Assembly: GCA_019057375.1 (NCBI GenBank) | Contig: DXJF01000011.1 | Location: 81,583-145,582 of the forward strand | From: Candidatus Heimdallarchaeota archaeon | GTDB lineage: Archaea; Asgardarchaeota; Heimdallarchaeia; Heimdallarchaeales; Heimdallarchaeaceae | Direction of reading: 5' to 3' | DNA length: 64,000 nucleotides | In this document: piece after piece, positions 1 to 64,000 of the stretch | Layout: each line of letters starts with the position of its first letter | Position numbering within the stretch: position 1 is the first letter of the stretch | Notes under the pieces: model-generated | Database searches by the model: none | What the model saw: the letters and a program-made list of their open reading frames with translations, nothing else | What the model was told of the DNA's origin: nothing | Made by a program: the position numbers and the translations under genes

Positions 1-1322
1 CCCAACCAGATCGCCCCCCTACCTGAGACTCTTGCGGAGTCCAAATGGGTATCGGGACCCGGTTTAGCCCCGTCCATTTTCTGAGCCCAACAACTCGATG
101 AGTAAGCTGTTACGCTTTTTTTAACGGATAGCTGCCTCTAAGCTTACCGCCTCATTGTCTTAGTCGTTGGACGTCATTCTGTTTAACATTTAACCGGGAT
201 TTAGGGCCCTTAACCCATTGTAGGGTTGTTCCCCTTTCGGCCATATCCCTTGCGGATACGCGCCCGTCTGTCGCCTTCTACAGCGCTTGCAAGTTCGGAG
301 TTGGAAGGGAGGGTGAGGATTTCACTCCCCAGAACCTCCCGTCCGTAGCTCTACCTCACAAGCCGCCTTCAGCGACGCTATCCTGTGGTGATACTTCGGG
401 GGGAACCAGCTATCAGCAGTTTAGATTGGTCTTTTGCCACTATCCCCAACTCAGAGGAATGAATTGCATATCAATAACCCTTCAGGCCTCCACGCTCCTT
501 TCGAAGCGCTTCACCTTGGTCAGGGATAGATCAACTGCTTTCGGGTCTTACACCTGTGACTTCACGCCCTTATCGGACGTCGCGCCTTGCCGAAGCTGCG
601 CGCTGGTCGCTTTCGCTACGCCACCGTATTAACTTAGGCTTGCCACAGACATAAACTCCTCGGCCCGTGTTTCAAGACGGAACGGATAACTCTGGTCCTC
701 TCAGCTCGTACTACCACCTCACGATGGGTTCCTTCACCGAGACTCTACCCTTTCAAGCCATCCACGTCTGTTACCATGTAGTTTCAGGGACTTTTCACTC
801 TCGTATTTCGAATACTTTTCAACTTTCACTCACGTTACTAGTGCGCTATCGGTCTAGGGGAGTATTTAGGCTTGGGAGTTAGTCCTCCCATATTTGCGCG
901 ACAAATCCAAGCCACGCTAGTCTTGATACTACTAAGCCGAGCGCTTACGTTTACGGGGTTATTACCCTCTATGACGCCCCTTTCCAGGGGCCTTCAACTT
1001 CACGCTTTCGGTCTATGTTGTAGTCAAAACACCACATCTACCTTAATTTTTCAAAAAAGGAATTCGGTTTGGCCTGTTCCGGTTTTACTCGCCGTTACTA
1101 CCGGAATCACAATTGTTTTCTTTTCCTGCAGGTACTTGAATGTTTTGGTTCCCTGCGTTCCCCGCCATTACTGGCTGTTACAGTTTATTAGACTGTAACC
1201 GGAAATCCGATTCGGGAATCTGTGGATCGTAGACTGTCTGCGTCTTCCCACAGCGTTTCGCCGCTTACCGCGCCCTTCATCGGCTCCCTAGCCGAGTCAT
1301 CCACTACATGGCGTATGCATAG
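1..1322 (-). rRNA. rrl: 23S rRNA, 5' portion (continues beyond window start)
   Basis: Minus strand near 1310 reads GTGGATGACTCGGCTAGGGAGCCGATGAAGGGCG, the conserved 23S 5' region; GC-rich conserved LSU motifs throughout; 5' end approximate. Confidence 0.96.
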
Positions 1323-1644
1323 TGTAGGTTACTCTAGAAATCAGTTTTCGCCTTCTAGGAGAGTTATTGTCAGCTAACTAAACGTAATCGTTTAGGGATT
1401 ATCATAAATCCTGGAGGTGATAAACACGCAAACTATTGCGCGAGTAGGGTTTTTATTCCCTTTGTTTATAATTGTTCCGTTTTTGAACATAATCGCAATC
1501 TTTCTGATCGCGTTCCTACCCGTTAAGGTAAGATACAACAGATAAGCAAACATCGATAGATATTCACATTATCAACAAAATGAGCTATAGATAAAAAGGT
1601 ATTGTTTTAAGATAAAATTTCCTTAAAGCTACGGAAGATTTTTA

Positions 1645-2088
1645 GTGCTTGAGAACGACTCTTATTTGAGTTACATGAACCTTGATGAACATCTCTCCGA
1701 ACTTAAACAACGTGCTGAAGAATCAAGTGTCAATGCTTTTGCTCCTTACAGTGATTTTATTATTGGTGCAGCTTTGCTAATGAAGAGTGGTAACATCTAT
1801 ACTGGATGTAATGTTGAGTTCTCAGATTATCTTGCTCTTCATGCTGAAGTTAATGCTATAGGGACAGCTATCAACAGTGGTGAAAATGATATTCAAGCTG
1901 TAGTAGTTTTTTCAAAAAGTTCACCACCTGTTCTACCTTGTGGATCATGTAGACAAAAATTATCTGAGTTCGCTCAGTTGAATAACCACGATATACAAGT
2001 GATTGCTTTTAACGATAAACAAGAGCAAATAGAGTTCTTACTAAGTGAACTTTTACCAGGAGCTAAGATACAAGTAAATAAAAAATAA
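1645..2088 (+). CDS. cdd: Cytidine deaminase
   Basis: APYSDF-IGAA, GCNVE, HAE and PCGSCRQ zinc motifs; likely start at ATG 1675. Confidence 0.93.
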   Translation: MLENDSYLSYMNLDEHLSELKQRAEESSVNAFAPYSDFIIGAALLMKSGNIYTGCNVEFSDYLALHAEVNAIGTAINSGENDIQAVVVFSKSSPPVLPCGSCRQKLSEFAQLNNHDIQVIAFNDKQEQIEFLLSELLPGAKIQVNKK

Positions 2089-2093
2089 CTTAC

Positions 2094-2276
2094 CTATTCA
2101 ATTATTTCGTAGTACATACAAGAGCCACATAACCAGAATTTCTTAATTTCAGTTAAATTATAATCATCAGGAAGATAGTTCTCTCTTTTGATCATTAATG
2201 CCCCACATTTTGGACATTCTTTTTGTTCATCACTCATAGACTTATCACATTCATCTAAACTTCTATACAAATGCAC
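2094..2276 (-). CDS. Small zinc-ribbon protein
   Basis: CPKCG...CGSC motifs in a 60 aa ORF. Confidence 0.55.
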   Translation of the reverse strand: MHLYRSLDECDKSMSDEQKECPKCGALMIKRENYLPDDYNLTEIKKFWLCGSCMYYEIIE

Positions 2277-2511
2277 ATTAATATTTTACGAAAGTCCTAG
2301 CGGAATCATTTGATTTTTAGGCTAGTAAAAACCCATTCTAAGCCTAGGTTGAAGAATGAATATAATTGGATTTGAGATCTATATACTACGAGTGAAATAA
2401 CCCTTTTCTTCCTTCCATTTGGATTTTAAAAGGGGCAGTCAAACATTATTAGAGACATACAAACAAAACATGATTATTAACAGAAATATAGAAGAAATTC
2501 AGAAGAGGAAA

Positions 2512-2616
2512 TTAAAGGAAGGACCCTTTGTGTAAGATTAAAGCTGTCATTGCTTTAGTTTTTTCCCTTTTGATTTGTTTTGCGATTGTCTCAAGAGTTT
2601 TTGCGTTCTTTTCCAT
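2512..2616 (-). CDS. Putative 34 aa small protein MEKNAKTLETIAKQIKREKTKAMTALILHKGSFL
   Basis: Hand-translated; SD-like AGGTG 6 nt upstream of ATG; no recognisable motif. Confidence 0.3.
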   Translation of the reverse strand: MEKNAKTLETIAKQIKREKTKAMTALILHKGSFL

Positions 2617-2717
2617 TTTTTGCACCTATCCTAACATAAGCTCTCCTTTTAAAATAGGTTAACCACAAGTTATGGTCACAAGTTGTGTCATAATCGCGAA
2701 AAAAATGATTGTAAAAA

Positions 2718-2753
2718 ATCTTACCACACAATTATAATTTTCTGTGGTAAGAT
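2718..2753. promoter_or_regulatory. Inverted repeat ATCTTACCAC-N16-GTGGTAAGAT, copy 1
   Basis: Perfect 10-bp arms; same arms and spacer length at 47615-47650. Confidence 0.6.
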
Positions 2754-2850
2754 ACATCTAATGACTTTTGGGGGGGTTAAATTCTGATTAACAAAACCCT
2801 CCTTTTCATCAATCCTTATAAATCGCTACTTCACACAACATGCGTTTATC

Positions 2851-3186
2851 ATGAAAGAAGTATTTCCGGAAGCAATAAGAAAACTACCTGAAGCAGATAT
2901 TCCCATACAAGGACTTACAGCCTTTTTATCCCAAGATAAGAATCATCAAATTGTCTTTATGCATTTCAATCAAGATGTAGAAGTTCCCGCACACTCACAT
3001 GGAGCTCAATGGGGAATTGTGCTAGAAGGGGAAATAGTATTAACAATAGAGGACAATGAACAAAAATATACTAAAGGAGATCGTTTCTATATTTTGGAAG
3101 GAGAGACACATTCCGCAGAAATACATGCAGGATATGCTAGCATGGAATTTTTTGCAGATAACGATAGATACAAAGCTAAGGAATAG
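2851..3186 (+). CDS. Cupin domain protein
   Basis: PAHSH...QWGIVLEGE and GETHSA cupin motifs. Confidence 0.88.
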   Translation: MKEVFPEAIRKLPEADIPIQGLTAFLSQDKNHQIVFMHFNQDVEVPAHSHGAQWGIVLEGEIVLTIEDNEQKYTKGDRFYILEGETHSAEIHAGYASMEFFADNDRYKAKE

Positions 3187-3198
3187 AGATAAATTAAT

Positions 3199-3273
3199 TT
3201 AAGCTGGTGACCAAAATGGTGGAGTTATGCTTTCGTCGCCATCTTCAGGATCGTATTTCGGTTCATTCATCAT
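3199..3273 (-). CDS. Micro-peptide A, MMNEPKYDPEDGDESITPPFWSPA (YDP...PPxWxP family)
   Basis: Hand-translated; matches peptides at 15088, 17020, 45299, 45600, 45772; SD-like GAGATGA upstream; alternative in-frame ATG at 3279. Confidence 0.85.
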   Translation of the reverse strand: MMNEPKYDPEDGDESITPPFWSPA

Positions 3274-3309
3274 GTTCATCTCAGGAAAGGTTATCATTTT
3301 AGTTAGACA

Positions 3310-3343
3310 AAGCTATTAAAGCACCCCAAAGAAAAGACTGACA
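3310..3343 (-). promoter_or_regulatory. Conserved 34-bp element upstream of micro-peptide A
   Basis: TGTCAGTCTTTTCTTTGGGGTGCTTTAATAGCTT, near-identical to 45227-45260 and similar to 45700-45733. Confidence 0.7.
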
Positions 3344-3451
3344 GTTACAGCTATTTCTGATTGGAAGAGTTGGCTAATAGATAATTGGCTTGATGAGTTT
3401 GAAAGATTAAAACCTTATTTTCTTAATTCAGAGCAATTATGACAACTAAAA

Positions 3452-3512
3452 AACTCCAAGGAATACAAGAACCCCGAGAGAAAGATTCTACAGAAGTAGA
3501 GAAATAAGGGGT
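3452..3512 (-). repeat. Copy 1 of 16S 3' processing-stem arm
   Basis: Plus strand CTCCAAGGAATACAAGAACCCCGAGA...CTACAGAAGTAGAGAA; homologous to 7098-7156 and 12626-12685; complementary in the transcript to 14391-14444. Confidence 0.85.
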
Positions 3513-3603
3513 GAAAGAACGAGTTTTATTAAATAGAAATTGTAAAAGTTGTTTCAAATGTTGTGCTTAGAAACAATTTTGAAGATTATATAAAATATCA
3601 AGG

Positions 3604-6600
3604 TTAATTTATGTTTTCAACATATTTTATTATTTCATGACTTATCATGTAACTTATTCTTTTTCCAATACCATCAATTAAATTTGACATAAAAATATCT
3701 CCTGCGTATGTATCCTCCATAATCTCAAGAATCAAAGATGGATTTATATGGTGGAAGATATCCAATAGAATTTTTGGATTGTAATTGCTTTCTACATGGG
3801 TTGCTGCATATGTTAACCAAAGAACATCCTCTTTATTTCTGATTAATTGCACTAAATTTGGTATTAATTTTATAGCTATATCTTCTTCTAAGCCTGCAAT
3901 TTCTAGAAAAGGATAAACTACCGTATCAAATGAATAATCATAATTTAGTATAATTGATTCAGAATTAATTTTATCTATTAAAAATACAGTTAGATCTTTG
4001 TTAAATACACATAATCCTTTGATAAAATGAAACAAATCAACAATATTCCATTTATCTTCTAGCTTATTTTTAATAAAATCAGAATCAAGTATAGAATTTA
4101 TATCTAAAAGAAGATCGTTTTTTGCAATATATCTCAGAGAATACAAAGTAACACCAATGTCATGAAGATCTTTTTCCGTTTTTATTTTTTCATAAAGAAC
4201 ATCCTTATCTAGTAATACAAGTATTCGAGAAATTAAATCCTCAGAAAAAAGTGATGCACTACTCAAAAGACATTTAACACCAATTAAATCTTCAGAACAA
4301 TTAACTTTTTCAACTAAATTCTTAATATTTTTCTTGTTCAATACAAGATTAATTGAGTCTGTTTCACCTAAAAAATCTAAAATTATCTCTATCTGAGACA
4401 AGTTTGTTTCAGAGTCAATTCTTTTCGTAAAATAATCAAAAATTCTTGTTTTTTTGATATTAAACTGTTTGTTTTTTCCTAAGTTATAATAAAAAAGTTT
4501 ATTCATGAAATTAATAAGATGAATAAAATCTTCATGCTCTATTGTTTTACTCAAAATGATAGATTTTCCAATGATTCCAGAGGCTATCTTAGCTAGATTA
4601 TAATTTTGGTTGATTATAGTACTAAGAAAAGAAAACGAACTATCAGGCAATATCCAGTTTATTCTCTTCAAAATTTTTCTGATTTTAATTTTCCTAAGAA
4701 ATATTCTTATATTTTTATTACTCATTTGCCAAAATAAAGATTCAATACTTTGTACAAACATCTTGCAATCTATAACATTTTTGAATTTCTTAATAAGAAT
4801 ATTCAGATATTCTTTTTGGTACTTCGAAATGATGAATCTTTCATAAAGCATTGTTATAAAGTATAAATCTTCTTCGTACTTCATGCTTTCTAATAAATAT
4901 TTCATAATCTCTCCGTCGCTAAGAAGATAATCAACAATACCTTTGGTATTATCATTCATAAGAAATTTCAAAATTTTAATTTTATAATCCTCATTTGAGT
5001 GAAGTATGTACTCTTTGAAGAGATTAAAATCATCCTCGTATCTTTCACCAAGTAAAAGTCGCAAATTATAGGAAATGCAATTTGAGAATTTTATTGCAGA
5101 ATAATAGAGCTGTGCAACAGATTGATGTGACAGAATATAAGTAATCTGAAAATAAGCACTACCAATGTGATGAATGTTGTGTTTTTCGTATAAATTCCAA
5201 ACGTTTGATATATGGACTATTTCTACTGGATAGTATAGCAAATGTTCAATTATTTCATGCTTTTCTAACAAATATTCAAGGATATGATTATGAATTTTTA
5301 AATTCTGAATTAGATAATTTTTCTCAACCCTAATATTATGTTTGGAGAATACAGATAAAATAAATACACAATCATAAAATTGATCAAGCTCTTTATGATT
5401 AAAAACTTCATCTAGACTTTCAAGTATATATTGATAGATTTCCTCTTCATGAACTTCACATTTTTCATGATCTATTGAGTTTAGAGCAAATTCTAACAAC
5501 CACAAATCTTGCCAATACTTACTCAATTGAATTTGAAGTTTAGAAAAGTTATTATGATTTCGCAAATTAGAATCATTCGGTATATGTTTTTTTACGATTT
5601 CTTCAGCAATTTCTTCAGCTGTAATTTTTAATATGGGATTTCTCTCAAATTCAGAATTTCCTCTTATTTTGAATTCAATAAGTCTTGTTCCTGCAAGTAC
5701 CAAGCTTTTTGAAGACGCATTATGTAATTTACATATGTTATTAAAAGAATTGAGATTTTCATGAATATCATCAAGAATTATTAATGGTTCTTTTCTATCA
5801 TATAGAAGTATTTTGCAAAGTTCTTCTATTTTTTCACGATTTTCTTCCTTAAAACTCAGATAATATACTGGTCGTTTTTTTGCCAATATAAAACCCACGT
5901 GCTTCAAGAATACAGATTTTCCTGATGCTGAATCACCTAAAACTATAGTTCTTTTCTGTTTTTCCAATTCTTGAATGCATTCTTTAAGTACTCTTCTTTC
6001 AACTATTTTTCCTTCCTCAAAATTTGACCAAACAGGTATTTTTTGTTTACTTTCAAAAACCTGATCTTTCCTTAAAACATGCTCAATCGAGTTTTTTTCT
6101 ATTTCCAAATATATGTATGAACTAGATCCCTTCTCTCTCAAGTAATCATGTATAATATGTTTCTTAATTGTCGTTCCTTTACAATAATTTTTAGAATTAA
6201 TGTGACCAAGAAAGTATCTTATATTGCTTTTGTTTGTTTGATATCCATATTGTTCAGCAATTTCTATTATATGATCTTCTAGTGAATCAAGTTGGATACA
6301 TTTGAATTCTACTTTTTTAATGAAATCTGATAGAATATCAACTGTTATTTTACTACCAAACATTTCAGAATAATTTTCCGGAATAATTTTACATATATCC
6401 GATAGTTCTTCTTTTGGTATTATAATTTTTGAATCTGAAAAAAACTCATCTTTGATAGGTATATTACTATAAAAAACGAAAGTCTCAACTCCTTTTGAAC
6501 GAACCAATAATTGAAGCAAAGGACCTCTTTTTCCTGAATAGAAAAGTTGTTTTGGAGTCCAGCTACTGCTGCTTTGGATACTTTTAGCTTCCCCAATGCA

Positions 6601-6741
6601 GATTTTTCTTCCGTTAGTATAAAAAGAACTGTCTTCATAGTTTTTTTCTATAGAAAATTCATCATATTTGTTTGATAGAATATGGTATAGTGCAGTTAAA
6701 ATTTGGTAATTAAATTTATGTCCAAGATGCTCATCTATCAT
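3604..6741 (-). CDS. Putative nuclease-STAND NTPase with C-terminal helical repeats (defence candidate)
   Basis: N-terminal GHKFNYQ...EKNYED...GEAK (PD-(D/E)xK, Cap4/DUF4297-like); Walker A GDSASGKS; Walker B LIILDD; ~40 aa helical repeats at C-terminus. Confidence 0.6.
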   Translation of the reverse strand: MIDEHLGHKFNYQILTALYHILSNKYDEFSIEKNYEDSSFYTNGRKICIGEAKSIQSSSSWTPKQLFYSGKRGPLLQLLVRSKGVETFVFYSNIPIKDEFFSDSKIIIPKEELSDICKIIPENYSEMFGSKITVDILSDFIKKVEFKCIQLDSLEDHIIEIAEQYGYQTNKSNIRYFLGHINSKNYCKGTTIKKHIIHDYLREKGSSSYIYLEIEKNSIEHVLRKDQVFESKQKIPVWSNFEEGKIVERRVLKECIQELEKQKRTIVLGDSASGKSVFLKHVGFILAKKRPVYYLSFKEENREKIEELCKILLYDRKEPLIILDDIHENLNSFNNICKLHNASSKSLVLAGTRLIEFKIRGNSEFERNPILKITAEEIAEEIVKKHIPNDSNLRNHNNFSKLQIQLSKYWQDLWLLEFALNSIDHEKCEVHEEEIYQYILESLDEVFNHKELDQFYDCVFILSVFSKHNIRVEKNYLIQNLKIHNHILEYLLEKHEIIEHLLYYPVEIVHISNVWNLYEKHNIHHIGSAYFQITYILSHQSVAQLYYSAIKFSNCISYNLRLLLGERYEDDFNLFKEYILHSNEDYKIKILKFLMNDNTKGIVDYLLSDGEIMKYLLESMKYEEDLYFITMLYERFIISKYQKEYLNILIKKFKNVIDCKMFVQSIESLFWQMSNKNIRIFLRKIKIRKILKRINWILPDSSFSFLSTIINQNYNLAKIASGIIGKSIILSKTIEHEDFIHLINFMNKLFYYNLGKNKQFNIKKTRIFDYFTKRIDSETNLSQIEIILDFLGETDSINLVLNKKNIKNLVEKVNCSEDLIGVKCLLSSASLFSEDLISRILVLLDKDVLYEKIKTEKDLHDIGVTLYSLRYIAKNDLLLDINSILDSDFIKNKLEDKWNIVDLFHFIKGLCVFNKDLTVFLIDKINSESIILNYDYSFDTVVYPFLEIAGLEEDIAIKLIPNLVQLIRNKEDVLWLTYAATHVESNYNPKILLDIFHHINPSLILEIMEDTYAGDIFMSNLIDGIGKRISYMISHEIIKYVENIN

Positions 6742-7097
6742 ACAAATATCATCTTTTTTGTTTATTTCAATAAAGTTTGAAATTAAATATCGAATTCAAC
6801 TTAATCTATATGTTATTTTTTACAAAGCTACTTAAATGCTTTTTTTTCTATTGGTAAAGATGAAAAATTAATATTTATAGATAAATGGAAACCTTTTGAA
6901 GATTTTGAGAGAAATATGAATAAGTTGTTAGAAACTCTAGAAGTATTAATTTAAGATATCATATTGAGAGAAATATAAGTAAAACCTGAATAAGTTAATT
7001 ATATAGATATATGGATGAATGCTAATTTGTTGGAAGAATTTACTTCAATTAAACATTATTTTTACTAAAATAAATTTCAAACTATGAAGAATAAATA

Positions 7098-7204
7098 CCC
7101 CCAAATAATACAAGAACCCCGAGAATAAGATTCTACAGAAGTAGAGAATAAAGGGTTGGGGTTGGGAAGTCTTGAAAACTTCCGAACGTAGGAGGTGATC
7201 CATC
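7098..7204 (-). repeat. Duplicated 16S 3' terminus + hairpin + processing-stem arm (copy 2; att-like scar)
   Basis: AACGTAGGAGGTGATCCATC at 7185-7204 identical to 12766-12785; hairpin 7165-7183; arm 7098-7156. Confidence 0.88.
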
Positions 7205-7250
7205 AGCTTTGAATTAAAAATTCCTTGGGGTTTAACAATGCAAGTTTATA

Positions 7251-7562
7251 TTAAATATCAATGTAACAGTTCCTGATAAGAAAATGCTTGGTAGTTGAGG
7301 TAATATGGATTCCAAAGGAAGTGCTAGACGTAATATTGTAGTTCTCAATCAAGTAAGGATCTTCATATGTACCTGAACCTGGAAAAGCTAAGAAATCTTC
7401 ATCTGAAGTAATCTCTATAGGGTCATGGTTTGTAAGATAATTAGTGTTATTAGATTGGTTAGCTTTAGTTTCTCCGTCAACAGTAATTGTTACAGAAACT
7501 AAAAAACAAAGTAGGATAAGTGTTCTTCTACATCTAGGGGACATAGTATTCTCTAGATTCAC
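7251..7562 (-). pseudogene. Truncated secreted right-handed parallel beta-helix (NosD-like) protein
   Basis: Signal-like hydrophobic segment then HDPIEITSDEDF...GSGTYEDPYLIENYNI, a typical N-terminus of such proteins; stops after 103 aa, ~45 nt from the duplicated 16S end. Confidence 0.65.
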
Positions 7563-7655
7563 TTAATTATTCTATATAAACCAGCAAGAAATTATTCAAT
7601 ACATTTTGGTTTTACCACGTTTTTAAGTCATTTTAATTATAATAACTCAGAAACA

Positions 7656-10600
7656 ATGAGAAACAGAATTTGGCTTTGTAAAATCCTCTTATTGGCTAGC
7701 ATACTTTGTGGAGGCTTTCTTCTAATTAACAGTGAGGTTGAAGCTGAACCAGGATTAAGAGATGTGACAACCAATGCTTTATTACCTTATGATATTAATT
7801 TTGAATTTAACTTCTCTGGCAGTGAAGAAGTTTATAATTTGCATTCAAATCAAATTGAATTAGGAGAACTAAATAAACTCACACTTTCTTTCCGAGTAAA
7901 CGGTATGAGCGGTTCTCCAGGATTAAAAATAGTGTTCATTTTCATGACTATTAAAGTTGGATTTGTTGTTGACCGAATTTTTAATGATGATACTTTACAC
8001 AATTTAACTGAGACTTTTCTTTTTCCTCACAACTATTCAGGTAGTATGGATATTACTGTCATTTGTAGTGGTAGTTCAACTTCTACAAGAAATGGATTTC
8101 TTACCATATTTAATAGCACTAAAATAGAACAAATGAATATTCCCACAATATCAGAGGATTCTTTTTCTCTTCCAACTTCCCAGGATTGGGTGATGTTCAA
8201 AGGTAATATATATTCTTGGAATAGAGGAGGAATTACATCTGCTTTTTACAATTACGATGAAATGGCACTAGTAAGTCTTAACATATCCTTCTCTTCAAAT
8301 TATTTTCAGTCAATAGAAAATGTAGTTGAAATTTCTTTAAATGGTAATTTTGTTGCAGAAGATTATTTCATTGAAGATTTAAGTAATAATATTGATATTC
8401 AATTTCAACCTGAAATAGGTTTGAATCTCTTATCATTGAATTTCTCTGTTTCTTATTCCTTTAATCCAATTTATATTTCAAATATCTCTCTTTTTGGCTC
8501 TCTTTTTAATTATGAATCTAGCAGTTCTACTTCAGATTCATTTAGTTGGGAAAGTGGTTTTTTTTCCTACTCTTTTGATTTATCTACGTTAAAACCCCCT
8601 GGGTACTATTCAGAACAAGTTCTTCACTTAACAATCAATTACCAATGTTTCGGAATGAAAATCTCTTCAGGAATAAACTATTTTCTAAAAATAGGGACAT
8701 CTATTCTCGAGGAAGGAACCATAAGCTATCTCGAGCAAATGTATGAGAATAATAGTTTAAAGATCGAGACCTTTACTACGGAATATCACAACCCTCTTAC
8801 GTTTAAAATTTTCGGCACTTCGAATGGGGTGGGAGGACTTACTATTTTAAATTCAAGTACGATTGAAATATCTCACATAGGTGAGCTAACAAAACAACCT
8901 TTGAGTAGAACCATAGCAGATGAAAGAAGTGTTAATGGTCCTTCTCTTGCTGTTTCGCTTAGTTTTTATGATGTCTTTCAAACTTATAGGATTGCAGCTC
9001 CTGTACAATTAGCTGTTAATTTTAATACAGTTTCTACTTATGAACATCCCTTTGATTTACTTACAGTAACAGTCAAAATTGATGGTGTAAGAGTAATATC
9101 AAAAAATGTTCATATTCTCGGTTTTGCAAATTTTAGTAAAGAATTTTCCTTAGAACATGGGTATCACGAAGTTAGAATAAATTTCCAATTTTCTGGCATT
9201 AATACTCCTCTCACAGTAGAACAATTGAAGTACCAACTAGCTTTACAAATTGAAGAAGAAATTACTGTCTCAACAGCACTCTCTTATGCTCGTCAATCAA
9301 CATTCTATCTTCTAGCCTTTTACGCCCTCCTCTATGTCCTTCTAGATGTTAAAGAAATAAATCGAGAGAGAATCAAGGAAAAAGAAAGTTCTATTCGTGA
9401 AGATTCTATCGAAGATGCAAATGATGACTCTAGGAATTTATTACGTACGGCTCTCATGGTTGTTGTAAATATATCTATTAATTTGACTCCTTCTGTTTTC
9501 TTCTTGTTGCATGGAATTAATTACTGGTTTATTTTACCCTTAAGCTTCTTTGTAGCTTTACATTTCAGTATCAAAATTCTCTTTTCGAATTTTTCGAAAG
9601 ATGCAATAGTTGGGTTTTGGAACAAAACAAGAGACTTCTTTAGAGATATCTATTCCCTCTCAGGCTTTCTTAATAAAGTTACAAGATCATTCGGAAAACT
9701 CTCTTTTAGAAGCTTAACTAGATTATTGGTCTTCGCTATAGCTTTTCTGAGCTTTGGCTTATTGTTTTTCTTGGCAGATAATATTCCTTCAAATGCTGTC
9801 AAGGAAGTCTGGATTGTCTATGCTCTTTTGCTAGTTTGTATTGTTATATCCTCTCTTACTTTATTCTACACCCTTCATTTAGTTAGAGACATGGCTTTTA
9901 TAGAGGACAATCTGAAAAGAATAAAGAGGTTAGGTTATGCTTCCATCACACTTGTTGCTGGTTTTCTATTTGTTCTTATCAGCATGTTAGGCACTAAACT
10001 CAGTCTTTCAAGCATCTGGGGTTTCCTTTCTCCAATCCTCCTTTTTGGTATTTTTCGTACAACAACTAAACTAGGAAAGATTTCTGCCAAAGAAGAAAAG
10101 CTCTCCTTTGACGATTTTCTGGATAAAGGAATGTTCTTCACTGATAAGAAGGAGATGCGAAAAGCTGTCAGTTTTGGTATCAATACTCGCTCTACTTGGG
10201 AAAAGAAAGGGTATGAACTCCAGAAACATCAGATAAAAGGTGTTATCGCTTACGATTACAACCCTGGAGATAAGATCAATCTCTATGAACTGGCTGAGAA
10301 GATTAAACTCCCCTTTAAGAAAACAGAGGAACTTGTTCAGGAGATAGAAAAAGAAGTTCCTAGATTAGGAAAATATGACCCTCAATCTAAAATCTATACC
10401 AAGAGCAAAGAGAATATTATAGAAGCTCAGGAAATTCAGGAAAAAATTGTTCCAGATAAATATGAAAATGAAGAAAAGAATGTAGAGATGAGTAAAATAC
10501 CAACAAAGAATATTTCTACAAAAGAAAGATTTCAGAAGCTGCTTGAAGAGGTAGTAGGAGAGAGTGACGAGGAGAAGAGGAGAACTCTAGAATATGTGAA

Positions 10601-12599
10601 TCATTTGACAGCTAAAGAAGCGGAAGTATATCAAAAATTCTTGAAAAAGGGATTGGGAGACCAAGATATAGTCATAACTAATTCTGACAGAGAATTTTTA
10701 CAAAGAGCATGGAAGAAGATACATGTTCAAGAAGATATTTTTCAAAGAAACAGTTCTAGCAATTTGCTGAGGGAATATTATGATAAGATATCAGATGCTC
10801 ACAACGGTTTTGATGATGTTGTGTTTGAGATAAAAAAAGAATTATTCAAAATATCCTTTTTGGAGTATAAAGTAGGTGATCGTGCAACTTACTATCCTTG
10901 GGAGTATATTCCTAAATTTGGATATCATTTGCTACGTAGAGAATTAAATGAAAAACAACTTCTTAAGTACATAGAAAAAAACCCAATAGTTGAATCTCTT
11001 TTTTCATCTCAATCAAATTTGGGGAAAAAGAAAGTTCCTTTAATCATTAGAAAGCTATACTACGACAGAAACAGGCAGTATCATATCATTGGAAATGATT
11101 GGTTAGTCAAATTCATGAATGGAGACTTTCAGAATGCTCTTTCTCATTTAGTCACTAAAGGTCTACTAACAAACAAACAGAAAAAGAGAATTACTGTGGG
11201 ATTATCGGAATTTAACCAATTGGTAGGTTTAGCTCAGAATGGACACACTTTTCGAGTTTTCGATAATACGAAAAAAATACAATTAGAATCTTGTGCAGAA
11301 ATAACATTAGGTGGAAAACAAATTATCTTATACCACGATTTCTTTTTACCTAAGTTTGAGATTAATCAAGAAAAAATCAGCATAAGTCTTCAAGGTTTTA
11401 ATAAGATAACAACTTCTAAACACAATCAATTGAACCTGCTAATTAAGAAAGAATACTTCCTCAGAGACGATCAAGAGGACAAGATTCTTGTTCTCTATGC
11501 TAAACTTAAAAGAGAATTTCTTTTAGATTTGATAAAATCTAAATTAATGGACCATTTACAGGTTTTATATGATAAAAGATATATTTCTGGACTTGATACA
11601 ATTACATCATCAGATTTTATTCCGTCTATTGATAAATTAAAAAAGCAACCCACAAGACAGAGGGGTATAGTTTGGTTTTATGATGATATTCAAGTTTCAC
11701 CTATTGATTTTCTTACTAACAAAAAATTCAAAGAAATTCTACAGGAAAAAGATGAAGAATTGCTATTTTCTAAATTAGCTTCATTACTAAGTGACACTGA
11801 AACTTTTTTTGAAGACGAAGGTAGAAAGCAATTTTCTATAGCTTATGAAGCCTATAAGAATGGACATTTCGATTTCTTTCTTTTTAATCAAAGTGTTAAT
11901 GAGATCTATAAACCTCCTACTTACTCTTTTAGGCAAGGTAATATTCCTAAAACTGGTGTTATATTAGTTGACCACAACAATAGAATAATCAACTTAATTT
12001 CCCCCTCAAAAGCTGTTAGTATTCTACTAGAAGAGGGTGATATATTGCTTAACTTTCCTTTTAGATGGGATTCACACTATGGTTATTTTGCATTCACCCA
12101 AAAAGGAAATAGAATGAGTAATGTTGCCAAGTCTTGGTATGATTGGTTGATTAAGGCAAATCTTCCCATTCCTTCAGGTTCCAGTGGTAGAATTCCTGAT
12201 ATATCAGTAATTGCAATGTTACTAGAGTGGTGGACAAGGCAAGAAAATTTTGTTATCAATAGGATTCTTTCAAACCAAGTTTTTATTGAGAGTTGTAGGA
12301 AACACAAAATTGTGGTTGATAAAGATTCTACAATGGTTATTGATTCAAAAAAGAATTCTTACAAACTTGCACGAGTTTCTGTTACTCAAACAGGAAATAT
12401 TAGACATAAAGAAAATTGGAAATATTACGCGTTTTATAATGACAAAATACGCACAGTTATTGATGTTCTTAAAGCTGCAATTTTTGATTTAGTTTTACAG
12501 AAAGGCAATATTTCTTCCGCTCAAATACCTGATTTGAGAAATTGGTTGAAGATAAATTGGTTGGAAGAATTTGAAAAACTGAAAGAATATTTCTTTTGA
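7656..12599 (+). CDS. 1647 aa multi-domain membrane protein of unknown function
   Basis: Signal peptide, ~520 aa beta-rich extracellular region, multiple TM helices (~aa 545-810), winged-helix-like segment, long soluble C-terminal region. Confidence 0.75.
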   Translation: MRNRIWLCKILLLASILCGGFLLINSEVEAEPGLRDVTTNALLPYDINFEFNFSGSEEVYNLHSNQIELGELNKLTLSFRVNGMSGSPGLKIVFIFMTIKVGFVVDRIFNDDTLHNLTETFLFPHNYSGSMDITVICSGSSTSTRNGFLTIFNSTKIEQMNIPTISEDSFSLPTSQDWVMFKGNIYSWNRGGITSAFYNYDEMALVSLNISFSSNYFQSIENVVEISLNGNFVAEDYFIEDLSNNIDIQFQPEIGLNLLSLNFSVSYSFNPIYISNISLFGSLFNYESSSSTSDSFSWESGFFSYSFDLSTLKPPGYYSEQVLHLTINYQCFGMKISSGINYFLKIGTSILEEGTISYLEQMYENNSLKIETFTTEYHNPLTFKIFGTSNGVGGLTILNSSTIEISHIGELTKQPLSRTIADERSVNGPSLAVSLSFYDVFQTYRIAAPVQLAVNFNTVSTYEHPFDLLTVTVKIDGVRVISKNVHILGFANFSKEFSLEHGYHEVRINFQFSGINTPLTVEQLKYQLALQIEEEITVSTALSYARQSTFYLLAFYALLYVLLDVKEINRERIKEKESSIREDSIEDANDDSRNLLRTALMVVVNISINLTPSVFFLLHGINYWFILPLSFFVALHFSIKILFSNFSKDAIVGFWNKTRDFFRDIYSLSGFLNKVTRSFGKLSFRSLTRLLVFAIAFLSFGLLFFLADNIPSNAVKEVWIVYALLLVCIVISSLTLFYTLHLVRDMAFIEDNLKRIKRLGYASITLVAGFLFVLISMLGTKLSLSSIWGFLSPILLFGIFRTTTKLGKISAKEEKLSFDDFLDKGMFFTDKKEMRKAVSFGINTRSTWEKKGYELQKHQIKGVIAYDYNPGDKINLYELAEKIKLPFKKTEELVQEIEKEVPRLGKYDPQSKIYTKSKENIIEAQEIQEKIVPDKYENEEKNVEMSKIPTKNISTKERFQKLLEEVVGESDEEKRRTLEYVNHLTAKEAEVYQKFLKKGLGDQDIVITNSDREFLQRAWKKIHVQEDIFQRNSSSNLLREYYDKISDAHNGFDDVVFEIKKELFKISFLEYKVGDRATYYPWEYIPKFGYHLLRRELNEKQLLKYIEKNPIVESLFSSQSNLGKKKVPLIIRKLYYDRNRQYHIIGNDWLVKFMNGDFQNALSHLVTKGLLTNKQKKRITVGLSEFNQLVGLAQNGHTFRVFDNTKKIQLESCAEITLGGKQIILYHDFFLPKFEINQEKISISLQGFNKITTSKHNQLNLLIKKEYFLRDDQEDKILVLYAKLKREFLLDLIKSKLMDHLQVLYDKRYISGLDTITSSDFIPSIDKLKKQPTRQRGIVWFYDDIQVSPIDFLTNKKFKEILQEKDEELLFSKLASLLSDTETFFEDEGRKQFSIAYEAYKNGHFDFFLFNQSVNEIYKPPTYSFRQGNIPKTGVILVDHNNRIINLISPSKAVSILLEEGDILLNFPFRWDSHYGYFAFTQKGNRMSNVAKSWYDWLIKANLPIPSGSSGRIPDISVIAMLLEWWTRQENFVINRILSNQVFIESCRKHKIVVDKDSTMVIDSKKNSYKLARVSVTQTGNIRHKENWKYYAFYNDKIRTVIDVLKAAIFDLVLQKGNISSAQIPDLRNWLKINWLEEFEKLKEYFF

Positions 12600-12625
12600 T
12601 ATTCAATTTGGGTGAAATAAAAAAG

Positions 12626-12685
12626 CCCCCAAAGAATACAAGAACCCCGAGAGAATGACACTACAGAAATAGAGAATATAAGGGG
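12626..12685 (-). repeat. 16S 3' processing-stem arm (copy 3, adjacent to the 16S gene)
   Basis: Plus strand CCCCCAAAGAATACAAGAACCCCGAGAGAATGACACTACAGAAATAGAGAA; pairs with 14391-14444 around the 16S. Confidence 0.85.
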
Positions 12686-12770
12686 ACTTCTTTCGAAGCC
12701 AGAGTTGGTCATAACAAGGCCTAAAAACAGGCCCTGCATGATCAAGGAATCCTTGAAGGATTCCAAACGT

Positions 12771-14281
<1,511 letters not shown>

Positions 14282-14390
14282 CCTGATTCGATTATGATAC
14301 GATCTATTTGCTATCTTCCATGAATTGAACTATTTTAGCGCACATACACGTACTAGTGTTTTTGTACATACTAAATTTTGTTCCTTAAAA

Positions 14391-14444
14391 TTCTCTAAAT
14401 TTCTGTAGCATCAGAACATCTCGGAGTTCTTGTTTTCCTTGGAG
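14391..14444 (-). other. 16S 5' processing-stem arm
   Basis: Complementary in the transcript to the arm downstream of the 16S. Confidence 0.8.
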
Positions 14445-14649
14445 GTGAGTGTAAAATTCATACAGTACTTTTTTATGTTTTGCAAGGGTTTTTTAAGTTA
14501 TCGTTCGACGGCTTATTGTAGTCAGCCTACAATAACTAATCTGCACTCTTACAATATGACTACTGTCTTTTCTCTTTTATTGGTTGCTATTTAAGAGTTT
14601 TTTGCCGCTATAAAAAATCAAACGTAAATTCAGAAGAATCAGTAAACGT

Positions 14650-14735
14650 AAAGGAGCGGATTCTTTTAGCCGAACCCGCTCTAAAGACATGGCTTAACAT
14701 CCACTCATCAGACGTGAGTCTGACTGTTCGTGGCA
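14650..14735 (-). ncRNA. Possible small structured RNA upstream of the 16S leader
   Basis: GC-rich island with hairpins TCAGAC/GTCTGA and GAGCGGGTTC/GAATCCGCTC; TATA-like TATATATA near 14760; family not recognised. Confidence 0.3.
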
Positions 14736-15087
14736 ATATACTTAGAAGAAGTTCGATATATATACTTTGCTCTTTTTTCTGTTATACATCTTCCAGAGTA
14801 TTCGTAGATTAGAGGCTTAAAGTCGGTAAAATAACTCTGAAAGTAATTGACACAATTTTTCTTTGGAAATTAATGATGATACTATAATATCAACTATGAG
14901 AAATAGAGGGTGGTGATAAGGAAAGGATAGTTTAGTTTTTTTTTAGCAAACGAGGAATCCCTATATTTCTTTTTTCCTCTGTTCTGATAGAAATTCTAGT
15001 TTAAGAGAAATTTAGCACAAAATTTCTTGTGAGGATATACGATCTTGTAAAACATTAACTATAACCTAGCTTAAAGAGATGAACCTA

Positions 15088-15146
15088 ATGAGATATTATG
15101 ACCAACAGATGATGACGACTGGTTACCCTCAGAATGGTTTCCTTAA
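15088..15146 (+). pseudogene. Micro-peptide B, MRYYD[P]TDDDDWLPSEWFP with a 1-nt deletion
   Basis: GACCAACAG versus GACCCAACAG in peptide C; restoring one C gives the family sequence ending CCT TAA. Confidence 0.75.
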
Positions 15147-15284
15147 ACTATTCTAATCTTACTTTTTTTATTCAGATAACCAATTTTAAGCGAAGATGTT
15201 TTATACCTTTTTCTCTTAAATTGTACAGAGTAAAACTATCAATTGACATCAAACCTTTGAGGAAAGGTATTGTGGGGATAAAGT

Positions 15285-16961
15285 ATGCTAGATACTGAAG
15301 AGTTTCGAGAAAGAAAAGAAAGAATTTTTCAGAATATTGGAAGTCTTAATACTTTATCTGATCTTAGTGACCATGTCTTGGATTTAGAACTCGTTTGTGC
15401 AAACGAAAGATCTTTGGAATTAGCGAACATTCTGAAGAAGACTATAATTGTAGCGAAAGAAATTGAGAATAATAACCTTTTGTATAAGTCATATAGACTG
15501 TATTTTCAGCAAATATTTTCATATGTTCAGAGATTGGATGAGGCTGAAGAAATAGTTAATTGCATGCAAACAATTGCAGAATCAAGTAATAACATAGAAC
15601 ATGAATCTCTTGTTTATTTTTCAAAAGCTCTTCTAATTAGAATTCATGGACTAATTGAAAAATCTGATGAACTTACAATTAAGGCAATGAGAAAAATAGA
15701 AAAAGGAAAGAAAATTTATCCCGATACATATTACCGTATTCTTTTTACTTATAATATGTTTATGTGGTATCGTGATAATGATTTTCCAGATGTTTTTTCT
15801 AATGTAGAAAAATGTGTTTCCTATTGGAAAGATACGTATCACACTTTACCTATGATTACAGGGATATTCAGATTACTTAGATTGTACATATTTTCAGGTA
15901 ATAGTGAAAAATTTAATAATTTAATGCAATGGATATTTGAGAAGGAAAGAATACAAGATAATTTAATTGATTATCATTTCACATTACTATATTCCTTCAT
16001 TGGTCGTATCCAAGCAATTCGATTGAATATCGACAAGGCTATAGATTTTTTATCTGAAGCATATCATAGAGTAATTTCTTCAAAATCTGAAGATATAATG
16101 ATGTACGAATATATTGAAATTCAGAAGTTATTGTGTAGAAGCTATGCATTTAAAGGAGAATTTCAAAAATCTTATCAAATCCTTATTGAGTTTCTAAATT
16201 TCGTTGAAAGTGATTTTGTTAAGCAGAATTATCAAACTTCAATGGTAAAAAGACTGTATTTTGGTGTATATTATACCCTGTTGTTTATTTTTGCTCAACT
16301 TGATGTTAATATTGATAATATAGCAGATACTCAGCTAAAGAGAATACACAATTATACAAAGAATCTTCTTGAAAAATCAAGAATTTCAGAGGATTTACTA
16401 ATAAGCAATTCTTTAGATGACAAACAATTGGATAAAATTAAAATAGAAAAAGATAAGAGACCTGTTGAGTTTGATTTATCTCTGTATCAACAGTTAAATT
16501 CTCTTAAGACACAAGCTGCTTCTGAAAATACAGTTAGTAACATAGAGTATCTGAGAGGTTATGTTTACAACCCCTTATATGCTGACATAATTTTGGGAAA
16601 GATTCATCTTTCCATTGGTAATTTTAGAGAATTTAAGAGTATAGTTAAACAAATGGAAAATAAGGAAAAAGAAGCTGATACTCCTGTTTTGATTCTTTGG
16701 ATAAAACTATATAGGTTGCTGTTTGAATACTTAGAAGATCCTGGAAATAAAGTGATATTATCAGAGTTTAGAAAATTGGAATCTTACTGCAAGAAAAATA
16801 ATTTCATCAAGATGTCAGAAGAAATTAACTTATACTTCAAACTAATAACTTCAACAAAAACAATCAATAACTTAACTCAAAAATTCCAACAAACAGCTTT
16901 TACTGATATTTATAATAAACAGTCAAAAAGAATGGTTGTTGAATATCTTGATAGTAAATAA
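15285..16961 (+). CDS. TPR-like all-helical protein 1 (558 aa), paralog of 45980..47554
   Basis: Amphipathic helix pairs; collinear similarity to the 524 aa protein; no catalytic or HTH motif recognised. Confidence 0.75.
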   Translation: MLDTEEFRERKERIFQNIGSLNTLSDLSDHVLDLELVCANERSLELANILKKTIIVAKEIENNNLLYKSYRLYFQQIFSYVQRLDEAEEIVNCMQTIAESSNNIEHESLVYFSKALLIRIHGLIEKSDELTIKAMRKIEKGKKIYPDTYYRILFTYNMFMWYRDNDFPDVFSNVEKCVSYWKDTYHTLPMITGIFRLLRLYIFSGNSEKFNNLMQWIFEKERIQDNLIDYHFTLLYSFIGRIQAIRLNIDKAIDFLSEAYHRVISSKSEDIMMYEYIEIQKLLCRSYAFKGEFQKSYQILIEFLNFVESDFVKQNYQTSMVKRLYFGVYYTLLFIFAQLDVNIDNIADTQLKRIHNYTKNLLEKSRISEDLLISNSLDDKQLDKIKIEKDKRPVEFDLSLYQQLNSLKTQAASENTVSNIEYLRGYVYNPLYADIILGKIHLSIGNFREFKSIVKQMENKEKEADTPVLILWIKLYRLLFEYLEDPGNKVILSEFRKLESYCKKNNFIKMSEEINLYFKLITSTKTINNLTQKFQQTAFTDIYNKQSKRMVVEYLDSK

Positions 16962-17019
16962 AACTCTTTTATTGAAATAAAAAAAACAAAAGAAAAATTC
17001 CAAAATGGATTCTTTTTGC

Positions 17020-17082
17020 TTAAGGGTACCATTCTGGGGGGAGGAAATCATCGTCGTCTGTTGGGTCGTAATATCTCATCAT
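17020..17082 (-). CDS. Micro-peptide C, MMRYYDPTDDDDFLPPEWYP
   Basis: Hand-translated; family motif; SD-like GAGATGA upstream; alternative in-frame ATG at 17088. Confidence 0.85.
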   Translation of the reverse strand: MMRYYDPTDDDDFLPPEWYP

Positions 17083-17267
17083 GTTCATCTCGGATAGTTT
17101 TACTGATATTTACCTCAAGAAAAGATAATAAACAAATCAGAAATTTCGTGTCAGAATCTTTTTGAAAAAGTATGATTTTTCACACTTTTTTTGGTATTTT
17201 TATATCCTAAGGTAGTATCCCCCTTGATTATCTCTTGTACTTTGAGTATTCTTAGAGAGGAAATACT

Positions 17268-20096
17268 ATGACTAAAAAGAAGAAATCTCAGTTTCGTTAT
17301 AGTTCCAATAAACAACAGCAAACTAGAACTAGAAGGATTATTAGAGCAATTCTTCCCTGGATCTGTGTAATTGTTCTTGGTTTTATTTCCTTTATATTTC
17401 TCTTTCCAGAGTTGGTGAAATTGTTTCCATCCGATTTTTTAATTTCTATAGCAGCATTCAGTGAAAATATAGCTCTTTTCTTGAAAGGTTTCTTTATTAC
17501 TCTCTTTACTAATTTAGTTTTTATTTCCTCGATTTTAGCTCTTCTTATATTTTTCATTGCGGTTAAATTATTACCTTTCTACAACATTGATGATACAGAA
17601 TTTTATACTCAGAAGAAATTGTTTTTACCCTTTTTTAGAAAGATTGGCGTAGTAATGGTTTCTTCCTCAACAGGAAACGGCAACAGTAATTACAGCAACA
17701 GTAGCTATGCTAATAAAATTCATGAATCTTTCATCAACTGTCTTTCATTGAGAACAAAAGATAGAATGTTAGCCATTTACAAACATACTACTGGAGTAAG
17801 CATATTTTTTCCAATTATTTCTAAAGGGTGGATAAAGAACAGAACTAATCAACGTTTAAATCGAGATATTATTTTCATTTCTAATTCGATTGATAGTCAT
17901 TATGATTGCAGAATCAAAACTTTGAATGGTGACCAGACTAAAGATCTTGTTCAAGCTCTGAATCAAATGAAAGCTAAGAGTAAAATTGAATCCTCTTCTG
18001 AGTTGATTACTCAATTTAATGTGACTGATCAAATGTATAACATCTTTGTTAAGAATGAAATAAAGGATACTTGTTTTATCATTAAAACAGATAAGAAAAG
18101 GAGAGAATCTAAGAAAATTGTTTTTGATCTTCTTCTTTTATCTGAAGACAATGCTACAGAATCATTTATTTTCAATGCCTCTGGTTTGTCTAAGAAGAAA
18201 AGAAAAGTTATAACACCTAACAAGAACTTTCATAGTCTAGTTTTCTCCCCAATTCGTAAGAAAGAATCTGTATTGATTGACGATATCGCTTCTTTAGTTC
18301 ATGTGCCTATGGCTTATAGAGGTGGTTCTTTACCAATTAGTGCTAAAAGAGATGGTCTAAGTTCTTCTATACTGAAGGATGAAGATAATGTTATTGTTGT
18401 AGGTAGAGCAATAGATGAAAATGATATGGGAAAGGAGATTTTTCTAAATGTGAAAGACCTCTTACTTAATGTTGAAATCCTAGGATCTATCGGCAGGGGG
18501 AAGACAAAACTAGTTTCATCAATTGTCGGTCAGCTATTTGAGAAGAAAATAAGTACACTAGTTTTTGACATTAAAGGTGAGTATGCTAGAACATTCACAG
18601 AAGACCCAAGAATCGAAATTTATACAATTGGAAAACCTCATCCTCTTTGCATAAATATTTTCGAAACAGTTGATGAAGATGATATCCATAATACTTTACT
18701 GATTATAGAGGAAATGTTACTTTCTTCAAATCAAGAGTTTACACCTGCTATGAAGAATCTATTTGAAAGTGCTCTCTTACTTACTCATAAAGCACCCAAA
18801 CGTAATTTACAAGTTTTTGTTGAAAACATTTTCAAGGTTTCAAGACAGCTGCAAGCTCATTCAAACATCACTTATTTACAACAAACTATTGATGCCGTTC
18901 TTAACAGATTAAATTTCATATTTAATCCAATAAATTTTGAAATCTTAGGTGCTATGAGAACAACTTTAGATCTTTCCCTTCTAGAAGGGGGTAGAAGTAT
19001 CATTTTGGATTTAAGCCAGTTCCAGAGAAGAGCGGCAAGACCTTCTGATATCTTTTTGGTATGCAATTTGGTACTTAAAATGCTCTATAGAAAAGCTTCT
19101 GCAAGAGAGATGACTAACAAATTACGATATGTAGTTGTTCTTGAAGAAGCCATCAATATTATTCCTAATTTCTATCATTCCGAAAGCTCTGCATCTTTGA
19201 TTACATCTGAAAACAATTTCTTACTTGGAAGATCTCTCGGAATCGGGCACATTACTATTACTCAGATGTGGCAAAGTGTTAGTAATATAGTTCATGGTAA
19301 CTCTGCTACAAAATTTGTATTCAGGTCAAGTGAAAAAACAGATCTCATAGTCAAAGCTTTAAATCTAGAAGAGGACGAGATCACTAAAATACAGAGTTTA
19401 CCAACACAACATTGTTTCTTATTCTTTGAAGGTTCAGATTCAGCTATACAAATTCGAACACTAAACTTAGCGACAGATCCAATCAGCTTTACTGAATATC
19501 AAACGAAAATGTTGAAAAAATATGGTAGAAGCGTTTTTCCTCTGCTATTTAATAACTTCATAGATATGCGAACTTCTATCTATCAACAGAGTAACGCGAA
19601 TATCGTTGGAAAAAACAAGAAATTTACTAGTAAAAGACAAGATTTAGCTCAAAACAAGTTAGATAATTTTCTGAAAGAAGAAGAATTGGAAATTGATTCT
19701 AATAAGAAAATGATTATTGAGAAGGACACTTTGGATTTCATTACTTCAGCAGGATTATTACCTGAAAACTTAATCTGCGAACAATTGTGTTTTCAGGAGG
19801 ATAGCGAGAAAAACTGCTTGAAGTATAATATGGGAGCAAAAGTTGTGAAATCTACTATACTCAATGAATGTTCCACTGAAGAGATTTCTATTATGCTTAC
19901 TGATGTGAGAGAACTTCATTCCTTGGTTTCCGCAATATCTACAAAGAGAAACCTTGAGTTCGATGAAAATCTAGTCTTTTGTACAGTAAAAACTTTGGTT
20001 GTGGACTTTATTTCAGAGAATATCCTAACTCCAAACGAAGCTTATAGTATTCTTACAAGATTCTCTCTTAGGATTAAAGAGACAATAAATACTTAA
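17268..20096 (+). CDS. Membrane-anchored HerA/FtsK/VirB4-like (DUF87-type) ATPase
   Basis: N-terminal TM helices; Walker A GSIGRGKT; VFDIKGEY; Walker B VVVLEEA; GRSLGIG...ITQ. Confidence 0.8.
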   Translation: MTKKKKSQFRYSSNKQQQTRTRRIIRAILPWICVIVLGFISFIFLFPELVKLFPSDFLISIAAFSENIALFLKGFFITLFTNLVFISSILALLIFFIAVKLLPFYNIDDTEFYTQKKLFLPFFRKIGVVMVSSSTGNGNSNYSNSSYANKIHESFINCLSLRTKDRMLAIYKHTTGVSIFFPIISKGWIKNRTNQRLNRDIIFISNSIDSHYDCRIKTLNGDQTKDLVQALNQMKAKSKIESSSELITQFNVTDQMYNIFVKNEIKDTCFIIKTDKKRRESKKIVFDLLLLSEDNATESFIFNASGLSKKKRKVITPNKNFHSLVFSPIRKKESVLIDDIASLVHVPMAYRGGSLPISAKRDGLSSSILKDEDNVIVVGRAIDENDMGKEIFLNVKDLLLNVEILGSIGRGKTKLVSSIVGQLFEKKISTLVFDIKGEYARTFTEDPRIEIYTIGKPHPLCINIFETVDEDDIHNTLLIIEEMLLSSNQEFTPAMKNLFESALLLTHKAPKRNLQVFVENIFKVSRQLQAHSNITYLQQTIDAVLNRLNFIFNPINFEILGAMRTTLDLSLLEGGRSIILDLSQFQRRAARPSDIFLVCNLVLKMLYRKASAREMTNKLRYVVVLEEAINIIPNFYHSESSASLITSENNFLLGRSLGIGHITITQMWQSVSNIVHGNSATKFVFRSSEKTDLIVKALNLEEDEITKIQSLPTQHCFLFFEGSDSAIQIRTLNLATDPISFTEYQTKMLKKYGRSVFPLLFNNFIDMRTSIYQQSNANIVGKNKKFTSKRQDLAQNKLDNFLKEEELEIDSNKKMIIEKDTLDFITSAGLLPENLICEQLCFQEDSEKNCLKYNMGAKVVKSTILNECSTEEISIMLTDVRELHSLVSAISTKRNLEFDENLVFCTVKTLVVDFISENILTPNEAYSILTRFSLRIKETINT

Positions 20097-20156
20097 TCAT
20101 ACTCTCGCATTTGATAAGATTTAAAAGCAGACATTCTTTTCTTCTCCTAAGTTCTG

Positions 20157-20195
20157 ACCACGCTGACCGTTGTCAATGGGCTTAACGGAAGTGGT
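20157..20195 (+). promoter_or_regulatory. Hairpin leader upstream of rpl1, possible autoregulatory site
   Basis: ACCAC-GCTGA-CCGTT...AACGG-AA-GTGGT, two helices with an asymmetric internal loop. Confidence 0.45.
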
Positions 20196-20209
20196 AGAGG
20201 CTGATACTT

Positions 20210-20851
20210 ATGGTAGAACAAGAACTTAAAATTGCAATTGAAAAAATGAAAAAAGATTCACCTGCTCGTCAGTTCGTTGAATCAGTTGATATGGCAATCA
20301 ATCTCAAAGATATCAATCTTCAAGATCCTTCAAAGAGGTTTCAGATGGATGTTAGACTCCCTCATCCTCTAGAGAAAGATATTAAGATTTGTGTGCTTGG
20401 AGAAGGGTCGCATCTAGTAGACGCTGAATCAGCAGGAGCAGCTAGAATCATCAATAAAGATGAATTGGACAACATTAGTAGAGAACCCAAGATAGCAAAG
20501 AAATTAGCCCAACAATATGATTTCTTTATCGCAACAGCTTCATTGATGCCAACTATTGGTAGAAGTTTGGGAAAATTCCTTGGTCCTCGCGGTAAAATGC
20601 CTAGACCTTTACCCCCAACTGCACCAATTGAACCACTCATCAATAGCTTTCAAACGACAATACAAGTCCGTTTGAGACAATCCCCTGTTATTCATGCTAG
20701 GATTGCTACTATAGCTATGGAAAATGATTCTATAGTTGAGAATGCATTGACTGTAGTAAGAAACGTTGAAAACAGACTCGAAAAAGGGGAAAATAACATA
20801 CGCACAATCTACATTAAAACTACAATGGGTCCCGCAATAAAAGTCAAGTAG
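20210..20851 (+). CDS. rpl1: Ribosomal protein uL1
   Basis: FVESVDMAINLK, LGPRGKMP, IKTTMGP motifs. Confidence 0.97.
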   Translation: MVEQELKIAIEKMKKDSPARQFVESVDMAINLKDINLQDPSKRFQMDVRLPHPLEKDIKICVLGEGSHLVDAESAGAARIINKDELDNISREPKIAKKLAQQYDFFIATASLMPTIGRSLGKFLGPRGKMPRPLPPTAPIEPLINSFQTTIQVRLRQSPVIHARIATIAMENDSIVENALTVVRNVENRLEKGENNIRTIYIKTTMGPAIKVK

Positions 20852-20859
20852 GTGACAAG

Positions 20860-21864
20860 ATGTCAACTGTAAAAGTTTCTGAAAAGAAAAAACAAATAGT
20901 TGAGAAACTGAAGAACGATCTCATATCCTATCCCATTATTGGACTCGTTAGGATTGATAATATCAATGCAAGCATTGTTCAAAGAATGAGAAAAGATTTA
21001 CGAAAGGATGCTAAAATTGTTATGGCTAGAAACAGCTTAATGAGAATCGCTATTTCTGATTTAAAGAAAAAGGTTCCAGGCATTGAAAAACTATTAGAAT
21101 ACATTGTTGGTTCCTGCGCATTCTTGCTAAGTGAAACAAATCCCTACAAATTAGCGACTTTCATGGATGAGAATAAAGTACCCGCACCAGCAAAAGCTGG
21201 ACAATATGCACCTAATGATGTCATAATTAGACCAATGAATACAGGAATCCCTCCTGGACCTGTCATTGCTGAATTACAGTCATTAGGACTCAAAACAAGG
21301 ATTGAAGGAGGACAAATACGTATCGCAGAGGAAGCGGTTGTAACTAAAGAAGGTGACCGTGTAAATAGAACCGTTGCTCTTCTTTTAAGAAGATTAGACA
21401 TCAATCCCTTTCAAACTGGTTTGAGTTTTGTTGTTGCTTTTGAAGACGGGGAAATCCTTCCTGGCGACGCTTTATTACTCGATTATGAGCAATATAGAGC
21501 AAACGTTCAATGGGCTTACAATTCTGCTTTGAATCTAGCGGTTAATGCTGGATTTGTAACAAAACAAAGCTTATTGTTGATACTTTCAAATGCTCATCAA
21601 TTAGCTCTCAATCTTTCAGTTAATGCTGGATTTCTAACTAAGAAATCTCTGTCATTAATTCTCACAAAAGCAGTTCAAGGATCTCTTTCTGTCGCAACTT
21701 TTGTAGCAGAAAAAGATTCAAGAGCTTTGTCAAACAAAGCTCAGGCCAAACTTTCTGAAGCTCCAAAACTTCAACAGACTGAAACCATTGTAGCTGAAGA
21801 AAAAGAGGAAGAACCCGAGGAAGAACCCGAGGAAGATCTAGGGTTAGGATCGTTATTTGGATAG
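20860..21864 (+). CDS. rpl10: Ribosomal protein uL10 (P0)
   Basis: PAPAKAG, NTGIPPGP, acidic tail ending LGSLFG. Confidence 0.97.
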   Translation: MSTVKVSEKKKQIVEKLKNDLISYPIIGLVRIDNINASIVQRMRKDLRKDAKIVMARNSLMRIAISDLKKKVPGIEKLLEYIVGSCAFLLSETNPYKLATFMDENKVPAPAKAGQYAPNDVIIRPMNTGIPPGPVIAELQSLGLKTRIEGGQIRIAEEAVVTKEGDRVNRTVALLLRRLDINPFQTGLSFVVAFEDGEILPGDALLLDYEQYRANVQWAYNSALNLAVNAGFVTKQSLLLILSNAHQLALNLSVNAGFLTKKSLSLILTKAVQGSLSVATFVAEKDSRALSNKAQAKLSEAPKLQQTETIVAEEKEEEPEEEPEEDLGLGSLFG

Positions 21865-21874
21865 GTGAAAAAAT

Positions 21875-22180
21875 ATGGAATATGTATATGCAGCATTAAT
21901 ACTTCATGAATTAGGTGAAAATATTACTCAAACAAAGGTAAAAGGAATACTCGAAGCCGCTGGAGCAAAAATAGATGAATCTCGAATTAAAGCTTTAGTA
22001 GCAGCCTTAAAAGAAGTTAATATTGAAGAAGCTTTGAAAGCTACTGTTATGGCTGCTGCACCAGCTGCAGCATCTCCTGGAGCTGCAAGTGATAAAGCAG
22101 CGCCTGCAGAAGCTAAAGAAGAAAAAGAAGAAGAACCAGAAGAAGATGCCGATTTAGGTCTAAGTGCTCTATTCGGTTAG
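21875..22180 (+). CDS. rpl12: Ribosomal stalk protein P1/L12
   Basis: MEYVYAALILH, Ala-rich hinge, GLSALFG. Confidence 0.97.
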   Translation: MEYVYAALILHELGENITQTKVKGILEAAGAKIDESRIKALVAALKEVNIEEALKATVMAAAPAAASPGAASDKAAPAEAKEEKEEEPEEDADLGLSALFG

Positions 22181-22220
22181 AATTTTCTATTTCCTTCTTA
22201 TTTTCTTTTTCAATATCTTT

Positions 22221-22538
22221 TTATTTATTTTTTAAAAAAACATTAAAGGCATCGATAATATTGTCACATTTTTCTAAAGCGTGGTAAATTTCTAGATCAG
22301 AAAATTCAGTTTCTTGAACAGCACTGGAACTAAGTGATGCTATCCTTGATCTTCTAATTTCACCTCTACCGTCAATTGAAACGATTAATGTATGATCATC
22401 TGCGTGCATTAAAACAAAGTTAAACAACTGACTATCTCTTAAATTTTCCAATTGCTTTCTTTCAATTTTACATTCAAGCATTTTTCCACAATGATCACAA
22501 CTGAATGTTTTGTGAATAAATTTGTCATTCTTTCTCAT
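22221..22538 (-). CDS. Hypothetical protein with CxxC/His putative metal-binding domain
   Basis: FSCDHCGK...MHADDHTLIVSID; last gene of the GTPase operon. Confidence 0.65.
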   Translation of the reverse strand: MRKNDKFIHKTFSCDHCGKMLECKIERKQLENLRDSQLFNFVLMHADDHTLIVSIDGRGEIRRSRIASLSSSAVQETEFSDLEIYHALEKCDNIIDAFNVFLKNK

Positions 22539-22562
22539 CTGATTACCTATCTTTCTATTTGA

Positions 22563-23174
22563 CTAGAAGCTTTGATATTTTGATACTAGCTCATCAGCTA
22601 GACTTTGTTCTTTGTTTATTATCTGGTCAACAATATACTCAAAGGGTTCTGAAACATTGCCTGATAAAAGACCGCTCACGAGAAAATGCTTTTTGATGTT
22701 ATAACTCTTCATGAAATCGTGGATATCTTCTATGGATATTTCCGCATCTTCCAAGTCAAGCTTGTTTCCAACTAAAACTTCTGGAATTTTAGGATAGAAG
22801 TGGTTAGCTAAATAATTACGAGTTAGATCAACAAATTCATTCAAATAGGCTAGGGTTTCTATATCAGTAATATCATAAACATACATTACACCTTTAACTC
22901 CACGTAGGAAAACATCAATCATGAATCGGAATTGTTTTTGCCCTGCAAAATCCCAAATCTGTATAGTTACTGTACGACCTTGGTAAACTATTCTTTTCAC
23001 TGTAATGTCTACACCTTTTGTCATTGAAATTTGGTTTGGATCATCAAGTTCTCCTGAATAGCTTTTAGATATAGTAGTTTTTCCCACTGAACCTAATCCC
23101 AATACGGCAACTTTCAATATATTGTCATGTTTTGAGTTTTGAGGGAGTACTGTATTCATCATAATCATATCCAA
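22563..23174 (-). CDS. Rab/Ras-like small GTPase
   Basis: G1 GLGSVGKTT, G3 WDFAGQKQFR, G4 GNKLD. Confidence 0.92.
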   Translation of the reverse strand: MDMIMMNTVLPQNSKHDNILKVAVLGLGSVGKTTISKSYSGELDDPNQISMTKGVDITVKRIVYQGRTVTIQIWDFAGQKQFRFMIDVFLRGVKGVMYVYDITDIETLAYLNEFVDLTRNYLANHFYPKIPEVLVGNKLDLEDAEISIEDIHDFMKSYNIKKHFLVSGLLSGNVSEPFEYIVDQIINKEQSLADELVSKYQSF

Positions 23175-23182
23175 AAAAATAT

Positions 23183-24541
23183 TTAAAGCACCACATTTTT
23201 TTGTGGTGAACTGTTATATCCTGCTACCAGCCCATGTACAGAAACCGAGGAGTAGATTGGCTTGTTTTTAATTATGGAAAATTCTCCTCCCGAATATAAG
23301 GTCATAAAAGGTACATCTGTTCCTATTGCTTCTTTGACCATCTTGTTTTCTTCTTCAATTTTATCACCAGCAATGAGCAATCTATTGCTACAGTTAATAA
23401 AAAGGCCAAAAATTGGATGGTCAATTTCCTGTGCTGCTGTATTTGCACATTCATATGCAGATTTTTGCACTCCTAAACCAGATTGTGTAAAAAATTCCGC
23501 AATTTTTTCGCTCTCATCTAAAATTTCCTCTGGAATTGTTGAAATTACTCCTTTCAAAGTTGGATGACATACAGATACAAATGGTAGATTCCCTTGATTC
23601 TCTGATTTCAATGTAGAAAGATACAACAATGAAGCATAAGCCATATTTTTGAAAGCCTCTTCATAGAGATCTTTAGACATACCTAGTAATTCAAGAAATT
23701 CTTCCTGGGCGGGTCTTTCATTTATCTCATGGATATAACTGCTGCTTTTGAGTCCCTTTGATAGCTCAAAGTTTTTAGTCTTTTGTGATTTATCAAATGT
23801 CCAATTATGTTCAAAGTTCAAGGTATCAGAAGAAAAGACTGTTCCAACCATTGCATTTTGAAAAACATTTTTTCCTTGAAATTGATAACAAGAAAGCATG
23901 TCTAAATCAATAGTAGCTCCTCCTAGGGCATTCTCTACGTTATTTTCCAGTAATTTCATCAGCATCTTGTATGCAAACGATGTTACACCATAACCATTCT
24001 TCCCCATATTTCGATTAATGAGTTTTCCAATCATATTGAACATTCTCCTAAATTTATGTGCGAAGATGGTATCCAATATTTTCATGTCCTCGAAAGCATC
24101 AGGTGGAAAGAACGGACCAGGTGTGAGGAAGAAACCTGTTTTGAATTTATTTTGATCATCTTTGAAGAGTTGAATTAGTTTATTTATTCCTTTATCGGGG
24201 TTTATTCTAATATTTGAATAGGAAACTGAAGAATGAATATTCAATTCTGATGATTTGAAAGCCATTGCAGAACAACCTTGAGTAGTTGGTATATCATTCG
24301 ATGTAGCAACAGCTGGAAATGTTCCTCCGATTACATTCTGTGTTCCGCTTTCCTCACAAATTTTTGATATAGCTTGCTCATATTCTCTTTTTTCACGGTA
24401 ATTTGGGGTATACGCAATAAGGATAAAATCAGGTGTGCCGTTAATATCACCAATAACATCTTTGATGATATGTTTTGTAGTTGTATGGATAGATCTGTGG
24501 CTAGTTGTCCTTGTAGCTATCTGCATAAAGAAATCCCTCAC
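23183..24541 (-). CDS. Stand-alone FIST domain protein
   Basis: VIGGTF, LGGATID, INERPA, NCSNR, LYSGGEF motifs typical of FIST-N/FIST-C. Confidence 0.78.
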   Translation of the reverse strand: MRDFFMQIATRTTSHRSIHTTTKHIIKDVIGDINGTPDFILIAYTPNYREKREYEQAISKICEESGTQNVIGGTFPAVATSNDIPTTQGCSAMAFKSSELNIHSSVSYSNIRINPDKGINKLIQLFKDDQNKFKTGFFLTPGPFFPPDAFEDMKILDTIFAHKFRRMFNMIGKLINRNMGKNGYGVTSFAYKMLMKLLENNVENALGGATIDLDMLSCYQFQGKNVFQNAMVGTVFSSDTLNFEHNWTFDKSQKTKNFELSKGLKSSSYIHEINERPAQEEFLELLGMSKDLYEEAFKNMAYASLLYLSTLKSENQGNLPFVSVCHPTLKGVISTIPEEILDESEKIAEFFTQSGLGVQKSAYECANTAAQEIDHPIFGLFINCSNRLLIAGDKIEEENKMVKEAIGTDVPFMTLYSGGEFSIIKNKPIYSSVSVHGLVAGYNSSPQKNVVL

Positions 24542-24897
24542 AAATAATTAGATATTAAGAGAGCTTTTCTCTTAGATTCTATAGATAACAAACTAAGATT
24601 AGCATTTTTGCTTGCAATAGTTGTTAGGATTGTTATGCTATTTACAACATAGAAGATTACACAGAATTCATTTAATTCGTAAGTTACTTTATTGAGGTTG
24701 TTGGATTTCATTTCTAAAGAAACTTTGTCAACATTTGCTTTACACCACTGAATTGTTCTTAATAAATTGTGAGAATATTCTTCCTTAAATGATGAATCAA
24801 CAACATCCCCATCAATTCGGAAGAGTATCGCTGCTTCTACTTCATCTAAGTGATTCAAATCCATTAATTCAGAACCAATTCCTTGGCTAAAATTCAT
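24538..24897 (-). CDS. Roadblock/LC7 (MglB-like) domain protein
   Basis: AAILFRIDGDVVDS...ANLSLLSIESKR pattern, 119 aa. Confidence 0.72.
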   Translation of the reverse strand: MNFSQGIGSELMDLNHLDEVEAAILFRIDGDVVDSSFKEEYSHNLLRTIQWCKANVDKVSLEMKSNNLNKVTYELNEFCVIFYVVNSITILTTIASKNANLSLLSIESKRKALLISNYL

Positions 24898-25826
24898 TTT
24901 CTTACCTCTTGTAATATCTGCTTATCTGTTAATGCTTCCACAAGTTCCATATTCTGAGAGCCATCCCTATTCTCTCTCTCGCCAAGAAGGTTCTTTGCAA
25001 TTTGAGCGATTACTCTTTTCTTTGGATCTTTATCTTTGGAGAGTTCTTTCACTCTTTTCATTAATTCTTGGTATCTTATATCGTTAATAACTGGATTAGA
25101 TGTAACATTCTGAATTGAGCTAGTATCTATTACTAGACCTGGTCCATTAACGAAATTAAGCGGATAGATTCCTTCGTGATGGGGTGTTTTTCTAGATTTA
25201 ACAACCTTACAAGTTCTGTTGTATTTTCCCCCCAAACCTAGATTTTGTATGTGAATAACACTATCAGATAAGTAAATAGGTACTCTTGTTTCTTTGGCAC
25301 CAATATCTGTTTGGCCAAAAGCATTAGGTTCTTCAACAGTTTGCAATACTGTACCTAGAGAGCTCAAATGGTGATAAATTTTAGTTAGAACCTTTCGTTG
25401 CTCTTTCTCTGAAGGAAATTCCCACAATATTGGAGTAAGTGGATCTAAAATGATTCTTGTGTGTTTAACATTTCGATGTTTCAATTTTTGTGCTAAGGCT
25501 GGGAGTATATTTGTCATAAACTCTACAATCTTCTCACTTTCAACTAAATGAATTAGGTCTTCAGCATCATTTGTCATTTCATTAATGTTAATTCCCAAAG
25601 ATTCGGCTTCCCCAATCAATTTTGATGGGGTTTCTTCAAAGGACAAATAAAGGGTATGATCTTCTTCTAAAAGTCCTTGATATAAGTAAGCTAAGGCAAC
25701 AGTAGTTTTTCCTGTTCCACTACTACCTACTATGGAATTAATAGAATTCTTGATTATTCCACCATTCATTAGAACATCAAGACCTTCTATCCCCGAAGAT
25801 ATTCTTTCGTGGTTTATCATAGACAT
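24894..25826 (-). CDS. KaiC-like/RAD55 RecA-superfamily ATPase
   Basis: RISSGIEGLDVLMNGG, GSSGTGKTT, YLSFEE, VVKSRKTPH. Confidence 0.88.
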   Translation of the reverse strand: MSMINHERISSGIEGLDVLMNGGIIKNSINSIVGSSGTGKTTVALAYLYQGLLEEDHTLYLSFEETPSKLIGEAESLGININEMTNDAEDLIHLVESEKIVEFMTNILPALAQKLKHRNVKHTRIILDPLTPILWEFPSEKEQRKVLTKIYHHLSSLGTVLQTVEEPNAFGQTDIGAKETRVPIYLSDSVIHIQNLGLGGKYNRTCKVVKSRKTPHHEGIYPLNFVNGPGLVIDTSSIQNVTSNPVINDIRYQELMKRVKELSKDKDPKKRVIAQIAKNLLGERENRDGSQNMELVEALTDKQILQEVRK

Positions 25827-25982
25827 CTATAGTTATACACTAACAACCTAAATAAACTCCACAATTTCTAATTGGGAGTAAATTATTATATCAATCGCTC
25901 TAAGCTTTAATTAGTTTAATATGCGAATGAACACAAAGAGTAACATTTTAGAAAAGAAACAAAATTATCATTCTAGAGTATA

Positions 25983-26741
25983 ATGAGTTCATTTTTACAA
26001 AAGATAAAAGATCTATTTGCTTCTGAGGAAAAAAAATTCACCAAAACACTATTAGAAGAGTTAGAAACAACAAACTTCATCAATATAAGAAAGATTCAAT
26101 CAAACCTTTCTTTGGAAAAACGCTATGTAGCGATTAGTAACTTACTTTCAAACAGAAAAATGGCAGGTATTTTTCTTCCGGAGAAATTTCACTTCTTTTC
26201 CATTTCAGATGAGGAATTATCGGAAATCAGGAATTCACTTAAAAAACAAGGGGTTGTAGAAATGTCCTTAATCAAGAATCGCTGGACTGTAACAGAAAAA
26301 ACCTTACTTCCACTGTTGAATCATCTAGAAAAAGGAATTATTGGTGATAAGAAATATTTCACAATTACTTATCTTCAAAATGCTATAAGTTCCTCCTTAA
26401 CAAATGTCCCAGAATATGAGATTCAGAAGTTTGAGAAAAAATTTGGGATAGAAGTGGACACTTTTGCTCAGATTATTATTAGTATGATTAAAGATGAAAT
26501 ACTTAAAGGTGTATTAAGAAATAATTTGGTATTTTTAAGTTCAGAAACCTTTGAAAATATTGTTACTGAGTTTCTAGAGGATAAATTGGATAGTGAAAAA
26601 GAACTATCTTTTGATGAAATCTCCTCTGAACTAGAAGTACCTTCAACGAATATTGAACCTTTTCTTGTAAGTTATGTTAATAAAAATCCAGCTAGTTTAG
26701 TTATTTATCCGTTGGAGAAAAAGATAATCTTCAAGGGATAA
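25983..26741 (+). CDS. Hypothetical protein, probable winged-helix/PCI-like repeats
   Basis: Repeated helical units such as LSFDEISSELEVP; fold is inferred. Confidence 0.55.
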   Translation: MSSFLQKIKDLFASEEKKFTKTLLEELETTNFINIRKIQSNLSLEKRYVAISNLLSNRKMAGIFLPEKFHFFSISDEELSEIRNSLKKQGVVEMSLIKNRWTVTEKTLLPLLNHLEKGIIGDKKYFTITYLQNAISSSLTNVPEYEIQKFEKKFGIEVDTFAQIIISMIKDEILKGVLRNNLVFLSSETFENIVTEFLEDKLDSEKELSFDEISSELEVPSTNIEPFLVSYVNKNPASLVIYPLEKKIIFKG

Positions 26742-26832
26742 TTAATACAATTAAAGAAACTTAAGGAATTTCTTTACTCTTATATGTCGAAATCTTTAAA
26801 ATAGTATGTTGTAACCCGAACTTTAGATAAGA

Positions 26833-27258
26833 ATGGCTAGAAGATTACCGTGGTTACTACCTGGAATTCGCAGACCTAATTTCAATCTACATCAAATATC
26901 AATTCGTATGCCAAAACGAATTCCCAGAAGTTTAATTTACGTTCTCATATATGGGATTGTATTCTATATCTTTGGTGGTGGAGCATATATGGTTGTAAAT
27001 CAGGATGTTCTGATAAGTATAGGTCAATTTGGTAATAGCCCTCTTTTCATCGCACGTTCATTACATACACAATATCTAATTGAAGGATTGGTTATAGGAT
27101 TTATATTGGTTTTCGGAGCAGTAAGTCTATATTTGCTTGATTATGCAACAAAATTTGCTTTTGATGTTGGAACTGCTCAAAAAGTTGAGCTGATTGGAAC
27201 AGTCTTAGTAATTGTATGGTACATTGCTGTGTTATTGATTTTTAGAGCTAAATTATAA
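26833..27258 (+). CDS. OSTC/DC2-like oligosaccharyltransferase subunit (OST3/OST6 family)
   Basis: Three TM helices; FGGGAY and TQYLIEGL match the eukaryotic OSTC pattern (ITGGIIY, GQYIMEGL). Confidence 0.78.
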   Translation: MARRLPWLLPGIRRPNFNLHQISIRMPKRIPRSLIYVLIYGIVFYIFGGGAYMVVNQDVLISIGQFGNSPLFIARSLHTQYLIEGLVIGFILVFGAVSLYLLDYATKFAFDVGTAQKVELIGTVLVIVWYIAVLLIFRAKL

Positions 27259-27263
27259 GTAGA

Positions 27264-27902
27264 TTAATACCTACTTTTGATTGTTTCAATACCATTATTA
27301 GTTATTTTATAAAAAATTTCCTCTTTTTCTTGCTGTGCTTTCCACAGTGTTTTATTAACATGTCTTAGATTAATTATTCTGTCTGAATAATTCATTATAG
27401 CTGAATTTGCTACAGGTCTAATAATTCTCTTATCCTTTTCTCTGAAAGCTGTGACTTGATTTGTTATTAAAACAGGAACCTGGTATTCTTTGCTAATCAT
27501 GTTTAGGTATGCCATTTGCAATGTTAGTAGTTTATATAAACTCATTTCATTGATATCTGAGCTTCTAAATCTAAAATGATCCGTTATCCCATTAATGGCC
27601 ATGAATGCGTAATCTGTGTTTGAAATAAAATTATGAACTTTCATCAATGTTTTAATTTGTTGACTCTTGTTAAATAAGCTAATAACGGTGATATTTTTTA
27701 GTTCCACCTTGTAATTCAGATTAACTTCCATTAATCTCTGTGCACTAAAATTTATCTCACAATCAAAAAATAGAGCTTTCTTCCCTTTTAGACCTCTACA
27801 TGTATGATAAATTAATGTTGTTTTTCCTGAATTTGGAGGACCCGCTATATGAGTTATACCTTGAGGAATTGTTCCGTATTCCAGTAAATCTCGAAACGCC
27901 AA
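27264..27902 (-). CDS. radB: RadB-like RecA-family protein
   Basis: THIAGPPNSGKTT, FFDCE, VPVLITNQV, YSDRIINL. Confidence 0.75.
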   Translation of the reverse strand: MAFRDLLEYGTIPQGITHIAGPPNSGKTTLIYHTCRGLKGKKALFFDCEINFSAQRLMEVNLNYKVELKNITVISLFNKSQQIKTLMKVHNFISNTDYAFMAINGITDHFRFRSSDINEMSLYKLLTLQMAYLNMISKEYQVPVLITNQVTAFREKDKRIIRPVANSAIMNYSDRIINLRHVNKTLWKAQQEKEEIFYKITNNGIETIKSRY

Positions 27903-27985
27903 ATCTAATCACTGATATTAGAGAATATCAATTTACTTTAATTTCATTATATATTAAAGCTTTGAAAAAAAGATAATTTTCTTAT

Positions 27986-28210
27986 CTAAATCAGTAATAG
28001 GTAAATTATCAAGGAGAAAATAATAATTCCGATACCTTTTCCAATTTTGTTTAAGTTATAACCTAGATTCCTTTGAATTAATCCCTTACTTGTTTTTTCA
28101 GTTGTAATCATTAAACCGATCCAAATTCCTGTTTTAGAGGCATAAAGAAGAATCAATAGAACCACATCGAGAATATATTGAAGGGTTACTTCTCCAATTT
28201 CTGCTGCCAT
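27986..28210 (-). CDS. Small membrane protein
   Basis: 74 aa with two hydrophobic segments. Confidence 0.55.
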   Translation of the reverse strand: MAAEIGEVTLQYILDVVLLILLYASKTGIWIGLMITTEKTSKGLIQRNLGYNLNKIGKGIGIIIFSLIIYLLLI

Positions 28211-28281
28211 TTCTTCTCAAATATTAAAACATAGTTTAAGTTAAATACTCCACGAAAATCAAGGAAAGATTTTTTCTGTTA

Positions 28282-29064
28282 CTACCTTTGAATCTTTAGC
28301 ATTTCAGGCATCATACTTTTGTGTTTATTATTTTTTATTAATCTCTTTATTCTATCTACTTGATTTTTCTTTAATCCAATTGTTTTAATTAACTCCTTTT
28401 CACTCAATCCATTTTCTAAACCAAGGAGTAATAGATCTAGCTTTTTATAAGAAATCCCTATTTCTTCCTCATCGGTTTGCTTAACCCAAAGCCCTGCAGT
28501 TGGAGGTTTTGTTATGATTTTTGGATTCACATTAAGTTTTTCAGCTATTCTATACAATTCTGTTTTGTAAATGTCTCCTACAGGCCATATATCTGCAGCT
28601 AAATCGCCGAATTTAGTTCCATAGCCTATTAAAATCTCGGATTTATTTGACGTTCCTATTACTAATTTGTTTTCAAGATTAGATATTGTGTAAAGGTTAA
28701 CTCCTCTTAATCGAGCTTTCAAATTTCCTTTGGCTAACCGATTCTCTTTCAATTCTGAATGTACTGTTATCATTTCCTTTACCAAAGATGAAATATCAAT
28801 GATTTGGAGAGGAATGTCTAATTGTTTAGCTGTTAATTGAGCATCTTGAGTATGAATTGGATCGAGTTCTTTTTCAGGTAAATGAATAAGTGATATCTTT
28901 TCTTTACCAATAGTAAGGGCTGTTAAGTGTGCAATAACTGCAGAATCAATTCCACCACTGAGACCAATTACTGCCCCTTTTGTTTTTGAAATTTCAATTT
29001 TTTGCCTTATAAACTTTTTAATTTCTTCAATTATGACGTTTTCATCTTTAAGGAAACCTTTCAT
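28282..29064 (-). CDS. nadE: NH3-dependent NAD+ synthetase
   Basis: GLSGGIDS, NLKARLRG, GTSNKSE, GYGTKFGD, PPTAGLW. Confidence 0.97.
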   Translation of the reverse strand: MKGFLKDENVIIEEIKKFIRQKIEISKTKGAVIGLSGGIDSAVIAHLTALTIGKEKISLIHLPEKELDPIHTQDAQLTAKQLDIPLQIIDISSLVKEMITVHSELKENRLAKGNLKARLRGVNLYTISNLENKLVIGTSNKSEILIGYGTKFGDLAADIWPVGDIYKTELYRIAEKLNVNPKIITKPPTAGLWVKQTDEEEIGISYKKLDLLLLGLENGLSEKELIKTIGLKKNQVDRIKRLIKNNKHKSMMPEMLKIQR

Positions 29065-29136
29065 TTAACTCATAATATCTAAATAATTGAGCTTAATAAT
29101 TCTTTCAATACGAATATATGAATACAAAACAGTCTA

Positions 29137-29212
29137 TGGAGCCCCGAAGGGGGTTTGAACCCCTGACCTTTACCTTACCAAGGTAACGCTCTACCAGCTG
29201 AGCTATCGAGGC
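29137..29212 (-). tRNA. tRNA-Thr(GGT)
   Basis: Cloverleaf; anticodon arm TTACC-TTGGTAA-GGTAA; encoded CCA. Confidence 0.96.
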
Positions 29213-29410
29213 AAATTCAATAAAATCCTTTTTATATAATTTTTAAAGATTCTGATTCAATGTTATAATTATAAGAAAAAACCCTATAAATTTTCCATAC
29301 TCTTTCAACAAATCCTCTATTTTCGAAATTAGAAATAAAAATCCACAAAGGGCGAAAAGTCTAAATATACTTTCTTTAATTTCCTAACAAATTACTTAAT
29401 AAGGGATAAT

Positions 29411-30508
29411 ATGAAAAATCGCACTTTAGCATTCTTATTGCTCTGCTTGGTAACAGTAACGAATGTACCCTACGTATATGATATTTCTGGTCAACAGGCA
29501 CTGAATTATGTAATTCTTTTTGATGAATCACATGGACAAGTTTTCAATAGGACTTTTATGGACACTGCTTTAAGCTCCCTTACTAATATTACAATTGAAG
29601 ATCCTGACACTGAGCTTGTAATTAAACTTTTATTCCAGACTGAATCAAGATTTAATTCTACAAACCTTCAAGGTGTAAATCTGCTCATTTTTACAAACCC
29701 TGGACTTGGAGACGATGATGGCTTAGACCAAACAGAGAAAGATGCAATCCTTGATTACGTAGAACTTGGTGGATCTTTATTTCTACTTTGCAATCCATTG
29801 ACTCAACAGGATAATATAACAGGTCATCCTACCACAATGAATGAATTACTAAATGAGAGAGACAATTGGTTAACATCTGCAAGATTCATGTTTGGAGCAA
29901 ACCAGTCACTTTCTAGAGTAATTGTAGATGATTTCAATAGTACATATGGAAATACAACTCATGTAACATTTAATGAGTATAATTCAACAAGGACAATTTT
30001 CAATGAAAACATAGATTTTTTCTGGCAGGAAACAAAAATTGACAATGTTACAATTTACTCAGACTCTATTTCATTAGGAAATGAAAGACTGGAGGACGAG
30101 TCATTGGAAAAAATAGTTCAAGTTGGAAGAACACCCATTACATCATACGCAATTAATGAAGAATATGATATATTTAGAGATCCAACCAAGGGTTTCCTTA
30201 CTTGGCTTTTTGCAAAAAAAACCAGAAGCACCAGATTAGTCATGTCAGGTTCAACAATAATGTTCAGTGACTTAGAGATTGCAGAAAATTCAACTTGGAT
30301 TGAACAGAATCAGAATCTCGAACTATGGAACAATCTCATTCTCTGGCTCCTGAAATATACCCCTCATCCAGAAAGAGATCCTCCTGCAATATGGGTTTTC
30401 GAGAATTATGCTTTGCTTGTTTTTGCTCTTTCTGCTGTAATTTTTGGCATTTCAATTTTTGTTTTCAAATATAGAAATAAAAGAAGAACCACTGTTAAAA
30501 TCAAGTGA
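29411..30508 (+). CDS. Secreted, C-terminally anchored DUF4350/GldG/IFT52-like domain protein
   Basis: Signal peptide; ILFDESHG; DYVELGGSLFL; C-terminal TM followed by basic tail. Confidence 0.65.
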   Translation: MKNRTLAFLLLCLVTVTNVPYVYDISGQQALNYVILFDESHGQVFNRTFMDTALSSLTNITIEDPDTELVIKLLFQTESRFNSTNLQGVNLLIFTNPGLGDDDGLDQTEKDAILDYVELGGSLFLLCNPLTQQDNITGHPTTMNELLNERDNWLTSARFMFGANQSLSRVIVDDFNSTYGNTTHVTFNEYNSTRTIFNENIDFFWQETKIDNVTIYSDSISLGNERLEDESLEKIVQVGRTPITSYAINEEYDIFRDPTKGFLTWLFAKKTRSTRLVMSGSTIMFSDLEIAENSTWIEQNQNLELWNNLILWLLKYTPHPERDPPAIWVFENYALLVFALSAVIFGISIFVFKYRNKRRTTVKIK

Positions 30509-31853
30509 TTACAAAGTTCTCTTCATATTTTTTGTTTTTTCTCTTTTACAAAAAGTGGTGTATAAATATTCAAATTTCTTTATTTTTATGATGAATGTTC
30601 AGAGAACGCATGATGCTAGTACGGAAGTTCTTAGGTTGCTAAAATCATTATTTAATGGTGAAATAGATATAGTTGACTTTAGATTTGAAATTAGTGAATA
30701 TTCCCAAACTATGGCTAAGAATCTTTTCAGAGACAGCTTCCCTAGATTTAATCAGAATTTGAGAGATAAGCTTACTAATATTTTCCTAAGATATTGTTAT
30801 AATGAAAAAAATGTTCAAATGAATGAATTTTGGAAGTTTACTAGTTATAAAGATTTTTGGATTGAAATAAAGAACTTTCATGATTGTATATATTCAAGAA
30901 GAATGAATTTAAGTGAGGTCGTTCAATTTTTTGAGATAAATCTATTAACAAATAAGAGAAAAGTAAAACTAGACTTTGTGGAAAGAAAAGTAATAGAAAA
31001 ACTTGATAAAAACCCCAATATTCTCAATAAGGATTTGGCAAACGAGCTGAATATTTCAGAGAAAAGAATAAGTAATGTAATTAATTCCCTGAAATCAAGA
31101 GGAGTTTTTCTTGGTTGTTTTGCCGATTATTCTCAAATAGATGCTTATGAATTCTTTGGTTTCACTGAAATTGAGAATTCTAGTAATGAGCTTAAATTCT
31201 TAGATAAAATAATTTTGTTTCCAGATTTCAAACTCTTTCATGGTTTATCTTTTCAAGAAATTAAACAGCCTTACATCTATCAAGTTGTAAATAAAAAAAT
31301 AGTTTGTAACACAGAAGTGTTGAACCGTGGTCTTTCGTTTCAGGATTGGATTTCTATAAATAGCTCTAAGAAAACTTCGAAAAGCTTGGATCAAGAGAAA
31401 GATTCCGATGATTTTTATGTTCCTACATCAAGTAAAAATCACGTGCTACAACTCATGAAGAACTGTGAAACAGATTTTAGAAGACCAAATATTAAAAAAA
31501 TAGCAGAAGAAAACAATGTTTCCATTAGAACATTATTTAGAATTAAATCTAAACTTAAAGATAGAGGATTAATCCAACCCCAAATCATTGTGGAAAATGA
31601 TGAATTGATGACTTTAGTAATTATCTCCTCAAAAGAACTTCTTGAGTTTTACAACAAAGTACCATTTGTTAAATCATATGAAGTCCAAAACATGGAAACC
31701 AATAGTAAATGGTTTTCTTTCATATCTATTTTTGCTAGTGATTTTACCCTTATTTATTCAAAACTTAAGAATCACTCAGAGATTTTCCTAGTTGTAGGAA
31801 AAAAAGCAGTAAATTTAATATCACAATCCAATCAAAAGATTTATACAAATTAA
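30444..31853 (+). CDS. Tandem winged-HTH transcriptional regulator (Lrp/AsnC-like HTH)
   Basis: NKDLANELNISEKRISNVINSLKSRG and IKKIAEENNVSIRTLFRIKSKLKDRGLI; true start probably downstream of the track start. Confidence 0.7.
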   Translation: MAFQFLFSNIEIKEEPLLKSSDYKVLFIFFVFSLLQKVVYKYSNFFIFMMNVQRTHDASTEVLRLLKSLFNGEIDIVDFRFEISEYSQTMAKNLFRDSFPRFNQNLRDKLTNIFLRYCYNEKNVQMNEFWKFTSYKDFWIEIKNFHDCIYSRRMNLSEVVQFFEINLLTNKRKVKLDFVERKVIEKLDKNPNILNKDLANELNISEKRISNVINSLKSRGVFLGCFADYSQIDAYEFFGFTEIENSSNELKFLDKIILFPDFKLFHGLSFQEIKQPYIYQVVNKKIVCNTEVLNRGLSFQDWISINSSKKTSKSLDQEKDSDDFYVPTSSKNHVLQLMKNCETDFRRPNIKKIAEENNVSIRTLFRIKSKLKDRGLIQPQIIVENDELMTLVIISSKELLEFYNKVPFVKSYEVQNMETNSKWFSFISIFASDFTLIYSKLKNHSEIFLVVGKKAVNLISQSNQKIYTN

Positions 31854-31870
31854 ATAAGGAAGTTTGTTGC

Positions 31871-33991
31871 ATGTCAAGTCAACGCTCATTAAAGGAAATA
31901 GTTGATATAATTTCAACTGAAACAGGTATGGGAAAAGAAGAGATTCATCAACTTATCAATGATAAGATGGAAGAACTAGGGGAGTTTGTGACACAGCTTG
32001 GGGCTGTTCATATTGTAGCAAGGGAAATGGGTGTTGACCTATCTTCAGAACCCCCAATTCAAGTACAAACCACTTTAAGTATCAATCAATTAGTTCCAGA
32101 AATAACCAATGTCAATCTATTAGGTCGTATTTATAGAATTTACAACCAACATAATTTCAAGAAAAAAGATGGTTCCGATGGAGTTTTGCAATCGGTTCTC
32201 ATTGAGGATAAAACTGGTAAAATTCGTGTTGTGTTTTGGGATCAGAAAGTAGTTGAGTTACAAGACACTAACTGCAAAGTAGGAGATCCAATAAGAATTT
32301 TAAATAGCTATACAAGAGCAGGGCGAGATGAATCTGTAGAGGTACACTTAGGAATAAGGAGCCAAATTCAAATTAGACCCTCAGGTATTGATGATTCTGA
32401 ATTACCTGTATTTGAATCTGTATTTTCCAAAATTAAGAATATTAGAGGAAATGAGATTGATCTTTCCTTAATTGGTAAGATAACTCAAAAAGATGATATC
32501 CTTGAATTTGAAAGGTCTGATGGTTCAAAAGGTAATAAACAAGGTTTAGTCCTTGGTGATGAAACCGGAGAGATTTATGTTAATTTTTGGAATGAAAAAG
32601 CTGATGATGTTCAAGATATCGGTTTAGGAGATATTATTGAAGTTGTGGGGTTAGCTGCAAAAGTAGGACTAAAGGGACATCTAGAATTACATTCAAGCAA
32701 ATACACAAATATTGTTAAGAGGGACAATTTGGCTGACATAATTGTGAAAAAAGGTTTTGTTGGCTCAGGAACAGATATTGGTGCTCAATTATTACTGATA
32801 GATCAGATTACTGAGTTAAATTCTCTTATATCAACAAAAGGTTTGATAATTAATGTAAATCCCTTACATGAATTTTCTAGAGAAAATGGATCCCAAGGTA
32901 AAGTAAGAGACGTTACAATTTCTGATAGTACAGGGATTATTCGTGTTGTTTTATGGGATGATAAAACTCAATTAGTAAATGAAAATGACATAAACAAAAT
33001 TATTCCTATAATTAATGGTTTTACAAGAAAAGGAAAATATTCAGACATTGAGATTCATTGTGGAAATCAAACACGAGTAGATGTTGAGAGCATAGATCCT
33101 AATTCAATTAGCCAATACCAGTTAGATTTTACAAACATTAAAGATGTCACTGACGAAATGAAGGAAGCACACATACAAGGTATTGTAAGTGATTTAAGTC
33201 CAATTCAAGATATAAAAACCAAAGAAGATGAAATCATTCAACTAAGAAACTTAAGAGTTGAAGATCAATCAGGTACCATTCGCATTACTTGTTGGCGTGA
33301 AAATGTAATTAAGATCTCTGAAGTAAGTATTGGTGATAGTATTGAAATTTATAATGCGGGTGTTAAAGAAGACGCTGGTTATGGCACTGAATTATTAATT
33401 AATAAAAATTCAATTGTAAGAAAATCATTAAATAATTCTTCTGATCCTCAAGGTTTTGTATCTAGCTTAAAGGTTTCTCCACTTAAAATTGACTTGGAAA
33501 AAATTAAAGATATAGAGGATATTGAAGAAGGAGATGAAGTTTCTATTCAAGCAACTGTAGTGAAACTCATAGAGAAACAATTTGTTTATCCATTATGTCC
33601 TGAATGTAAAAAGAAGATGAAAAAGGAAAATGGCAATTACAATTGTGCAGTGCATGGAGATACTGATAAGCCATTAAATCGTATTCTTTTTACTTTCGTT
33701 GCTAATGATGGAACAGGAAACATCAATGTACTATGCGCAGGTAAATTGGCTGAAATTGTCTTAGAAATGTCTGCTGACTCTGCAGCAAGAATGGTGGAGG
33801 AAAATGAATCAGAAAAAGCTCCTTATTCCTTTTTAAAAGCTAAGAGTTTTGTTAATTCAGAATTGATAATAAGTGGCAAAGTAAATCAAAATCTTTATCT
33901 CAAAAGCTTAGAATTAATTGCAAACTCAATAGAGAAGGTTAGATATGCTGAAACAACCAAAAACATGGTAAAGCAGATTTATACTGAATAA
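31871..33991 (+). CDS. rpa: Replication protein A (multi-OB fold ssDNA-binding protein)
   Basis: Repeated D-x-[ST]G-x-I-R/Y-x-x-x-W OB motifs; C-terminal CPECKK...CAVHG zinc finger. Confidence 0.92.
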   Translation: MSSQRSLKEIVDIISTETGMGKEEIHQLINDKMEELGEFVTQLGAVHIVAREMGVDLSSEPPIQVQTTLSINQLVPEITNVNLLGRIYRIYNQHNFKKKDGSDGVLQSVLIEDKTGKIRVVFWDQKVVELQDTNCKVGDPIRILNSYTRAGRDESVEVHLGIRSQIQIRPSGIDDSELPVFESVFSKIKNIRGNEIDLSLIGKITQKDDILEFERSDGSKGNKQGLVLGDETGEIYVNFWNEKADDVQDIGLGDIIEVVGLAAKVGLKGHLELHSSKYTNIVKRDNLADIIVKKGFVGSGTDIGAQLLLIDQITELNSLISTKGLIINVNPLHEFSRENGSQGKVRDVTISDSTGIIRVVLWDDKTQLVNENDINKIIPIINGFTRKGKYSDIEIHCGNQTRVDVESIDPNSISQYQLDFTNIKDVTDEMKEAHIQGIVSDLSPIQDIKTKEDEIIQLRNLRVEDQSGTIRITCWRENVIKISEVSIGDSIEIYNAGVKEDAGYGTELLINKNSIVRKSLNNSSDPQGFVSSLKVSPLKIDLEKIKDIEDIEEGDEVSIQATVVKLIEKQFVYPLCPECKKKMKKENGNYNCAVHGDTDKPLNRILFTFVANDGTGNINVLCAGKLAEIVLEMSADSAARMVEENESEKAPYSFLKAKSFVNSELIISGKVNQNLYLKSLELIANSIEKVRYAETTKNMVKQIYTE

Positions 33992-34061
33992 AGATACTTA
34001 TTTTTTTTGCAATTGGTCGAAAAGCTTATTAATAAACAAAATGCAGCTTCAACCGGTTAGT

Positions 34062-34172
34062 ATGGATTTCACTATAATAAAAACCGTGATAATTATTGTA
34101 ATTATATTTGCCGTCATTTTTGCACTGTTTTACCATGCATTTAGTGTAGGAAAAGAGGAAGAAACAATTTAG
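34062..34172 (+). CDS. 36 aa single-pass membrane microprotein (OST4-like candidate)
   Basis: Hand-translated MDFTIIKTVIIIVIIFAVIFALFYHAFSVGKEEETI; in-frame upstream ATG at 34041; TATA-like TTATTAATA near 34027. Confidence 0.6.
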   Translation: MDFTIIKTVIIIVIIFAVIFALFYHAFSVGKEEETI

Positions 34173-34176
34173 ATGC

Positions 34177-37065
34177 TTAAATTTCGAGAACCATTCCTTT
34201 TTTCTTCTTGTAGACTTTAATTATAGCAGTCATTGCACCAAGTAGCACCCCTGAACTTGATACTAATGGTACTACTACGTTTGTTATAGACCTTGTATTT
34301 GAAGCCTTGGTCCCCACCAAATCAAGCATTAATACACTTCCCTTTGTAATTTGCAGATTTGTTACATAAATGTAAAGATCGTTTACTTGTAATTCATAAA
34401 AACTAGTTACATCATCCTGACCATTTGATAAAAGCTTCCACTCATATTTCGAAGTAGAATAACTTTCATTCAAATAATATAACATGGAAACATTAGAATA
34501 GCTTCTAACCTCAGAATTAATAATAAAGTGTATTGAAATCATATCATCATTCTCTTCTATCGTAGCTAATAAACTAGGACCAACTGTAGTTATTTTTAAT
34601 TTGTGGCCATCTACACTGGAATCTGCTTGAATATGCCAAAAGAGTGCATCTGAATCCATATGAACAGGAATTTGTAAGGTATTTGTTTCAACATAAGCAT
34701 CTAAAAGAGGCATCATATCATCATTAATGTAATATACCCACCTATCGTGTGTAGACGGATAAGTAATATTATATGTAAGTGTAATATTCTCTGCAATTAT
34801 TACATCTTCATTTCCTTTTTCAGCCGTTATAAGTAAATTCTCTAACATAATCTGAAATGTCTTTGTTACAATTGGTGTATAAGCTTTGAAAATTGAGCTG
34901 TTAATGTTGACAGTCAGGAGATCTTGAGGTAAAGAAATTACATATGTATAAAGTCCATATTCGTCTGTAACTCCTGTGTGAGCTCCATATTCATTGATTT
35001 CAATTGTGATTGGTACTAGACCAACCGGTGAATTATTGGAGGTTACATTAAAGTGTAAAAGAAAATCTGATGAAATCTCTGCATTTTCATACTCGAAATC
35101 TATATTTATTTCACTGTCATATATCAAAATGTTAACGGTTTTTCGAATTGTTGCATGAGAAGAAGACTCAGCTTGAATCTCCAATGTATAGTTATTTTCT
35201 GTCAGATAGAAAGAAGAAATTCTAAAAATATACTGATTCTCTATTATGAAACTAGGAAGAACTTCATTGTCTAAAATCCCATATATGATAGCATTTTCAA
35301 TTTCCACTAAATGATTAAGGCTGAGGTAAGACACACTTATTTCTTTCAACGCATATTTTGGAATATTAATTTCTTGTTCAACAATTAATTCCGAAGCCTC
35401 TCTCGTTAGAGTTACAGTGGTATTTTCAAACCCTATTAGATTGTTTTCGATTATAAGAAATGTTATTTCAACACTTCCACTTGTAATCCTAGGTGGAAAG
35501 GTAAATTCTAATTCATCATTTACTAACTCACCCATTGCACTTCCATTTTCAGCACCAATCCAGAACAATTCAATTAAATTGTTTTGAAGTGTTTCTCGAA
35601 AAATAAATGTAACATTTAGAGTTTCAAAAATAGTTAAACTTTCAATACTTGTAGCCATTATTTGGTTCGGAAGAGTGAACTGAAAATTAATATCATAGAT
35701 TCCAGCTTTTCTTGCTAATGAGAGATTCCGATATCCTCCCCCTATATCAATATCACTCAAAATATCTGCACCTTGTAGGCTTCCTGTCATTAACCAATTA
35801 TTGGAATACGAAAAATTGACTGGGTTTACAAGTAGTGAAAGATTACTGATTGAAATAGAAAGTAGAATAGATGTTTCATTCTGAAAAGAGATTTGTTTTT
35901 CATATGGTATGGATACTACACCTGATGCCCTTACTGTGAAATTAGCACTTATACTATGATTTGAATTGTGATACCAACCTATATTATATTCATAGGGTGC
36001 TATTCCCTCAAATAAGATGTCTGCATTAAAATTCCCTTCTCCCATGTTAGCAGAACTTATCTGTATGTCATTTAATCTTAGATTAATATCTGAGGGCGTT
36101 AATGAGGTTTCGAGTTTTAAATCATCAAATAGAATTGTACAATCGGAAACCTCAGGAGATATTACATAAATTCCAAATGATTTTAGCATTGTGGGTATCA
36201 AAGGATCCTCTTCAGAAAAGAGATCACTTATATAAAGCGTATTATCGTTCCACTGATTGTCCCAACTACTGTTTTGTAATAGCCTATATACTATGAAAGG
36301 AGATGTTGTATTATCTCCAATTGATGGTGGTTCTACATTTGTGTAGTGCCAATGAATCACCATAATACGACAAGTATCAAAAACAAAATCAAAAATTAAA
36401 GATGAATTCAACACATACTGTAAGCTTGAGTTTGATGCTAAAAGATAATTATAAGATATCTTTGTATCCGTATTGTATAAGCTTATGTCTTTTTGATAAA
36501 GTGCATACATTATGGACTCTGAATTGTAAGAATAGAATTTCCACACATACTCCCCATCCCAGCTTCCGGAATAATGCAATCTTTCAACTTCTACTCCGGC
36601 TTTAATAGTGCCTTCTGAATAGAATTCTTGACTATCCTCCGCCCCTGGATTATTAATGTATTGAGATTGTAAATCAGTAACATTTCCTTCTAGTGAATAC
36701 TGTCCGTTGCTAGGTAAGAAAATGCTTGAGTTTTCATCTTCAAGATTCCCTTCTAAAGATTCCCCCACATAATTTCCCGTCGAGCTCATATTTGGAGTGA
36801 AACCATTTAACGCCTCCTCTATTAAATTTTCCTCACCGTTTACTGATATTTCCTCCTCTAACTCAGCTTGACTATTTTTTAGAAGTCCAGAACTATCAGT
36901 GGGTTCAATTCCTTTCTTTTCCTCTTCTTCATTTAGATTTTTCATGATTTCATTGCCATTAATATCAACAATAGATGTGGAATCATTAATATTAACTAAA
37001 GGAGATTTAAGAGATATTATCAGATAGAATAGAAATATTACTGGAATTATTTTTTTGTGTCTCAT
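34177..37065 (-). CDS. Large cell-surface protein (962 aa), signal peptide and C-terminal TM anchor
   Basis: N-terminal hydrophobic segment, beta-rich N/S/T-rich body, TM followed by YKKKKG. Confidence 0.75.
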   Translation of the reverse strand: MRHKKIIPVIFLFYLIISLKSPLVNINDSTSIVDINGNEIMKNLNEEEEKKGIEPTDSSGLLKNSQAELEEEISVNGEENLIEEALNGFTPNMSSTGNYVGESLEGNLEDENSSIFLPSNGQYSLEGNVTDLQSQYINNPGAEDSQEFYSEGTIKAGVEVERLHYSGSWDGEYVWKFYSYNSESIMYALYQKDISLYNTDTKISYNYLLASNSSLQYVLNSSLIFDFVFDTCRIMVIHWHYTNVEPPSIGDNTTSPFIVYRLLQNSSWDNQWNDNTLYISDLFSEEDPLIPTMLKSFGIYVISPEVSDCTILFDDLKLETSLTPSDINLRLNDIQISSANMGEGNFNADILFEGIAPYEYNIGWYHNSNHSISANFTVRASGVVSIPYEKQISFQNETSILLSISISNLSLLVNPVNFSYSNNWLMTGSLQGADILSDIDIGGGYRNLSLARKAGIYDINFQFTLPNQIMATSIESLTIFETLNVTFIFRETLQNNLIELFWIGAENGSAMGELVNDELEFTFPPRITSGSVEITFLIIENNLIGFENTTVTLTREASELIVEQEINIPKYALKEISVSYLSLNHLVEIENAIIYGILDNEVLPSFIIENQYIFRISSFYLTENNYTLEIQAESSSHATIRKTVNILIYDSEINIDFEYENAEISSDFLLHFNVTSNNSPVGLVPITIEINEYGAHTGVTDEYGLYTYVISLPQDLLTVNINSSIFKAYTPIVTKTFQIMLENLLITAEKGNEDVIIAENITLTYNITYPSTHDRWVYYINDDMMPLLDAYVETNTLQIPVHMDSDALFWHIQADSSVDGHKLKITTVGPSLLATIEENDDMISIHFIINSEVRSYSNVSMLYYLNESYSTSKYEWKLLSNGQDDVTSFYELQVNDLYIYVTNLQITKGSVLMLDLVGTKASNTRSITNVVVPLVSSSGVLLGAMTAIIKVYKKKKGMVLEI

Positions 37066-37380
37066 TCTATTCTTATATACTAACTATATTTTAAAAACAG
37101 CACAATTTTCAATAGGTTTGAGTAGCCTAAAACATACTCTTTTTTGTATTTGTAGATTTTATAATTCTTATATTAGTTTCATTCTAGTAAAAAAGCGTTT
37201 AAACACACAAGAACGATTTTTTACTGTGGACTGAATACTTTCAACCCTCTGCCTCTTCTTTCTTTTAAAGTCAAACAAAAATACCAAACATAGTACTGAA
37301 TCGTACATGAAATAGTTCATAGCTTTGTTTTAATCTTAACAATTTTCAATAGTTTCGGGAAGGTTATTTTTCTGAGTAAA

Positions 37381-38412
37381 ATGGAAAGCTGCTTATGTGA
37401 TGAATGCGGTTCTAGAATTATTCAAGAAAATGGTCTAAACGTGTGCCAAAAATGTGGTCTTGTACATGATTCCGTTCTTGAATCATCGTCTTTTCAACTG
37501 GGTACAATGTCCCGGGATGGAACTCGAAGAAATCAACAATACACATCAATTAATAATAATCTAGCCGTTGTAAGTTCTTTGGGTTCTTCGATTGGTTCAG
37601 TTGAGGAATACATGTTTAGAGATGCTAATGGGTCTCTATTGGATGAAACAAATCAATATAAATTTCGAAAATTCAAAAATTATTATCATATTCCAGGAGC
37701 TATAAAAGGAAAAGAAACGGATTTTAGAACTATTAAAATTTTAAATGAAGTGTTTTCACGACTTCAAGTTCCCACTAAGATAAGAGATCGAACACTCTTT
37801 CTTTATCATAAGTATAAATCTGAACATAAGAAGAAAATAACAAACCATGTTCTTTTATCTGCAATGGCTTTACTTCTAAGTGTTCGTGAATGTGGTCATA
37901 ATTGTCCCCTTACCTTAAAAGAGATTGTTGGAACTTATAGAGAACTAGGACATAGAGTTCTTGGTAAAAACTTACTAAGTCTCATGCAAGATTTGAATAT
38001 TAAGCCCTCTATAAGTGGGATTAGGAGAAGTGAAGACTATGTTTTTAGAATTTGTTCTCTAATCTGTCGTTCTGAAGCAATAAAAGAAAGAATAGAGAAA
38101 AAATATTCAATAGATGTTTATGTTTATGAAAAAATACTTCAACTTCTTTGCTTAAAAATACTTGAAAGAATTCCTTATCCTGATCGTGGAGGAAGAAGAC
38201 CTTATCCCCTTTCTGCTGCCTCAGCTTATGTGGCTGATAAACTTCTATCACGAAAGATAAAACATTCCTCTGCTTTAACCCAGAAGTTGGTTGCACAGTC
38301 TGCGAATGTTGCTGAATTCACAATTCGGGATCATGCGGAGTTCATGTTTTCCTACGATTATGAGGAGATAATTACAGAAATCAGCGAAAGATTATCATCT
38401 AGCTTCGAATAA
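37381..38412 (+). CDS. Divergent TFB/TFIIB family protein
   Basis: N-terminal CDECG...CQKCG zinc ribbon; cyclin-like repeats; LAASAYVA-like and TQKLVAQSANVAEFTIR helix. Confidence 0.8.
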   Translation: MESCLCDECGSRIIQENGLNVCQKCGLVHDSVLESSSFQLGTMSRDGTRRNQQYTSINNNLAVVSSLGSSIGSVEEYMFRDANGSLLDETNQYKFRKFKNYYHIPGAIKGKETDFRTIKILNEVFSRLQVPTKIRDRTLFLYHKYKSEHKKKITNHVLLSAMALLLSVRECGHNCPLTLKEIVGTYRELGHRVLGKNLLSLMQDLNIKPSISGIRRSEDYVFRICSLICRSEAIKERIEKKYSIDVYVYEKILQLLCLKILERIPYPDRGGRRPYPLSAASAYVADKLLSRKIKHSSALTQKLVAQSANVAEFTIRDHAEFMFSYDYEEIITEISERLSSSFE

Positions 38413-38459
38413 TTTCAAAAAATATCTACAGAAATAACTAGGATATTGAAGTTTTTTTT

Positions 38460-39089
38460 CTAAATAGGGATAAGATTTAGTATGAAAAATCTGACACCCA
38501 CAACTATTGCTGAATGTAACAAAATCACAGGAATAAGCCTGAGCTTTATTCCTTCTTCATTACCCATTTTAAGTAAGTAATAATTATTTAGTAAATTTAT
38601 AATAAGAAATGATACAGATAGTATTGACCAAACAGAAAAAGAACTGGTAAATTCCCCTGTACTAATAAAACTATACAGATTTGAGAATATAGGAGAAAAA
38701 CCTGCAATCATCGCAATAGTAAACATAGTTACATAACGTATAATTTTTAGTCTCCTTCTATGAATTTTCAAAGATGATTCCTTTTCTTTAAGAACCTCTT
38801 CACGCATTCTAATTAATTTGGATGTAATTTTTACTCGTTCAAGAATTTCCGTTTCATCAGCGTAGTCAACAGAGGAAAAAAGATTTCTTAAAGCAGGATA
38901 ACTGAAATCAATAGAAGAAATTGTTTCTAGTAAATTTTCTCCTAATTGCAATCTAGTAAGAATTTCTTCTGGTACATTTTCAGATAGAAAGAAAGATCTT
39001 TCCAGATTTTCACCATTTTCAAGTTTCAAAGCAATATTGTTAAGAAAGTTAAAGTCTGTGCAATTTAATCTTATCATATTATTCACCAA
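38460..39089 (-). CDS. TadB/TadC (T2SS-F)-like membrane protein
   Basis: Soluble N-terminus and three C-terminal TMs; coupled to the pilus ATPase operon. Confidence 0.55.
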   Translation of the reverse strand: MVNNMIRLNCTDFNFLNNIALKLENGENLERSFFLSENVPEEILTRLQLGENLLETISSIDFSYPALRNLFSSVDYADETEILERVKITSKLIRMREEVLKEKESSLKIHRRRLKIIRYVTMFTIAMIAGFSPIFSNLYSFISTGEFTSSFSVWSILSVSFLIINLLNNYYLLKMGNEEGIKLRLIPVILLHSAIVVGVRFFILNLIPI

Positions 39090-39882
39090 TATTCTTATTG
39101 TTCATGAAACGAAGAATTAGAGTTCCAAAGACTGCATAAAGAAGAGGGAAAATGAATATTGTAGGAGAGTTTGATGGTAACAGGAATGATAGAACCATAC
39201 TTAGTACTAGTGGTAATAGACAAGAAACTGCGATAAAAATTACTATATTATCTTCTATTAGTTTGATTCCTTTTCTTACATACAATATAAATTCTGGATC
39301 AGATTCAATGAATGCATTTTCGTTTTTTATATTTTGGAATGATGTTTCATACTGTTTATTTAAGAAAATTTTTCCGCTATTATTGATTATCTCATCTTCA
39401 TTTTCCCCTAGATTCAAACTGTAAAGCATATCTTGAAAATATTTAGTATAATATTTGTCTTTGATTCCTTTAGTCAACAGAAGCTCAACAGAATGTGGAA
39501 AGGATTGAGTTGCAACCATATTGATTGATAACGAATTAATTATTAGAAAAGCTGTTTCCTCAAATTTTTGATGACGGTTTAGTATTTTGGTGCGAATATA
39601 ATCACTTAACACAAAAAGAAATGATATACTTGCTATTGAACTGATAAGTAAAGCAATTGGAACATTAATTAGAGTAACACAGTGAAAAAGCACAAACGAA
39701 ATTACAAAAAACAGCAAAGATGAATTTCCAATTAACCTTATGTTCCTATAATCCTTTTCAGAAATAAAGAATTTGGAATGTTTCTCAATTTTTCCTAGTG
39801 CCAATCTATATAATATTACCTTTGGAAAGATACTGAATTGAGTAACTTTGGAATTGGATTTAACATAATTTATTGTTTTCAT
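39079..39882 (-). CDS. TadB/TadC (T2SS-F)-like membrane protein
   Basis: Two N-terminal TMs, soluble middle, C-terminal TMs; overlaps neighbours. Confidence 0.6.
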   Translation of the reverse strand: MKTINYVKSNSKVTQFSIFPKVILYRLALGKIEKHSKFFISEKDYRNIRLIGNSSLLFFVISFVLFHCVTLINVPIALLISSIASISFLFVLSDYIRTKILNRHQKFEETAFLIINSLSINMVATQSFPHSVELLLTKGIKDKYYTKYFQDMLYSLNLGENEDEIINNSGKIFLNKQYETSFQNIKNENAFIESDPEFILYVRKGIKLIEDNIVIFIAVSCLLPLVLSMVLSFLLPSNSPTIFIFPLLYAVFGTLILRFMNNKNIGE

Positions 39883-41342
39883 AAATAATCTTTCTCACTT
39901 TTATTTGAGATATTATTCTCAAGCTTTAATCCCCATTTCTCTGCTTGCATACTTCTGAAAAAATGATTTCTCTCTAGAATTGAATTAATTTTACTACTTA
40001 GCCTTGATTTGTTTTTTATTATTTGAAACATTTGATTTTCATTCATTTCTTCATCATATATCTTAGTTAAGAAACCATAATCATTTTCTTTACTAACGTT
40101 GTTAGGATTTACTTCATAGACATCAACTATCTTTCGAATGAAAGTGCTTTCTGTTATTTCCCTCCTCATTATTATGATAATATCTAAAGAAAGAAAATCT
40201 GAACGAGCAATTTTATGAAGATTCTCCCACCTTCTAAGGATTTTTTCAACTGAATCTGCATGGGCTGTCTGTATTCCTTTCAAACCAGCATTAAGAGCTT
40301 CAAACATTGCTTGAGTGTGTTCCCTAGATTGAATTTCCCCCAAATATATCCAATCTGGAGATCTGTGTAACAGTTTTAAGATTTCAGATGTTTTGGTATG
40401 GTTACTTTTGTTTGATTCAAAAGAATCTACTTGAATAGATAGATGCTTAAAACCCATTGCTGCTTGGTTGGTTGATTCTATTGCATCCTCAATTGCTATT
40501 TTTCTCCAGTGCTTAGGAGTGTATAAATCAATAGCATTTGCCAAGGTTGTTTTTCCCGCATTAGGTTCTCCTATAATAGTGATATTTTGTCTGTTGATTA
40601 CAGCCTCTACTAAGTAAGATCCTAAGGATGTAGGTAAAGTATTAAGATTGATTAAGTCTAATAATTCGAGTGGTTTTCTTTTTAGTTTTCTAATATTAAA
40701 AGTAGGTCCATTTGGTGAAAGAGGAGGAAAGTCCATTGAAATACGTGAATGAAATCTTTGTGTTTGAAATTCAATTTTCAATGATGGTTTCTTAGCTGAA
40801 ATAGTAATTGGGTGTTCAAGCTTGATTCTAGTAATCAGTGCTTCTAACTCCTCCTCATCAAGGATTACTTTAGTATTACACCTTCCAAAGGTCTGATGAT
40901 CTAAATACAAGGCAGATCCTTTTTGATCCATATAAATTTCATTTACATAATGATCTAATAAAGCAGGAATTAATCTGTCTAATTTAATTAATCTGTAAAT
41001 AAAAAGTTCTGTAAATACTTCTGGATCTATTTCAAGCCCATCTATTTCTAAAACCTTCCACATACACACTGATTTAATTGTATCAACTAGATCGTCGAAT
41101 CTTAGAATCTCTTTTCCAAGTCTATCCTTATTCTTATTGACTAAAGCAAACAGTTCAGCAAATAATAATGGATCCGTTTGAAAGGCAAACAATGGTTTTG
41201 CTGTATAGTAGACTGTTCTGTCTTCCTCGTGAATAATAATTTTGAATCCTTGTATGGTATATTCACTGATAACCTTTTTTTCAGCGTGTTTTCCTTGTTG
41301 TACACTATTACAACTAGTCATCTCTATCAGCTTTTTTTTCAA
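39879..41342 (-). CDS. TadA/CpaF/VirB11-type secretion-pilus ATPase
   Basis: FNIRK, GEPNAGKTT, IEDAIE, PDWIYLGEIQ, QTAHA His-box. Confidence 0.9.
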   Translation of the reverse strand: MKKKLIEMTSCNSVQQGKHAEKKVISEYTIQGFKIIIHEEDRTVYYTAKPLFAFQTDPLLFAELFALVNKNKDRLGKEILRFDDLVDTIKSVCMWKVLEIDGLEIDPEVFTELFIYRLIKLDRLIPALLDHYVNEIYMDQKGSALYLDHQTFGRCNTKVILDEEELEALITRIKLEHPITISAKKPSLKIEFQTQRFHSRISMDFPPLSPNGPTFNIRKLKRKPLELLDLINLNTLPTSLGSYLVEAVINRQNITIIGEPNAGKTTLANAIDLYTPKHWRKIAIEDAIESTNQAAMGFKHLSIQVDSFESNKSNHTKTSEILKLLHRSPDWIYLGEIQSREHTQAMFEALNAGLKGIQTAHADSVEKILRRWENLHKIARSDFLSLDIIIIMRREITESTFIRKIVDVYEVNPNNVSKENDYGFLTKIYDEEMNENQMFQIIKNKSRLSSKINSILERNHFFRSMQAEKWGLKLENNISNKSEKDYL

Positions 41343-41479
41343 TGGCTATTCTAGTATTTAGTATATCAACACCACTTTTTTTCTTGATACTTCAAATCTG
41401 ATTCTTAGAAATAACATTTTTACCAAACTTCTGGTAATAGATTTAAATAGAAAAAACCTTTACTTGATAGTGTGGAAAA

Positions 41480-42457
41480 ATGGTAAATAATTATGATATA
41501 ATGTGGACTGAAAAATATAGACCAAAAAATCTAAATGAACTCAAAGGTCATGAGGATATTGTTTTGCGGTTAAAAGGCTTTGTTGAAAGGGGAAATCTTC
41601 CACATCTTCTTTTTGCTGGTCCTCCTGGTACAGGTAAAACAACAGCTTTACTTGCTTTAGCTAATGATTTATTTGGGTTCAGTAATGTTTCTAGAAACCT
41701 TTTAGAGTTAAATGCATCAGATGATCGTGGAATTGATGCAATTCGTAATAAGGTCAAAGAATTTGCTAGGACTGCATCATATGGTGGTGTTCCATTCAAA
41801 ATTGTTTGTTTAGATGAAGCTGACAGCCTAACATCAGCTGCACAGCATGCTTTGAGACGTACTATGGAAAGATATGTAAAAACTAGCAGATTTGCTTTAA
41901 TCTGTAACTATTCAAGCAAGTTAATTGAACCTATCCAATCTAGATGTGCGATTTTTCGTTTTAGACCACTAGATGAAGCAAGCATGAAGGATTTTTTGAC
42001 TCAAATATGTGATAAAGAGGGTTTAGTTTATGATGACGAGGGAATTGAAACTGTGCTCTATATTTCAGAAGGTGATTTGAGGAAAGCTATTAACATTTTA
42101 CAATCAACCGTTGCTTCAGGTAAATCCGTCGAAAGAATAACCGTTCTTCAAACAGTAGGCCATGCAGACCCTGAAAAAATTCGTGAAATGCTTAAATTTG
42201 CTCTCAAAGGAGATTTTCATAAAGCAAGAGATACTCTTCAACATTTGATTCTTGAATATGGTCTCTCTGGAACTGATGTAACTTATCAGATTTACAGAGA
42301 AATTCCATCATTAACTTTGCCAGACCTACAAAAACTAGAGTTAAATGAATACTTGGCAGAGGTTGATTTTCGAATATCAGAAGGTGCTTCAAGTAACATT
42401 CAGCTTAGTGCATTTTTAGCAAAACTAGTCAAAGAAAGTGGTTCGAAGGATTCTTAA
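41480..42457 (+). CDS. rfcS: Replication factor C small subunit
   Basis: WTEKYRP, GPPGTGKTT, ELNASDDRG, LDEADSLT, IQSRC. Confidence 0.97.
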   Translation: MVNNYDIMWTEKYRPKNLNELKGHEDIVLRLKGFVERGNLPHLLFAGPPGTGKTTALLALANDLFGFSNVSRNLLELNASDDRGIDAIRNKVKEFARTASYGGVPFKIVCLDEADSLTSAAQHALRRTMERYVKTSRFALICNYSSKLIEPIQSRCAIFRFRPLDEASMKDFLTQICDKEGLVYDDEGIETVLYISEGDLRKAINILQSTVASGKSVERITVLQTVGHADPEKIREMLKFALKGDFHKARDTLQHLILEYGLSGTDVTYQIYREIPSLTLPDLQKLELNEYLAEVDFRISEGASSNIQLSAFLAKLVKESGSKDS

Positions 42458-42478
42458 ATTCTTTCTACTTTCTCTTAC

Positions 42479-43318
42479 CTATCCCAAATCAAGAAAGAAC
42501 TTGTGAGCTGAGGTAACTAGGTTTTCTCTTTGCTTCAGTTTTAGTATCTCTGTTTCAAATTTCTTTAAAATTAATTCTTTTGTTCTTTTACTAGTTAACC
42601 ATTTGAGATTCTCATAAAAATGTTCAACCAATACTAACTGCTTCGGGTTAGCTGGCTCTAAATTTAATGCATTAACACTCGTTTGTGCTTGAAGAAGTTT
42701 TTCTGTATTTTGCAGTTCTTTTGATAAGGTATCAAAATTTAGGATGTAACTTGTGATTCTTCTTACTTGTTCCCATAAGAAGGAATTCGCTAAAAATTCA
42801 AGGATAATTCTATTTTCTTGCTCAATTACTGTTAACTTATCAAGTTTCCTAGTCGTTTTTCTATGATCCTTCTTGCAAAATAAACTAAAATCATGCTCTC
42901 CTCTAAACAAAGAACTAACAGTTTTGATTTTATCAACTGTCATGGAAGAGTTCGTTTCTAAAAACTCTTTAGAGATGATATACCAGTATTTTTTCCACAT
43001 ACTGTATTTTGGAGAAAAATCCATTTCAACTTCAGAATACCCCCAGCAAGCAATTGTTTTATCCTTTGGTAAAGCAGAATTTAATTCTTCTAAAATTATG
43101 TTTTTTTCACTATTAAATGAAAAAACATTACCTATAGCATTAACATATTTGTCTGTCCTACTTGCACTTCTAAAATTGTTTTCTTCTGGTGAATCAATGT
43201 ATTTTATTTCTTCTAATGCTCGGATAATAGTTCCTTCTATAGTCCTTTTTTCAAGTTGTCTCTGATAACCATAATATCCTTTACCTTCGTAGAATACACG
43301 TACAGCATATCTTTTCAT
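42479..43318 (-). CDS. truA: tRNA pseudouridine(38-40) synthase
   Basis: YYGYQRQ, ASRTDKYVNA, HDFSLF, FLWEQVRR. Confidence 0.9.
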   Translation of the reverse strand: MKRYAVRVFYEGKGYYGYQRQLEKRTIEGTIIRALEEIKYIDSPEENNFRSASRTDKYVNAIGNVFSFNSEKNIILEELNSALPKDKTIACWGYSEVEMDFSPKYSMWKKYWYIISKEFLETNSSMTVDKIKTVSSLFRGEHDFSLFCKKDHRKTTRKLDKLTVIEQENRIILEFLANSFLWEQVRRITSYILNFDTLSKELQNTEKLLQAQTSVNALNLEPANPKQLVLVEHFYENLKWLTSKRTKELILKKFETEILKLKQRENLVTSAHKFFLDLG

Positions 43319-43406
43319 TTCTCATGAAGCTTTAATTAGTTACAATTAAAAATCTACTGTATTAAGAAGAAAAATTAAAAAGCGTAGTGATTTTCAGTAT
43401 ATTACG

Positions 43407-43484
43407 GCCTCGATGGTGTAGCTTGGCCAATCATTGCGGACTCTCACTCCGCAGACCCGGGTTCAAATCCCGGTCGAGGCACCA
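43407..43484 (+). tRNA. tRNA-Glu(CTC)
   Basis: Cloverleaf; GCGGA-CTCTCAC-TCCGC; encoded CCA. Confidence 0.96.
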
Positions 43485-43492
43485 ATAATTTT

Positions 43493-43816
43493 TTAGTTCT
43501 CTCCCCATATTTTGAATAATTGTTTCAAAGAATGAGCAAGGATGTTATTATCTTTGAATTGATATATTAAGATTCTACCAAATCTCTTTTCCTTTATCAA
43601 CCCTACATCTGTTAGATATTTTAGATGCCCTTTTACTGCAGAATGATTGAGATTTATACTTCGTGATATTGCAGAAATGTTTAATTCCCCTAATTCAGCT
43701 AATAACTTTAGAATTCTTACCCTTCCTCTTGAGGAGAAAACATCTTCTAATGGTATTTTAAGCTGTATCTCTCTATCGTTTTCCTTTGTCATTGTTTTTC
43801 CCCTATTTTTCAGCAT
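43493..43816 (-). CDS. ArsR-like winged-HTH regulator
   Basis: RVRILKLL...ISAISRSINLNHSAVKGHLKYLTDVGLI. Confidence 0.85.
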   Translation of the reverse strand: MLKNRGKTMTKENDREIQLKIPLEDVFSSRGRVRILKLLAELGELNISAISRSINLNHSAVKGHLKYLTDVGLIKEKRFGRILIYQFKDNNILAHSLKQLFKIWGEN

Positions 43817-45026
43817 ATTCTACTGTTTTCTTTTGATTTTCGATTGACTTCATCAGAAAGAGTTCTATGGTTTCTACTGATATGTCTGGTATACTAATTA
43901 GTGTAGTTTTACCACGCATTCCTTCCCCTGAGATTTTTGTACTGATTACATCTTGTTTTGATAATTCTTTCAGATATGACCAGATTTGGGTATGCCGTCT
44001 AGGTTCCTCTTCATATTCCTCACAAACTAATCTATAAGAGCTAATTGCATCATTTGTTGAAATATATGCGTTTTTTGTGTGTTTTAGTTTTCTTATAATC
44101 GCAAGCAGTATTAATTTCTGATGCAGGGTTAATGTTAAAATTACTTCTCTTCTTATTTCTGGGTGAATCAAAGCTTTTGCTTTTCTTACATGATCAGGAT
44201 AAACTATAGGAGAACTCTCATCGTCAGCGCATTGGCCTGCCCCCCAAAGTATTTCTATTGCATATCTTGCATCTCCTGATTTACTTGATATATCCGCAAT
44301 AAGTTCAACGGAGTCTTCGGTTATGGTACTATCATAAAAGGCTAATTCTGATCGGGATTTAATAATGTCTTTTAAATCAGTTTCAGAGTATCGATCCAAG
44401 GAAATGTGATTAGATTGAAAACTGCTTTGAGTACTCGCATCCAGTTGATGGATAAAATTCAGGTTTTTTGCTATAAAAATGTATGAAATCCATTGTTTAG
44501 CAGTCATTTCACTAATTCTAAGTAATGTGTAAAGGAAATCTGTACCTACTCTAGATATAAGATAATCAATCTCATCTAAAACTAACAAAACCTTTGGGGA
44601 ATAAAAATCAAGCAATCTAATGAGAAGTGATTGTAATTCTTCAAAGGAGTAACCTCTTGGAGGAATTGCCTTATTTAGTTTTCTTGCAAGAGTGCTAATA
44701 ATTAGATAAGGGCTTTTGTAAATTCTACAATTAATGTAGACAAGCAAAAAATTCTTGTTTTTATCTATATTTTCCAAAAGCTGACCAAACCGTTTTGCGA
44801 GAGTTGTTTTTCCAGATCCTGTTGGTCCAGTTATACAAATTTTTCTCAATGGTTCATCTTGTTCTTCGAAAATTGTTTTGAAGTATTTAGCTAAAGTCCT
44901 GAGTTCTTCCTCCCTGTGTGGAAGATATGGAGGGGTATATGTAACAGACAAACAACCAATGTTTTTGAATACAGTTGGTTTTTTGATTAGCGAATTAAAA
45001 TATTCTTCATCTGATGAGTGCATCAT
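43803..45026 (-). CDS. cdc6: Orc1/Cdc6 replication initiator
   Basis: LPHREEE, GPTGSGKT, LVLDEID, GDARYAI, C-terminal winged helix. Confidence 0.95.
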   Translation of the reverse strand: MMHSSDEEYFNSLIKKPTVFKNIGCLSVTYTPPYLPHREEELRTLAKYFKTIFEEQDEPLRKICITGPTGSGKTTLAKRFGQLLENIDKNKNFLLVYINCRIYKSPYLIISTLARKLNKAIPPRGYSFEELQSLLIRLLDFYSPKVLLVLDEIDYLISRVGTDFLYTLLRISEMTAKQWISYIFIAKNLNFIHQLDASTQSSFQSNHISLDRYSETDLKDIIKSRSELAFYDSTITEDSVELIADISSKSGDARYAIEILWGAGQCADDESSPIVYPDHVRKAKALIHPEIRREVILTLTLHQKLILLAIIRKLKHTKNAYISTNDAISSYRLVCEEYEEEPRRHTQIWSYLKELSKQDVISTKISGEGMRGKTTLISIPDISVETIELFLMKSIENQKKTVEYAEK

Positions 45027-45226
45027 ATCGTCTCTAAGATAGTCAAGGGAATTTACTATTTATACTTAATAGAGAGACATCTCTGAAAGTGAACTCTTGT
45101 TGAAAAACGTTCTTTTTCCTATACGGGGTTTTGTTTGGTTTAAAATACAGTTTTAGAAACAAAGCCAAAATCAGAAATATCTGTAAGTGTTGAATGTAAA
45201 AAACAAACCATTCTTCGTTTCTTACT

Positions 45227-45260
45227 TGTCAGTCTTTTCTTTAGGGTATTTCAATAGCTT
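45227..45260 (+). promoter_or_regulatory. Conserved 34-bp element upstream of micro-peptide D
   Basis: TGTCAGTCTTTTCTTTAGGGTATTTCAATAGCTT. Confidence 0.7.
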
Positions 45261-45298
45261 CATTCTACTATTAGAGTAACCTTTCCAAGAGTTGAAAC

Positions 45299-45370
45299 AT
45301 GATGTACGAACTAAAATACGACCCTGATGAGGGAGATGGAGATATTATGCCTCCTGTATGGCTTCCTTAG
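45299..45370 (+). CDS. Micro-peptide D, MMYELKYDPDEGDGDIMPPVWLP
   Basis: Hand-translated; family motif; GAGTTGA SD-like site. Confidence 0.88.
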   Translation: MMYELKYDPDEGDGDIMPPVWLP

Positions 45371-45599
45371 TTTAAGAAAGCTATTTTTTCTCATTTTTTA
45401 CATAAAAATCAATGAGTATTTTCCTAGTTTATCTTCATAAAATACACTATAGAGTTGTGGCTTGAAAGAAGAGATGTTGGAGTAATAGAAATCCTTGGGA
45501 GCGGTTTGGCTTTAAAGAGAGATTGGAACTCTTTTCTTCTTGGGTTTATGTATGTTCTTTCCTGTAATATTACAGTGCCTTCCAAAGAGCTGAAATTTG

Positions 45600-45668
45600 A
45601 TGTATGAACAAAAATATGACCCTGACGAAGGAGACGATGGAATTTTACCACCTGCTTGGTTGCCATAA
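45600..45668 (+). CDS. Micro-peptide E, MYEQKYDPDEGDDGILPPAWLP
   Basis: Hand-translated; differs from D mostly at synonymous positions; GAGCTGA SD-like site. Confidence 0.88.
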   Translation: MYEQKYDPDEGDDGILPPAWLP

Positions 45669-45699
45669 CTGTTAGGTTTCCTCTTTCTTTCTCTTTTTT

Positions 45700-45733
45700 T
45701 GTCACATTTTTCTTTTGGGTGTTTTAATAGCTT
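45700..45733 (+). promoter_or_regulatory. Conserved 34-bp element upstream of micro-peptide F
   Basis: TGTCACATTTTTCTTTTGGGTGTTTTAATAGCTT. Confidence 0.7.
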
Positions 45734-45771
45734 CGTTCTACTTTTAGAGTAACCTTTCCAAGAGTTGAAAC

Positions 45772-45840
45772 ATGATGTATAAACTAAAATATGATCCAGG
45801 CAATGATGATGATTTACCCCCTGGTTGGTTCCCAAACTAA
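45772..45840 (+). CDS. Micro-peptide F, MMYKLKYDPGNDDDLPPGWFPN
   Basis: Hand-translated; family motif; upstream TAGAGTAACCTTTCCAAGAGTTGAAAC identical to D. Confidence 0.88.
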   Translation: MMYKLKYDPGNDDDLPPGWFPN

Positions 45841-45979
45841 TTAAATCATCCTTTTTCTCCTTTTTTTATCATCTTATCAACAAATCCCAGTATTTCTTAA
45901 GTATATATATGAATTTGATTATAAGTATGCGAAACCTAACTATGTTTCCCTATACAGCAATTTAGGTGTGTGTTGAAAA

Positions 45980-47554
45980 ATGGATCTAACAAGTATTAGA
46001 AGCACCATTATCTCATTAAGAACAGCGATTGAATTACAAGAAATACTGAATTCTTTAAGGGTATTTGCCGCAAATGAAAAATCTGAAGAAATACTAGAAA
46101 CTATCAACATAGCTCTGCAAAAAAGTTTTGATATTGAAGATAAAAAATCAACTGTCAATATCCTGGAGTTAAAAATAAAACAGCTTTTTGGCTCTAAAAA
46201 AAACATGAAACAGATTGAAGAACACCTTTTTTTGATGAAACAAATTGCAAGTAATTTGGATTATCAGGAAGGATTGATTTTAGCCTTTTCTATAGAATGG
46301 GGTATTGAAAGATTTAAAGGCAATGAGGAAAAAAGCTTAGAAGCATTACAAAAATCTATGGATCTCTTAGAAGCATGTAGCAACTGTAGCTGTTATACTT
46401 ATAATATAACTCGTTACAGTTATGCATTTGATAAATGGAAAAGAGAAAGTGATCCAAACTGCGCGTGTATTTTTGAGGAATGTATAGATTATTTTGAGAA
46501 GAAAGGGTATTATAAGGGTTTAATTCGTGCGCTAGGTTACCTAAGTACTATATATTTTCAAACACAAAAGAGAGTAGGGGTGCAACAATTAACTAAGAAC
46601 ATATACAGAAAACTTGAATCCTTAAAGCTGCCAAAGGATTTACAAGCTGTAATGCGCTATTTTCTTGGGGCTACTCTAGACTTGGATTTTCTTCTATCGA
46701 AAGCTGAAAAGCAATTTCTTTTGTCAAAGAAGATTTTCGAAGCAAGCAGTCCAAAAAGTGAGAATTATGTTTTTTATTTACCAACATTGTCACACTTGTC
46801 AATAATACAGGCTTTGAAGGGAAACTTGGCTGAATCGAGAAGAAATATACAATTATTAGAAGTGATTCTGAAAAAAGATTCTATTATTAATAAACTTGAT
46901 AATAAAAACAAAGAACAAACAAGACATAATCTCAATTTGACGAAATTCTACATTAAATCAAGATTAAAAGATTTTCGAAGTGAAAATGAGAAAGATTTGG
47001 TAAAAACTATTTTCAGAAATATAGACAAATGTCATACCAATGCAATATTTTTTAGTGAGTTCCTTCTGAATGCTAACCTCAACAAAGAGCAGTTGGCTGA
47101 AATAAAGAATTTAAGTAATCCTAGTACAAAAAGAGTTGAACACATAATTAATTTCTTAAATGAAAAAACAACTAATAGTGATGAAGAACAAATTATAGAT
47201 TGTATATTTACATTAAATAGGAGGCCATTAGAAGATAGGATGACTTTTATAGAGAAATCTTTTGCTGATTTACTTGCAGCTCAAGAATACTTTAAAATAA
47301 ACAGGTTTGCAGAGATTTATCCATTGCTGAGGAAGTATAAAAATCAATTGCATAGGATAGAAGTTCTGGAGATGCGTGTTTTTATGGAAGCTTTTATTCA
47401 AGTAGGAGCTTACAAAAATGGAGATCCATTGGGACCCGCTCTACAATACATGGCAATAAAGAAATGCAGACAGTATGGTTTCAGCAGATTAGAGAATAAA
47501 TTATCAGATTATCTTACAATTCAGGGAAATGATACAATTAGAATGATGATATAA
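45980..47554 (+). CDS. TPR-like all-helical protein 2 (524 aa), paralog of 15285..16961
   Basis: AANEKSEEI vs CANERSLEL; KGNEEKS..LQKSM vs HGLIEKS..TIKAM; FADLLAAQ vs YADIILGK. Confidence 0.75.
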   Translation: MDLTSIRSTIISLRTAIELQEILNSLRVFAANEKSEEILETINIALQKSFDIEDKKSTVNILELKIKQLFGSKKNMKQIEEHLFLMKQIASNLDYQEGLILAFSIEWGIERFKGNEEKSLEALQKSMDLLEACSNCSCYTYNITRYSYAFDKWKRESDPNCACIFEECIDYFEKKGYYKGLIRALGYLSTIYFQTQKRVGVQQLTKNIYRKLESLKLPKDLQAVMRYFLGATLDLDFLLSKAEKQFLLSKKIFEASSPKSENYVFYLPTLSHLSIIQALKGNLAESRRNIQLLEVILKKDSIINKLDNKNKEQTRHNLNLTKFYIKSRLKDFRSENEKDLVKTIFRNIDKCHTNAIFFSEFLLNANLNKEQLAEIKNLSNPSTKRVEHIINFLNEKTTNSDEEQIIDCIFTLNRRPLEDRMTFIEKSFADLLAAQEYFKINRFAEIYPLLRKYKNQLHRIEVLEMRVFMEAFIQVGAYKNGDPLGPALQYMAIKKCRQYGFSRLENKLSDYLTIQGNDTIRMMI

Positions 47555-47614
47555 GTCATCCAATTGTTTTGTTCTTCTTTGGAAACTTATCTGACATCCA
47601 AATAAGCGGGATCT

Positions 47615-47650
47615 ATCTTACCACGTAAACATCTTTTTGTGTGGTAAGAT
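47615..47650. promoter_or_regulatory. Inverted repeat ATCTTACCAC-N16-GTGGTAAGAT, copy 2
   Basis: Same arms and spacer length as 2718-2753, opposite orientation. Confidence 0.6.
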
Positions 47651-47789
47651 TTTCCAACTTGTTTTCGCAGGTTGTTTAAAATCAAAATGAGAATGGAATT
47701 CTTCATTCTTACTTTTAGATATTTCCTGTACTAAAAATCATATGCCGATAAAGTTAAAAATCAGTAGGTTGGGTCTAATACATACCTAG

Positions 47790-47874
47790 GCGGAGATTGC
47801 CGAGTGGTCAAAGGCGCTAGAATGAGGATCTAGTCCTTAGTGGTCCGGGAGTTCGAATCTCCCTCTCCGCACCA
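47790..47874 (+). tRNA. tRNA-Leu(GAG)
   Basis: Cloverleaf with long variable arm; CTAGA-ATGAGGA-TCTAG; encoded CCA. Confidence 0.94.
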
Positions 47875-47883
47875 GCTTTTATT

Positions 47884-48087
47884 TTAACCAAACAGATTAT
47901 CAAAAGAGGTTGTTGACCAGTCAATCAAACTGAAAATGATTCCAAAGATTATAGCAAAAATCAATATGGCGACACCTATCAAAAGAATTTCTTCTAATAT
48001 AGGCGATCCTCTTTTCTTCTTGAAAATCAAACCTTTTATCCCTTGTAATAGCATTAACATAATTCTCATTATTTGTATAAAGGACAA
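47884..48087 (-). CDS. Small pilin-like protein with class III signal peptide
   Basis: KKKRG/SPILEEILLIGVAILIFAIIF; true start probably a downstream Met. Confidence 0.65.
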   Translation of the reverse strand: MSFIQIMRIMLMLLQGIKGLIFKKKRGSPILEEILLIGVAILIFAIIFGIIFSLIDWSTTSFDNLFG

Positions 48088-48216
48088 TATTTAAACTCCA
48101 CAAAACTGATTTTAAACATCCTTGAGTACTTTTTCACATGCTTTTAGTTGATGCTTAAATAACTTGAAGATGGAAAACCTTTTTTAGTATCATCATTGGG
48201 TCGGATATAGAATCCT

Positions 48217-49062
48217 TTGCCGGGTGCGTCTATGGATATAGAACTTATAGAGTTATTTCCTAATTCAATAAAATTCATATTGTCAGATGTGACATTAGCA
48301 TTTGCTAACGCAATTAGAAGAACAGCATTAGCTGAAGTGCCATCATTGACTATTGAAGATGTATATGTTTTGAAAAACACATCACCTCTTTTTGATGAGT
48401 TCATAGCCCACAGACTGGGACTAATTCCTTTAAAATTCGACATTGATGCTCTGGAGTTAAACTTCAGAGATGAATGTGATTGTGGAGGGATTGGTTGTAA
48501 TTTATGCACCGTGACATTAACACTCTCAAAAGAAACAGATGCTCAAACATCTACTGTTGTTTATAGTTCGGATTTAATTTCAACTCAGGCTGGAGTTGAA
48601 CCTATAAGTTCTGTGATTCCAATTGTAAAATTAGGACCAAATCAAGCTCTGGAACTAGAGTGTATGGCACAACTTGGCAAAGGAAAAGAACATGCAAAAT
48701 GGCAACCTGTCTCTGCCATGGGTTACCAAGCATTTCCAATCCCAACTATAGATAAGGAAAAATGTACTAATTGTTTAGCATGTATAGACGCATGTTATAG
48801 GGGAGTTTACCAAAAGACTGGTGATAAAGTCCAAATTGCTAATCCTTTAAATTGCACTTTGTGTGATTATTGTCTTGAGGTTTGCGAACCAAATGCAATA
48901 ACAATCGGCAAAGATTCTACAAAAGTCATCTTTTCCTTTGAAACTAATGGAGGTTTAGATCCTTCAACAACATTAACAAAATCTGGTGAGTTAATTCTCG
49001 CAAAAATCGACGAATTCAAAAAGACTCTTGAATCAACATTGGCAGAGGAAAAAGAAACATAA
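48217..49062 (+). CDS. rpoD: RNA polymerase subunit D (Rpo3) with ferredoxin-like insert
   Basis: FANAIRR, IAHRLGLIPL, EHAKWQP, CxxCxxCxxxC motifs. Confidence 0.96.
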   Translation: MPGASMDIELIELFPNSIKFILSDVTLAFANAIRRTALAEVPSLTIEDVYVLKNTSPLFDEFIAHRLGLIPLKFDIDALELNFRDECDCGGIGCNLCTVTLTLSKETDAQTSTVVYSSDLISTQAGVEPISSVIPIVKLGPNQALELECMAQLGKGKEHAKWQPVSAMGYQAFPIPTIDKEKCTNCLACIDACYRGVYQKTGDKVQIANPLNCTLCDYCLEVCEPNAITIGKDSTKVIFSFETNGGLDPSTTLTKSGELILAKIDEFKKTLESTLAEEKET

Positions 49063-49073
49063 AGTGAACTAAA

Positions 49074-49439
49074 ATGCCTAGAAGAACAGGAACTACTGAT
49101 CCAAATGTACTTGAACTTATTCATAAATTAAAAAAGAAAACTGCAGAAACACAAGCAGCATTATGGAAAACTGTAGCAGAGAAAATAGAAAGACCTCGAA
49201 GAAAGAGAGCTACAGTCAATCTCAGTAAGATCAGTCGTTATTCTAAAGAAAATGATATAATCATTGTTCCCGGTTCTGTTCTAAGTGCTGGATACTTAAA
49301 CCATCAAGTTACAATTGCGGCTCTGAAATTCTCAGAGGGAGCAAAAGAGAAAATTAAAGCCAGTAAGAGCAAACACATAACCATTGATGAGTTATTGGAA
49401 TCAAAACAAGAGGTTAGCAAAATTAAGATTATAGTATAA
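49074..49439 (+). CDS. rpl18e: Ribosomal protein eL18
   Basis: RPRRKRATVNLSKI, IIVPGSVL. Confidence 0.96.
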   Translation: MPRRTGTTDPNVLELIHKLKKKTAETQAALWKTVAEKIERPRRKRATVNLSKISRYSKENDIIIVPGSVLSAGYLNHQVTIAALKFSEGAKEKIKASKSKHITIDELLESKQEVSKIKIIV

Positions 49440-49451
49440 TTGGTGTGAAAA

Positions 49452-49922
49452 ATGGCAAAAAACACAACAACAACTGGAACTCAAATTTCAGTTACCAAAA
49501 TTAATATTGATGCAGATAATGCAATTTTAGGAAGATTATCTACAGAGGTAGCCAAATATTTGCTGGAAGGTTATACTGTAAATATACTGAATTGTGAAAA
49601 AGCTGTTATTTCTGGTAAAAAACATTCAATTTTAAGAGAATATAGAGATATGCAACAGATACATACACATACTAATCCTAGACGTGGTCCATTTCACCCA
49701 AAAAGACCAGATCGTTTGGTTAGGAGAACAGTTAGAGGTATGTTGCCTTGGAAGAAAAGCAGGGGAAGGCAAGCATATCATAGATTACTAACATACATTG
49801 GAGTTCCAGAAGAGTTTACTGATAGTGAAATGATTAAACCCAAGTTTGCAGATGCAAGCAAACTAACATGCAAGAAAATAACCATTGGTGAATTATGTAA
49901 AGAATTTGGGTGGAATGAATAA
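49452..49922 (+). CDS. rpl13: Ribosomal protein uL13
   Basis: ILGRLST, GPFHPKRPD, RTVRGMLP. Confidence 0.96.
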   Translation: MAKNTTTTGTQISVTKINIDADNAILGRLSTEVAKYLLEGYTVNILNCEKAVISGKKHSILREYRDMQQIHTHTNPRRGPFHPKRPDRLVRRTVRGMLPWKKSRGRQAYHRLLTYIGVPEEFTDSEMIKPKFADASKLTCKKITIGELCKEFGWNE

Positions 49923-49926
49923 ATAG

Positions 49927-50340
49927 GTGATGAATATGGGTAAAGTAATTGTATCTTCAGGAAAAAGAAAAACAGCTATTGCTCGAGCTACTATAAAAGA
50001 AGGTAAAGGCAGAATTAGAATTAATGGAGTGCCTTTAGAAGTCTTACCAAATGAATTGAGTAAAATAAAGATTAGCGAGATTTTCATTATTGCAGGAGAG
50101 GAAGTACGAGAATCAATTGACATAAGAGTCAATGTAAGGGGAGGAGGATTTATGGGTCAAGCTGAAGCAATCCGAACTGCTATTGCAAGAGGATTGATTG
50201 AATATTATGATGATTTGACAATGAAGGAAAAATTTACTGTTTATGATAAAACAATCGTCTCAGGTGATCCAAGAAGAACTGAACCCAAACATTTTGGTGG
50301 AAGAAGTTCTCGATCAAGATTCCAAAAATCTTACCGTTAA
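49927..50340 (+). CDS. rps9: Ribosomal protein uS9
   Basis: SGKRKTAIARA, GGGFMGQAEA, RFQKSYR. Confidence 0.97.
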   Translation: MMNMGKVIVSSGKRKTAIARATIKEGKGRIRINGVPLEVLPNELSKIKISEIFIIAGEEVRESIDIRVNVRGGGFMGQAEAIRTAIARGLIEYYDDLTMKEKFTVYDKTIVSGDPRRTEPKHFGGRSSRSRFQKSYR

Positions 50341-50373
50341 ATTTTTTTTCTTTCCTTTCTTATACAATTTAAG

Positions 50374-51411
50374 ATGACTTTCAATTTAGATTGTTCCATT
50401 GGAGAAGGTGGAGGTTCCATAGTACGAATATCTTCAGCTTTAGCAGCTGCTACAGATACTGATTTGAATCTTTTCAACATTCGTTCTAATAGATCAAATC
50501 CTGGTTTAAGAGCTCAACACATAGAAGCAATTAATGCAATTAAACAATTTTCTGGATTTATTTCGGTTGATTCAAATGTTGGAGACAAAGAATTAGTTTT
50601 AACAAAGAAAAATGCAAAGTCAGATAAAGCATTTGTAAAAGTTGGAACAGCTGGAAGCATTAGTTTAGTAGCACAAGCAGTCTTATTCTATGCCTTTTCT
50701 CAAAAACGAGATTTGGAATTAACTATAAATGGTGGTGCCACTCATGGTAAATGGGCCCCTTCAGTGGAATATATTGAACACATAACTCATGAATTAATAG
50801 GATTAATGGATAAGAAAATAAAAACAAATACAATGCACTATGGCTTTTATCCTAGGGGAGGTGCAAAATGCGCTTTTCAGTTTAAAAGTCACGATATGCT
50901 CTCCCCACTAAACTTAATAGAAAAAGGGGAATTACTAGAAGTAGAAATTTTTTCGACAGCTTCACAATCATTGAAGGGAAGGCATGTTGCTGAAAGACAA
51001 GCAGATGCTTTCATAAAAAAAATAAAACTAAATGTTGATGTAAATAGAAATATCAACTATGTTAAATCTCTAAATCCTGGTTCAGGATTGACAGTTGTTG
51101 GAACTTATTCTTCAGGTAGTAGAATTGGGTGTTTTATTCCAGGTGAAAGAAGAATAACTGCTGAACAAGTTGCAGGATTGTGTGCAAAGATTTGGGAAAG
51201 AAATTCTCATGGTTCTGCAGCTGTAGATGAATATGCTGCTGATCAGTTGATTGTACCACTGTTTTTAACTGAAGGAAAATCAGAAATATCTGTACCTACC
51301 ATCTCAAACCACACTAAAACCAACATAGACTTGACTCAGAAGTTTATAAAAAGAAAAACTAACATTGTAAGAAAATCAGATTGTTTTCATATAACTGTTG
51401 AAGATTTGTAG
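50374..51411 (+). CDS. rtcA: RNA 3'-terminal phosphate cyclase
   Basis: GEGGGSIVR, RSNPGLRAQH, GFYPRGG, DEYAADQL. Confidence 0.93.
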   Translation: MTFNLDCSIGEGGGSIVRISSALAAATDTDLNLFNIRSNRSNPGLRAQHIEAINAIKQFSGFISVDSNVGDKELVLTKKNAKSDKAFVKVGTAGSISLVAQAVLFYAFSQKRDLELTINGGATHGKWAPSVEYIEHITHELIGLMDKKIKTNTMHYGFYPRGGAKCAFQFKSHDMLSPLNLIEKGELLEVEIFSTASQSLKGRHVAERQADAFIKKIKLNVDVNRNINYVKSLNPGSGLTVVGTYSSGSRIGCFIPGERRITAEQVAGLCAKIWERNSHGSAAVDEYAADQLIVPLFLTEGKSEISVPTISNHTKTNIDLTQKFIKRKTNIVRKSDCFHITVEDL

Positions 51412-51562
51412 TTTCTACTGAAATGACTATTTCATGCAATTTCTTTCTTAACGACATATTTATATGATGCTAATAAAGTCGGAGTACGACGTCAAAACGC
51501 AGTTCATGGGTTCTGCAAGAATAAGCAATAAGACGTTAACAAATTAAAATTAGCAACATAAA

Positions 51563-52573
51563 GTGATAAATATGGGGCATCGAAGGGTAAGTGCTCCCCA
51601 TCGATCATCACTAGGATATCGAAGGGTAAGAGCAAGAAGAATTATCCCTGCACCTCGCGCATGGCAAGAATACGAGGGTGCTCCCAAACTATTGGGATTT
51701 CTCGGAATCAAAGCAGGGATGACGCATTGCGTATATATTGAAGATCGACCAAGGAGTCACTTGGCGAATAGAGAAGTAATTGCAGCTATAACATGCATCG
51801 AGACACCTCCTATCGTAATTTTTGGATTACGAGGTTACGAAAAATCAGCGTATGGTCTTCAGATTGCTGCTGATCTTTTAGCAACTGAAACCAAGGAAGA
51901 GCTAAAACGTAGACTTAAAACTCCAAAAGAATATGATTTTGAAAAGGCTAAGAAGAAGCTGGAAGATAAACTAGAAAAAATTGTTGAATTAAGGGCAATT
52001 GTTCATACACAACCTTATTTGACTGGAATAGGAATGAAAACACCTCAAATAGCTGAAATCAAAATTGGATGTAGTGATATAAAGGAAGGTTATGAATACG
52101 GTCTTTCTCTTCTTGGAAAAGAATTGCTAATCAGGGATGTATTTAAGGCAGGAGAATTTGTTGATTCAATTGGTGTAACTAAAGGTAAGGGTTTCCAAGG
52201 TCCAGTAAAGAGACATGGAGTTAAGATACTTCAACACAAGTCCAAAGGTACCAAACGTGGTGTTGGATCAATAGGACCATGGACACCAGCCAGAACAATG
52301 TGGACTATTCCAAGATATGGGCAAATGGGGTTCCATGTGAGGACTGAATACAACAAACGAATAATGCAGATAGGATCTGATGGATTACAAATAGTACCCA
52401 AAGGTGGATTTGTTAAATATGGTGTGGTAAAAAACAACTATGTTTTAGTGAAAGGATCAATACCAGGACCTAAAAAGCGAACAGTAATGCTTAGAGGACC
52501 AATGAGAAAAGCTCCACAACCAATTAAAGAACCACAAATTCTGCATATCTCAACAAGGAGTCAACAAGGTTAA
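51563..52573 (+). CDS. rpl3: Ribosomal protein uL3
   Basis: KAGMTH, TKGKGFQGPVKRHG, GQMGFHVRTEYNK. Confidence 0.98.
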   Translation: MINMGHRRVSAPHRSSLGYRRVRARRIIPAPRAWQEYEGAPKLLGFLGIKAGMTHCVYIEDRPRSHLANREVIAAITCIETPPIVIFGLRGYEKSAYGLQIAADLLATETKEELKRRLKTPKEYDFEKAKKKLEDKLEKIVELRAIVHTQPYLTGIGMKTPQIAEIKIGCSDIKEGYEYGLSLLGKELLIRDVFKAGEFVDSIGVTKGKGFQGPVKRHGVKILQHKSKGTKRGVGSIGPWTPARTMWTIPRYGQMGFHVRTEYNKRIMQIGSDGLQIVPKGGFVKYGVVKNNYVLVKGSIPGPKKRTVMLRGPMRKAPQPIKEPQILHISTRSQQG

Positions 52574-52589
52574 GTGTGAGGCGATAAAA

Positions 52590-53375
52590 ATGAATGTATC
52601 AAAATATTCAATCAAAGGACAGAAAATGAGTGAAAAAGTAGAACTCCCTGAAGTTTTTACCACAACATTTCGTCCAGATGTTATCAAACGTGCTGTTTTA
52701 GCCGAGCAAAGTTGGAAGAAACAACCTAAAGGTGTTAGTCCTCTAGCTGGGCGTATGGTCGCTGTTGAAAATTGGGGACCCGGAAGAGGGGCAGCTCGTG
52801 TACCACGTATTAAAGGTTCTAGAACACATAGTGCTCAAAGAACAGCTTTTATTCCCCAAGCCAGAGGAGGCCACAAAGCACATCCTCCAACAGCGAAGAA
52901 AAAGATTATAGAGAAAGTAAATAGAAAAGAACATCTACTTGCTCTTAAATCAGCTATAGCTTATACAGCATCAAAAACCGCAGTGGGTGAAAGAGGGCAC
53001 AGATTTGAAGATAAAATGGAATTTCCAATCATTGTAGAATCGAAAGCAGAGGTTATAGAAAAAACACAAGATGTTGTTAGATTTTTGGGAAATCTGGGTT
53101 TGTCTTTAGAACTCATGAGAATTAAAATAGGTAAGAAAGTTCGCCCCGGTAAAGGTAAAGGAAGAGGAAGGAAATACAAAGTTCCTGTCGGTCCTTTAAT
53201 TGTTGTTGGTGATAGAGAATGTCCATTGTCTAAAGCAGGCAGAAATATTCTAGGAACCACAGTTATATCAGTAAGGGAATTATCTACAGAGATGTTAGCA
53301 CCAGGAACTTATCCTGGAAGACTTACTATTTGGACTGAGGATGCAATTAAATCTCTAGGAGAACGTTTTGGGTGA
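52590..53375 (+). CDS. rpl4: Ribosomal protein uL4
   Basis: WGPGRGAARVPR, RGGHKAHPP, LAPGTYPGRLTIW. Confidence 0.97.
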   Translation: MNVSKYSIKGQKMSEKVELPEVFTTTFRPDVIKRAVLAEQSWKKQPKGVSPLAGRMVAVENWGPGRGAARVPRIKGSRTHSAQRTAFIPQARGGHKAHPPTAKKKIIEKVNRKEHLLALKSAIAYTASKTAVGERGHRFEDKMEFPIIVESKAEVIEKTQDVVRFLGNLGLSLELMRIKIGKKVRPGKGKGRGRKYKVPVGPLIVVGDRECPLSKAGRNILGTTVISVRELSTEMLAPGTYPGRLTIWTEDAIKSLGERFG

Positions 53376-53381
53376 TGTAAA

Positions 53382-53642
53382 ATGGATCCGTACAAAATTA
53401 TAAAGAAACCACTTATCTCAGAAAAGGACTTTGAACTAATAGAAAAAGAAAATAAATTGGTTCTATGGGTTGATCTCAGAGCTACAAAAAAGCAAATTAA
53501 AGAAGCAATTGAAATACTATACAACGTTAAGGTAGAAAAGGTTAATACATTAATAACTCCCAAAGGAACAAAAAAAGCATACGTAAGGCTAAGTGAATTT
53601 GATGATGCTACTGATATTGCATCACGAATGGGATTATTCTAA
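53382..53642 (+). CDS. rpl23: Ribosomal protein uL23
   Basis: [21 protein letters not shown]. Confidence 0.97.
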
Positions 53643-53654
53643 AAGGTGATTTGA

Positions 53655-54389
53655 ATGGGTAAGAAAATACTAGTTCAGAGACGTGGAAGAGGGACATCAC
53701 AGTTCAGAGCAGCTTCTCATAAGAAAAAAGGTAGTGTAAAATACAGAAAAGTTGCAAAAATCGAATATTCAGGAAAAATTACTGGATTTGTTAAAGATAT
53801 TGTTCATGATCCCGGTAGAGGGGCTCCTGTTGCTAAAGTACTTTTTGAGGATGGACTCAAGAAGATTATACTGCCTTCTGAAGGTATTCGAGTAGGACAA
53901 AAAATCGAATATGGAACAGGTGCAGCAGTTCAACTAGGTAACACAATGCCTTTACAAGCTATTCCTGATGGGTCTCCAGTTTTCAATATTGAATTAACAC
54001 CAGGAGATGGTGGGCGTTTAATAAGAGCCAGCGGTGGATATGCAACTATTTTAGGACACGATAAAGGTAAAGTTACAGTACAGCTTCCAAGTGGAGAAAT
54101 GAAAGAAATTCCTCAAAGATGCAGAGCTACAGTTGGAATTGTTGCTGGAGGGGGAAGAACAGAGAAACCTTTTGTTAAAGCTGGAAATATGCATCATCAT
54201 AAAAAAGCTAAAGGTCATTACTATCCTAAAGTAAGAGGTGTAGCAATGAACGCAGTTTCACATCCACATGGTGGTGGTGCTCATCAAAGTCCCCCACGTT
54301 CAACAACCGTTTCAAGACATGCACAACCTGGAAGGAAAGTAGGTTTGATAGCAGCAAAAAGAAGCGGTAGAAGAAGAGGCAAGAAATAA
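53655..54389 (+). CDS. rpl2: Ribosomal protein uL2
   Basis: HDPGRGAP, VRGVAMNAVSHPHGGG. Confidence 0.98.
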   Translation: MGKKILVQRRGRGTSQFRAASHKKKGSVKYRKVAKIEYSGKITGFVKDIVHDPGRGAPVAKVLFEDGLKKIILPSEGIRVGQKIEYGTGAAVQLGNTMPLQAIPDGSPVFNIELTPGDGGRLIRASGGYATILGHDKGKVTVQLPSGEMKEIPQRCRATVGIVAGGGRTEKPFVKAGNMHHHKKAKGHYYPKVRGVAMNAVSHPHGGGAHQSPPRSTTVSRHAQPGRKVGLIAAKRSGRRRGKK

Positions 54390-54580
54390 CCTCTCATTTT
54401 TTTTATTTTTTATTTTCATCATATGTTTAATTTTGTATATTATTTAGTATAAAATACGATTCTAGATATCAGACAAACAATATCAAAGGAAGACAAATCT
54501 ATTTAAGCACACCAAACTTGCTGTACAAAAATAGTCATTATAAAGTCTATACCAATTAAATAATTAGGAGATAACTAAAC

Positions 54581-55324
54581 ATGGATGATAAGAAAGATTA
54601 TGGGCAAGTTGAATTCATTTTCAAAGATCCTCAGAATTTTGAAGGTTGCACATTATTAAATGGTTGGCATGGAATAGGGGAGTGCGGCTTTATTTCAATG
54701 AGCCATCTTGTTGACAACCTCAAAGCTGAAAGAATCGGTTTCATAATTACAGACAATATTCCACAATTTATAACAATAAAAAATGAGAAAATTACTTTTC
54801 CATTTGAGATATATAGAAAAGATGACCTTGTAGTAGTTCTACCAATATTCGAACCAATAAAATCTGAACATTTAGCTTTTACAAAGACCTTAGTAGAATG
54901 GTCTATAAATGAAAAATTCAAACAATCAATTCTTATTGGTGGATTAGATAGAAGATTGAAAGATGATAATGAAATAAAAGCGATATATACTCAAGCATTT
55001 AAGGAAAAAAGACCCGAGGTAGAAATTCCAATTTTAGACGAAGGATTATATGTTACAGGACCTTTGGCATATATGTTAATGTTTTATGAACTTAATGATT
55101 TTCCAACAGTTGCTCTTCTACCATACGCTGAACGTTCAAGACCTGATCCAATAGCAGCAAGTGTTGCTGTAAGTGCAATAAATGATGTATTAAACATTGA
55201 AATAAACGTTCAAGAGCTTCTCGAAGAAGCTGAAAGAATCGAAAAGGAAATTGAATCCTTATTGCAAGCAAGCAAAACTAGGAAAGAAACAGATGTGGAT
55301 TCAGATAAAGGAATGTTTGTCTAA
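54581..55324 (+). CDS. PAC2-family proteasome assembly chaperone
   Basis: GWHGIGECG, VTGPLA, PDPIAAS, ELLEEAERIE. Confidence 0.88.
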   Translation: MDDKKDYGQVEFIFKDPQNFEGCTLLNGWHGIGECGFISMSHLVDNLKAERIGFIITDNIPQFITIKNEKITFPFEIYRKDDLVVVLPIFEPIKSEHLAFTKTLVEWSINEKFKQSILIGGLDRRLKDDNEIKAIYTQAFKEKRPEVEIPILDEGLYVTGPLAYMLMFYELNDFPTVALLPYAERSRPDPIAASVAVSAINDVLNIEINVQELLEEAERIEKEIESLLQASKTRKETDVDSDKGMFV

Positions 55325-55405
55325 CAGTCTAGAAGAACCAGCGATTCAGTAATATAGTTAAGTTACTGATTCATTTACGTTTACTTTTATTTGATATAAA
55401 TAGTC

Positions 55406-56542
55406 TCAAAATTCATAATTAATTTCTTCTTCTACGGGTTGTAAAAATTCTTTTGACACCGTTAGTTTCAATATTTCCTTGAATTTCTCTGTTTGTAATA
55501 TTGAGTTTTTAACAATGGCTTCTATTTCTTCAATTAATCCTTGTAGGGAATTTACATCCTTAATAGTTATCTGAAATTGTGTTTTTAGGGTTTTTTTACC
55601 CTCAATTATTTCTTCTTCAGATAGTAGATCTGTTTTGTTCAACACTCGTATAATCAAAACATTAGGAAATTCTTTCTCAATATCTTCAAAAAGATTGAAT
55701 TGTTCCTCAAGTGAGATAGTAGCATCTTTAGAGATGTCAAACATGAAAAGGATAATGTCTGAGATATGTCTAATTGATATTATACTCTGTCGTTCAATCA
55801 GATTTCTATCTCTAAATGGCCTATCTAGAAGACCTGGTGTATCCACTACCTGTATGTTGGTTATTCCTATATCTCTATGGCCAAATACAATTTTCTTTGT
55901 TGTAAAAGGATATTCTCCAACTTCAGGATTTCCGGTAGATATTTCTCTAACTAAAGAAGATTTTCCTACATTGGGAGCTCCAGCGATAACAACAGTTGGA
56001 TAGTTAACATTGAAATCAGGAACCGTTTTGAGTTTTTTAATAACCCTAATTAGATAATTGACATCACCTTTGGCTTTCTTTAATAGAGAAGCCATTCGTC
56101 CATTTGATTGATTTCTAATTTCTGCCATTTCATCAGGATGATTTGTTTCTTTTAGTCTGGCAATATGATCTCTCTCTAATTCTTTTATCTGTTTTTCAAT
56201 ACCACCCAAACGACCCAAAATCCTCCTTATTTTATCGATATTACCCATCAAATCGCAAATTTCACTATAGAATGGGTGGAGATTTTCAATCCATGGAAAC
56301 TGATTAATAATTCGTTCCAATTTCTCTGTTAAAACCAGCGTAAGAGTAGAAATCCTTTCTCTTTCTAAGTTTGATATTTTTTCCTCTCTTGAAATTCGTC
56401 GTTTTGATGTTTTGATTCTAAGGTTTGTGGTTTGTTTAAAAGCAACAGACAGAATCACATCTACAGGAGGTATATAACTAACTCTTCTGAATGGGTTACC
56501 TTTATACCTTTGCTTTGACAAACAAACCACTCTCTTACTCAA
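55406..56542 (-). CDS. NOG1 family GTPase
   Basis: LHPFY, GAPNVGKSS, YPFTTK, VDTPGLLDRP. Confidence 0.93.
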   Translation of the reverse strand: MSKRVVCLSKQRYKGNPFRRVSYIPPVDVILSVAFKQTTNLRIKTSKRRISREEKISNLERERISTLTLVLTEKLERIINQFPWIENLHPFYSEICDLMGNIDKIRRILGRLGGIEKQIKELERDHIARLKETNHPDEMAEIRNQSNGRMASLLKKAKGDVNYLIRVIKKLKTVPDFNVNYPTVVIAGAPNVGKSSLVREISTGNPEVGEYPFTTKKIVFGHRDIGITNIQVVDTPGLLDRPFRDRNLIERQSIISIRHISDIILFMFDISKDATISLEEQFNLFEDIEKEFPNVLIIRVLNKTDLLSEEEIIEGKKTLKTQFQITIKDVNSLQGLIEEIEAIVKNSILQTEKFKEILKLTVSKEFLQPVEEEINYEF

Positions 56543-57644
56543 TTACTGATAAATCAATTTCATGCTCGAAATATCTGTCTAGATTCTTTACTACTTCATC
56601 TTTTCTTCTGTTATACTTTTCTTGATATTTAAGAACCATTTCAATCAGATTTGGTTTGCAATCCTGTCCACAGATTAGATCTCCGCCTCTGCAGCCTGCT
56701 TCAATCTTATCCAGTTCATCATCATCTTCAACGAAGTATTTTGAGAACCAATCAAAAACTGTGCATATTTCAGGATTGGCACCTAGTTTTCTTTGTTCCT
56801 TAATTGTTGTTCTTCCTCCTGTAAGGGCATTCATGATTTTCTTTTTAACCGTTTTTGGTTCATCTCTTAGGAAAACGCAAGTTTCCTCAACGGATGAAGA
56901 CATAGGTCCTCCAGTTAATCCTTTGAGATATTTTATGTATAAAGACGCTGGAAGTGTGATTTTTCTCTTTCTTGCAACATCTCTTGTCAATCTTATAAAT
57001 ACATCCTGATCCAATCCAATAGGAACAACTACAGGTAAATCATAATCTGTAGTTGGATGAAGAATATGTGCTGCTTGAATATTTGTATAATTAATGACAC
57101 CTGTATTTTCCTCTCCACTTAACCCAAGCGCTGCTCTAACTGCATTAAATGTTTGATTTATAGAAAACGTTAGTGCTAGATAATGTATTCTTGGTGTCAT
57201 GCTCGAAATATATGCGCTCACATTCTCAGGTTTAAAGCCTATAGCAAAGATGTCAATTGCATTTTGAATAGCCAGTTTGTAGGTTTCTTCTAATGAATTT
57301 ACTTTACGAAAAACATATTTTTCATCGTCTGAAAAGGGTAAGAAGTATTTACATTCATATTTATCTTGCAAATGTCTAATTAAGTCGTATAAGATAAGAT
57401 GACCGAAATGTAAATCATTTGAGGGACCCCTTCCACTGATTATTGCAAAAGATTTCTTCTGTTCCACCCTATCTAGGATTTTACCGAAATCTCTATGTGC
57501 AAATACTATTCCTCTTCTAAAAAAGAGATTATCTGTGCCTATTCTTTGAAGTATCTTGTCAATCTTAGAAATGCCAAATTCAGAAAGAATTTTCTCATAA
57601 TCCTCTCTTTTTTCCATAACATGGGATTCTATGTTCTGATTCAT
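56535..57644 (-). CDS. trpS: Tryptophanyl-tRNA synthetase
   Basis: GRGPS..LHFGH, VPIGLDQD, MSSS; start placed at ATG 57644 (SD GAGGTG). Confidence 0.95.
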   Translation of the reverse strand: MNQNIESHVMEKREDYEKILSEFGISKIDKILQRIGTDNLFFRRGIVFAHRDFGKILDRVEQKKSFAIISGRGPSNDLHFGHLILYDLIRHLQDKYECKYFLPFSDDEKYVFRKVNSLEETYKLAIQNAIDIFAIGFKPENVSAYISSMTPRIHYLALTFSINQTFNAVRAALGLSGEENTGVINYTNIQAAHILHPTTDYDLPVVVPIGLDQDVFIRLTRDVARKRKITLPASLYIKYLKGLTGGPMSSSVEETCVFLRDEPKTVKKKIMNALTGGRTTIKEQRKLGANPEICTVFDWFSKYFVEDDDELDKIEAGCRGGDLICGQDCKPNLIEMVLKYQEKYNRRKDEVVKNLDRYFEHEIDLSVIE

Positions 57645-57823
57645 TTCTACACCTCTTAAATAAAAAGCAATAATTAAAAGCTTGATTATATGGAAGTGGA
57701 CCATAATCTACTACACAGTTTTGTGAGTAAAAACCAGTATAAGCTATTTCCAGTCCAAGTTACCACACTCAATATTTTTTTGGAAAAATCCTTTATAAGA
57801 CTATCGTCTAATTAGATACAACA

Positions 57824-59236
57824 ATGATAAGCTGGCATGACGCGTATTCTAAGACTTTGGAACAAGTATCTAAGAATTTTTTTAAAAAAAGGAATGCAAT
57901 AATAGGTTTCAATGTCAATATTGACAAAATAATTGAAATTACACCAAAGACAATAAGTTTGGCATTACCTGGAGGAATTGATCTTAAATCAATAGATAAA
58001 ATGAAATTTCCTTCTAGTATTAATACAATTGAGGATTTCTTGTTTTATTTCTTGGATTCTATGAAGAGCGGAAAGGCTGCTGAAATAGTAATTTCTTCAA
58101 TAGAAATTGCAAACTGGATTGAGAATAATTTCGAAATTAACAATATTCAAATTGGTGGTCAAGCTGGAATAATCGCTAATTTATTCAAGAATATTAATGT
58201 TGGAAATGTTTTACTAAGTCTACCTACATATGACTCTAAGCTAGTTAATTTATTGGAACCAACACTTCTAACTGTTGTTGAAGAAGCAAATTCATACTCG
58301 ATTTGTGAAATTAAAGAATTAGAATTTACAGAGAATGAACCTATTTCTCATTATATCTTTGAATTTAAAGCTGGAAACTATGAGATTAATTCAATAAAAT
58401 TTGTCGCCCCAAGAGATAATCGATTTATTGTTTCCTATGATAAAGTCAATAGCATGGTTAAGTTTAGTAAGGGTTTTTATGAATTTAGTCCAAATTTTAT
58501 CAGTGAATATTCTTTAGCTATAATCTCAGGTTTTCACCTTGTTAATGAACAATTGAATAGCTATGAGGGTATAATAAATCCCATAATAAAAATGATTGAA
58601 CGGTGGAAGAAAGTTAATCCTGATTTATATATACATCTAGAGATTGCTTCAACTAATAATGTTAAATTAAGAAATTTTGTCAAAAAAAACCTGTTCCCAT
58701 TAGTAAATTCAATTGGTGTAAATGAACAAGAACTTATCTTCTTCTCTTCCACAAGAAAAGAGCAAGAAGTAAAAAGACTTGATCAACAAAATACTTCTAC
58801 AACATTATTTCAATTTTTGCATGGATTATTTTCTGAGTATTCTCATTTAAGAATACATCTTCATTATCTTGGATATTTTCTTGTAATATCTCCAGTAATA
58901 AGCAATAAAGAAGCTGACATGGCTAAAAAGGCTCTTATTTTGTCATCATATTTTGCTGCACTAAAAGCTAAGAAAGGCTCTATAGGCTCTTTCCATGAGA
59001 TACATGATGTTGAATTAAATTTATCTTCCAAAGGTTATGAGGAGCTAAAAAATCTCCAATTGTACTTAGAGTCACAGTTTAATGTAAAAGGAAATTTATT
59101 TAAAACAGGTATACTGGAAACACCTTCTTTTTCTTTAATTGGGATACCTTCAATATTGGTAAAAAATTCTCGGAAATTAGTTGGTCTTGGAGATACAATC
59201 TCGTCTATAGCGGTTCTTTTTAGCATAGACTATTAG
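57824..59236 (+). CDS. ADP-dependent glucokinase/phosphofructokinase
   Basis: GFNVNID, GGQAGIIAN, NRFI, GVNEQEL, VGLGDTISS. Confidence 0.93.
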   Translation: MISWHDAYSKTLEQVSKNFFKKRNAIIGFNVNIDKIIEITPKTISLALPGGIDLKSIDKMKFPSSINTIEDFLFYFLDSMKSGKAAEIVISSIEIANWIENNFEINNIQIGGQAGIIANLFKNINVGNVLLSLPTYDSKLVNLLEPTLLTVVEEANSYSICEIKELEFTENEPISHYIFEFKAGNYEINSIKFVAPRDNRFIVSYDKVNSMVKFSKGFYEFSPNFISEYSLAIISGFHLVNEQLNSYEGIINPIIKMIERWKKVNPDLYIHLEIASTNNVKLRNFVKKNLFPLVNSIGVNEQELIFFSSTRKEQEVKRLDQQNTSTTLFQFLHGLFSEYSHLRIHLHYLGYFLVISPVISNKEADMAKKALILSSYFAALKAKKGSIGSFHEIHDVELNLSSKGYEELKNLQLYLESQFNVKGNLFKTGILETPSFSLIGIPSILVKNSRKLVGLGDTISSIAVLFSIDY

Positions 59237-59321
59237 ATGAAGTTATCTAAAGGAATCCTATAATGTTTAAGAATTCTTGTGCTTAAATAACTTCTTGCTA
59301 CTAGAATATTGATTACACAGA

Positions 59322-60743
59322 TTGTTCAAGAGAGTGAGTAGATGTCTTATGAGTACTATCTTTTCTGCTAGTGAAGGTAATAAAATGAATTTGAATCGAG
59401 ATTATAAAGACAATATTATCTTATTTGAGTTGTCTAGCTTTGAAATGGGAGCAAAGATATCTAATCTAATTAATGAGCTGAACTCAGGGGAAATAATGTA
59501 TTCAATATGGATAACAAAAAAAAAGCGATATTTGATTATTTACAATTTTGATCAAGTATCAATCAATAAAGAAAAACTAGAAAAGCTGTTGAAACGTTTA
59601 ATATCAACTTACTCACTTAGAATTGAAGAAAATATAACTAATTTCTTCATCTCTGACTTTCAAAAAATCGAACAAGATGACAAAATTTTGACTTTTACTC
59701 ACAGTGATAAATCAAAGCAATATGTACTAGCATGTCAACTGGTTAGCTTAGACTTAGAAACAGATACAATAATTAAGAGATTTACACAGTTTACGAAGGA
59801 TTTAGTTGAAGCAGAAGCATTTTCAGTAAATATTTCACAATTTGTTTCGAGAGAAAAAAATCAAAGAAATGTTCCATTTCTAGGAATTCTTTTTATTGCA
59901 AGAAGCCACGATAGGAATTCAATTAAGGAAAAAAAGGCTATTCTTTTAAGATATCTTAAAGCAACCACTGTTAAATTAAATGGACAGCTTCTCTTTGTTT
60001 CAAAACGTGATATTGTAAAACATAAAACAAATTTCCAATTCTTTGTCCCATGGATTAAGCATAATGGTTTCATCAAAGATCTGCTAAATATTATCAGATT
60101 ATTACCCCCACTTAGAATAGAAGTACCTCATACGGAATCCAAAAATGAAACAATAGAACAAAGGACGGAAAGTGTGAAACAAATCCAGATTTCTGAACAA
60201 GAATCAAATAAAGTAGTTTCTCTTCCTTTCCCAAATTCTAAGAAACCATACCAGAGTATTCGTAGTAAGAATCTTGAAACACCAAGAATCATTAGCTCAG
60301 AACTGATACCAGCAAAAGATGTAGAGAAATATGGTCCAAGTAGAATCGATGATCTTTCAATACCTGTTCCAAGAACAATGAATTCAGTCTTTGATGCCGA
60401 ATATTTGAAAGTTAGAATCAGCAAAATTTTTAAGGAATTTGAGTTCAAAGAATCTTTGATATTTGAAGAAAACTTTGATTTGGTATTGCGAAAGGGTTCT
60501 TTTTATGTTTTTGTGAAGTTTTTCAAAGATATAATGACCCAAGACAATGCATACAAGTTAATTGAAAATTTGAGTTCTATTGCGGGTTTGAGGAACCAAT
60601 TTCTCTGTATAGCCGTGGCAGATGTAATAGATGATGTCTCAAAAAAACTGCTAAATGAATACAATATCCTTCACTTAACAGTTATTGATGTTCTAGTTAA
60701 AGATAAACTGAAAGCAAAAATTCATGGAACAATACTAGTATAA
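59322..60743 (+). CDS. Hypothetical protein with C-terminal restriction-endonuclease-like fold
   Basis: FKEFEF...FDLVLRKGSFYVFVKF...LCIAVA; catalytic residues appear incomplete. Confidence 0.5.
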   Translation: MFKRVSRCLMSTIFSASEGNKMNLNRDYKDNIILFELSSFEMGAKISNLINELNSGEIMYSIWITKKKRYLIIYNFDQVSINKEKLEKLLKRLISTYSLRIEENITNFFISDFQKIEQDDKILTFTHSDKSKQYVLACQLVSLDLETDTIIKRFTQFTKDLVEAEAFSVNISQFVSREKNQRNVPFLGILFIARSHDRNSIKEKKAILLRYLKATTVKLNGQLLFVSKRDIVKHKTNFQFFVPWIKHNGFIKDLLNIIRLLPPLRIEVPHTESKNETIEQRTESVKQIQISEQESNKVVSLPFPNSKKPYQSIRSKNLETPRIISSELIPAKDVEKYGPSRIDDLSIPVPRTMNSVFDAEYLKVRISKIFKEFEFKESLIFEENFDLVLRKGSFYVFVKFFKDIMTQDNAYKLIENLSSIAGLRNQFLCIAVADVIDDVSKKLLNEYNILHLTVIDVLVKDKLKAKIHGTILV

Positions 60744-60904
60744 TCCAAGATTTCATGATTTTAACTTCATAGAATCATAAGACAAAAAGGCTTGACATGA
60801 TATTAGAAAACAAACATAATTTTTTTTCATAGTTTGTTTGAAGAATTCGATAAAAAGCTTCAGTATTACAGAAGCTTTTCAGTAGTACGATAAAGGTTAT
60901 AATT

Positions 60905-61297
60905 ATGGGGGACCCTAACAAAAAGATTTCTTCATATATAGCAAGTTTTGTAGAAAGATTTTTTCCAAAACATGAAGAATCAATCCATAGTGGCTTATTT
61001 CTAATATCTAACGAAGATGAAACATTGAAAATAATAGATTGGTATTTCAACGGATATTCAGTTATTTCTGAAACAGTTTCATCTCATATACAAAATTTAT
61101 GTAAGAATAAAACTGTTAGATTTACTAATGATGGGGAGTATGCATTAGTAGAAGATCAGGATAAAATACCTAATACTGATCTAAATGAAGTAACAAAACA
61201 TCTAGAAAATGCTTTAGCGGAATATGATTCTGGAATACAAATTGTGAAAGATGCACAAAAGATGTTCTCCGCAAAAAATATTGGAAATGGTTATTGA
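60905..61297 (+). CDS. Hypothetical protein
   Basis: 130 aa ORF with normal composition. Confidence 0.55.
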   Translation: MGDPNKKISSYIASFVERFFPKHEESIHSGLFLISNEDETLKIIDWYFNGYSVISETVSSHIQNLCKNKTVRFTNDGEYALVEDQDKIPNTDLNEVTKHLENALAEYDSGIQIVKDAQKMFSAKNIGNGY

Positions 61298-61303
61298 AAT
61301 AAA

Positions 61304-62680
61304 TCAATATGAAGTCACTGAAACATCTTTATCTTTAGCTGATGTTTTAGGTCTTATTTTCTTCCAGATTTTCTTAATTGTTTCTGCATCATTTGGGTGA
61401 GCATATACTCTTACAAGTGTAAAAAGAGACCTATAGGCTCTCGGACCTGCGAAAGTTGTAATATAGGAGGTTGTGTTCAAAGCCTCATTAAGAGTAAATG
61501 ATTTTGAGCCAGGACGAATTTTCTCATAAGGATCATAAATATAGATATTTGATGCTTGAAACTCTTGTTCATTAATTGTTGATAGTTTGTAAGTAGAATC
61601 AATTTTCATATCAAATTCCAAAGAAATATTCTTCTCTTCTGTGTGGCTTTCAATTTTCTTGATGAATGATTCTTGAGAAGTTATGTTGCATAAATCTTCA
61701 ACACTAATACCTAAATTCTCAGCTGTTGATTCATCAATAATCTTTTCCCAAACAGCTTTGTAGAGTCTACGATCAAACAAATCTTTAACAAGTGATTTTG
61801 CTTTTGCAAGCTTATCTGAATCTTTTGAGAATATTTCACCAACAAGAGTATATTCATTTAAATAGGTATATGCCGCCAAATCATTTGTTCGTTCTATAAG
61901 ATTCAATGGTTCACAAGCTTCTCTTAACATTTCATGAATCGTTATATCTGCTGCTCTCGCAGTTTTATGGAAATACACATTTTTGTATTCGAAAAATCTT
62001 CCAATAAGGGATGAATAAATGTCATCTAAGCATTTCCAGTTATAGTGAATTGCATCTTTCCTGAGGTGTTTTTGAATCGTTGTATTGTTAATAATTCGAT
62101 TAACAGCTATTATACCAAAATGCAATGTACCTGCAAAGAAAGAATCCCTGAGCATAAAATCCAATCTGTCTGCACCAAGTGCTCCTTGAATTAGGGGGTG
62201 CATGATATAACTTTCCCCATCCCAGACTTTCATGAGTTCTTCTGGTGCGACAAATTCTTCAATAAAAGGCTTTAGAAACTCAGAGTTAACCATTTTATCT
62301 CGATGAACATCATGTCCATGAGGTGCGTTTGGATATACTCTTTTAAAGACTACATCATCATATGTGTGGCTAAAAGGACCATGGCCTATGTCATGTAAGA
62401 GTCCAGCTAAACGTGCTATTTGAGTTTTTTCCACTACATCATCATCTTCTCTAAAAACTTCTTCAGCATATTTACCTGCTAAGTGCATGACACCAACACT
62501 ATGGGTAAATCTAGAATGGATAGCTGAAGGATAAACTTGTCTAACACCAGATAATTGGCTGATCCATCTTAATCTTTGAAAGATGGGAGTGTCTATAATT
62601 TTATTCTCGATTTCTGTCATACGAATTTCATCGTATATGGGATCTCGGATTGTACGTGTAAAATTCAGCACCTTTGTCAT
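61304..62680 (-). CDS. HD-domain phosphohydrolase (SAMHD1/dNTPase-like)
   Basis: IRDPIY, FQRLRWISQL, HSRFTHSVG, LHDIGHGPFSH, ADRLDFMLRD. Confidence 0.92.
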   Translation of the reverse strand: MTKVLNFTRTIRDPIYDEIRMTEIENKIIDTPIFQRLRWISQLSGVRQVYPSAIHSRFTHSVGVMHLAGKYAEEVFREDDDVVEKTQIARLAGLLHDIGHGPFSHTYDDVVFKRVYPNAPHGHDVHRDKMVNSEFLKPFIEEFVAPEELMKVWDGESYIMHPLIQGALGADRLDFMLRDSFFAGTLHFGIIAVNRIINNTTIQKHLRKDAIHYNWKCLDDIYSSLIGRFFEYKNVYFHKTARAADITIHEMLREACEPLNLIERTNDLAAYTYLNEYTLVGEIFSKDSDKLAKAKSLVKDLFDRRLYKAVWEKIIDESTAENLGISVEDLCNITSQESFIKKIESHTEEKNISLEFDMKIDSTYKLSTINEQEFQASNIYIYDPYEKIRPGSKSFTLNEALNTTSYITTFAGPRAYRSLFTLVRVYAHPNDAETIKKIWKKIRPKTSAKDKDVSVTSY

Positions 62681-62842
62681 AGGAATTCCTCAATACACTT
62701 ATTGCTTAATTAATATTACAACCTTTTAATCTTTTTGCTTATAAATAAAGTTACGACAAAATTCGATTCAACACCTCTAGGCACAACTGTAAGTTAACTC
62801 AATCCATAAAATACCTGTTTAGATTATAGAATCTAAACTTGT

Positions 62843-62919
62843 TGGTGGACCGACCGGGATTTGAACCCGGGGCTACTTCATTGCGAACGAAGCGATCTAC
62901 CAGGCTGATCTATCGGCCC
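62843..62919 (-). tRNA. tRNA-Ala(CGC)
   Basis: Cloverleaf; CTTCG-TTCGCAA-TGAAG; encoded CCA. Confidence 0.95.
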
Positions 62920-63026
62920 GAATATTATATCATCATTTGTAACAATTAATAAATTTTAGTTTAGAAAGAGAATTCTGAAATTGAAGTTTTTCAAAAAAGG
63001 ATTGATTAGGAAGAATAACTAATATT

Positions 63027-63440
63027 CTATCCAGAACTCTTTATTCGCATGATTTTGCTTTTTCCAATTGCTTTCCAGTATTCAACTTCAGCTCCTTCCT
63101 TAATTTGAGCCTTCATCTCTTCATCATCTGGTAGCGCTGTTTCAAATGTTTCATAAGTCTCAAGATCCATCATTTGTGCACTGTCGTCACCAACGGATAA
63201 AACTTGAGCATTTCTTTTATCAATAATTGGAGATTGTAGTTTTAAGTCACCTGGAATAGAGATTTCTGTTTTACTTCCTGTGAATATATTTTCTATTTTC
63301 ATTCTACATTTTGTGTGACCATGTTTGCCGCTTTTTGATTTTTCAATTGAACGAACGAGAAAAACTTCATCGTTTTGTATAATATGATTCCCTTCCTTAA
63401 TTTGGCTAGCTCTAACTGGTGTAATATCATATTCAGACAT
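63027..63440 (-). CDS. eif5a: Translation factor aIF5A
   Basis: KSKSGKHGHTK hypusine loop. Confidence 0.97.
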   Translation of the reverse strand: MSEYDITPVRASQIKEGNHIIQNDEVFLVRSIEKSKSGKHGHTKCRMKIENIFTGSKTEISIPGDLKLQSPIIDKRNAQVLSVGDDSAQMMDLETYETFETALPDDEEMKAQIKEGAEVEYWKAIGKSKIMRIKSSG

Positions 63441-63614
63441 TTTTTGATCCCCTTTGAAAATTCTTTTCTGTTTTATTTATAAGTTCAATTGATATAATAT
63501 ATTTAAAGGATTTTGGTCATCATTTTCAAACTATCTTATACAAAATGTAAACGAATAGAATCAGTTATGAACTAACTTAAGAATAGAAGAGATGTTTTTA
63601 TCCATCAGAAAGAA

Positions 63615-64000
63615 CTATCTTTGAGGTTTGGGCTTCTTACCAATAACAATTTGCTTGATAGCAACTCCATTAATATGAGTAACTTGCCATTTAACACCAG
63701 GGATGTCTCCCATTGCTCCCTTCTGAGCTCCTCCAATACTACAAACAATTACTTCATCATGTTCATCAATATATAAGAGCCCACCATCATGAGGAACAAA
63801 AGCACCCACTTGTTTTCCATTCTTAGTAAGTCTAACTCTTACACATTTTCTTAAAGCTGAGTTTGGTTGTTTACTTTCTACACCATATTTTTCAACAACA
63901 ATTCCTCTTGCTGCTGGAGCACCCTCTAATGGATCTGTTTTTTTGTCTAATCTTAACATTCTTCGCTTGTACTGCATATCCTTCCATCGGAAGTTTTTTC
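63615..64000 (-). CDS. rps12: Ribosomal protein uS12 (5' end beyond window)
   Basis: [19 protein letters not shown]; frame stays open upstream of the track start ([10 protein letters not shown]). Confidence 0.97.

Follow-up and report, generated by a model that had tools for sequence, protein, structure and literature searches.

In the window, which here means the whole 64,000-nucleotide stretch analysed (contig DXJF01000011.1 of a Candidatus Heimdallarchaeota archaeon), the 16S rRNA gene occupies 12771-14281 of the minus strand and the 5' part of the 23S rRNA gene lies at 1-1328, as located with Rfam. The genome is a 159-contig bin (89% complete, 5% contamination) with a single 16S copy, as there is one RF01959 match genome-wide. 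The features of the region, in the direction of rRNA transcription, are the following.

14385-14452 (-): leader (5') strand of the 16S processing stem, present once in the window; each of the three arms is complementary to it, and it is conserved in relatives
12771-14281 (-): 16S rRNA gene (Rfam RF01959, 1294 bits)
12799-12829 (-): 31-nt mini-insertion in helix 45 ("site 2"), from alignments; not present in G009, the rest of whose 16S is 99-100% identical
12746-12788 (-): primary 16S tip (last ~17 nt), ACGTT and hairpin GGAATCCTTCAAGGATTCC
12687-12745 (-): A-type trailer insert of ~59 nt between hairpin and arm; present in G010, G023, G004, G005, G002, M57 and M71, whereas neither G009 nor copy 2 of the window has it
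12608-12686 (-): arm copy 1, the 3' strand of the processing stem, then a T-run; best leader pairing (-69.2 kcal/mol)
7656-12599 (+): gene X, encoding a receptor-like membrane protein of 1647 aa; convergent with the 16S trailer
7251-7562 (-): truncated beta-helix (NosD-like) gene, first ~98 of ~385 codons
7205-7256 (-): ~52 nt of filler between the beta-helix fragment and tail copy 2, a putative illegitimate junction
7165-7207 (-): displaced 16S tip copy 2 (from about -15 to -18) and hairpin GGAAGTTTTCAAGACTTCC
7080-7158 (-): arm copy 2, short (B-type) trailer, counterpart of the G009, G013 and M65 primary trailers
6826-7065 (+): gene X C-terminus remnant, ~80 codons (tblastn E = 0.013), adjoining the D2 repeat at 7012-7061
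3604-6741 (-): STAND NTPase cargo, 1045 aa, low G+C (24-28%); Pfam nSTAND_NTPase5, E = 4.8e-10
3435-3513 (-): arm copy 3, without 16S tip and without hairpin
3329-3424 (+): gene X C-terminus remnant, 32 codons (tblastn E = 0.001)
3199-3297 (-): small peptide ORF (..KYDPEDGDE..PP.W.P), which in relatives precedes each ~530-aa TPR-like gene
1329-3186 (no strand): conserved distal spacer part (Pfam; same order in G009, G001 and L061), containing the next four features
2851-3186 (+): cupin (Pfam)
2094-2276 (-): zinc-ribbon ORF
1645-2088 (+): cytidine deaminase
1329-1640: 23S upstream region
1-1328 (-): 23S rRNA gene, 5' part (Rfam RF02540)

Exactly two copies of the 20-mer AACGTAGGAGGTGATCCATC are found in the window (7185-7204 and 12766-12785), and none of 100 shuffles contained a match. 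Because Rfam places the 16S end at 12771, it consists of the 15 terminal nt of the 16S and 5 nt of trailer. Overall, the terminal ~15-20 nt of the 16S are present twice. Of the 79-nt 3' strand of the processing stem there are three direct copies (3435-3513, 7080-7158 and 12608-12686), which are 71-82% identical ungapped and 82-86% by BLAST. Cofolding of the arm copies with the leader (14385-14452) gives -69.2, -59.3 and -63.5 kcal/mol, as compared with -27 +/- 3.5 for shuffled arms. Copy 1, whose nearest relatives are the primary arms of G010 and M62, is presumed to be the one in use. Both window hairpins fold, and each of the eight stem pairs shows at least one double-sided compensatory change among 26 distinct copies (17 loci and the window). 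These data are in agreement with the preliminary description, in which a duplicated 16S 3' end, a triplicated arm pairing with the 16S leader and hairpins with compensatory changes had been noted.

It could be proposed that the extra arms are kept as working RNA or signals, being alternative 3' partners of the leader, terminators or processing sites that insulate cassettes against rRNA read-through, or decoys that tie cassette expression to rRNA maturation. All three window arms do pair strongly with the leader, hairpin stems are kept through compensatory changes in most internal copies too, and the 23-nt helix-1 core with its T-run is the best-kept part among ~50 trailer copies, even in half-arms; TPR cassettes run in the rRNA sense, each ending ~20 nt before this core and T-run. 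However, copies 2 and 3 pair less strongly than copy 1, internal tips and some hairpins decay (G004, G003, G013), and with a single leader at most one arm is usable per transcript. The unpaired trailer parts are homogenised as well, and therefore gene conversion rather than selection on pairing is indicated. That the extra arms are kept for a function of this kind is considered very doubtful. Such a role would be compatible with any mechanism of origin.

Cargo between the trailer copies

The earlier statement that one large gene lies between successive arm copies is roughly right for both intervals, except that the first contains the truncated beta-helix gene in addition to the 1647-aa gene X; the second contains the 1045-aa STAND NTPase, which was not found among the 24 other genomes of the genus. 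The beta-helix fragment has 72% identity to residues 3-98 of a G013 protein, and the full-length homologue matches Pfam Beta_helix/NosD. The beta-helix homology ends at the ~52-nt filler, which has no match to any of the relatives' loci compared.

Gene X has a signal peptide, an ectodomain and transmembrane segments; no Pfam, PADLOC or structural match was obtained for it, and a model of its C-terminal domain, of medium quality only, matched no recombinase fold. This domain has one match apiece in 8 of the 25 genomes of the genus and directly adjoins the 16S trailer or 16S end in seven of them; in the eighth (G013), the contig stops 35 nt past the match. The window repeat also runs beyond the arm into the 3' end of the convergent gene, a point missed previously. 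A C-terminal remnant of gene X follows every arm copy, which an element ending in gene X would explain too.

Arrays in related genomes

The array is found genus-wide. Between 16S and 23S, 2-5 trailer copies are present in 10 of the 24 other genomes searched in this Heimdallarchaeota genus and on 18 metagenome contigs; 2-5 copies lie 3' of the 16S in G001, G003, G004, G009, G010, G013, G016, G022 and G023, and in G001 and G009 the 23S comes after the array. The cassettes set apart by these copies lie in both orientations and represent over 12 gene families unrelated to one another (the cargo includes gene X, beta-helix, peptide plus TPR, S9 peptidase, subtilase, beta-lactamase fold, S-Me-THD, Schlafen/AlbA_2 and STAND NTPase), and the 16S-23S spacer ranges from ~1.7 kb to 11.4 kb, being short in L061 (~1.7 kb) and L065. 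An independent case outside the genus is G035, which has two copies, 8.5 kb apart, of the final 30 nt of its 16S together with hairpin and trailer.

An assembly artefact, in which a chimeric metagenome contig was joined at short repeats, might be suspected from the 159-contig bin with its 5% contamination and from the several relatives' contigs that break at the 16S 3' end. The repeats, however, share just 20 exact bases and are otherwise 82-86% alike, too little to fool an assembler, and the same architecture is seen in more than 10 independent assemblies, including metagenome contigs of 56 kb and 79.5 kb and a 20-contig genome, which makes an artefact extremely improbable.

The 16S of G009 and that of the window are 99-100% identical up to helix 45; thereafter the mini-intron, the trailer type and every cassette differ. 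Comparison of the 16S downstream region across relatives, as had been suggested, reveals no fixed arrangement: cargo varies even on near-identical 16S genes, and short spacers exist. The displaced copies differ in lineage origin. The proximal trailer of the window (copy 1) is of the type of the G010 and G023 primaries, with the G010 and M62 primaries nearest, and displaced copy 2 is a counterpart of the G009 primary, nearest to the G013 distal copy and the G009 primary; the second trailer copy of G001 is 92% identical to the G023 primary. Arm copy 3 is ~98% identical to copy 2 of G009 rightwards from GGGGTTCTTG and unrelated leftwards, which locates a crossover inside the arm core. Gene-conversion tracts also occur in the arrays, as in G004, where cassettes with only ~77% identity between their genes share a 236-nt trailer segment at 98.7% identity.

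Many units in relatives are plain tandem paralogues with gene-conversion tracts, and this bears on a purely local origin, by which trailer and downstream genes were duplicated by unequal crossing-over and then diverged, with deletions and random illegitimate insertions, but without a site-specific break or foreign tips. Most of the relatives' units are indeed head-to-tail paralogues (trailer, gene X remnant, peptide gene and ~530-aa TPR-like gene) at ~2-kb spacing, with 71-80% identity over the whole unit. Arm likeness is 82% within a genome as against 65% between genomes, and truncated TPR genes in L061 and L065 point to frequent deletions. Nevertheless, the three units of the window have no cargo in common, its copies 1 and 2 are each closer to primaries of other genomes than to one another, the departure from G009 begins exactly at helix 45 beyond a near-identical 16S body, and the long 16S fragments that would sometimes be expected were not found. 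A purely local origin is therefore regarded as unlikely.

Borders of the displaced copies and possible enzymes

The left borders of the displaced 16S tails gather 12-30 nt before the 16S end, adjoining polymorphic mini-introns, with ~7 different left junctions between -12 and -30; junctions of related genomes may not all be independent. No internal copy in the relatives or the window has more than ~22-30 nt of 16S, helix-45 mini-introns aside, and the breakpoint is confined to the final ~60 nt of the 16S. Some repeat borders fall in the hairpin, at the arm start or mid-arm, and not in the 16S tip. The site-2 mini-intron is present in 7 of the 8 primaries with the long (A-type) trailer, the exception being M71, and in none of the nine with the short trailer; tip and trailer move as one block. 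The G022 primary is without the site-2 and site-3 mini-introns, though a displaced tip is present.

Genomic islands at tRNA and tmRNA genes are inserted by tyrosine integrases at the gene 3' end. As in those islands, the cargo here is flanked by direct repeats of the target gene's 3' end, which is restored by the element, and there is tandem accretion at one site. Integrative elements with the 16S 3' end as attachment site, each carrying tip and trailer, with their integrases lost, acting in trans or of an unrecognised family (possibly the gene X C-terminal domain), would give exactly the attL-cargo-attR topology seen, with a 20-nt exact core between diverged flanks; the newest unit adjoins the 16S, and gene X or a remnant lies beside every trailer copy, like an integrase gene next to attP. 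Against this, no tyrosine integrase was detected: PF00589 and PF16795 have no match on any of ~12 array contigs or in the genome of the window (89% complete), and none at all in six genomes (G000, G004, G009, G013, G016 and G023), which extends the earlier remark that the interval contains no integrase. Recombinase and transposase domains are absent from the cargo ORFs, the borders are scattered across ~18 nt and beyond and are not at one position, the arm motif is absent from 2.9 million viral contigs, and gene X has the membrane architecture described above. The 16S array also differs from the islands in that its borders are variable, the relatives' units are chromosomal paralogues and no episomal or viral form was found. 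Integrative elements of this kind are considered quite improbable. The view of the 16S tip as a recurrent insertion point, where each insertion has its own tip, hairpin and arm and leaves the prior copy downstream, is supported, but an element of the tRNA-island type with an integrase is not, given the lack of integrase matches on the array contigs and in this genome, the unfixed borders, the lack of viral arm motifs and the many tandem paralogues. Homologous recombination, offered in the preliminary description as an alternative, fits better. Integron arrays are similar in having unrelated cassettes in a row with a recurring short element between them and the newest nearest the fixed end; unlike them, the array has no IntI-type integrase, its recurring element is one strand of an rRNA processing stem instead of a self-folding attC, and its cassettes lie in both orientations, many with their own upstream regions.

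Judging from their genes, endonucleases appear to act on the rRNA genes of this clade. In G016 (contig C171, matching the 79.5-kb metagenome contig) the primary trailer is directly followed by a free-standing LAGLIDADG gene of I-DmoI type, and a 63%-identical copy also comes right behind the trailer of the array in G020 (contig C359); a free-standing endonuclease is found in 2 of the 25 genomes, and neither in the window nor in its genome. Endonuclease-bearing introns interrupt a 16S (L057) and a 23S (G016, contig C65), and the mini-introns are too short for an enzyme gene. In the endonuclease-bearing allele, the helix-45/tip sequence is unaltered and only the site-1 mini-intron at -42 differs. 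In phage T4 (mobE) and with F-CphI, free-standing endonucleases are reportedly involved in homing, including "collaborative homing" with endonuclease-less introns. The likeness is that a free-standing endonuclease gene adjoins a conserved gene, that the conserved gene has short introns without an endonuclease ORF, and that flanking DNA would be co-converted into the recipient. Unlike in phages, the archaeal enzyme is in few genomes and not in that of the window, and duplication of the 3' exon tip with capture of kilobases of cargo is not a normal result of homing.

In the same broad archaeal group, the mobile elements HeimM2 and HeimV2 are described as inserted right beside the single 16S of Candidatus Heimdallarchaeum, one of them encoding a protein homologous to rRNA-intron homing endonucleases (Wu et al. 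2022, PMC8813620). The neighbours of that insertion are the 16S and a tRNA-Arg gene, whereas in the window the second neighbour is the 23S and trailer copies delimit the units. The passages of the paper retrieved by a term search mention no duplicated 16S tips, processing arms or multi-cassette array, and "direct repeat" does not occur in its text.

Proposed displacement at the 16S tip

On balance, the 16S-23S interval is probably a "displacement array" that arose through recombination at the 3' end of the single-copy 16S gene. DNA of a diverged relative would pair with the highly conserved 16S body, giving a homologous crossover on the left, and would bring its own 16S tip (with or without the helix-45 mini-intron), hairpin, arm with T-run and downstream genes. 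The right end would be joined illegitimately, as the trailers of the two lineages would be too diverged for a homologous exit, to the resident chromosome, broken or resected ~12-30 nt before the 16S end. The incoming arm would keep the 16S processing stem working, and the old tip, hairpin and arm would survive further downstream as a displaced copy, repeated rounds generating an array. Trailer copies (80-240 nt, 82-100% alike) may then act as crossover and gene-conversion sites at which cassettes are duplicated, swapped or deleted. This one-ended homologous and illegitimate joining is what we infer from the sequences. The right junction in the window appears to be illegitimate, with a beta-helix gene that breaks off at codon ~98 and is separated from the old tip by 52 nt of filler without a match. 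A homing endonuclease acting at helix 45 as the cause of the break is, as a sub-step taken alone, tentative and rather doubtful.

For the arrays of displaced 3' ends in Rhs, CDI and T6SS effector-immunity loci, the explanation given is homology-facilitated illegitimate recombination (Kirchberger et al. 2017, PMC5361080, citing Jackson et al. 2009). As in these arrays, a constant, conserved 5' part is the homologous anchor, the 3' end is replaced by the incoming module and old 3' ends are pushed downstream into strings of orphans with differing neighbours, without an integrase and with later exchange between arrays by ordinary homologous recombination. The anchor here is an rRNA gene instead of a toxin gene, the displaced part is the 16S tip with an RNA-processing arm that the gene needs, the host is archaeal, the cargo does not consist of effector-immunity pairs, and the 16S borders gather within ~18 nt, hinting at a targeted break. 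It is somewhat probable that in this Heimdall-type Asgard group genes have been inserted repeatedly at the 16S tip, each with a fresh tail and processing arm and each pushing the old copy downstream, which would have given rise to a fast-changing row of cassettes.

Tip, arm and cargo of the 16S-23S spacer

The 16S rRNA gene, which is single-copy in the genome of the window, and the 23S rRNA gene have the same orientation and are separated by 11.4 kb in the window. Three copies of the 16S trailer are found between them, of which copy 1 adjoins the 16S gene (the primary trailer) and copies 2 and 3 are displaced.

rRNA genes and cargo genes in the window
12771-14281, minus strand: 16S rRNA gene (Rfam, archaeal)
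7656-12599, convergent on the 16S trailer: gene X, 1647 aa, no family match
7251-7562: truncated beta-helix gene, codons 1 to ~98, 72% identity to the full-length gene of G013 (same genus)
3604-6741: STAND NTPase gene, 1045 aa
3199-3297: orphan peptide ORF, in the spacer
Rest of the spacer, after this ORF: cupin gene, zinc-ribbon ORF, cytidine deaminase gene and 23S upstream region
1-1328, minus strand: first 1328 nt of the 23S rRNA gene (Rfam)
15285-16961 and 45995-47548: TPR-like genes elsewhere in the window

In agreement with the preliminary description, the 20-mer at the 16S tip, consisting of the final 15 nt of 16S and ACGTT, is present exactly twice (12766-12785 and 7185-7204) and is absent from shuffled sequences. 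The tip is repeated as a block together with a hairpin and the arm (12608-12788 and 7080-7207), and the arm, corresponding to the 3' strand of the 16S processing stem, occurs in triplicate, also as described, forming a 79-nt direct repeat (12608-12686, 7080-7158 and 3435-3513) that extends into the 3' end of the convergent gene X. The pairing proposed for the 16S leader (14385-14452) is reproduced with every arm, with cofold energies of -69, -59 and -63.5 kcal/mol, compared with -27 kcal/mol for shuffled arms. Around 16S, the leader-trailer helix consists of an outer helix of 26 bp and an inner helix of ~17 bp (-69 kcal/mol); in the minimum-energy fold these are separated by an asymmetric internal loop, and no clean canonical 3-4-3 bulge-helix-bulge could be drawn by hand.

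The hairpin stems are preserved by compensatory changes, as noticed before, at 8/8 pairs when considering 26 copies, and this is expected if every copy evolved as a working primary trailer. The leader is almost invariant and the arm variants yield mismatches or G-U pairs, not compensated pairs, so that selection on the leader-arm pairing is not demonstrable. It is possible that the stranded arms are additionally active in RNA, as terminators or as leader partners. In the long (A-type) trailers, which have a ~59-nt insert, a 17-nt stretch of the insert (12729-12745) matches the 16S 5' end (14258-14274; TTGATCATGC.GG.CCT) at 15 of the 17 positions; this resemblance is probably due to chance, being absent from some A-type trailers.

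The last ~45 nt of 16S can also carry up to three mini-insertions of 31-36 nt, located after AAAGTCGT, after CCGTA and after CCTGCGGA; these positions are referred to as sites 1 to 3. The window has one such mini-insertion at 12799-12829, and others are found in L031, L032, L016, L061 and further loci of relatives. Close relatives differ in whether they have these mini-insertions, and the internal hairpins of the mini-insertions show compensatory changes relative to one another.

Remnants of gene X-type C-termini adjoin trailer copies 2 and 3. The C-terminal domain of gene X has no match in Pfam or PADLOC, and its AlphaFold model, with six homologues, reaches a pLDDT of only 62. No match to this model is found with Foldseek in the PDB at E <= 0.001, which does not by itself show the fold to be new, and with VIA wide the best Z is 5.1, limited to a 53-residue helical piece. 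This domain occurs once in the genome, beside the 16S trailer, and four paralogues of the N-terminal ectodomain, with 25-40% identity, are found at other positions (C22:16330-19082, C12:77209-78804, C12:5579-7183 and C77:19537-21009). Separately, it is observed that small ORFs encoding ..KYDP..GDE..PP.WFP peptides precede genes for all-helical TPR-like proteins of ~530-560 aa without a Pfam family, and that these pairs are tandemly amplified in the 16S-23S spacers of relatives.

Arrays in relatives and the origin of the trailer copies

Multiple trailer copies follow the 16S gene in 10 of the 24 other genomes searched in the genus, with a spacing of often about 2 kb, and further arrangements are seen on 18 metagenome contigs. 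The common unit of the relatives, read in the rRNA sense, consists of the 16S tip, the hairpin, the arm with a T-run, an antisense gene X remnant, a peptide gene and a gene for an all-helical TPR-like protein of ~530 aa. Alternative cargo includes gene X with the beta-helix gene, an S9 peptidase, a subtilase, a beta-lactamase-fold protein, S-Me-THD and Schlafen/AlbA_2. The array of G001 and that of G009 terminate, as in the window, at the cytidine deaminase and 23S genes. An independent case is found in a genome of another genus of the same order (G035), where the final 30 nt of 16S, the hairpin and about 100 nt of trailer are duplicated 8.5 kb downstream (L045, G035:C26, 1880-2060 and 10300-10600), again with compensatory changes in the hairpin. 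The genes between these duplicates are mostly unknown, with one Schlafen/AlbA_2 protein. The large convergent genes at both trailer copies of this genome were considered as gene X counterparts, and proved related neither to gene X nor to one another.

The array is a feature at the level of the genus and not peculiar to the window contig. The 16S 3' flank also breaks assemblies in this group; an assembly artefact is nevertheless very unlikely, because the arrays recur in genomes of the genus and on metagenome contigs, and because of the independent case of G035. Nor is the arrangement fixed among relatives, the opposing outcome named in the preliminary description: the cargo differs, and the window and G009 have no cassettes in common in place. 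The shortest spacer, of only about 1.7 kb, is found on a metagenome contig (L061), and on another (L065) the trailer is joined almost directly to the counterpart of the cupin region of the window. Both alleles bear truncated TPR genes and are therefore not clean empty sites.

The 16S gene and leader of the window and of G009 are 99-100% identical as far as helix 45, and beyond this point the window has the 31-nt mini-insertion and an A-type trailer, of which G009 has neither. Across the relatives, the 16S bodies are 96-100% identical, whereas the A-type and the short (B-type) trailers differ by the ~59-nt insert and by 16% substitutions and are followed by unrelated genes. The site-2 mini-insertion is present in 7/8 A-type primaries and in 0/9 short-type primaries; the 16S tip and trailer are a linked block. 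A variable insert linked to its flank in this way is what mobility driven by a homing endonuclease would show. As a practical caution, the last ~60 nt of 16S and the region beyond can have had another history than the remainder of the gene.

The nearest relatives of copy 1 of the window are the primary trailers of G010 and M62, the counterpart of copy 2 is the primary trailer of G009, G013 and M65, and copy 2 of G001 is 92% identical to the primary trailer of G023. As judged from these comparisons, the displaced copies derive from different lineages. Tandem duplication as the sole cause of the array in the window is rejected, since no cargo is common to the three units and their nearest relatives are different. 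The trailer copies do recombine with one another: the arm identity is 82% within genomes and 65% between genomes, and a trailer tract of 236 nt in G004 is 98.7% identical between cassettes, although their genes are only about 77% identical. Copy 3 of the window and copy 2 of G009 are about 98% identical on the right of GGGGTTCTTG and unrelated on the left.

At the distal junction in the window, the beta-helix gene is cut at codon ~98 and followed by a 52-nt filler, which matched nothing, and then by the old tip; this junction is illegitimate. The left borders of the displaced tips, about seven junctions, are clustered between -12 and -30 (counted in nt before the 16S end) and are not identical. 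No internal copy carries a piece of 16S longer than this range, and the other repeat borders are located inside the hairpin or the arm.

Recombinases and a proposed displacement

The array has the topology of islands in tRNA genes, with cargo between direct repeats of the 3' end of the target, and differs from these in that no integrase is found. Searches with PF00589 and PF16795 gave 0 matches in the window's genome (an 89%-complete assembly) and likewise no match on array contigs from 25 genomes, and with Pfam no recombinase domain is found in the cargo, in a search covering every large ORF of the interval and of the relatives' arrays. Four small (~250-aa) serine recombinases are encoded in the genome, all on contigs other than that of the array. 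The arm core has 0 exact matches in viral contigs; a looser search with a 20-mer gave 7 matches, of which 6 fall in phage contigs of high G+C, and these are considered to be due to chance because none has the arm context. About 30 TnpB-like (Cas12f1-like TNB) matches are observed in the genome. TnpB was rejected as the agent, as none of these is in the 16S interval and the TnpB of the G005 locus is not beside an arm.

An integron is not indicated either. No tyrosine recombinase is found, the 16S gene forms the fixed end, the cargo uses both strands, and the arm pairs with the distant 16S leader, not with itself, as an attC site would. The array of 16S-targeting elements proposed in the preliminary description is partly supported: there is repeated insertion at the 16S tip, each time with a replacement arm, and no evidence is found for an element of integrase type.

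Orphan arrays of Rhs, CDI and T6SS genes arise by 'C-terminal displacement' through homology-facilitated illegitimate recombination (PMC5361080). The characteristics of such displacement, in which an incoming 16S tip and trailer would here push the old one downstream, are also found at the 16S gene: there is a conserved upstream anchor, homology is lost downstream, the distal junction is illegitimate, and the orphaned old 3' ends are in age order, with counterparts that are primary in other lineages. The likeness is one of process, whereas the anchor is here an rRNA gene and the replaced part is an RNA-processing arm. The array is a fresh form of a known evolutionary process. The 16S gene, shared almost unchanged by all relatives, appears to be a landing pad for foreign DNA without an integrase, this DNA includes defence-like genes (STAND NTPase, Schlafen/AlbA_2), and the needed processing arm is exchanged at every insertion step.

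Endonucleases, the mini-intron sites and a possible route to rRNA unlinking

LAGLIDADG domains occur frequently in the genus, for the most part inside long open frames, which may be inteins. A free-standing gene for a 204-aa I-DmoI-like protein begins about 50 nt beyond the primary trailer of 16S, in the rRNA sense, on contig G016:C171, which matches a 79.5-kb metagenome contig (L068). This endonuclease has a Pfam LAGLIDADG_3 match with E = 2.7e-15 and a full-length alignment to I-DmoI with E = 4e-7. A copy that is 63% identical, likewise in the rRNA sense and immediately behind the 16S trailer, is located upstream of a peptide-TPR unit on G020:C359. No free-standing endonuclease is found in the window or in the arrays of its genome.

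I-DmoI-like genes in relatives
L083:275-886 (G016:C171), corresponding to L068:324-935
L085:20-454 (G020:C359)

Introns with an endonuclease ORF are present in rRNA genes as well: the 16S gene of the metagenome relative L057 (4064-6433) has 2370 nt compared with 1478 in the model, with a LAGLIDADG-like ORF in a ~800-nt insertion, and the 23S gene of G016:C65 (L086:1287-5521) has 4235 nt compared with 2987 and contains a LAGLIDADG ORF. Elements beside the single 16S gene of Heimdallarchaeum, one with a homing-endonuclease homologue, are described by Wu et al. 2022 (PMC8813620), in passages that make no mention of duplicated tips, processing arms or a cassette array.

The cluster of borders is located just 3' of site 2 (-27), and in G001 at site 3 (-13), as a break there followed by limited resection would give. 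It is possible that an endonuclease break at the mini-intron sites is the trigger, with the candidate enzyme encoded outside the genome of the window and with M71 and G022 as exceptions. In such a scheme, an endonuclease would break 16S at helix 45, at the sites now bearing mini-introns, and the break would be repaired by one-ended homologous copying from a diverged donor, which would continue through the donor trailer into the adjacent genes. Each event would install a new arm, strand the old arm and capture kilobases of cargo. The complete sequence of helix-45 breaks, one-ended donor copying, cargo capture and a drive towards rRNA unlinking is put forward tentatively, as a reading that we consider rather improbable.

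A comparable process may operate at the 23S trailer. Just upstream of the window start (contig G000:C12 of the same genome), a direct repeat of ~100 nt, about 98% identical and with sharp borders, begins about 25 nt beyond the 3' end of 23S and is found again 10.2 kb downstream (L074:17205-17309 and 6971-7075). Among the cargo between these repeats, all of it in the rRNA sense, are a TnpB-like ORF and a gene X ectodomain paralogue; upstream modules of peptide genes follow the second repeat.

In Asgard archaea, 16S and 23S genes are as a rule unlinked, and the route of their separation is open (Jüttner and Ferreira-Cerca 2022, PMC8997704). In the genus, the spacer between the two genes, in the same orientation, ranges from about 1.7 kb to 11.4 kb, and in other genera of the same order their distance is more than 13-18 kb. 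As the spacer grows by identifiable insertions, this provides a possible route to rRNA unlinking that is concrete and testable. Repair of 16S breaks by copying, if true, would constitute a path of gene acquisition not described before, and a mechanism by which linked rRNA genes reach the 'unlinked' state that Asgard archaea typically show.

Follow-up and report, generated by a model that had tools for sequence, protein, structure and literature searches.

Modules that combine a peptide gene with the gene of a TPR receptor have so far been a hallmark of Bacillota and their phages. In the RRNPP(A) peptide-receptor pairs of these groups (Rap-Phr, NprR-NprX, PlcR-PapR, Rgg-SHP, ComR-XIP and AimR-AimP), the peptide gene adjoins the gene of a cytoplasmic TPR protein and may lie upstream of it, downstream or convergent, and many paralogous pairs are found per genome; Rap-type members have no DNA-binding domain. 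To our knowledge, no case of communication or recognition by peptides has been established in archaea. RRNPP(A) receptors have a core of 5 or 9 TPRs, and in some subfamilies the peptides are leaderless and their export route is unknown (PMC12700828). Eukaryotic TPR receptors offer a second comparison: in kinesin light chain (W-acidic), APPBP2 (C-degron), Hop/CHIP (EEVD) and PEX5 (PTS1), the TPR superhelix recognizes short motifs, acidic and aromatic, that lie at or close to a free C-terminus (for the KLC-SLiM principle, see PMC13078783 and PMC6224480).

The locus studied here lies in a 64,000-nucleotide stretch of DNA (the window) from a member of the Heimdallarchaeaceae, which are close archaeal relatives of eukaryotes. 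As in the RRNPP(A) pairs, the peptide gene is adjacent to the gene of a TPR-like protein, and the type of peptide is matched to the clade of the protein. Peptide type, protein type and presence in a genome co-occur, which suggests putative matched pairs of peptide and binder, of a kind not described in archaea. The features of the window on which the comparison rests are these:

3199..3297, reverse strand: orphan peptide gene H (MNMMNEPKYDPEDGDES...), with no helical neighbour, downstream of a STAND NTPase gene
15079..15146 (shift allowed for), forward strand: peptide gene B, RYYDPTDDDD subtype, broken by a 1-nt deletion at 15103/15104
15163..15169, forward strand: T7 run, oligo-T terminator-like, 17 nt past the stop of B
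15285..16961, forward strand: gene of the 558-aa protein, predicted to be an all-alpha TPR-like solenoid (ORF call; AF2 model)
16979..16997, reverse strand: T5 and T8 runs downstream of peptide gene C, in the 58-nt gap before the stop codon of the 558-aa gene
17020..17088, reverse strand: peptide gene C, an intact ORF, convergent with the 558-aa gene
45299..45370, forward strand: peptide gene D, KYDP, xEGD class
45597..45668, forward strand: peptide gene E, KYDP, xEGD class
45772..45840, forward strand: peptide gene F, of D, E and F the closest to the 524-aa gene
45980..47554, forward strand: gene of the 524-aa TPR-like paralogue, a member of the expanded '524 clade'

Each mini-gene is a unit with its own promoter-like block, an SD-like site, an ORF of 18-24 codons and an oligo-T terminator. 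A TATA-like motif is located at -46 to -53 from the peptide ATG, together with a conserved upstream block, and a T5 or longer run follows within 60 nt in 131 of the 144 units, compared with 21% of random 60-mers. The peptides take the form M(1-8 residues)-YDP-acidic/G-D stretch-(I/L/T)PPxWxP-end. They are 18-24 aa long and strongly acidic (net charge about -4), contain no signal sequence, hydrophobic segment, Cys or Ser/Thr-rich core, and yielded no matches in Pfam and NCBIfam. Among 81 units, the Pro codons of PPxWxP retain the amino acid with a near-random wobble base (1.4-1.8 bits), and start, stop and length are preserved across more than 140 distinct units. Judged by these patterns, the peptide ORFs are shown to evolve as coding sequence.

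The same observations bear on the idea that the 'peptides' are non-coding DNA repeats that are open by chance, whether origin-recognition boxes, promoter repeats or mobile-element remnants. That idea draws on the position of D, E and F within a 950-nt gap adjoining an Orc1/Cdc6 gene, and on the conserved non-coding block ahead of each unit. It is nevertheless extremely improbable, given the protein-level constraint seen in the codon-position pattern (in the 81 units and between B and C), the conservation of start, stop and length, and the distance from cdc6 of most cassettes in other genomes; moreover, RNAalifold on the conserved upstream block of 30 units predicted no pairs and no consensus RNA structure. 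An origin-repeat reading of D, E and F specifically was rejected on the codon pattern and on the location of most cassettes elsewhere. Genes found beside cassettes include those for rRNA, a HerA-like ATPase, ribosomal proteins, Cdc6, PPase, PEPCK and an ABC/FtsX pair. A 6-bp palindrome is present in the upstream block of some copies in genome G000; it is not general.

The 558-aa gene, which is single-copy and the founder of the '558 clade', is indeed flanked by two related mini-ORFs, as the first-pass annotation had described: B upstream on the same strand and C convergent downstream. The site of B is orthologous to that of an intact upstream peptide gene in genome G021. For B itself, the start (15079) and strand reported earlier stand, but the peptide as then written requires one C to be put back after GAC at 15103/15104; unrepaired, the ORF reads MNLMRYYDQQMMTT..., and with the frame restored it reads GACCAACA, compared with GACCCAACA in peptide C. 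B is probably a recently broken copy, as the same deletion is found in a second assembly record, ERZ6006181. The ORF of peptide C reads MNMMRYYDPTDDDDFLPPEWYP; translation likely starts at the MM at 17082, giving a 20-aa product (MMRYYDP...), because in the closest relative the frame has no other possible start than MM. Over 22 codons, B and C differ by six synonymous and four non-synonymous changes, and the third base differs in all four Asp codons. Thus, both have been maintained as coding sequence, and their likeness is not the result of recent gene conversion.

Beyond C, positions 17089..17267 are intergenic and include its upstream (promoter) region; on the far side lies a divergent gene for a membrane HerA/DUF87-like ATPase. 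We rejected a functional tie between this gene and the 558 locus: its orthologue is also present in peptide-less genomes (G027 and G029) and in genera without the system, which makes the adjacency look like one of position only.

At 45.3-45.8 kb, the three KYDP ORFs and the 524-aa paralogue next to them were found as previously described. The 558-aa and 524-aa proteins share 24% identity over 263 aa (E = 1e-8). The genome holds eight copies of the peptide family, all on one contig and within 59 kb; a search of the genome for further copies gave no other match below E = 6. Three of the eight are orphans with no helical neighbour, and peptides can therefore persist without an adjacent partner. 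Two proteins near orphans were considered as relatives of the helical family and rejected: the STAND NTPase beside H (hhalign probability 0.1, not homologous) and a 523-aa protein near orphans I and G, which is an unrelated DUF4379 zinc-finger repeat protein.

Pairing was counted in about 30 related genomes of the Heimdallarchaeaceae. In the 558 clade, a peptide gene lies downstream and convergent in 16 of 17 orthologues, and an upstream one is present as well in 5 of the 17; in the 524 clade, one to three peptide genes lie upstream of 58 of the 59 paralogues. Members of a third helical clade have no peptide gene either upstream (0/4 with enough flank) or downstream (0/5). The pairing of peptide and protein is not due to chance. 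Peptides are present in 22 of 24 genomes of g1 and in both genomes of g2 (2/2), and in none of 370 genomes of the phylum outside family f1. Among 400 genomes of the phylum, they occur in the same genomes as proteins of the 558 and 524 clades and nowhere else, and they are absent exactly where these two clades are absent. Copy numbers of peptides and helical proteins are correlated (Spearman 0.84). The first-pass annotation had argued that these genes form a system, and had named two outcomes that would count against it: a pairing missing from other genomes, or a peptide subtype that fails to track protein clade. Both checks were run and neither went against it; that claim holds up, on the recurrence of the pairing, on the tracking of subtypes described below and on the shared phyletic pattern. 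Third-clade proteins (547-587 aa) have an HTH protein, a beta-CASP protein and a UDP-glucose dehydrogenase as neighbours, which give no functional clue.

Upstream placement in the 524 clade raises the question of cis-acting leader peptides, in which pausing at PPxWxP-stop would control read-through of the oligo-T terminator into the helical gene. The mini-ORFs share with arrest peptides (TnaC, polyproline stalling) a conserved Pro-Pro, a Trp and a Pro as the last residue ahead of the stop, and an oligo-T tract lies between the same-strand peptide gene and the helical gene in the 524 clade. However, the cis-upstream layout of TnaC and SecM is found for the 524 clade by position only and is absent at the 558 locus, where, as in 16 of 17 orthologues, the intact peptide gene is convergent. 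Orphan units exist, two or three tandem units each carry their own promoter-like block plus terminator, and the distance from stop to T run is variable (13-27 nt within the window). A leader acting as a sensor would also have no reason to diversify alongside the variable domain of the downstream protein. We consider such regulation very unlikely.

Peptide subtype was found to track protein clade and subclade across genomes, and the proposal that each protein paralogue has its own peptide subtype is borne out. The motif [DE][DE]GD is found in none of 23 peptides of the 558 type and in 60 of 91 of the 524 type, and when a peptide is compared with those of other genomes, its closest counterpart belongs to its own type in 14 of 20 cases (3.4 expected). 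On the protein tree, the class of the proximal peptide changes 15 times, compared with a shuffled mean of 41.8 (minimum 34), and 12 times compared with 32 within the 524 clade alone; these shuffle tests overstate the difference, as related genomes are not independent. Paralogues from one genome sit in different class-specific subclades. Linked genes that duplicate or are inherited together would show the same tracking anyway.

The cassettes diverge more than the genes around them. The dS of cdc6 is 0.13, versus 0.12, 0.84 and saturated for the adjoining 524-type gene, and that of herA is 0.38-0.46, versus about 1.8-2.1 for the 558 gene; dN/dS is 0.16-0.29. On these substitution rates, the cassettes are shown to be old divergent alleles, or hypervariable islands, within young and conserved flanks. 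Pherotype or specificity loci such as comQXP (Bacillus), agr (Staphylococcus) and comCD (Streptococcus) are polymorphic between close relatives, and the divergence of the cassettes resembles theirs: a polymorphic cassette of signal plus reader with conserved flanking genes, in which, as here, alleles would predate species splits. Those loci, however, use membrane histidine kinases and processed, exported peptides, and none of these parts was found here.

Both helical proteins are predicted by AF2 to be all-alpha (pLDDT 88.7 for the 558-aa protein, with 29 helical elements, and 90.4 for the 524-aa protein; 28-29 elements in the two models). In the models, repeat helices span the whole length of each protein and build a TPR-like solenoid, with no other domain. 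The top Foldseek matches are without exception TPR scaffolds (TMq 0.53 at most), and the closest solved structures are peptide-binding TPR scaffolds, namely APC5, TSK/BRU1 with a histone tail, NprR-NprX, APPBP2 with a degron, LGN and MalT domain III. NprR (TMt 0.49-0.59) ranks no better than unrelated TPR proteins. Searches of Pfam and NCBIfam at the curated threshold gave no match for the two window proteins, neither a TPR model nor an HTH family, and no recognizable output domain was found in either protein by these searches or in the AF2 models; a few relatives carry precomputed TPR_12, TPR_10 or MalT-like TPR matches. A PDB sequence profile search returned only marginal matches to IFIT1 and designed TPRs and no RRNPP member, the ESM Atlas feature search returned only unnamed or generic TPR clusters, and no relatives of the helical family were found in viral contigs. 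A full-text literature search found no paper that describes the peptide/TPR-like family.

The cassettes thus differ from RRNPP(A) in several respects: the host is an archaeon, the predicted solenoid comprises about 13-14 hairpins in place of the 5 or 9 TPRs, family searches and AF2 models give no HTH and no Rap-type N-terminal domain, the peptides are acidic and hydrophilic (18-24 aa) with neither signal peptide nor processing site, and the searches above give no sequence similarity. Eukaryotic TPR receptors are matched in fold, APPBP2 and similar scaffolds being among the Foldseek hits, and would be matched in mode of reading if the predicted binding occurs. In contrast to their ligands, the motif here is not carried on the tail of a larger protein but has a gene to itself; the sequence YDP...PPxWxP is unlike any of their motifs, and the homology is that of the generic TPR fold only.

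Our preferred interpretation, to which we give about an even chance, is a lineage-specific, fast-diversifying two-gene module of Heimdallarchaeaceae in which the TPR-like solenoid binds its cognate peptide. The ligand-receptor step had been taken by the first-pass annotation, and it is one that we likewise infer. The module would consist of mini-genes for acidic, cytoplasmic peptides and one gene whose product, of about 525-560 aa, forms a TPR-like superhelix. The parts that dock in the solenoid may be the YDP/acidic stretch and the invariant PPxWxP at the C-terminus, with the variable peptide residues conferring specificity. Proteins of the 524 clade vary over their N-terminal two thirds and have a constant module at residues about 420-510; the variable N-terminal repeats would read the peptide, and the constant C-terminal module could relay the state to a common partner by protein-protein contact, by analogy with Rap-type TPR receptors. 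Within this system, the 558-aa gene, together with peptide C and the decayed B, would represent the member that is single-copy and fixed in position and that has a peptide subtype to itself. A complex prediction for the 558-aa protein (with alignment) and the 22-aa peptide C scored 0.03, a value that counts neither for nor against binding, the peptide being below the calibrated size. Charge complementarity with the acidic peptides was set aside as not decisive: median pI is 8.6 (mildly basic) in the 524 clade and 6.1 (not basic) in the 558 clade.

Alternatively, the working product may be the peptide itself, whether it is exported as a signal, kills microbes, binds metal or is a modified, RiPP-like molecule; the TPR-like protein would then mature, export or chaperone it, or provide immunity, rather than act as an information-relaying receptor. 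This would fit the tandem arrangement, in which one protein gene is accompanied by several peptide genes with separate promoters, as well as the persistence of orphans and the ABC ATPase and FtsX-type permease pair that adjoins arrays in several genomes; deep allelic divergence also fits bacteriocin/immunity-like conflict loci. We nevertheless think this rather unlikely. No modifying enzyme, protease or leader motif (RiPP-type leader/core) accompanies the cassettes, the peptides are short and acidic and lack the Cys, Ser/Thr-rich cores and hydrophobic segments noted above, and the Foldseek matches listed include neither a prenyl-synthase nor a cyclase fold, all being scaffolds of TPR or other helical repeats. 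The ABC/FtsX pair belongs to a conserved backbone that in G000 is also present without cassettes alongside, which leaves it a weak lead as a peptide exporter.

Returning to peptide binding by the solenoid, a further step would be an archaeal peptide recognition system with many long-lived specificities, acting in a pherotype-like manner, in kin or self/non-self recognition, or in cell-cell signalling; this is a tentative proposal that we consider unlikely at present. The peptide family comprises more than 140 distinct mini-genes, each shorter than 30 codons and for that reason overlooked by gene callers. In Heimdall-group Asgard archaea it is strictly coupled to an expanded TPR-like family, and both families are unannotated. 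Together they carry the evolutionary signature of specificity loci, with old alleles in young flanks, a variable and a constant domain, and peptide class matched to subclade. Even without binding, they are conserved micro-ORFs that have been overlooked in Asgard genomes. If binding is true, about 75 natural cognate pairs would be available for the study of peptide specificity in TPR grooves, and recognition between or within cells would become open to testing in the lineage closest to eukaryotes. A true recognition system would be the first known case of archaeal peptide signalling, and may represent a free-standing forerunner of the eukaryotic reading of short linear motifs by TPR proteins.

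The 558-aa gene lies between two mini-ORFs, as the first-pass annotation had described, with peptide B upstream on the same strand and peptide C convergent downstream; the second locus at 45 kb likewise matches its description, three mini-ORFs (D, E and F) being followed by the ORF of a helical protein. These features and their neighbours in the window are as follows.

1-1328, minus strand: 23S rRNA gene
3199-3297, minus strand: orphan peptide gene H, downstream of the STAND NTPase gene
3604-6741, minus strand: STAND NTPase gene, 1045 aa
7656-12599, plus strand: 1647-aa ORF without Pfam match
12771-14281, minus strand: 16S rRNA gene
From 15079, plus strand: peptide B mini-ORF
15285-16961, plus strand: 558-aa ORF, no Pfam or NCBIfam match
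17020-17088, minus strand: intact peptide C mini-ORF, 58 bases beyond the 558-aa ORF stop
17268-20096, plus strand: membrane-anchored HerA/DUF87-like ATPase, 942 aa, divergent from peptide C
43803-45026, minus strand: Orc1/Cdc6 gene
45299-45840: peptide mini-ORFs D, E and F, ahead of the 524-aa ORF
45980-47554, plus strand: 524-aa ORF

The sequence first quoted for peptide B stands only in part: there is a plus-strand mini-ORF, but it reads as quoted only with one C restored after GAC, at 15103/15104. Since a second assembly record carries the same 1-nt deletion, B was most likely broken recently. Between B and C there are six synonymous and four non-synonymous codon differences, with a different third base in all four Asp codons, which shows that both were maintained as coding sequence and that their similarity does not stem from recent conversion. 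The bracketed layout recurs in four related genomes (G021, G032, G030 and G031).

The 558-aa and 524-aa proteins are distant paralogues (24% identity over 263 aa), and the genome encodes no further protein of this kind. When the 3.47-Mb assembly was searched with a profile built from the peptide copies, eight members were found, all on the window's contig and within 59 kb (next-best match, E = 6). Five of the eight flank helical genes and three are orphans (G, H and I), two of which adjoin an inorganic pyrophosphatase gene 12.6 kb ahead of the window. The STAND NTPase beside H was considered as a relative of the helical family and is not related.

We gathered 144 distinct peptide units, each a mini-gene with its flanking signals, from about 30 related genomes. 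In the C-terminal PPxWxP the prolines are kept, while the third bases of their codons are close to random (1.4-1.8 bits); the wobble figure alone carries weight here, as units were selected by protein motif. This codon pattern contradicts the reading of the mini-ORFs as non-coding repeats, which we regard as very improbable. Oligo-T runs are an archaeal terminator signal, and a T run of at least five within 60 nt past the stop occurs in 131 of the 144 units, against 21% of random 60-mers. TATA-like motifs cluster 46-53 nt ahead of the ATG. Roughly 75 nt ahead of this start codon is a conserved block (TGTCA, then TTTCTTTCTT), and immediately upstream of the ORFs stands an SD-like GAGTGATG. Judged by the codon pattern, T runs and TATA-like and SD-like motifs, every unit resembles a small, complete transcription unit. 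An upstream block (TGTCA, a T/C-rich stretch and a TTTTAATAG-like TATA) is found ~45-80 nt before D, E, F and H, and before I and G (L001:6930-7010, 7215-7297, in the locus extracted around the window). The TGTCA-type block is conserved across genomes ahead of 524-type peptide genes, and its sharing suggests common regulation of the mini-genes; the upstream sequence of the B/C subtype is unlike it. No consensus RNA structure was predicted in the unit leader. The predicted products have 18-24 aa, a net charge of about -4, no hydrophobic segment and no match in Pfam or NCBIfam. In some units the stop that should follow PPxW.P is gone and the frame continues (e.g. ...PPLWHPLKCDNYD...; L064:1454-1510, 7874-7912, 12086-12148; L066:4252-4320), and several helical genes of the arrays contain in-frame stops, so that arrays contain decaying copies beside intact ones.

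Orthologues of the 558-aa gene are single-copy (35-59% identity) and confined to two genera of the window's family, where they occur in 19/24 and 2/2 genomes; the phylum's 370 remaining genomes yielded none. In these two genera each genome has 1-10 paralogues of the 524-aa type, and many of them lie in tandem arrays together with the 558-type gene. The pairing with peptides is present in other genomes and differs by clade: a convergent downstream peptide accompanies 16/17 genes of the 558 clade, 3/57 of the 524 clade and 0/5 of a third helical clade (~24% identical), whereas a same-strand upstream peptide is found at 5/17, 58/59 (1-3 genes each) and 0/4, respectively. The one 524-clade gene scored as lacking a peptide reflects an overlap artefact, since the phylum-wide peptide listing shows a peptide there. 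Across 400 genomes of the phylum, the peptide profile was found only in 22/24 and 2/2 genomes of these two genera; within the genus, the two genomes in which it is missing (G027 and G029) are the same ones that lack 558- and 524-clade genes, and peptide and helical-gene counts per genome are correlated (Spearman 0.84). That the mini-ORF is a leader or arrest peptide would suit the 524-clade layout and the Pro-rich peptide end, but it is distinctly unlikely given the conserved convergent peptide at the 558 locus, the separate promoters, the tandem copies and the orphan units.

Each paralogue had been proposed to have its own peptide subtype, and subtype does follow protein clade: mapped onto the tree for 81 helical proteins, proximal-peptide class requires 15 changes (shuffled labels: mean 41.8, minimum 34), and 12 versus 32 shuffled within the 524 clade alone, related genomes counted in these tests not being independent. 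A [DE][DE]GD motif after YDP is found in 0/23 558-type and 60/91 524-type peptides, and 14 of 20 558-type peptides have another 558-type peptide as their closest match in a different genome (expected 3.4; 0/1000 shuffles). Tandem paralogues of one genome are spread over several subclades that differ in peptide class (EDGD, xEGD, EPGD), so the signal goes beyond species phylogeny alone. Co-duplication of a peptide gene with its neighbour would yield the same pattern without physical interaction.

Both proteins are predicted with high confidence to fold as uninterrupted all-alpha solenoids (pLDDT 88.7 for the 558-aa and 90.4 for the 524-aa protein), with no HTH, enzyme or membrane domain. Foldseek returned only TPR-type scaffolds with no clear best: APC5 (TMq ~0.5), TSK/BRU1 bound to a histone tail, Ctr9, IFIT1, the APPBP2 degron receptor, LGN, MalT domain III and the peptide-bound quorum sensor NprR. 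We give an even chance to a reading in which each solenoid binds the peptide or peptides encoded next door: the invariant YDP, G-D and PPxWxP-end would dock, the variable positions would set specificity, and state would be passed on through contact with another protein. Rap-type receptors, likewise devoid of DNA-binding domains, work in this way (PMC12700828). That the peptide is itself the effector, with the solenoid as helper or immunity factor, seems doubtful. The cassette, peptide gene(s) plus helical gene, resembles RRNPP(A) systems in gene layout and peptide-to-receptor matching; however, it is not a member by the defining features, because it lacks an effector domain, a peptide with an export signal, and homology in sequence. 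A further likeness is to the TPR proteins with which eukaryotes read short acidic and aromatic motifs. No account of this peptide/TPR family was found in literature searches.

The peptide may or may not leave the cell, and two neighbours were considered in this connection. An ABC ATPase and FtsX-type permease pair often lies beside arrays and directly adjoins cassettes in several genomes (L065:7388-10067, L069:15257-17933, L067:9975-12651), yet the pair forms part of a conserved backbone (FtsX, ABC, 270-aa, coiled-coil 176-aa, PEPCK, PPase) in which cassette insertion points differ; in the window's own genome it is at C12:59867-62477, with no cassette beside it. The HerA-like ATPase, with a weak TrwB/VirD4-type match, is followed by ribosomal protein L1 and L10 genes in an order kept across the genus, and a 51% identical orthologue adjoins 524-type arrays in G037 and G031; the divergent ATPase also occurs in genomes without the system. 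The genome has a G+C content of ~32%, and its 16S and 23S rRNA genes are unlinked, 11 kb apart, with the STAND NTPase gene and the 1647-aa ORF in the gap. Immediately ahead of the window, a stretch of unusual genes (L001:8285-17259; C12:69884-78858) encodes a DUF4379 zinc-finger repeat protein (523 aa), a Cas12f/TnpB-like protein (633 aa), a SIR2-TPR protein (819 aa) and a 905-aa protein with a RING finger at its end.

Compared with close relatives, the flanks of the 558 locus are 87-92% identical in DNA on both sides, and the helical gene is 67% identical or alignable over a short patch alone (dS 0.38-0.46 for herA, ~1.8-2.1 for the helical gene). At the 524 locus, cdc6 is 95-97% identical (99% in protein; dS 0.13) to six other species-level genomes, and the helical gene is 97% or 81% identical or alignable over its last 640 nt alone, its dS being 0.12 (G034), 0.84 (G028) or saturated (G026, G033, G024). 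As herA, 25 kb from cdc6, has a dS of ~0.4 to the same six genomes, either divergence is uneven along the chromosome or the cdc6 region was recently exchanged. The G034 orthologue of the 524-aa gene (L033, G034:C38:6270-10841) is a 97% identical mosaic: dS is 0.035 over codons 1-300 but 0.415 over codons 401-524, the final 124, a jump that points to an internal recombination breakpoint. Proteins of the 524 clade vary over their first ~300 residues (column identity 0.23-0.45) and are nearly constant at residues ~420-510 (0.62-0.79), which is the layout of a specificity domain coupled to a common output or assembly domain. This allele-age pattern of hypervariable cassettes in conserved flanks is a new finding. 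The pherotype loci comQXP, agr and comCD show such a locus-level pattern, and the likeness lies in the variable cassette inside conserved flanks. With helical-gene dS above flank dS, low dN/dS (0.16-0.29) and the G034 mosaic, the cassette alleles are far older than the genomes carrying them, and are swapped or replaced via recombination, each under purifying selection.
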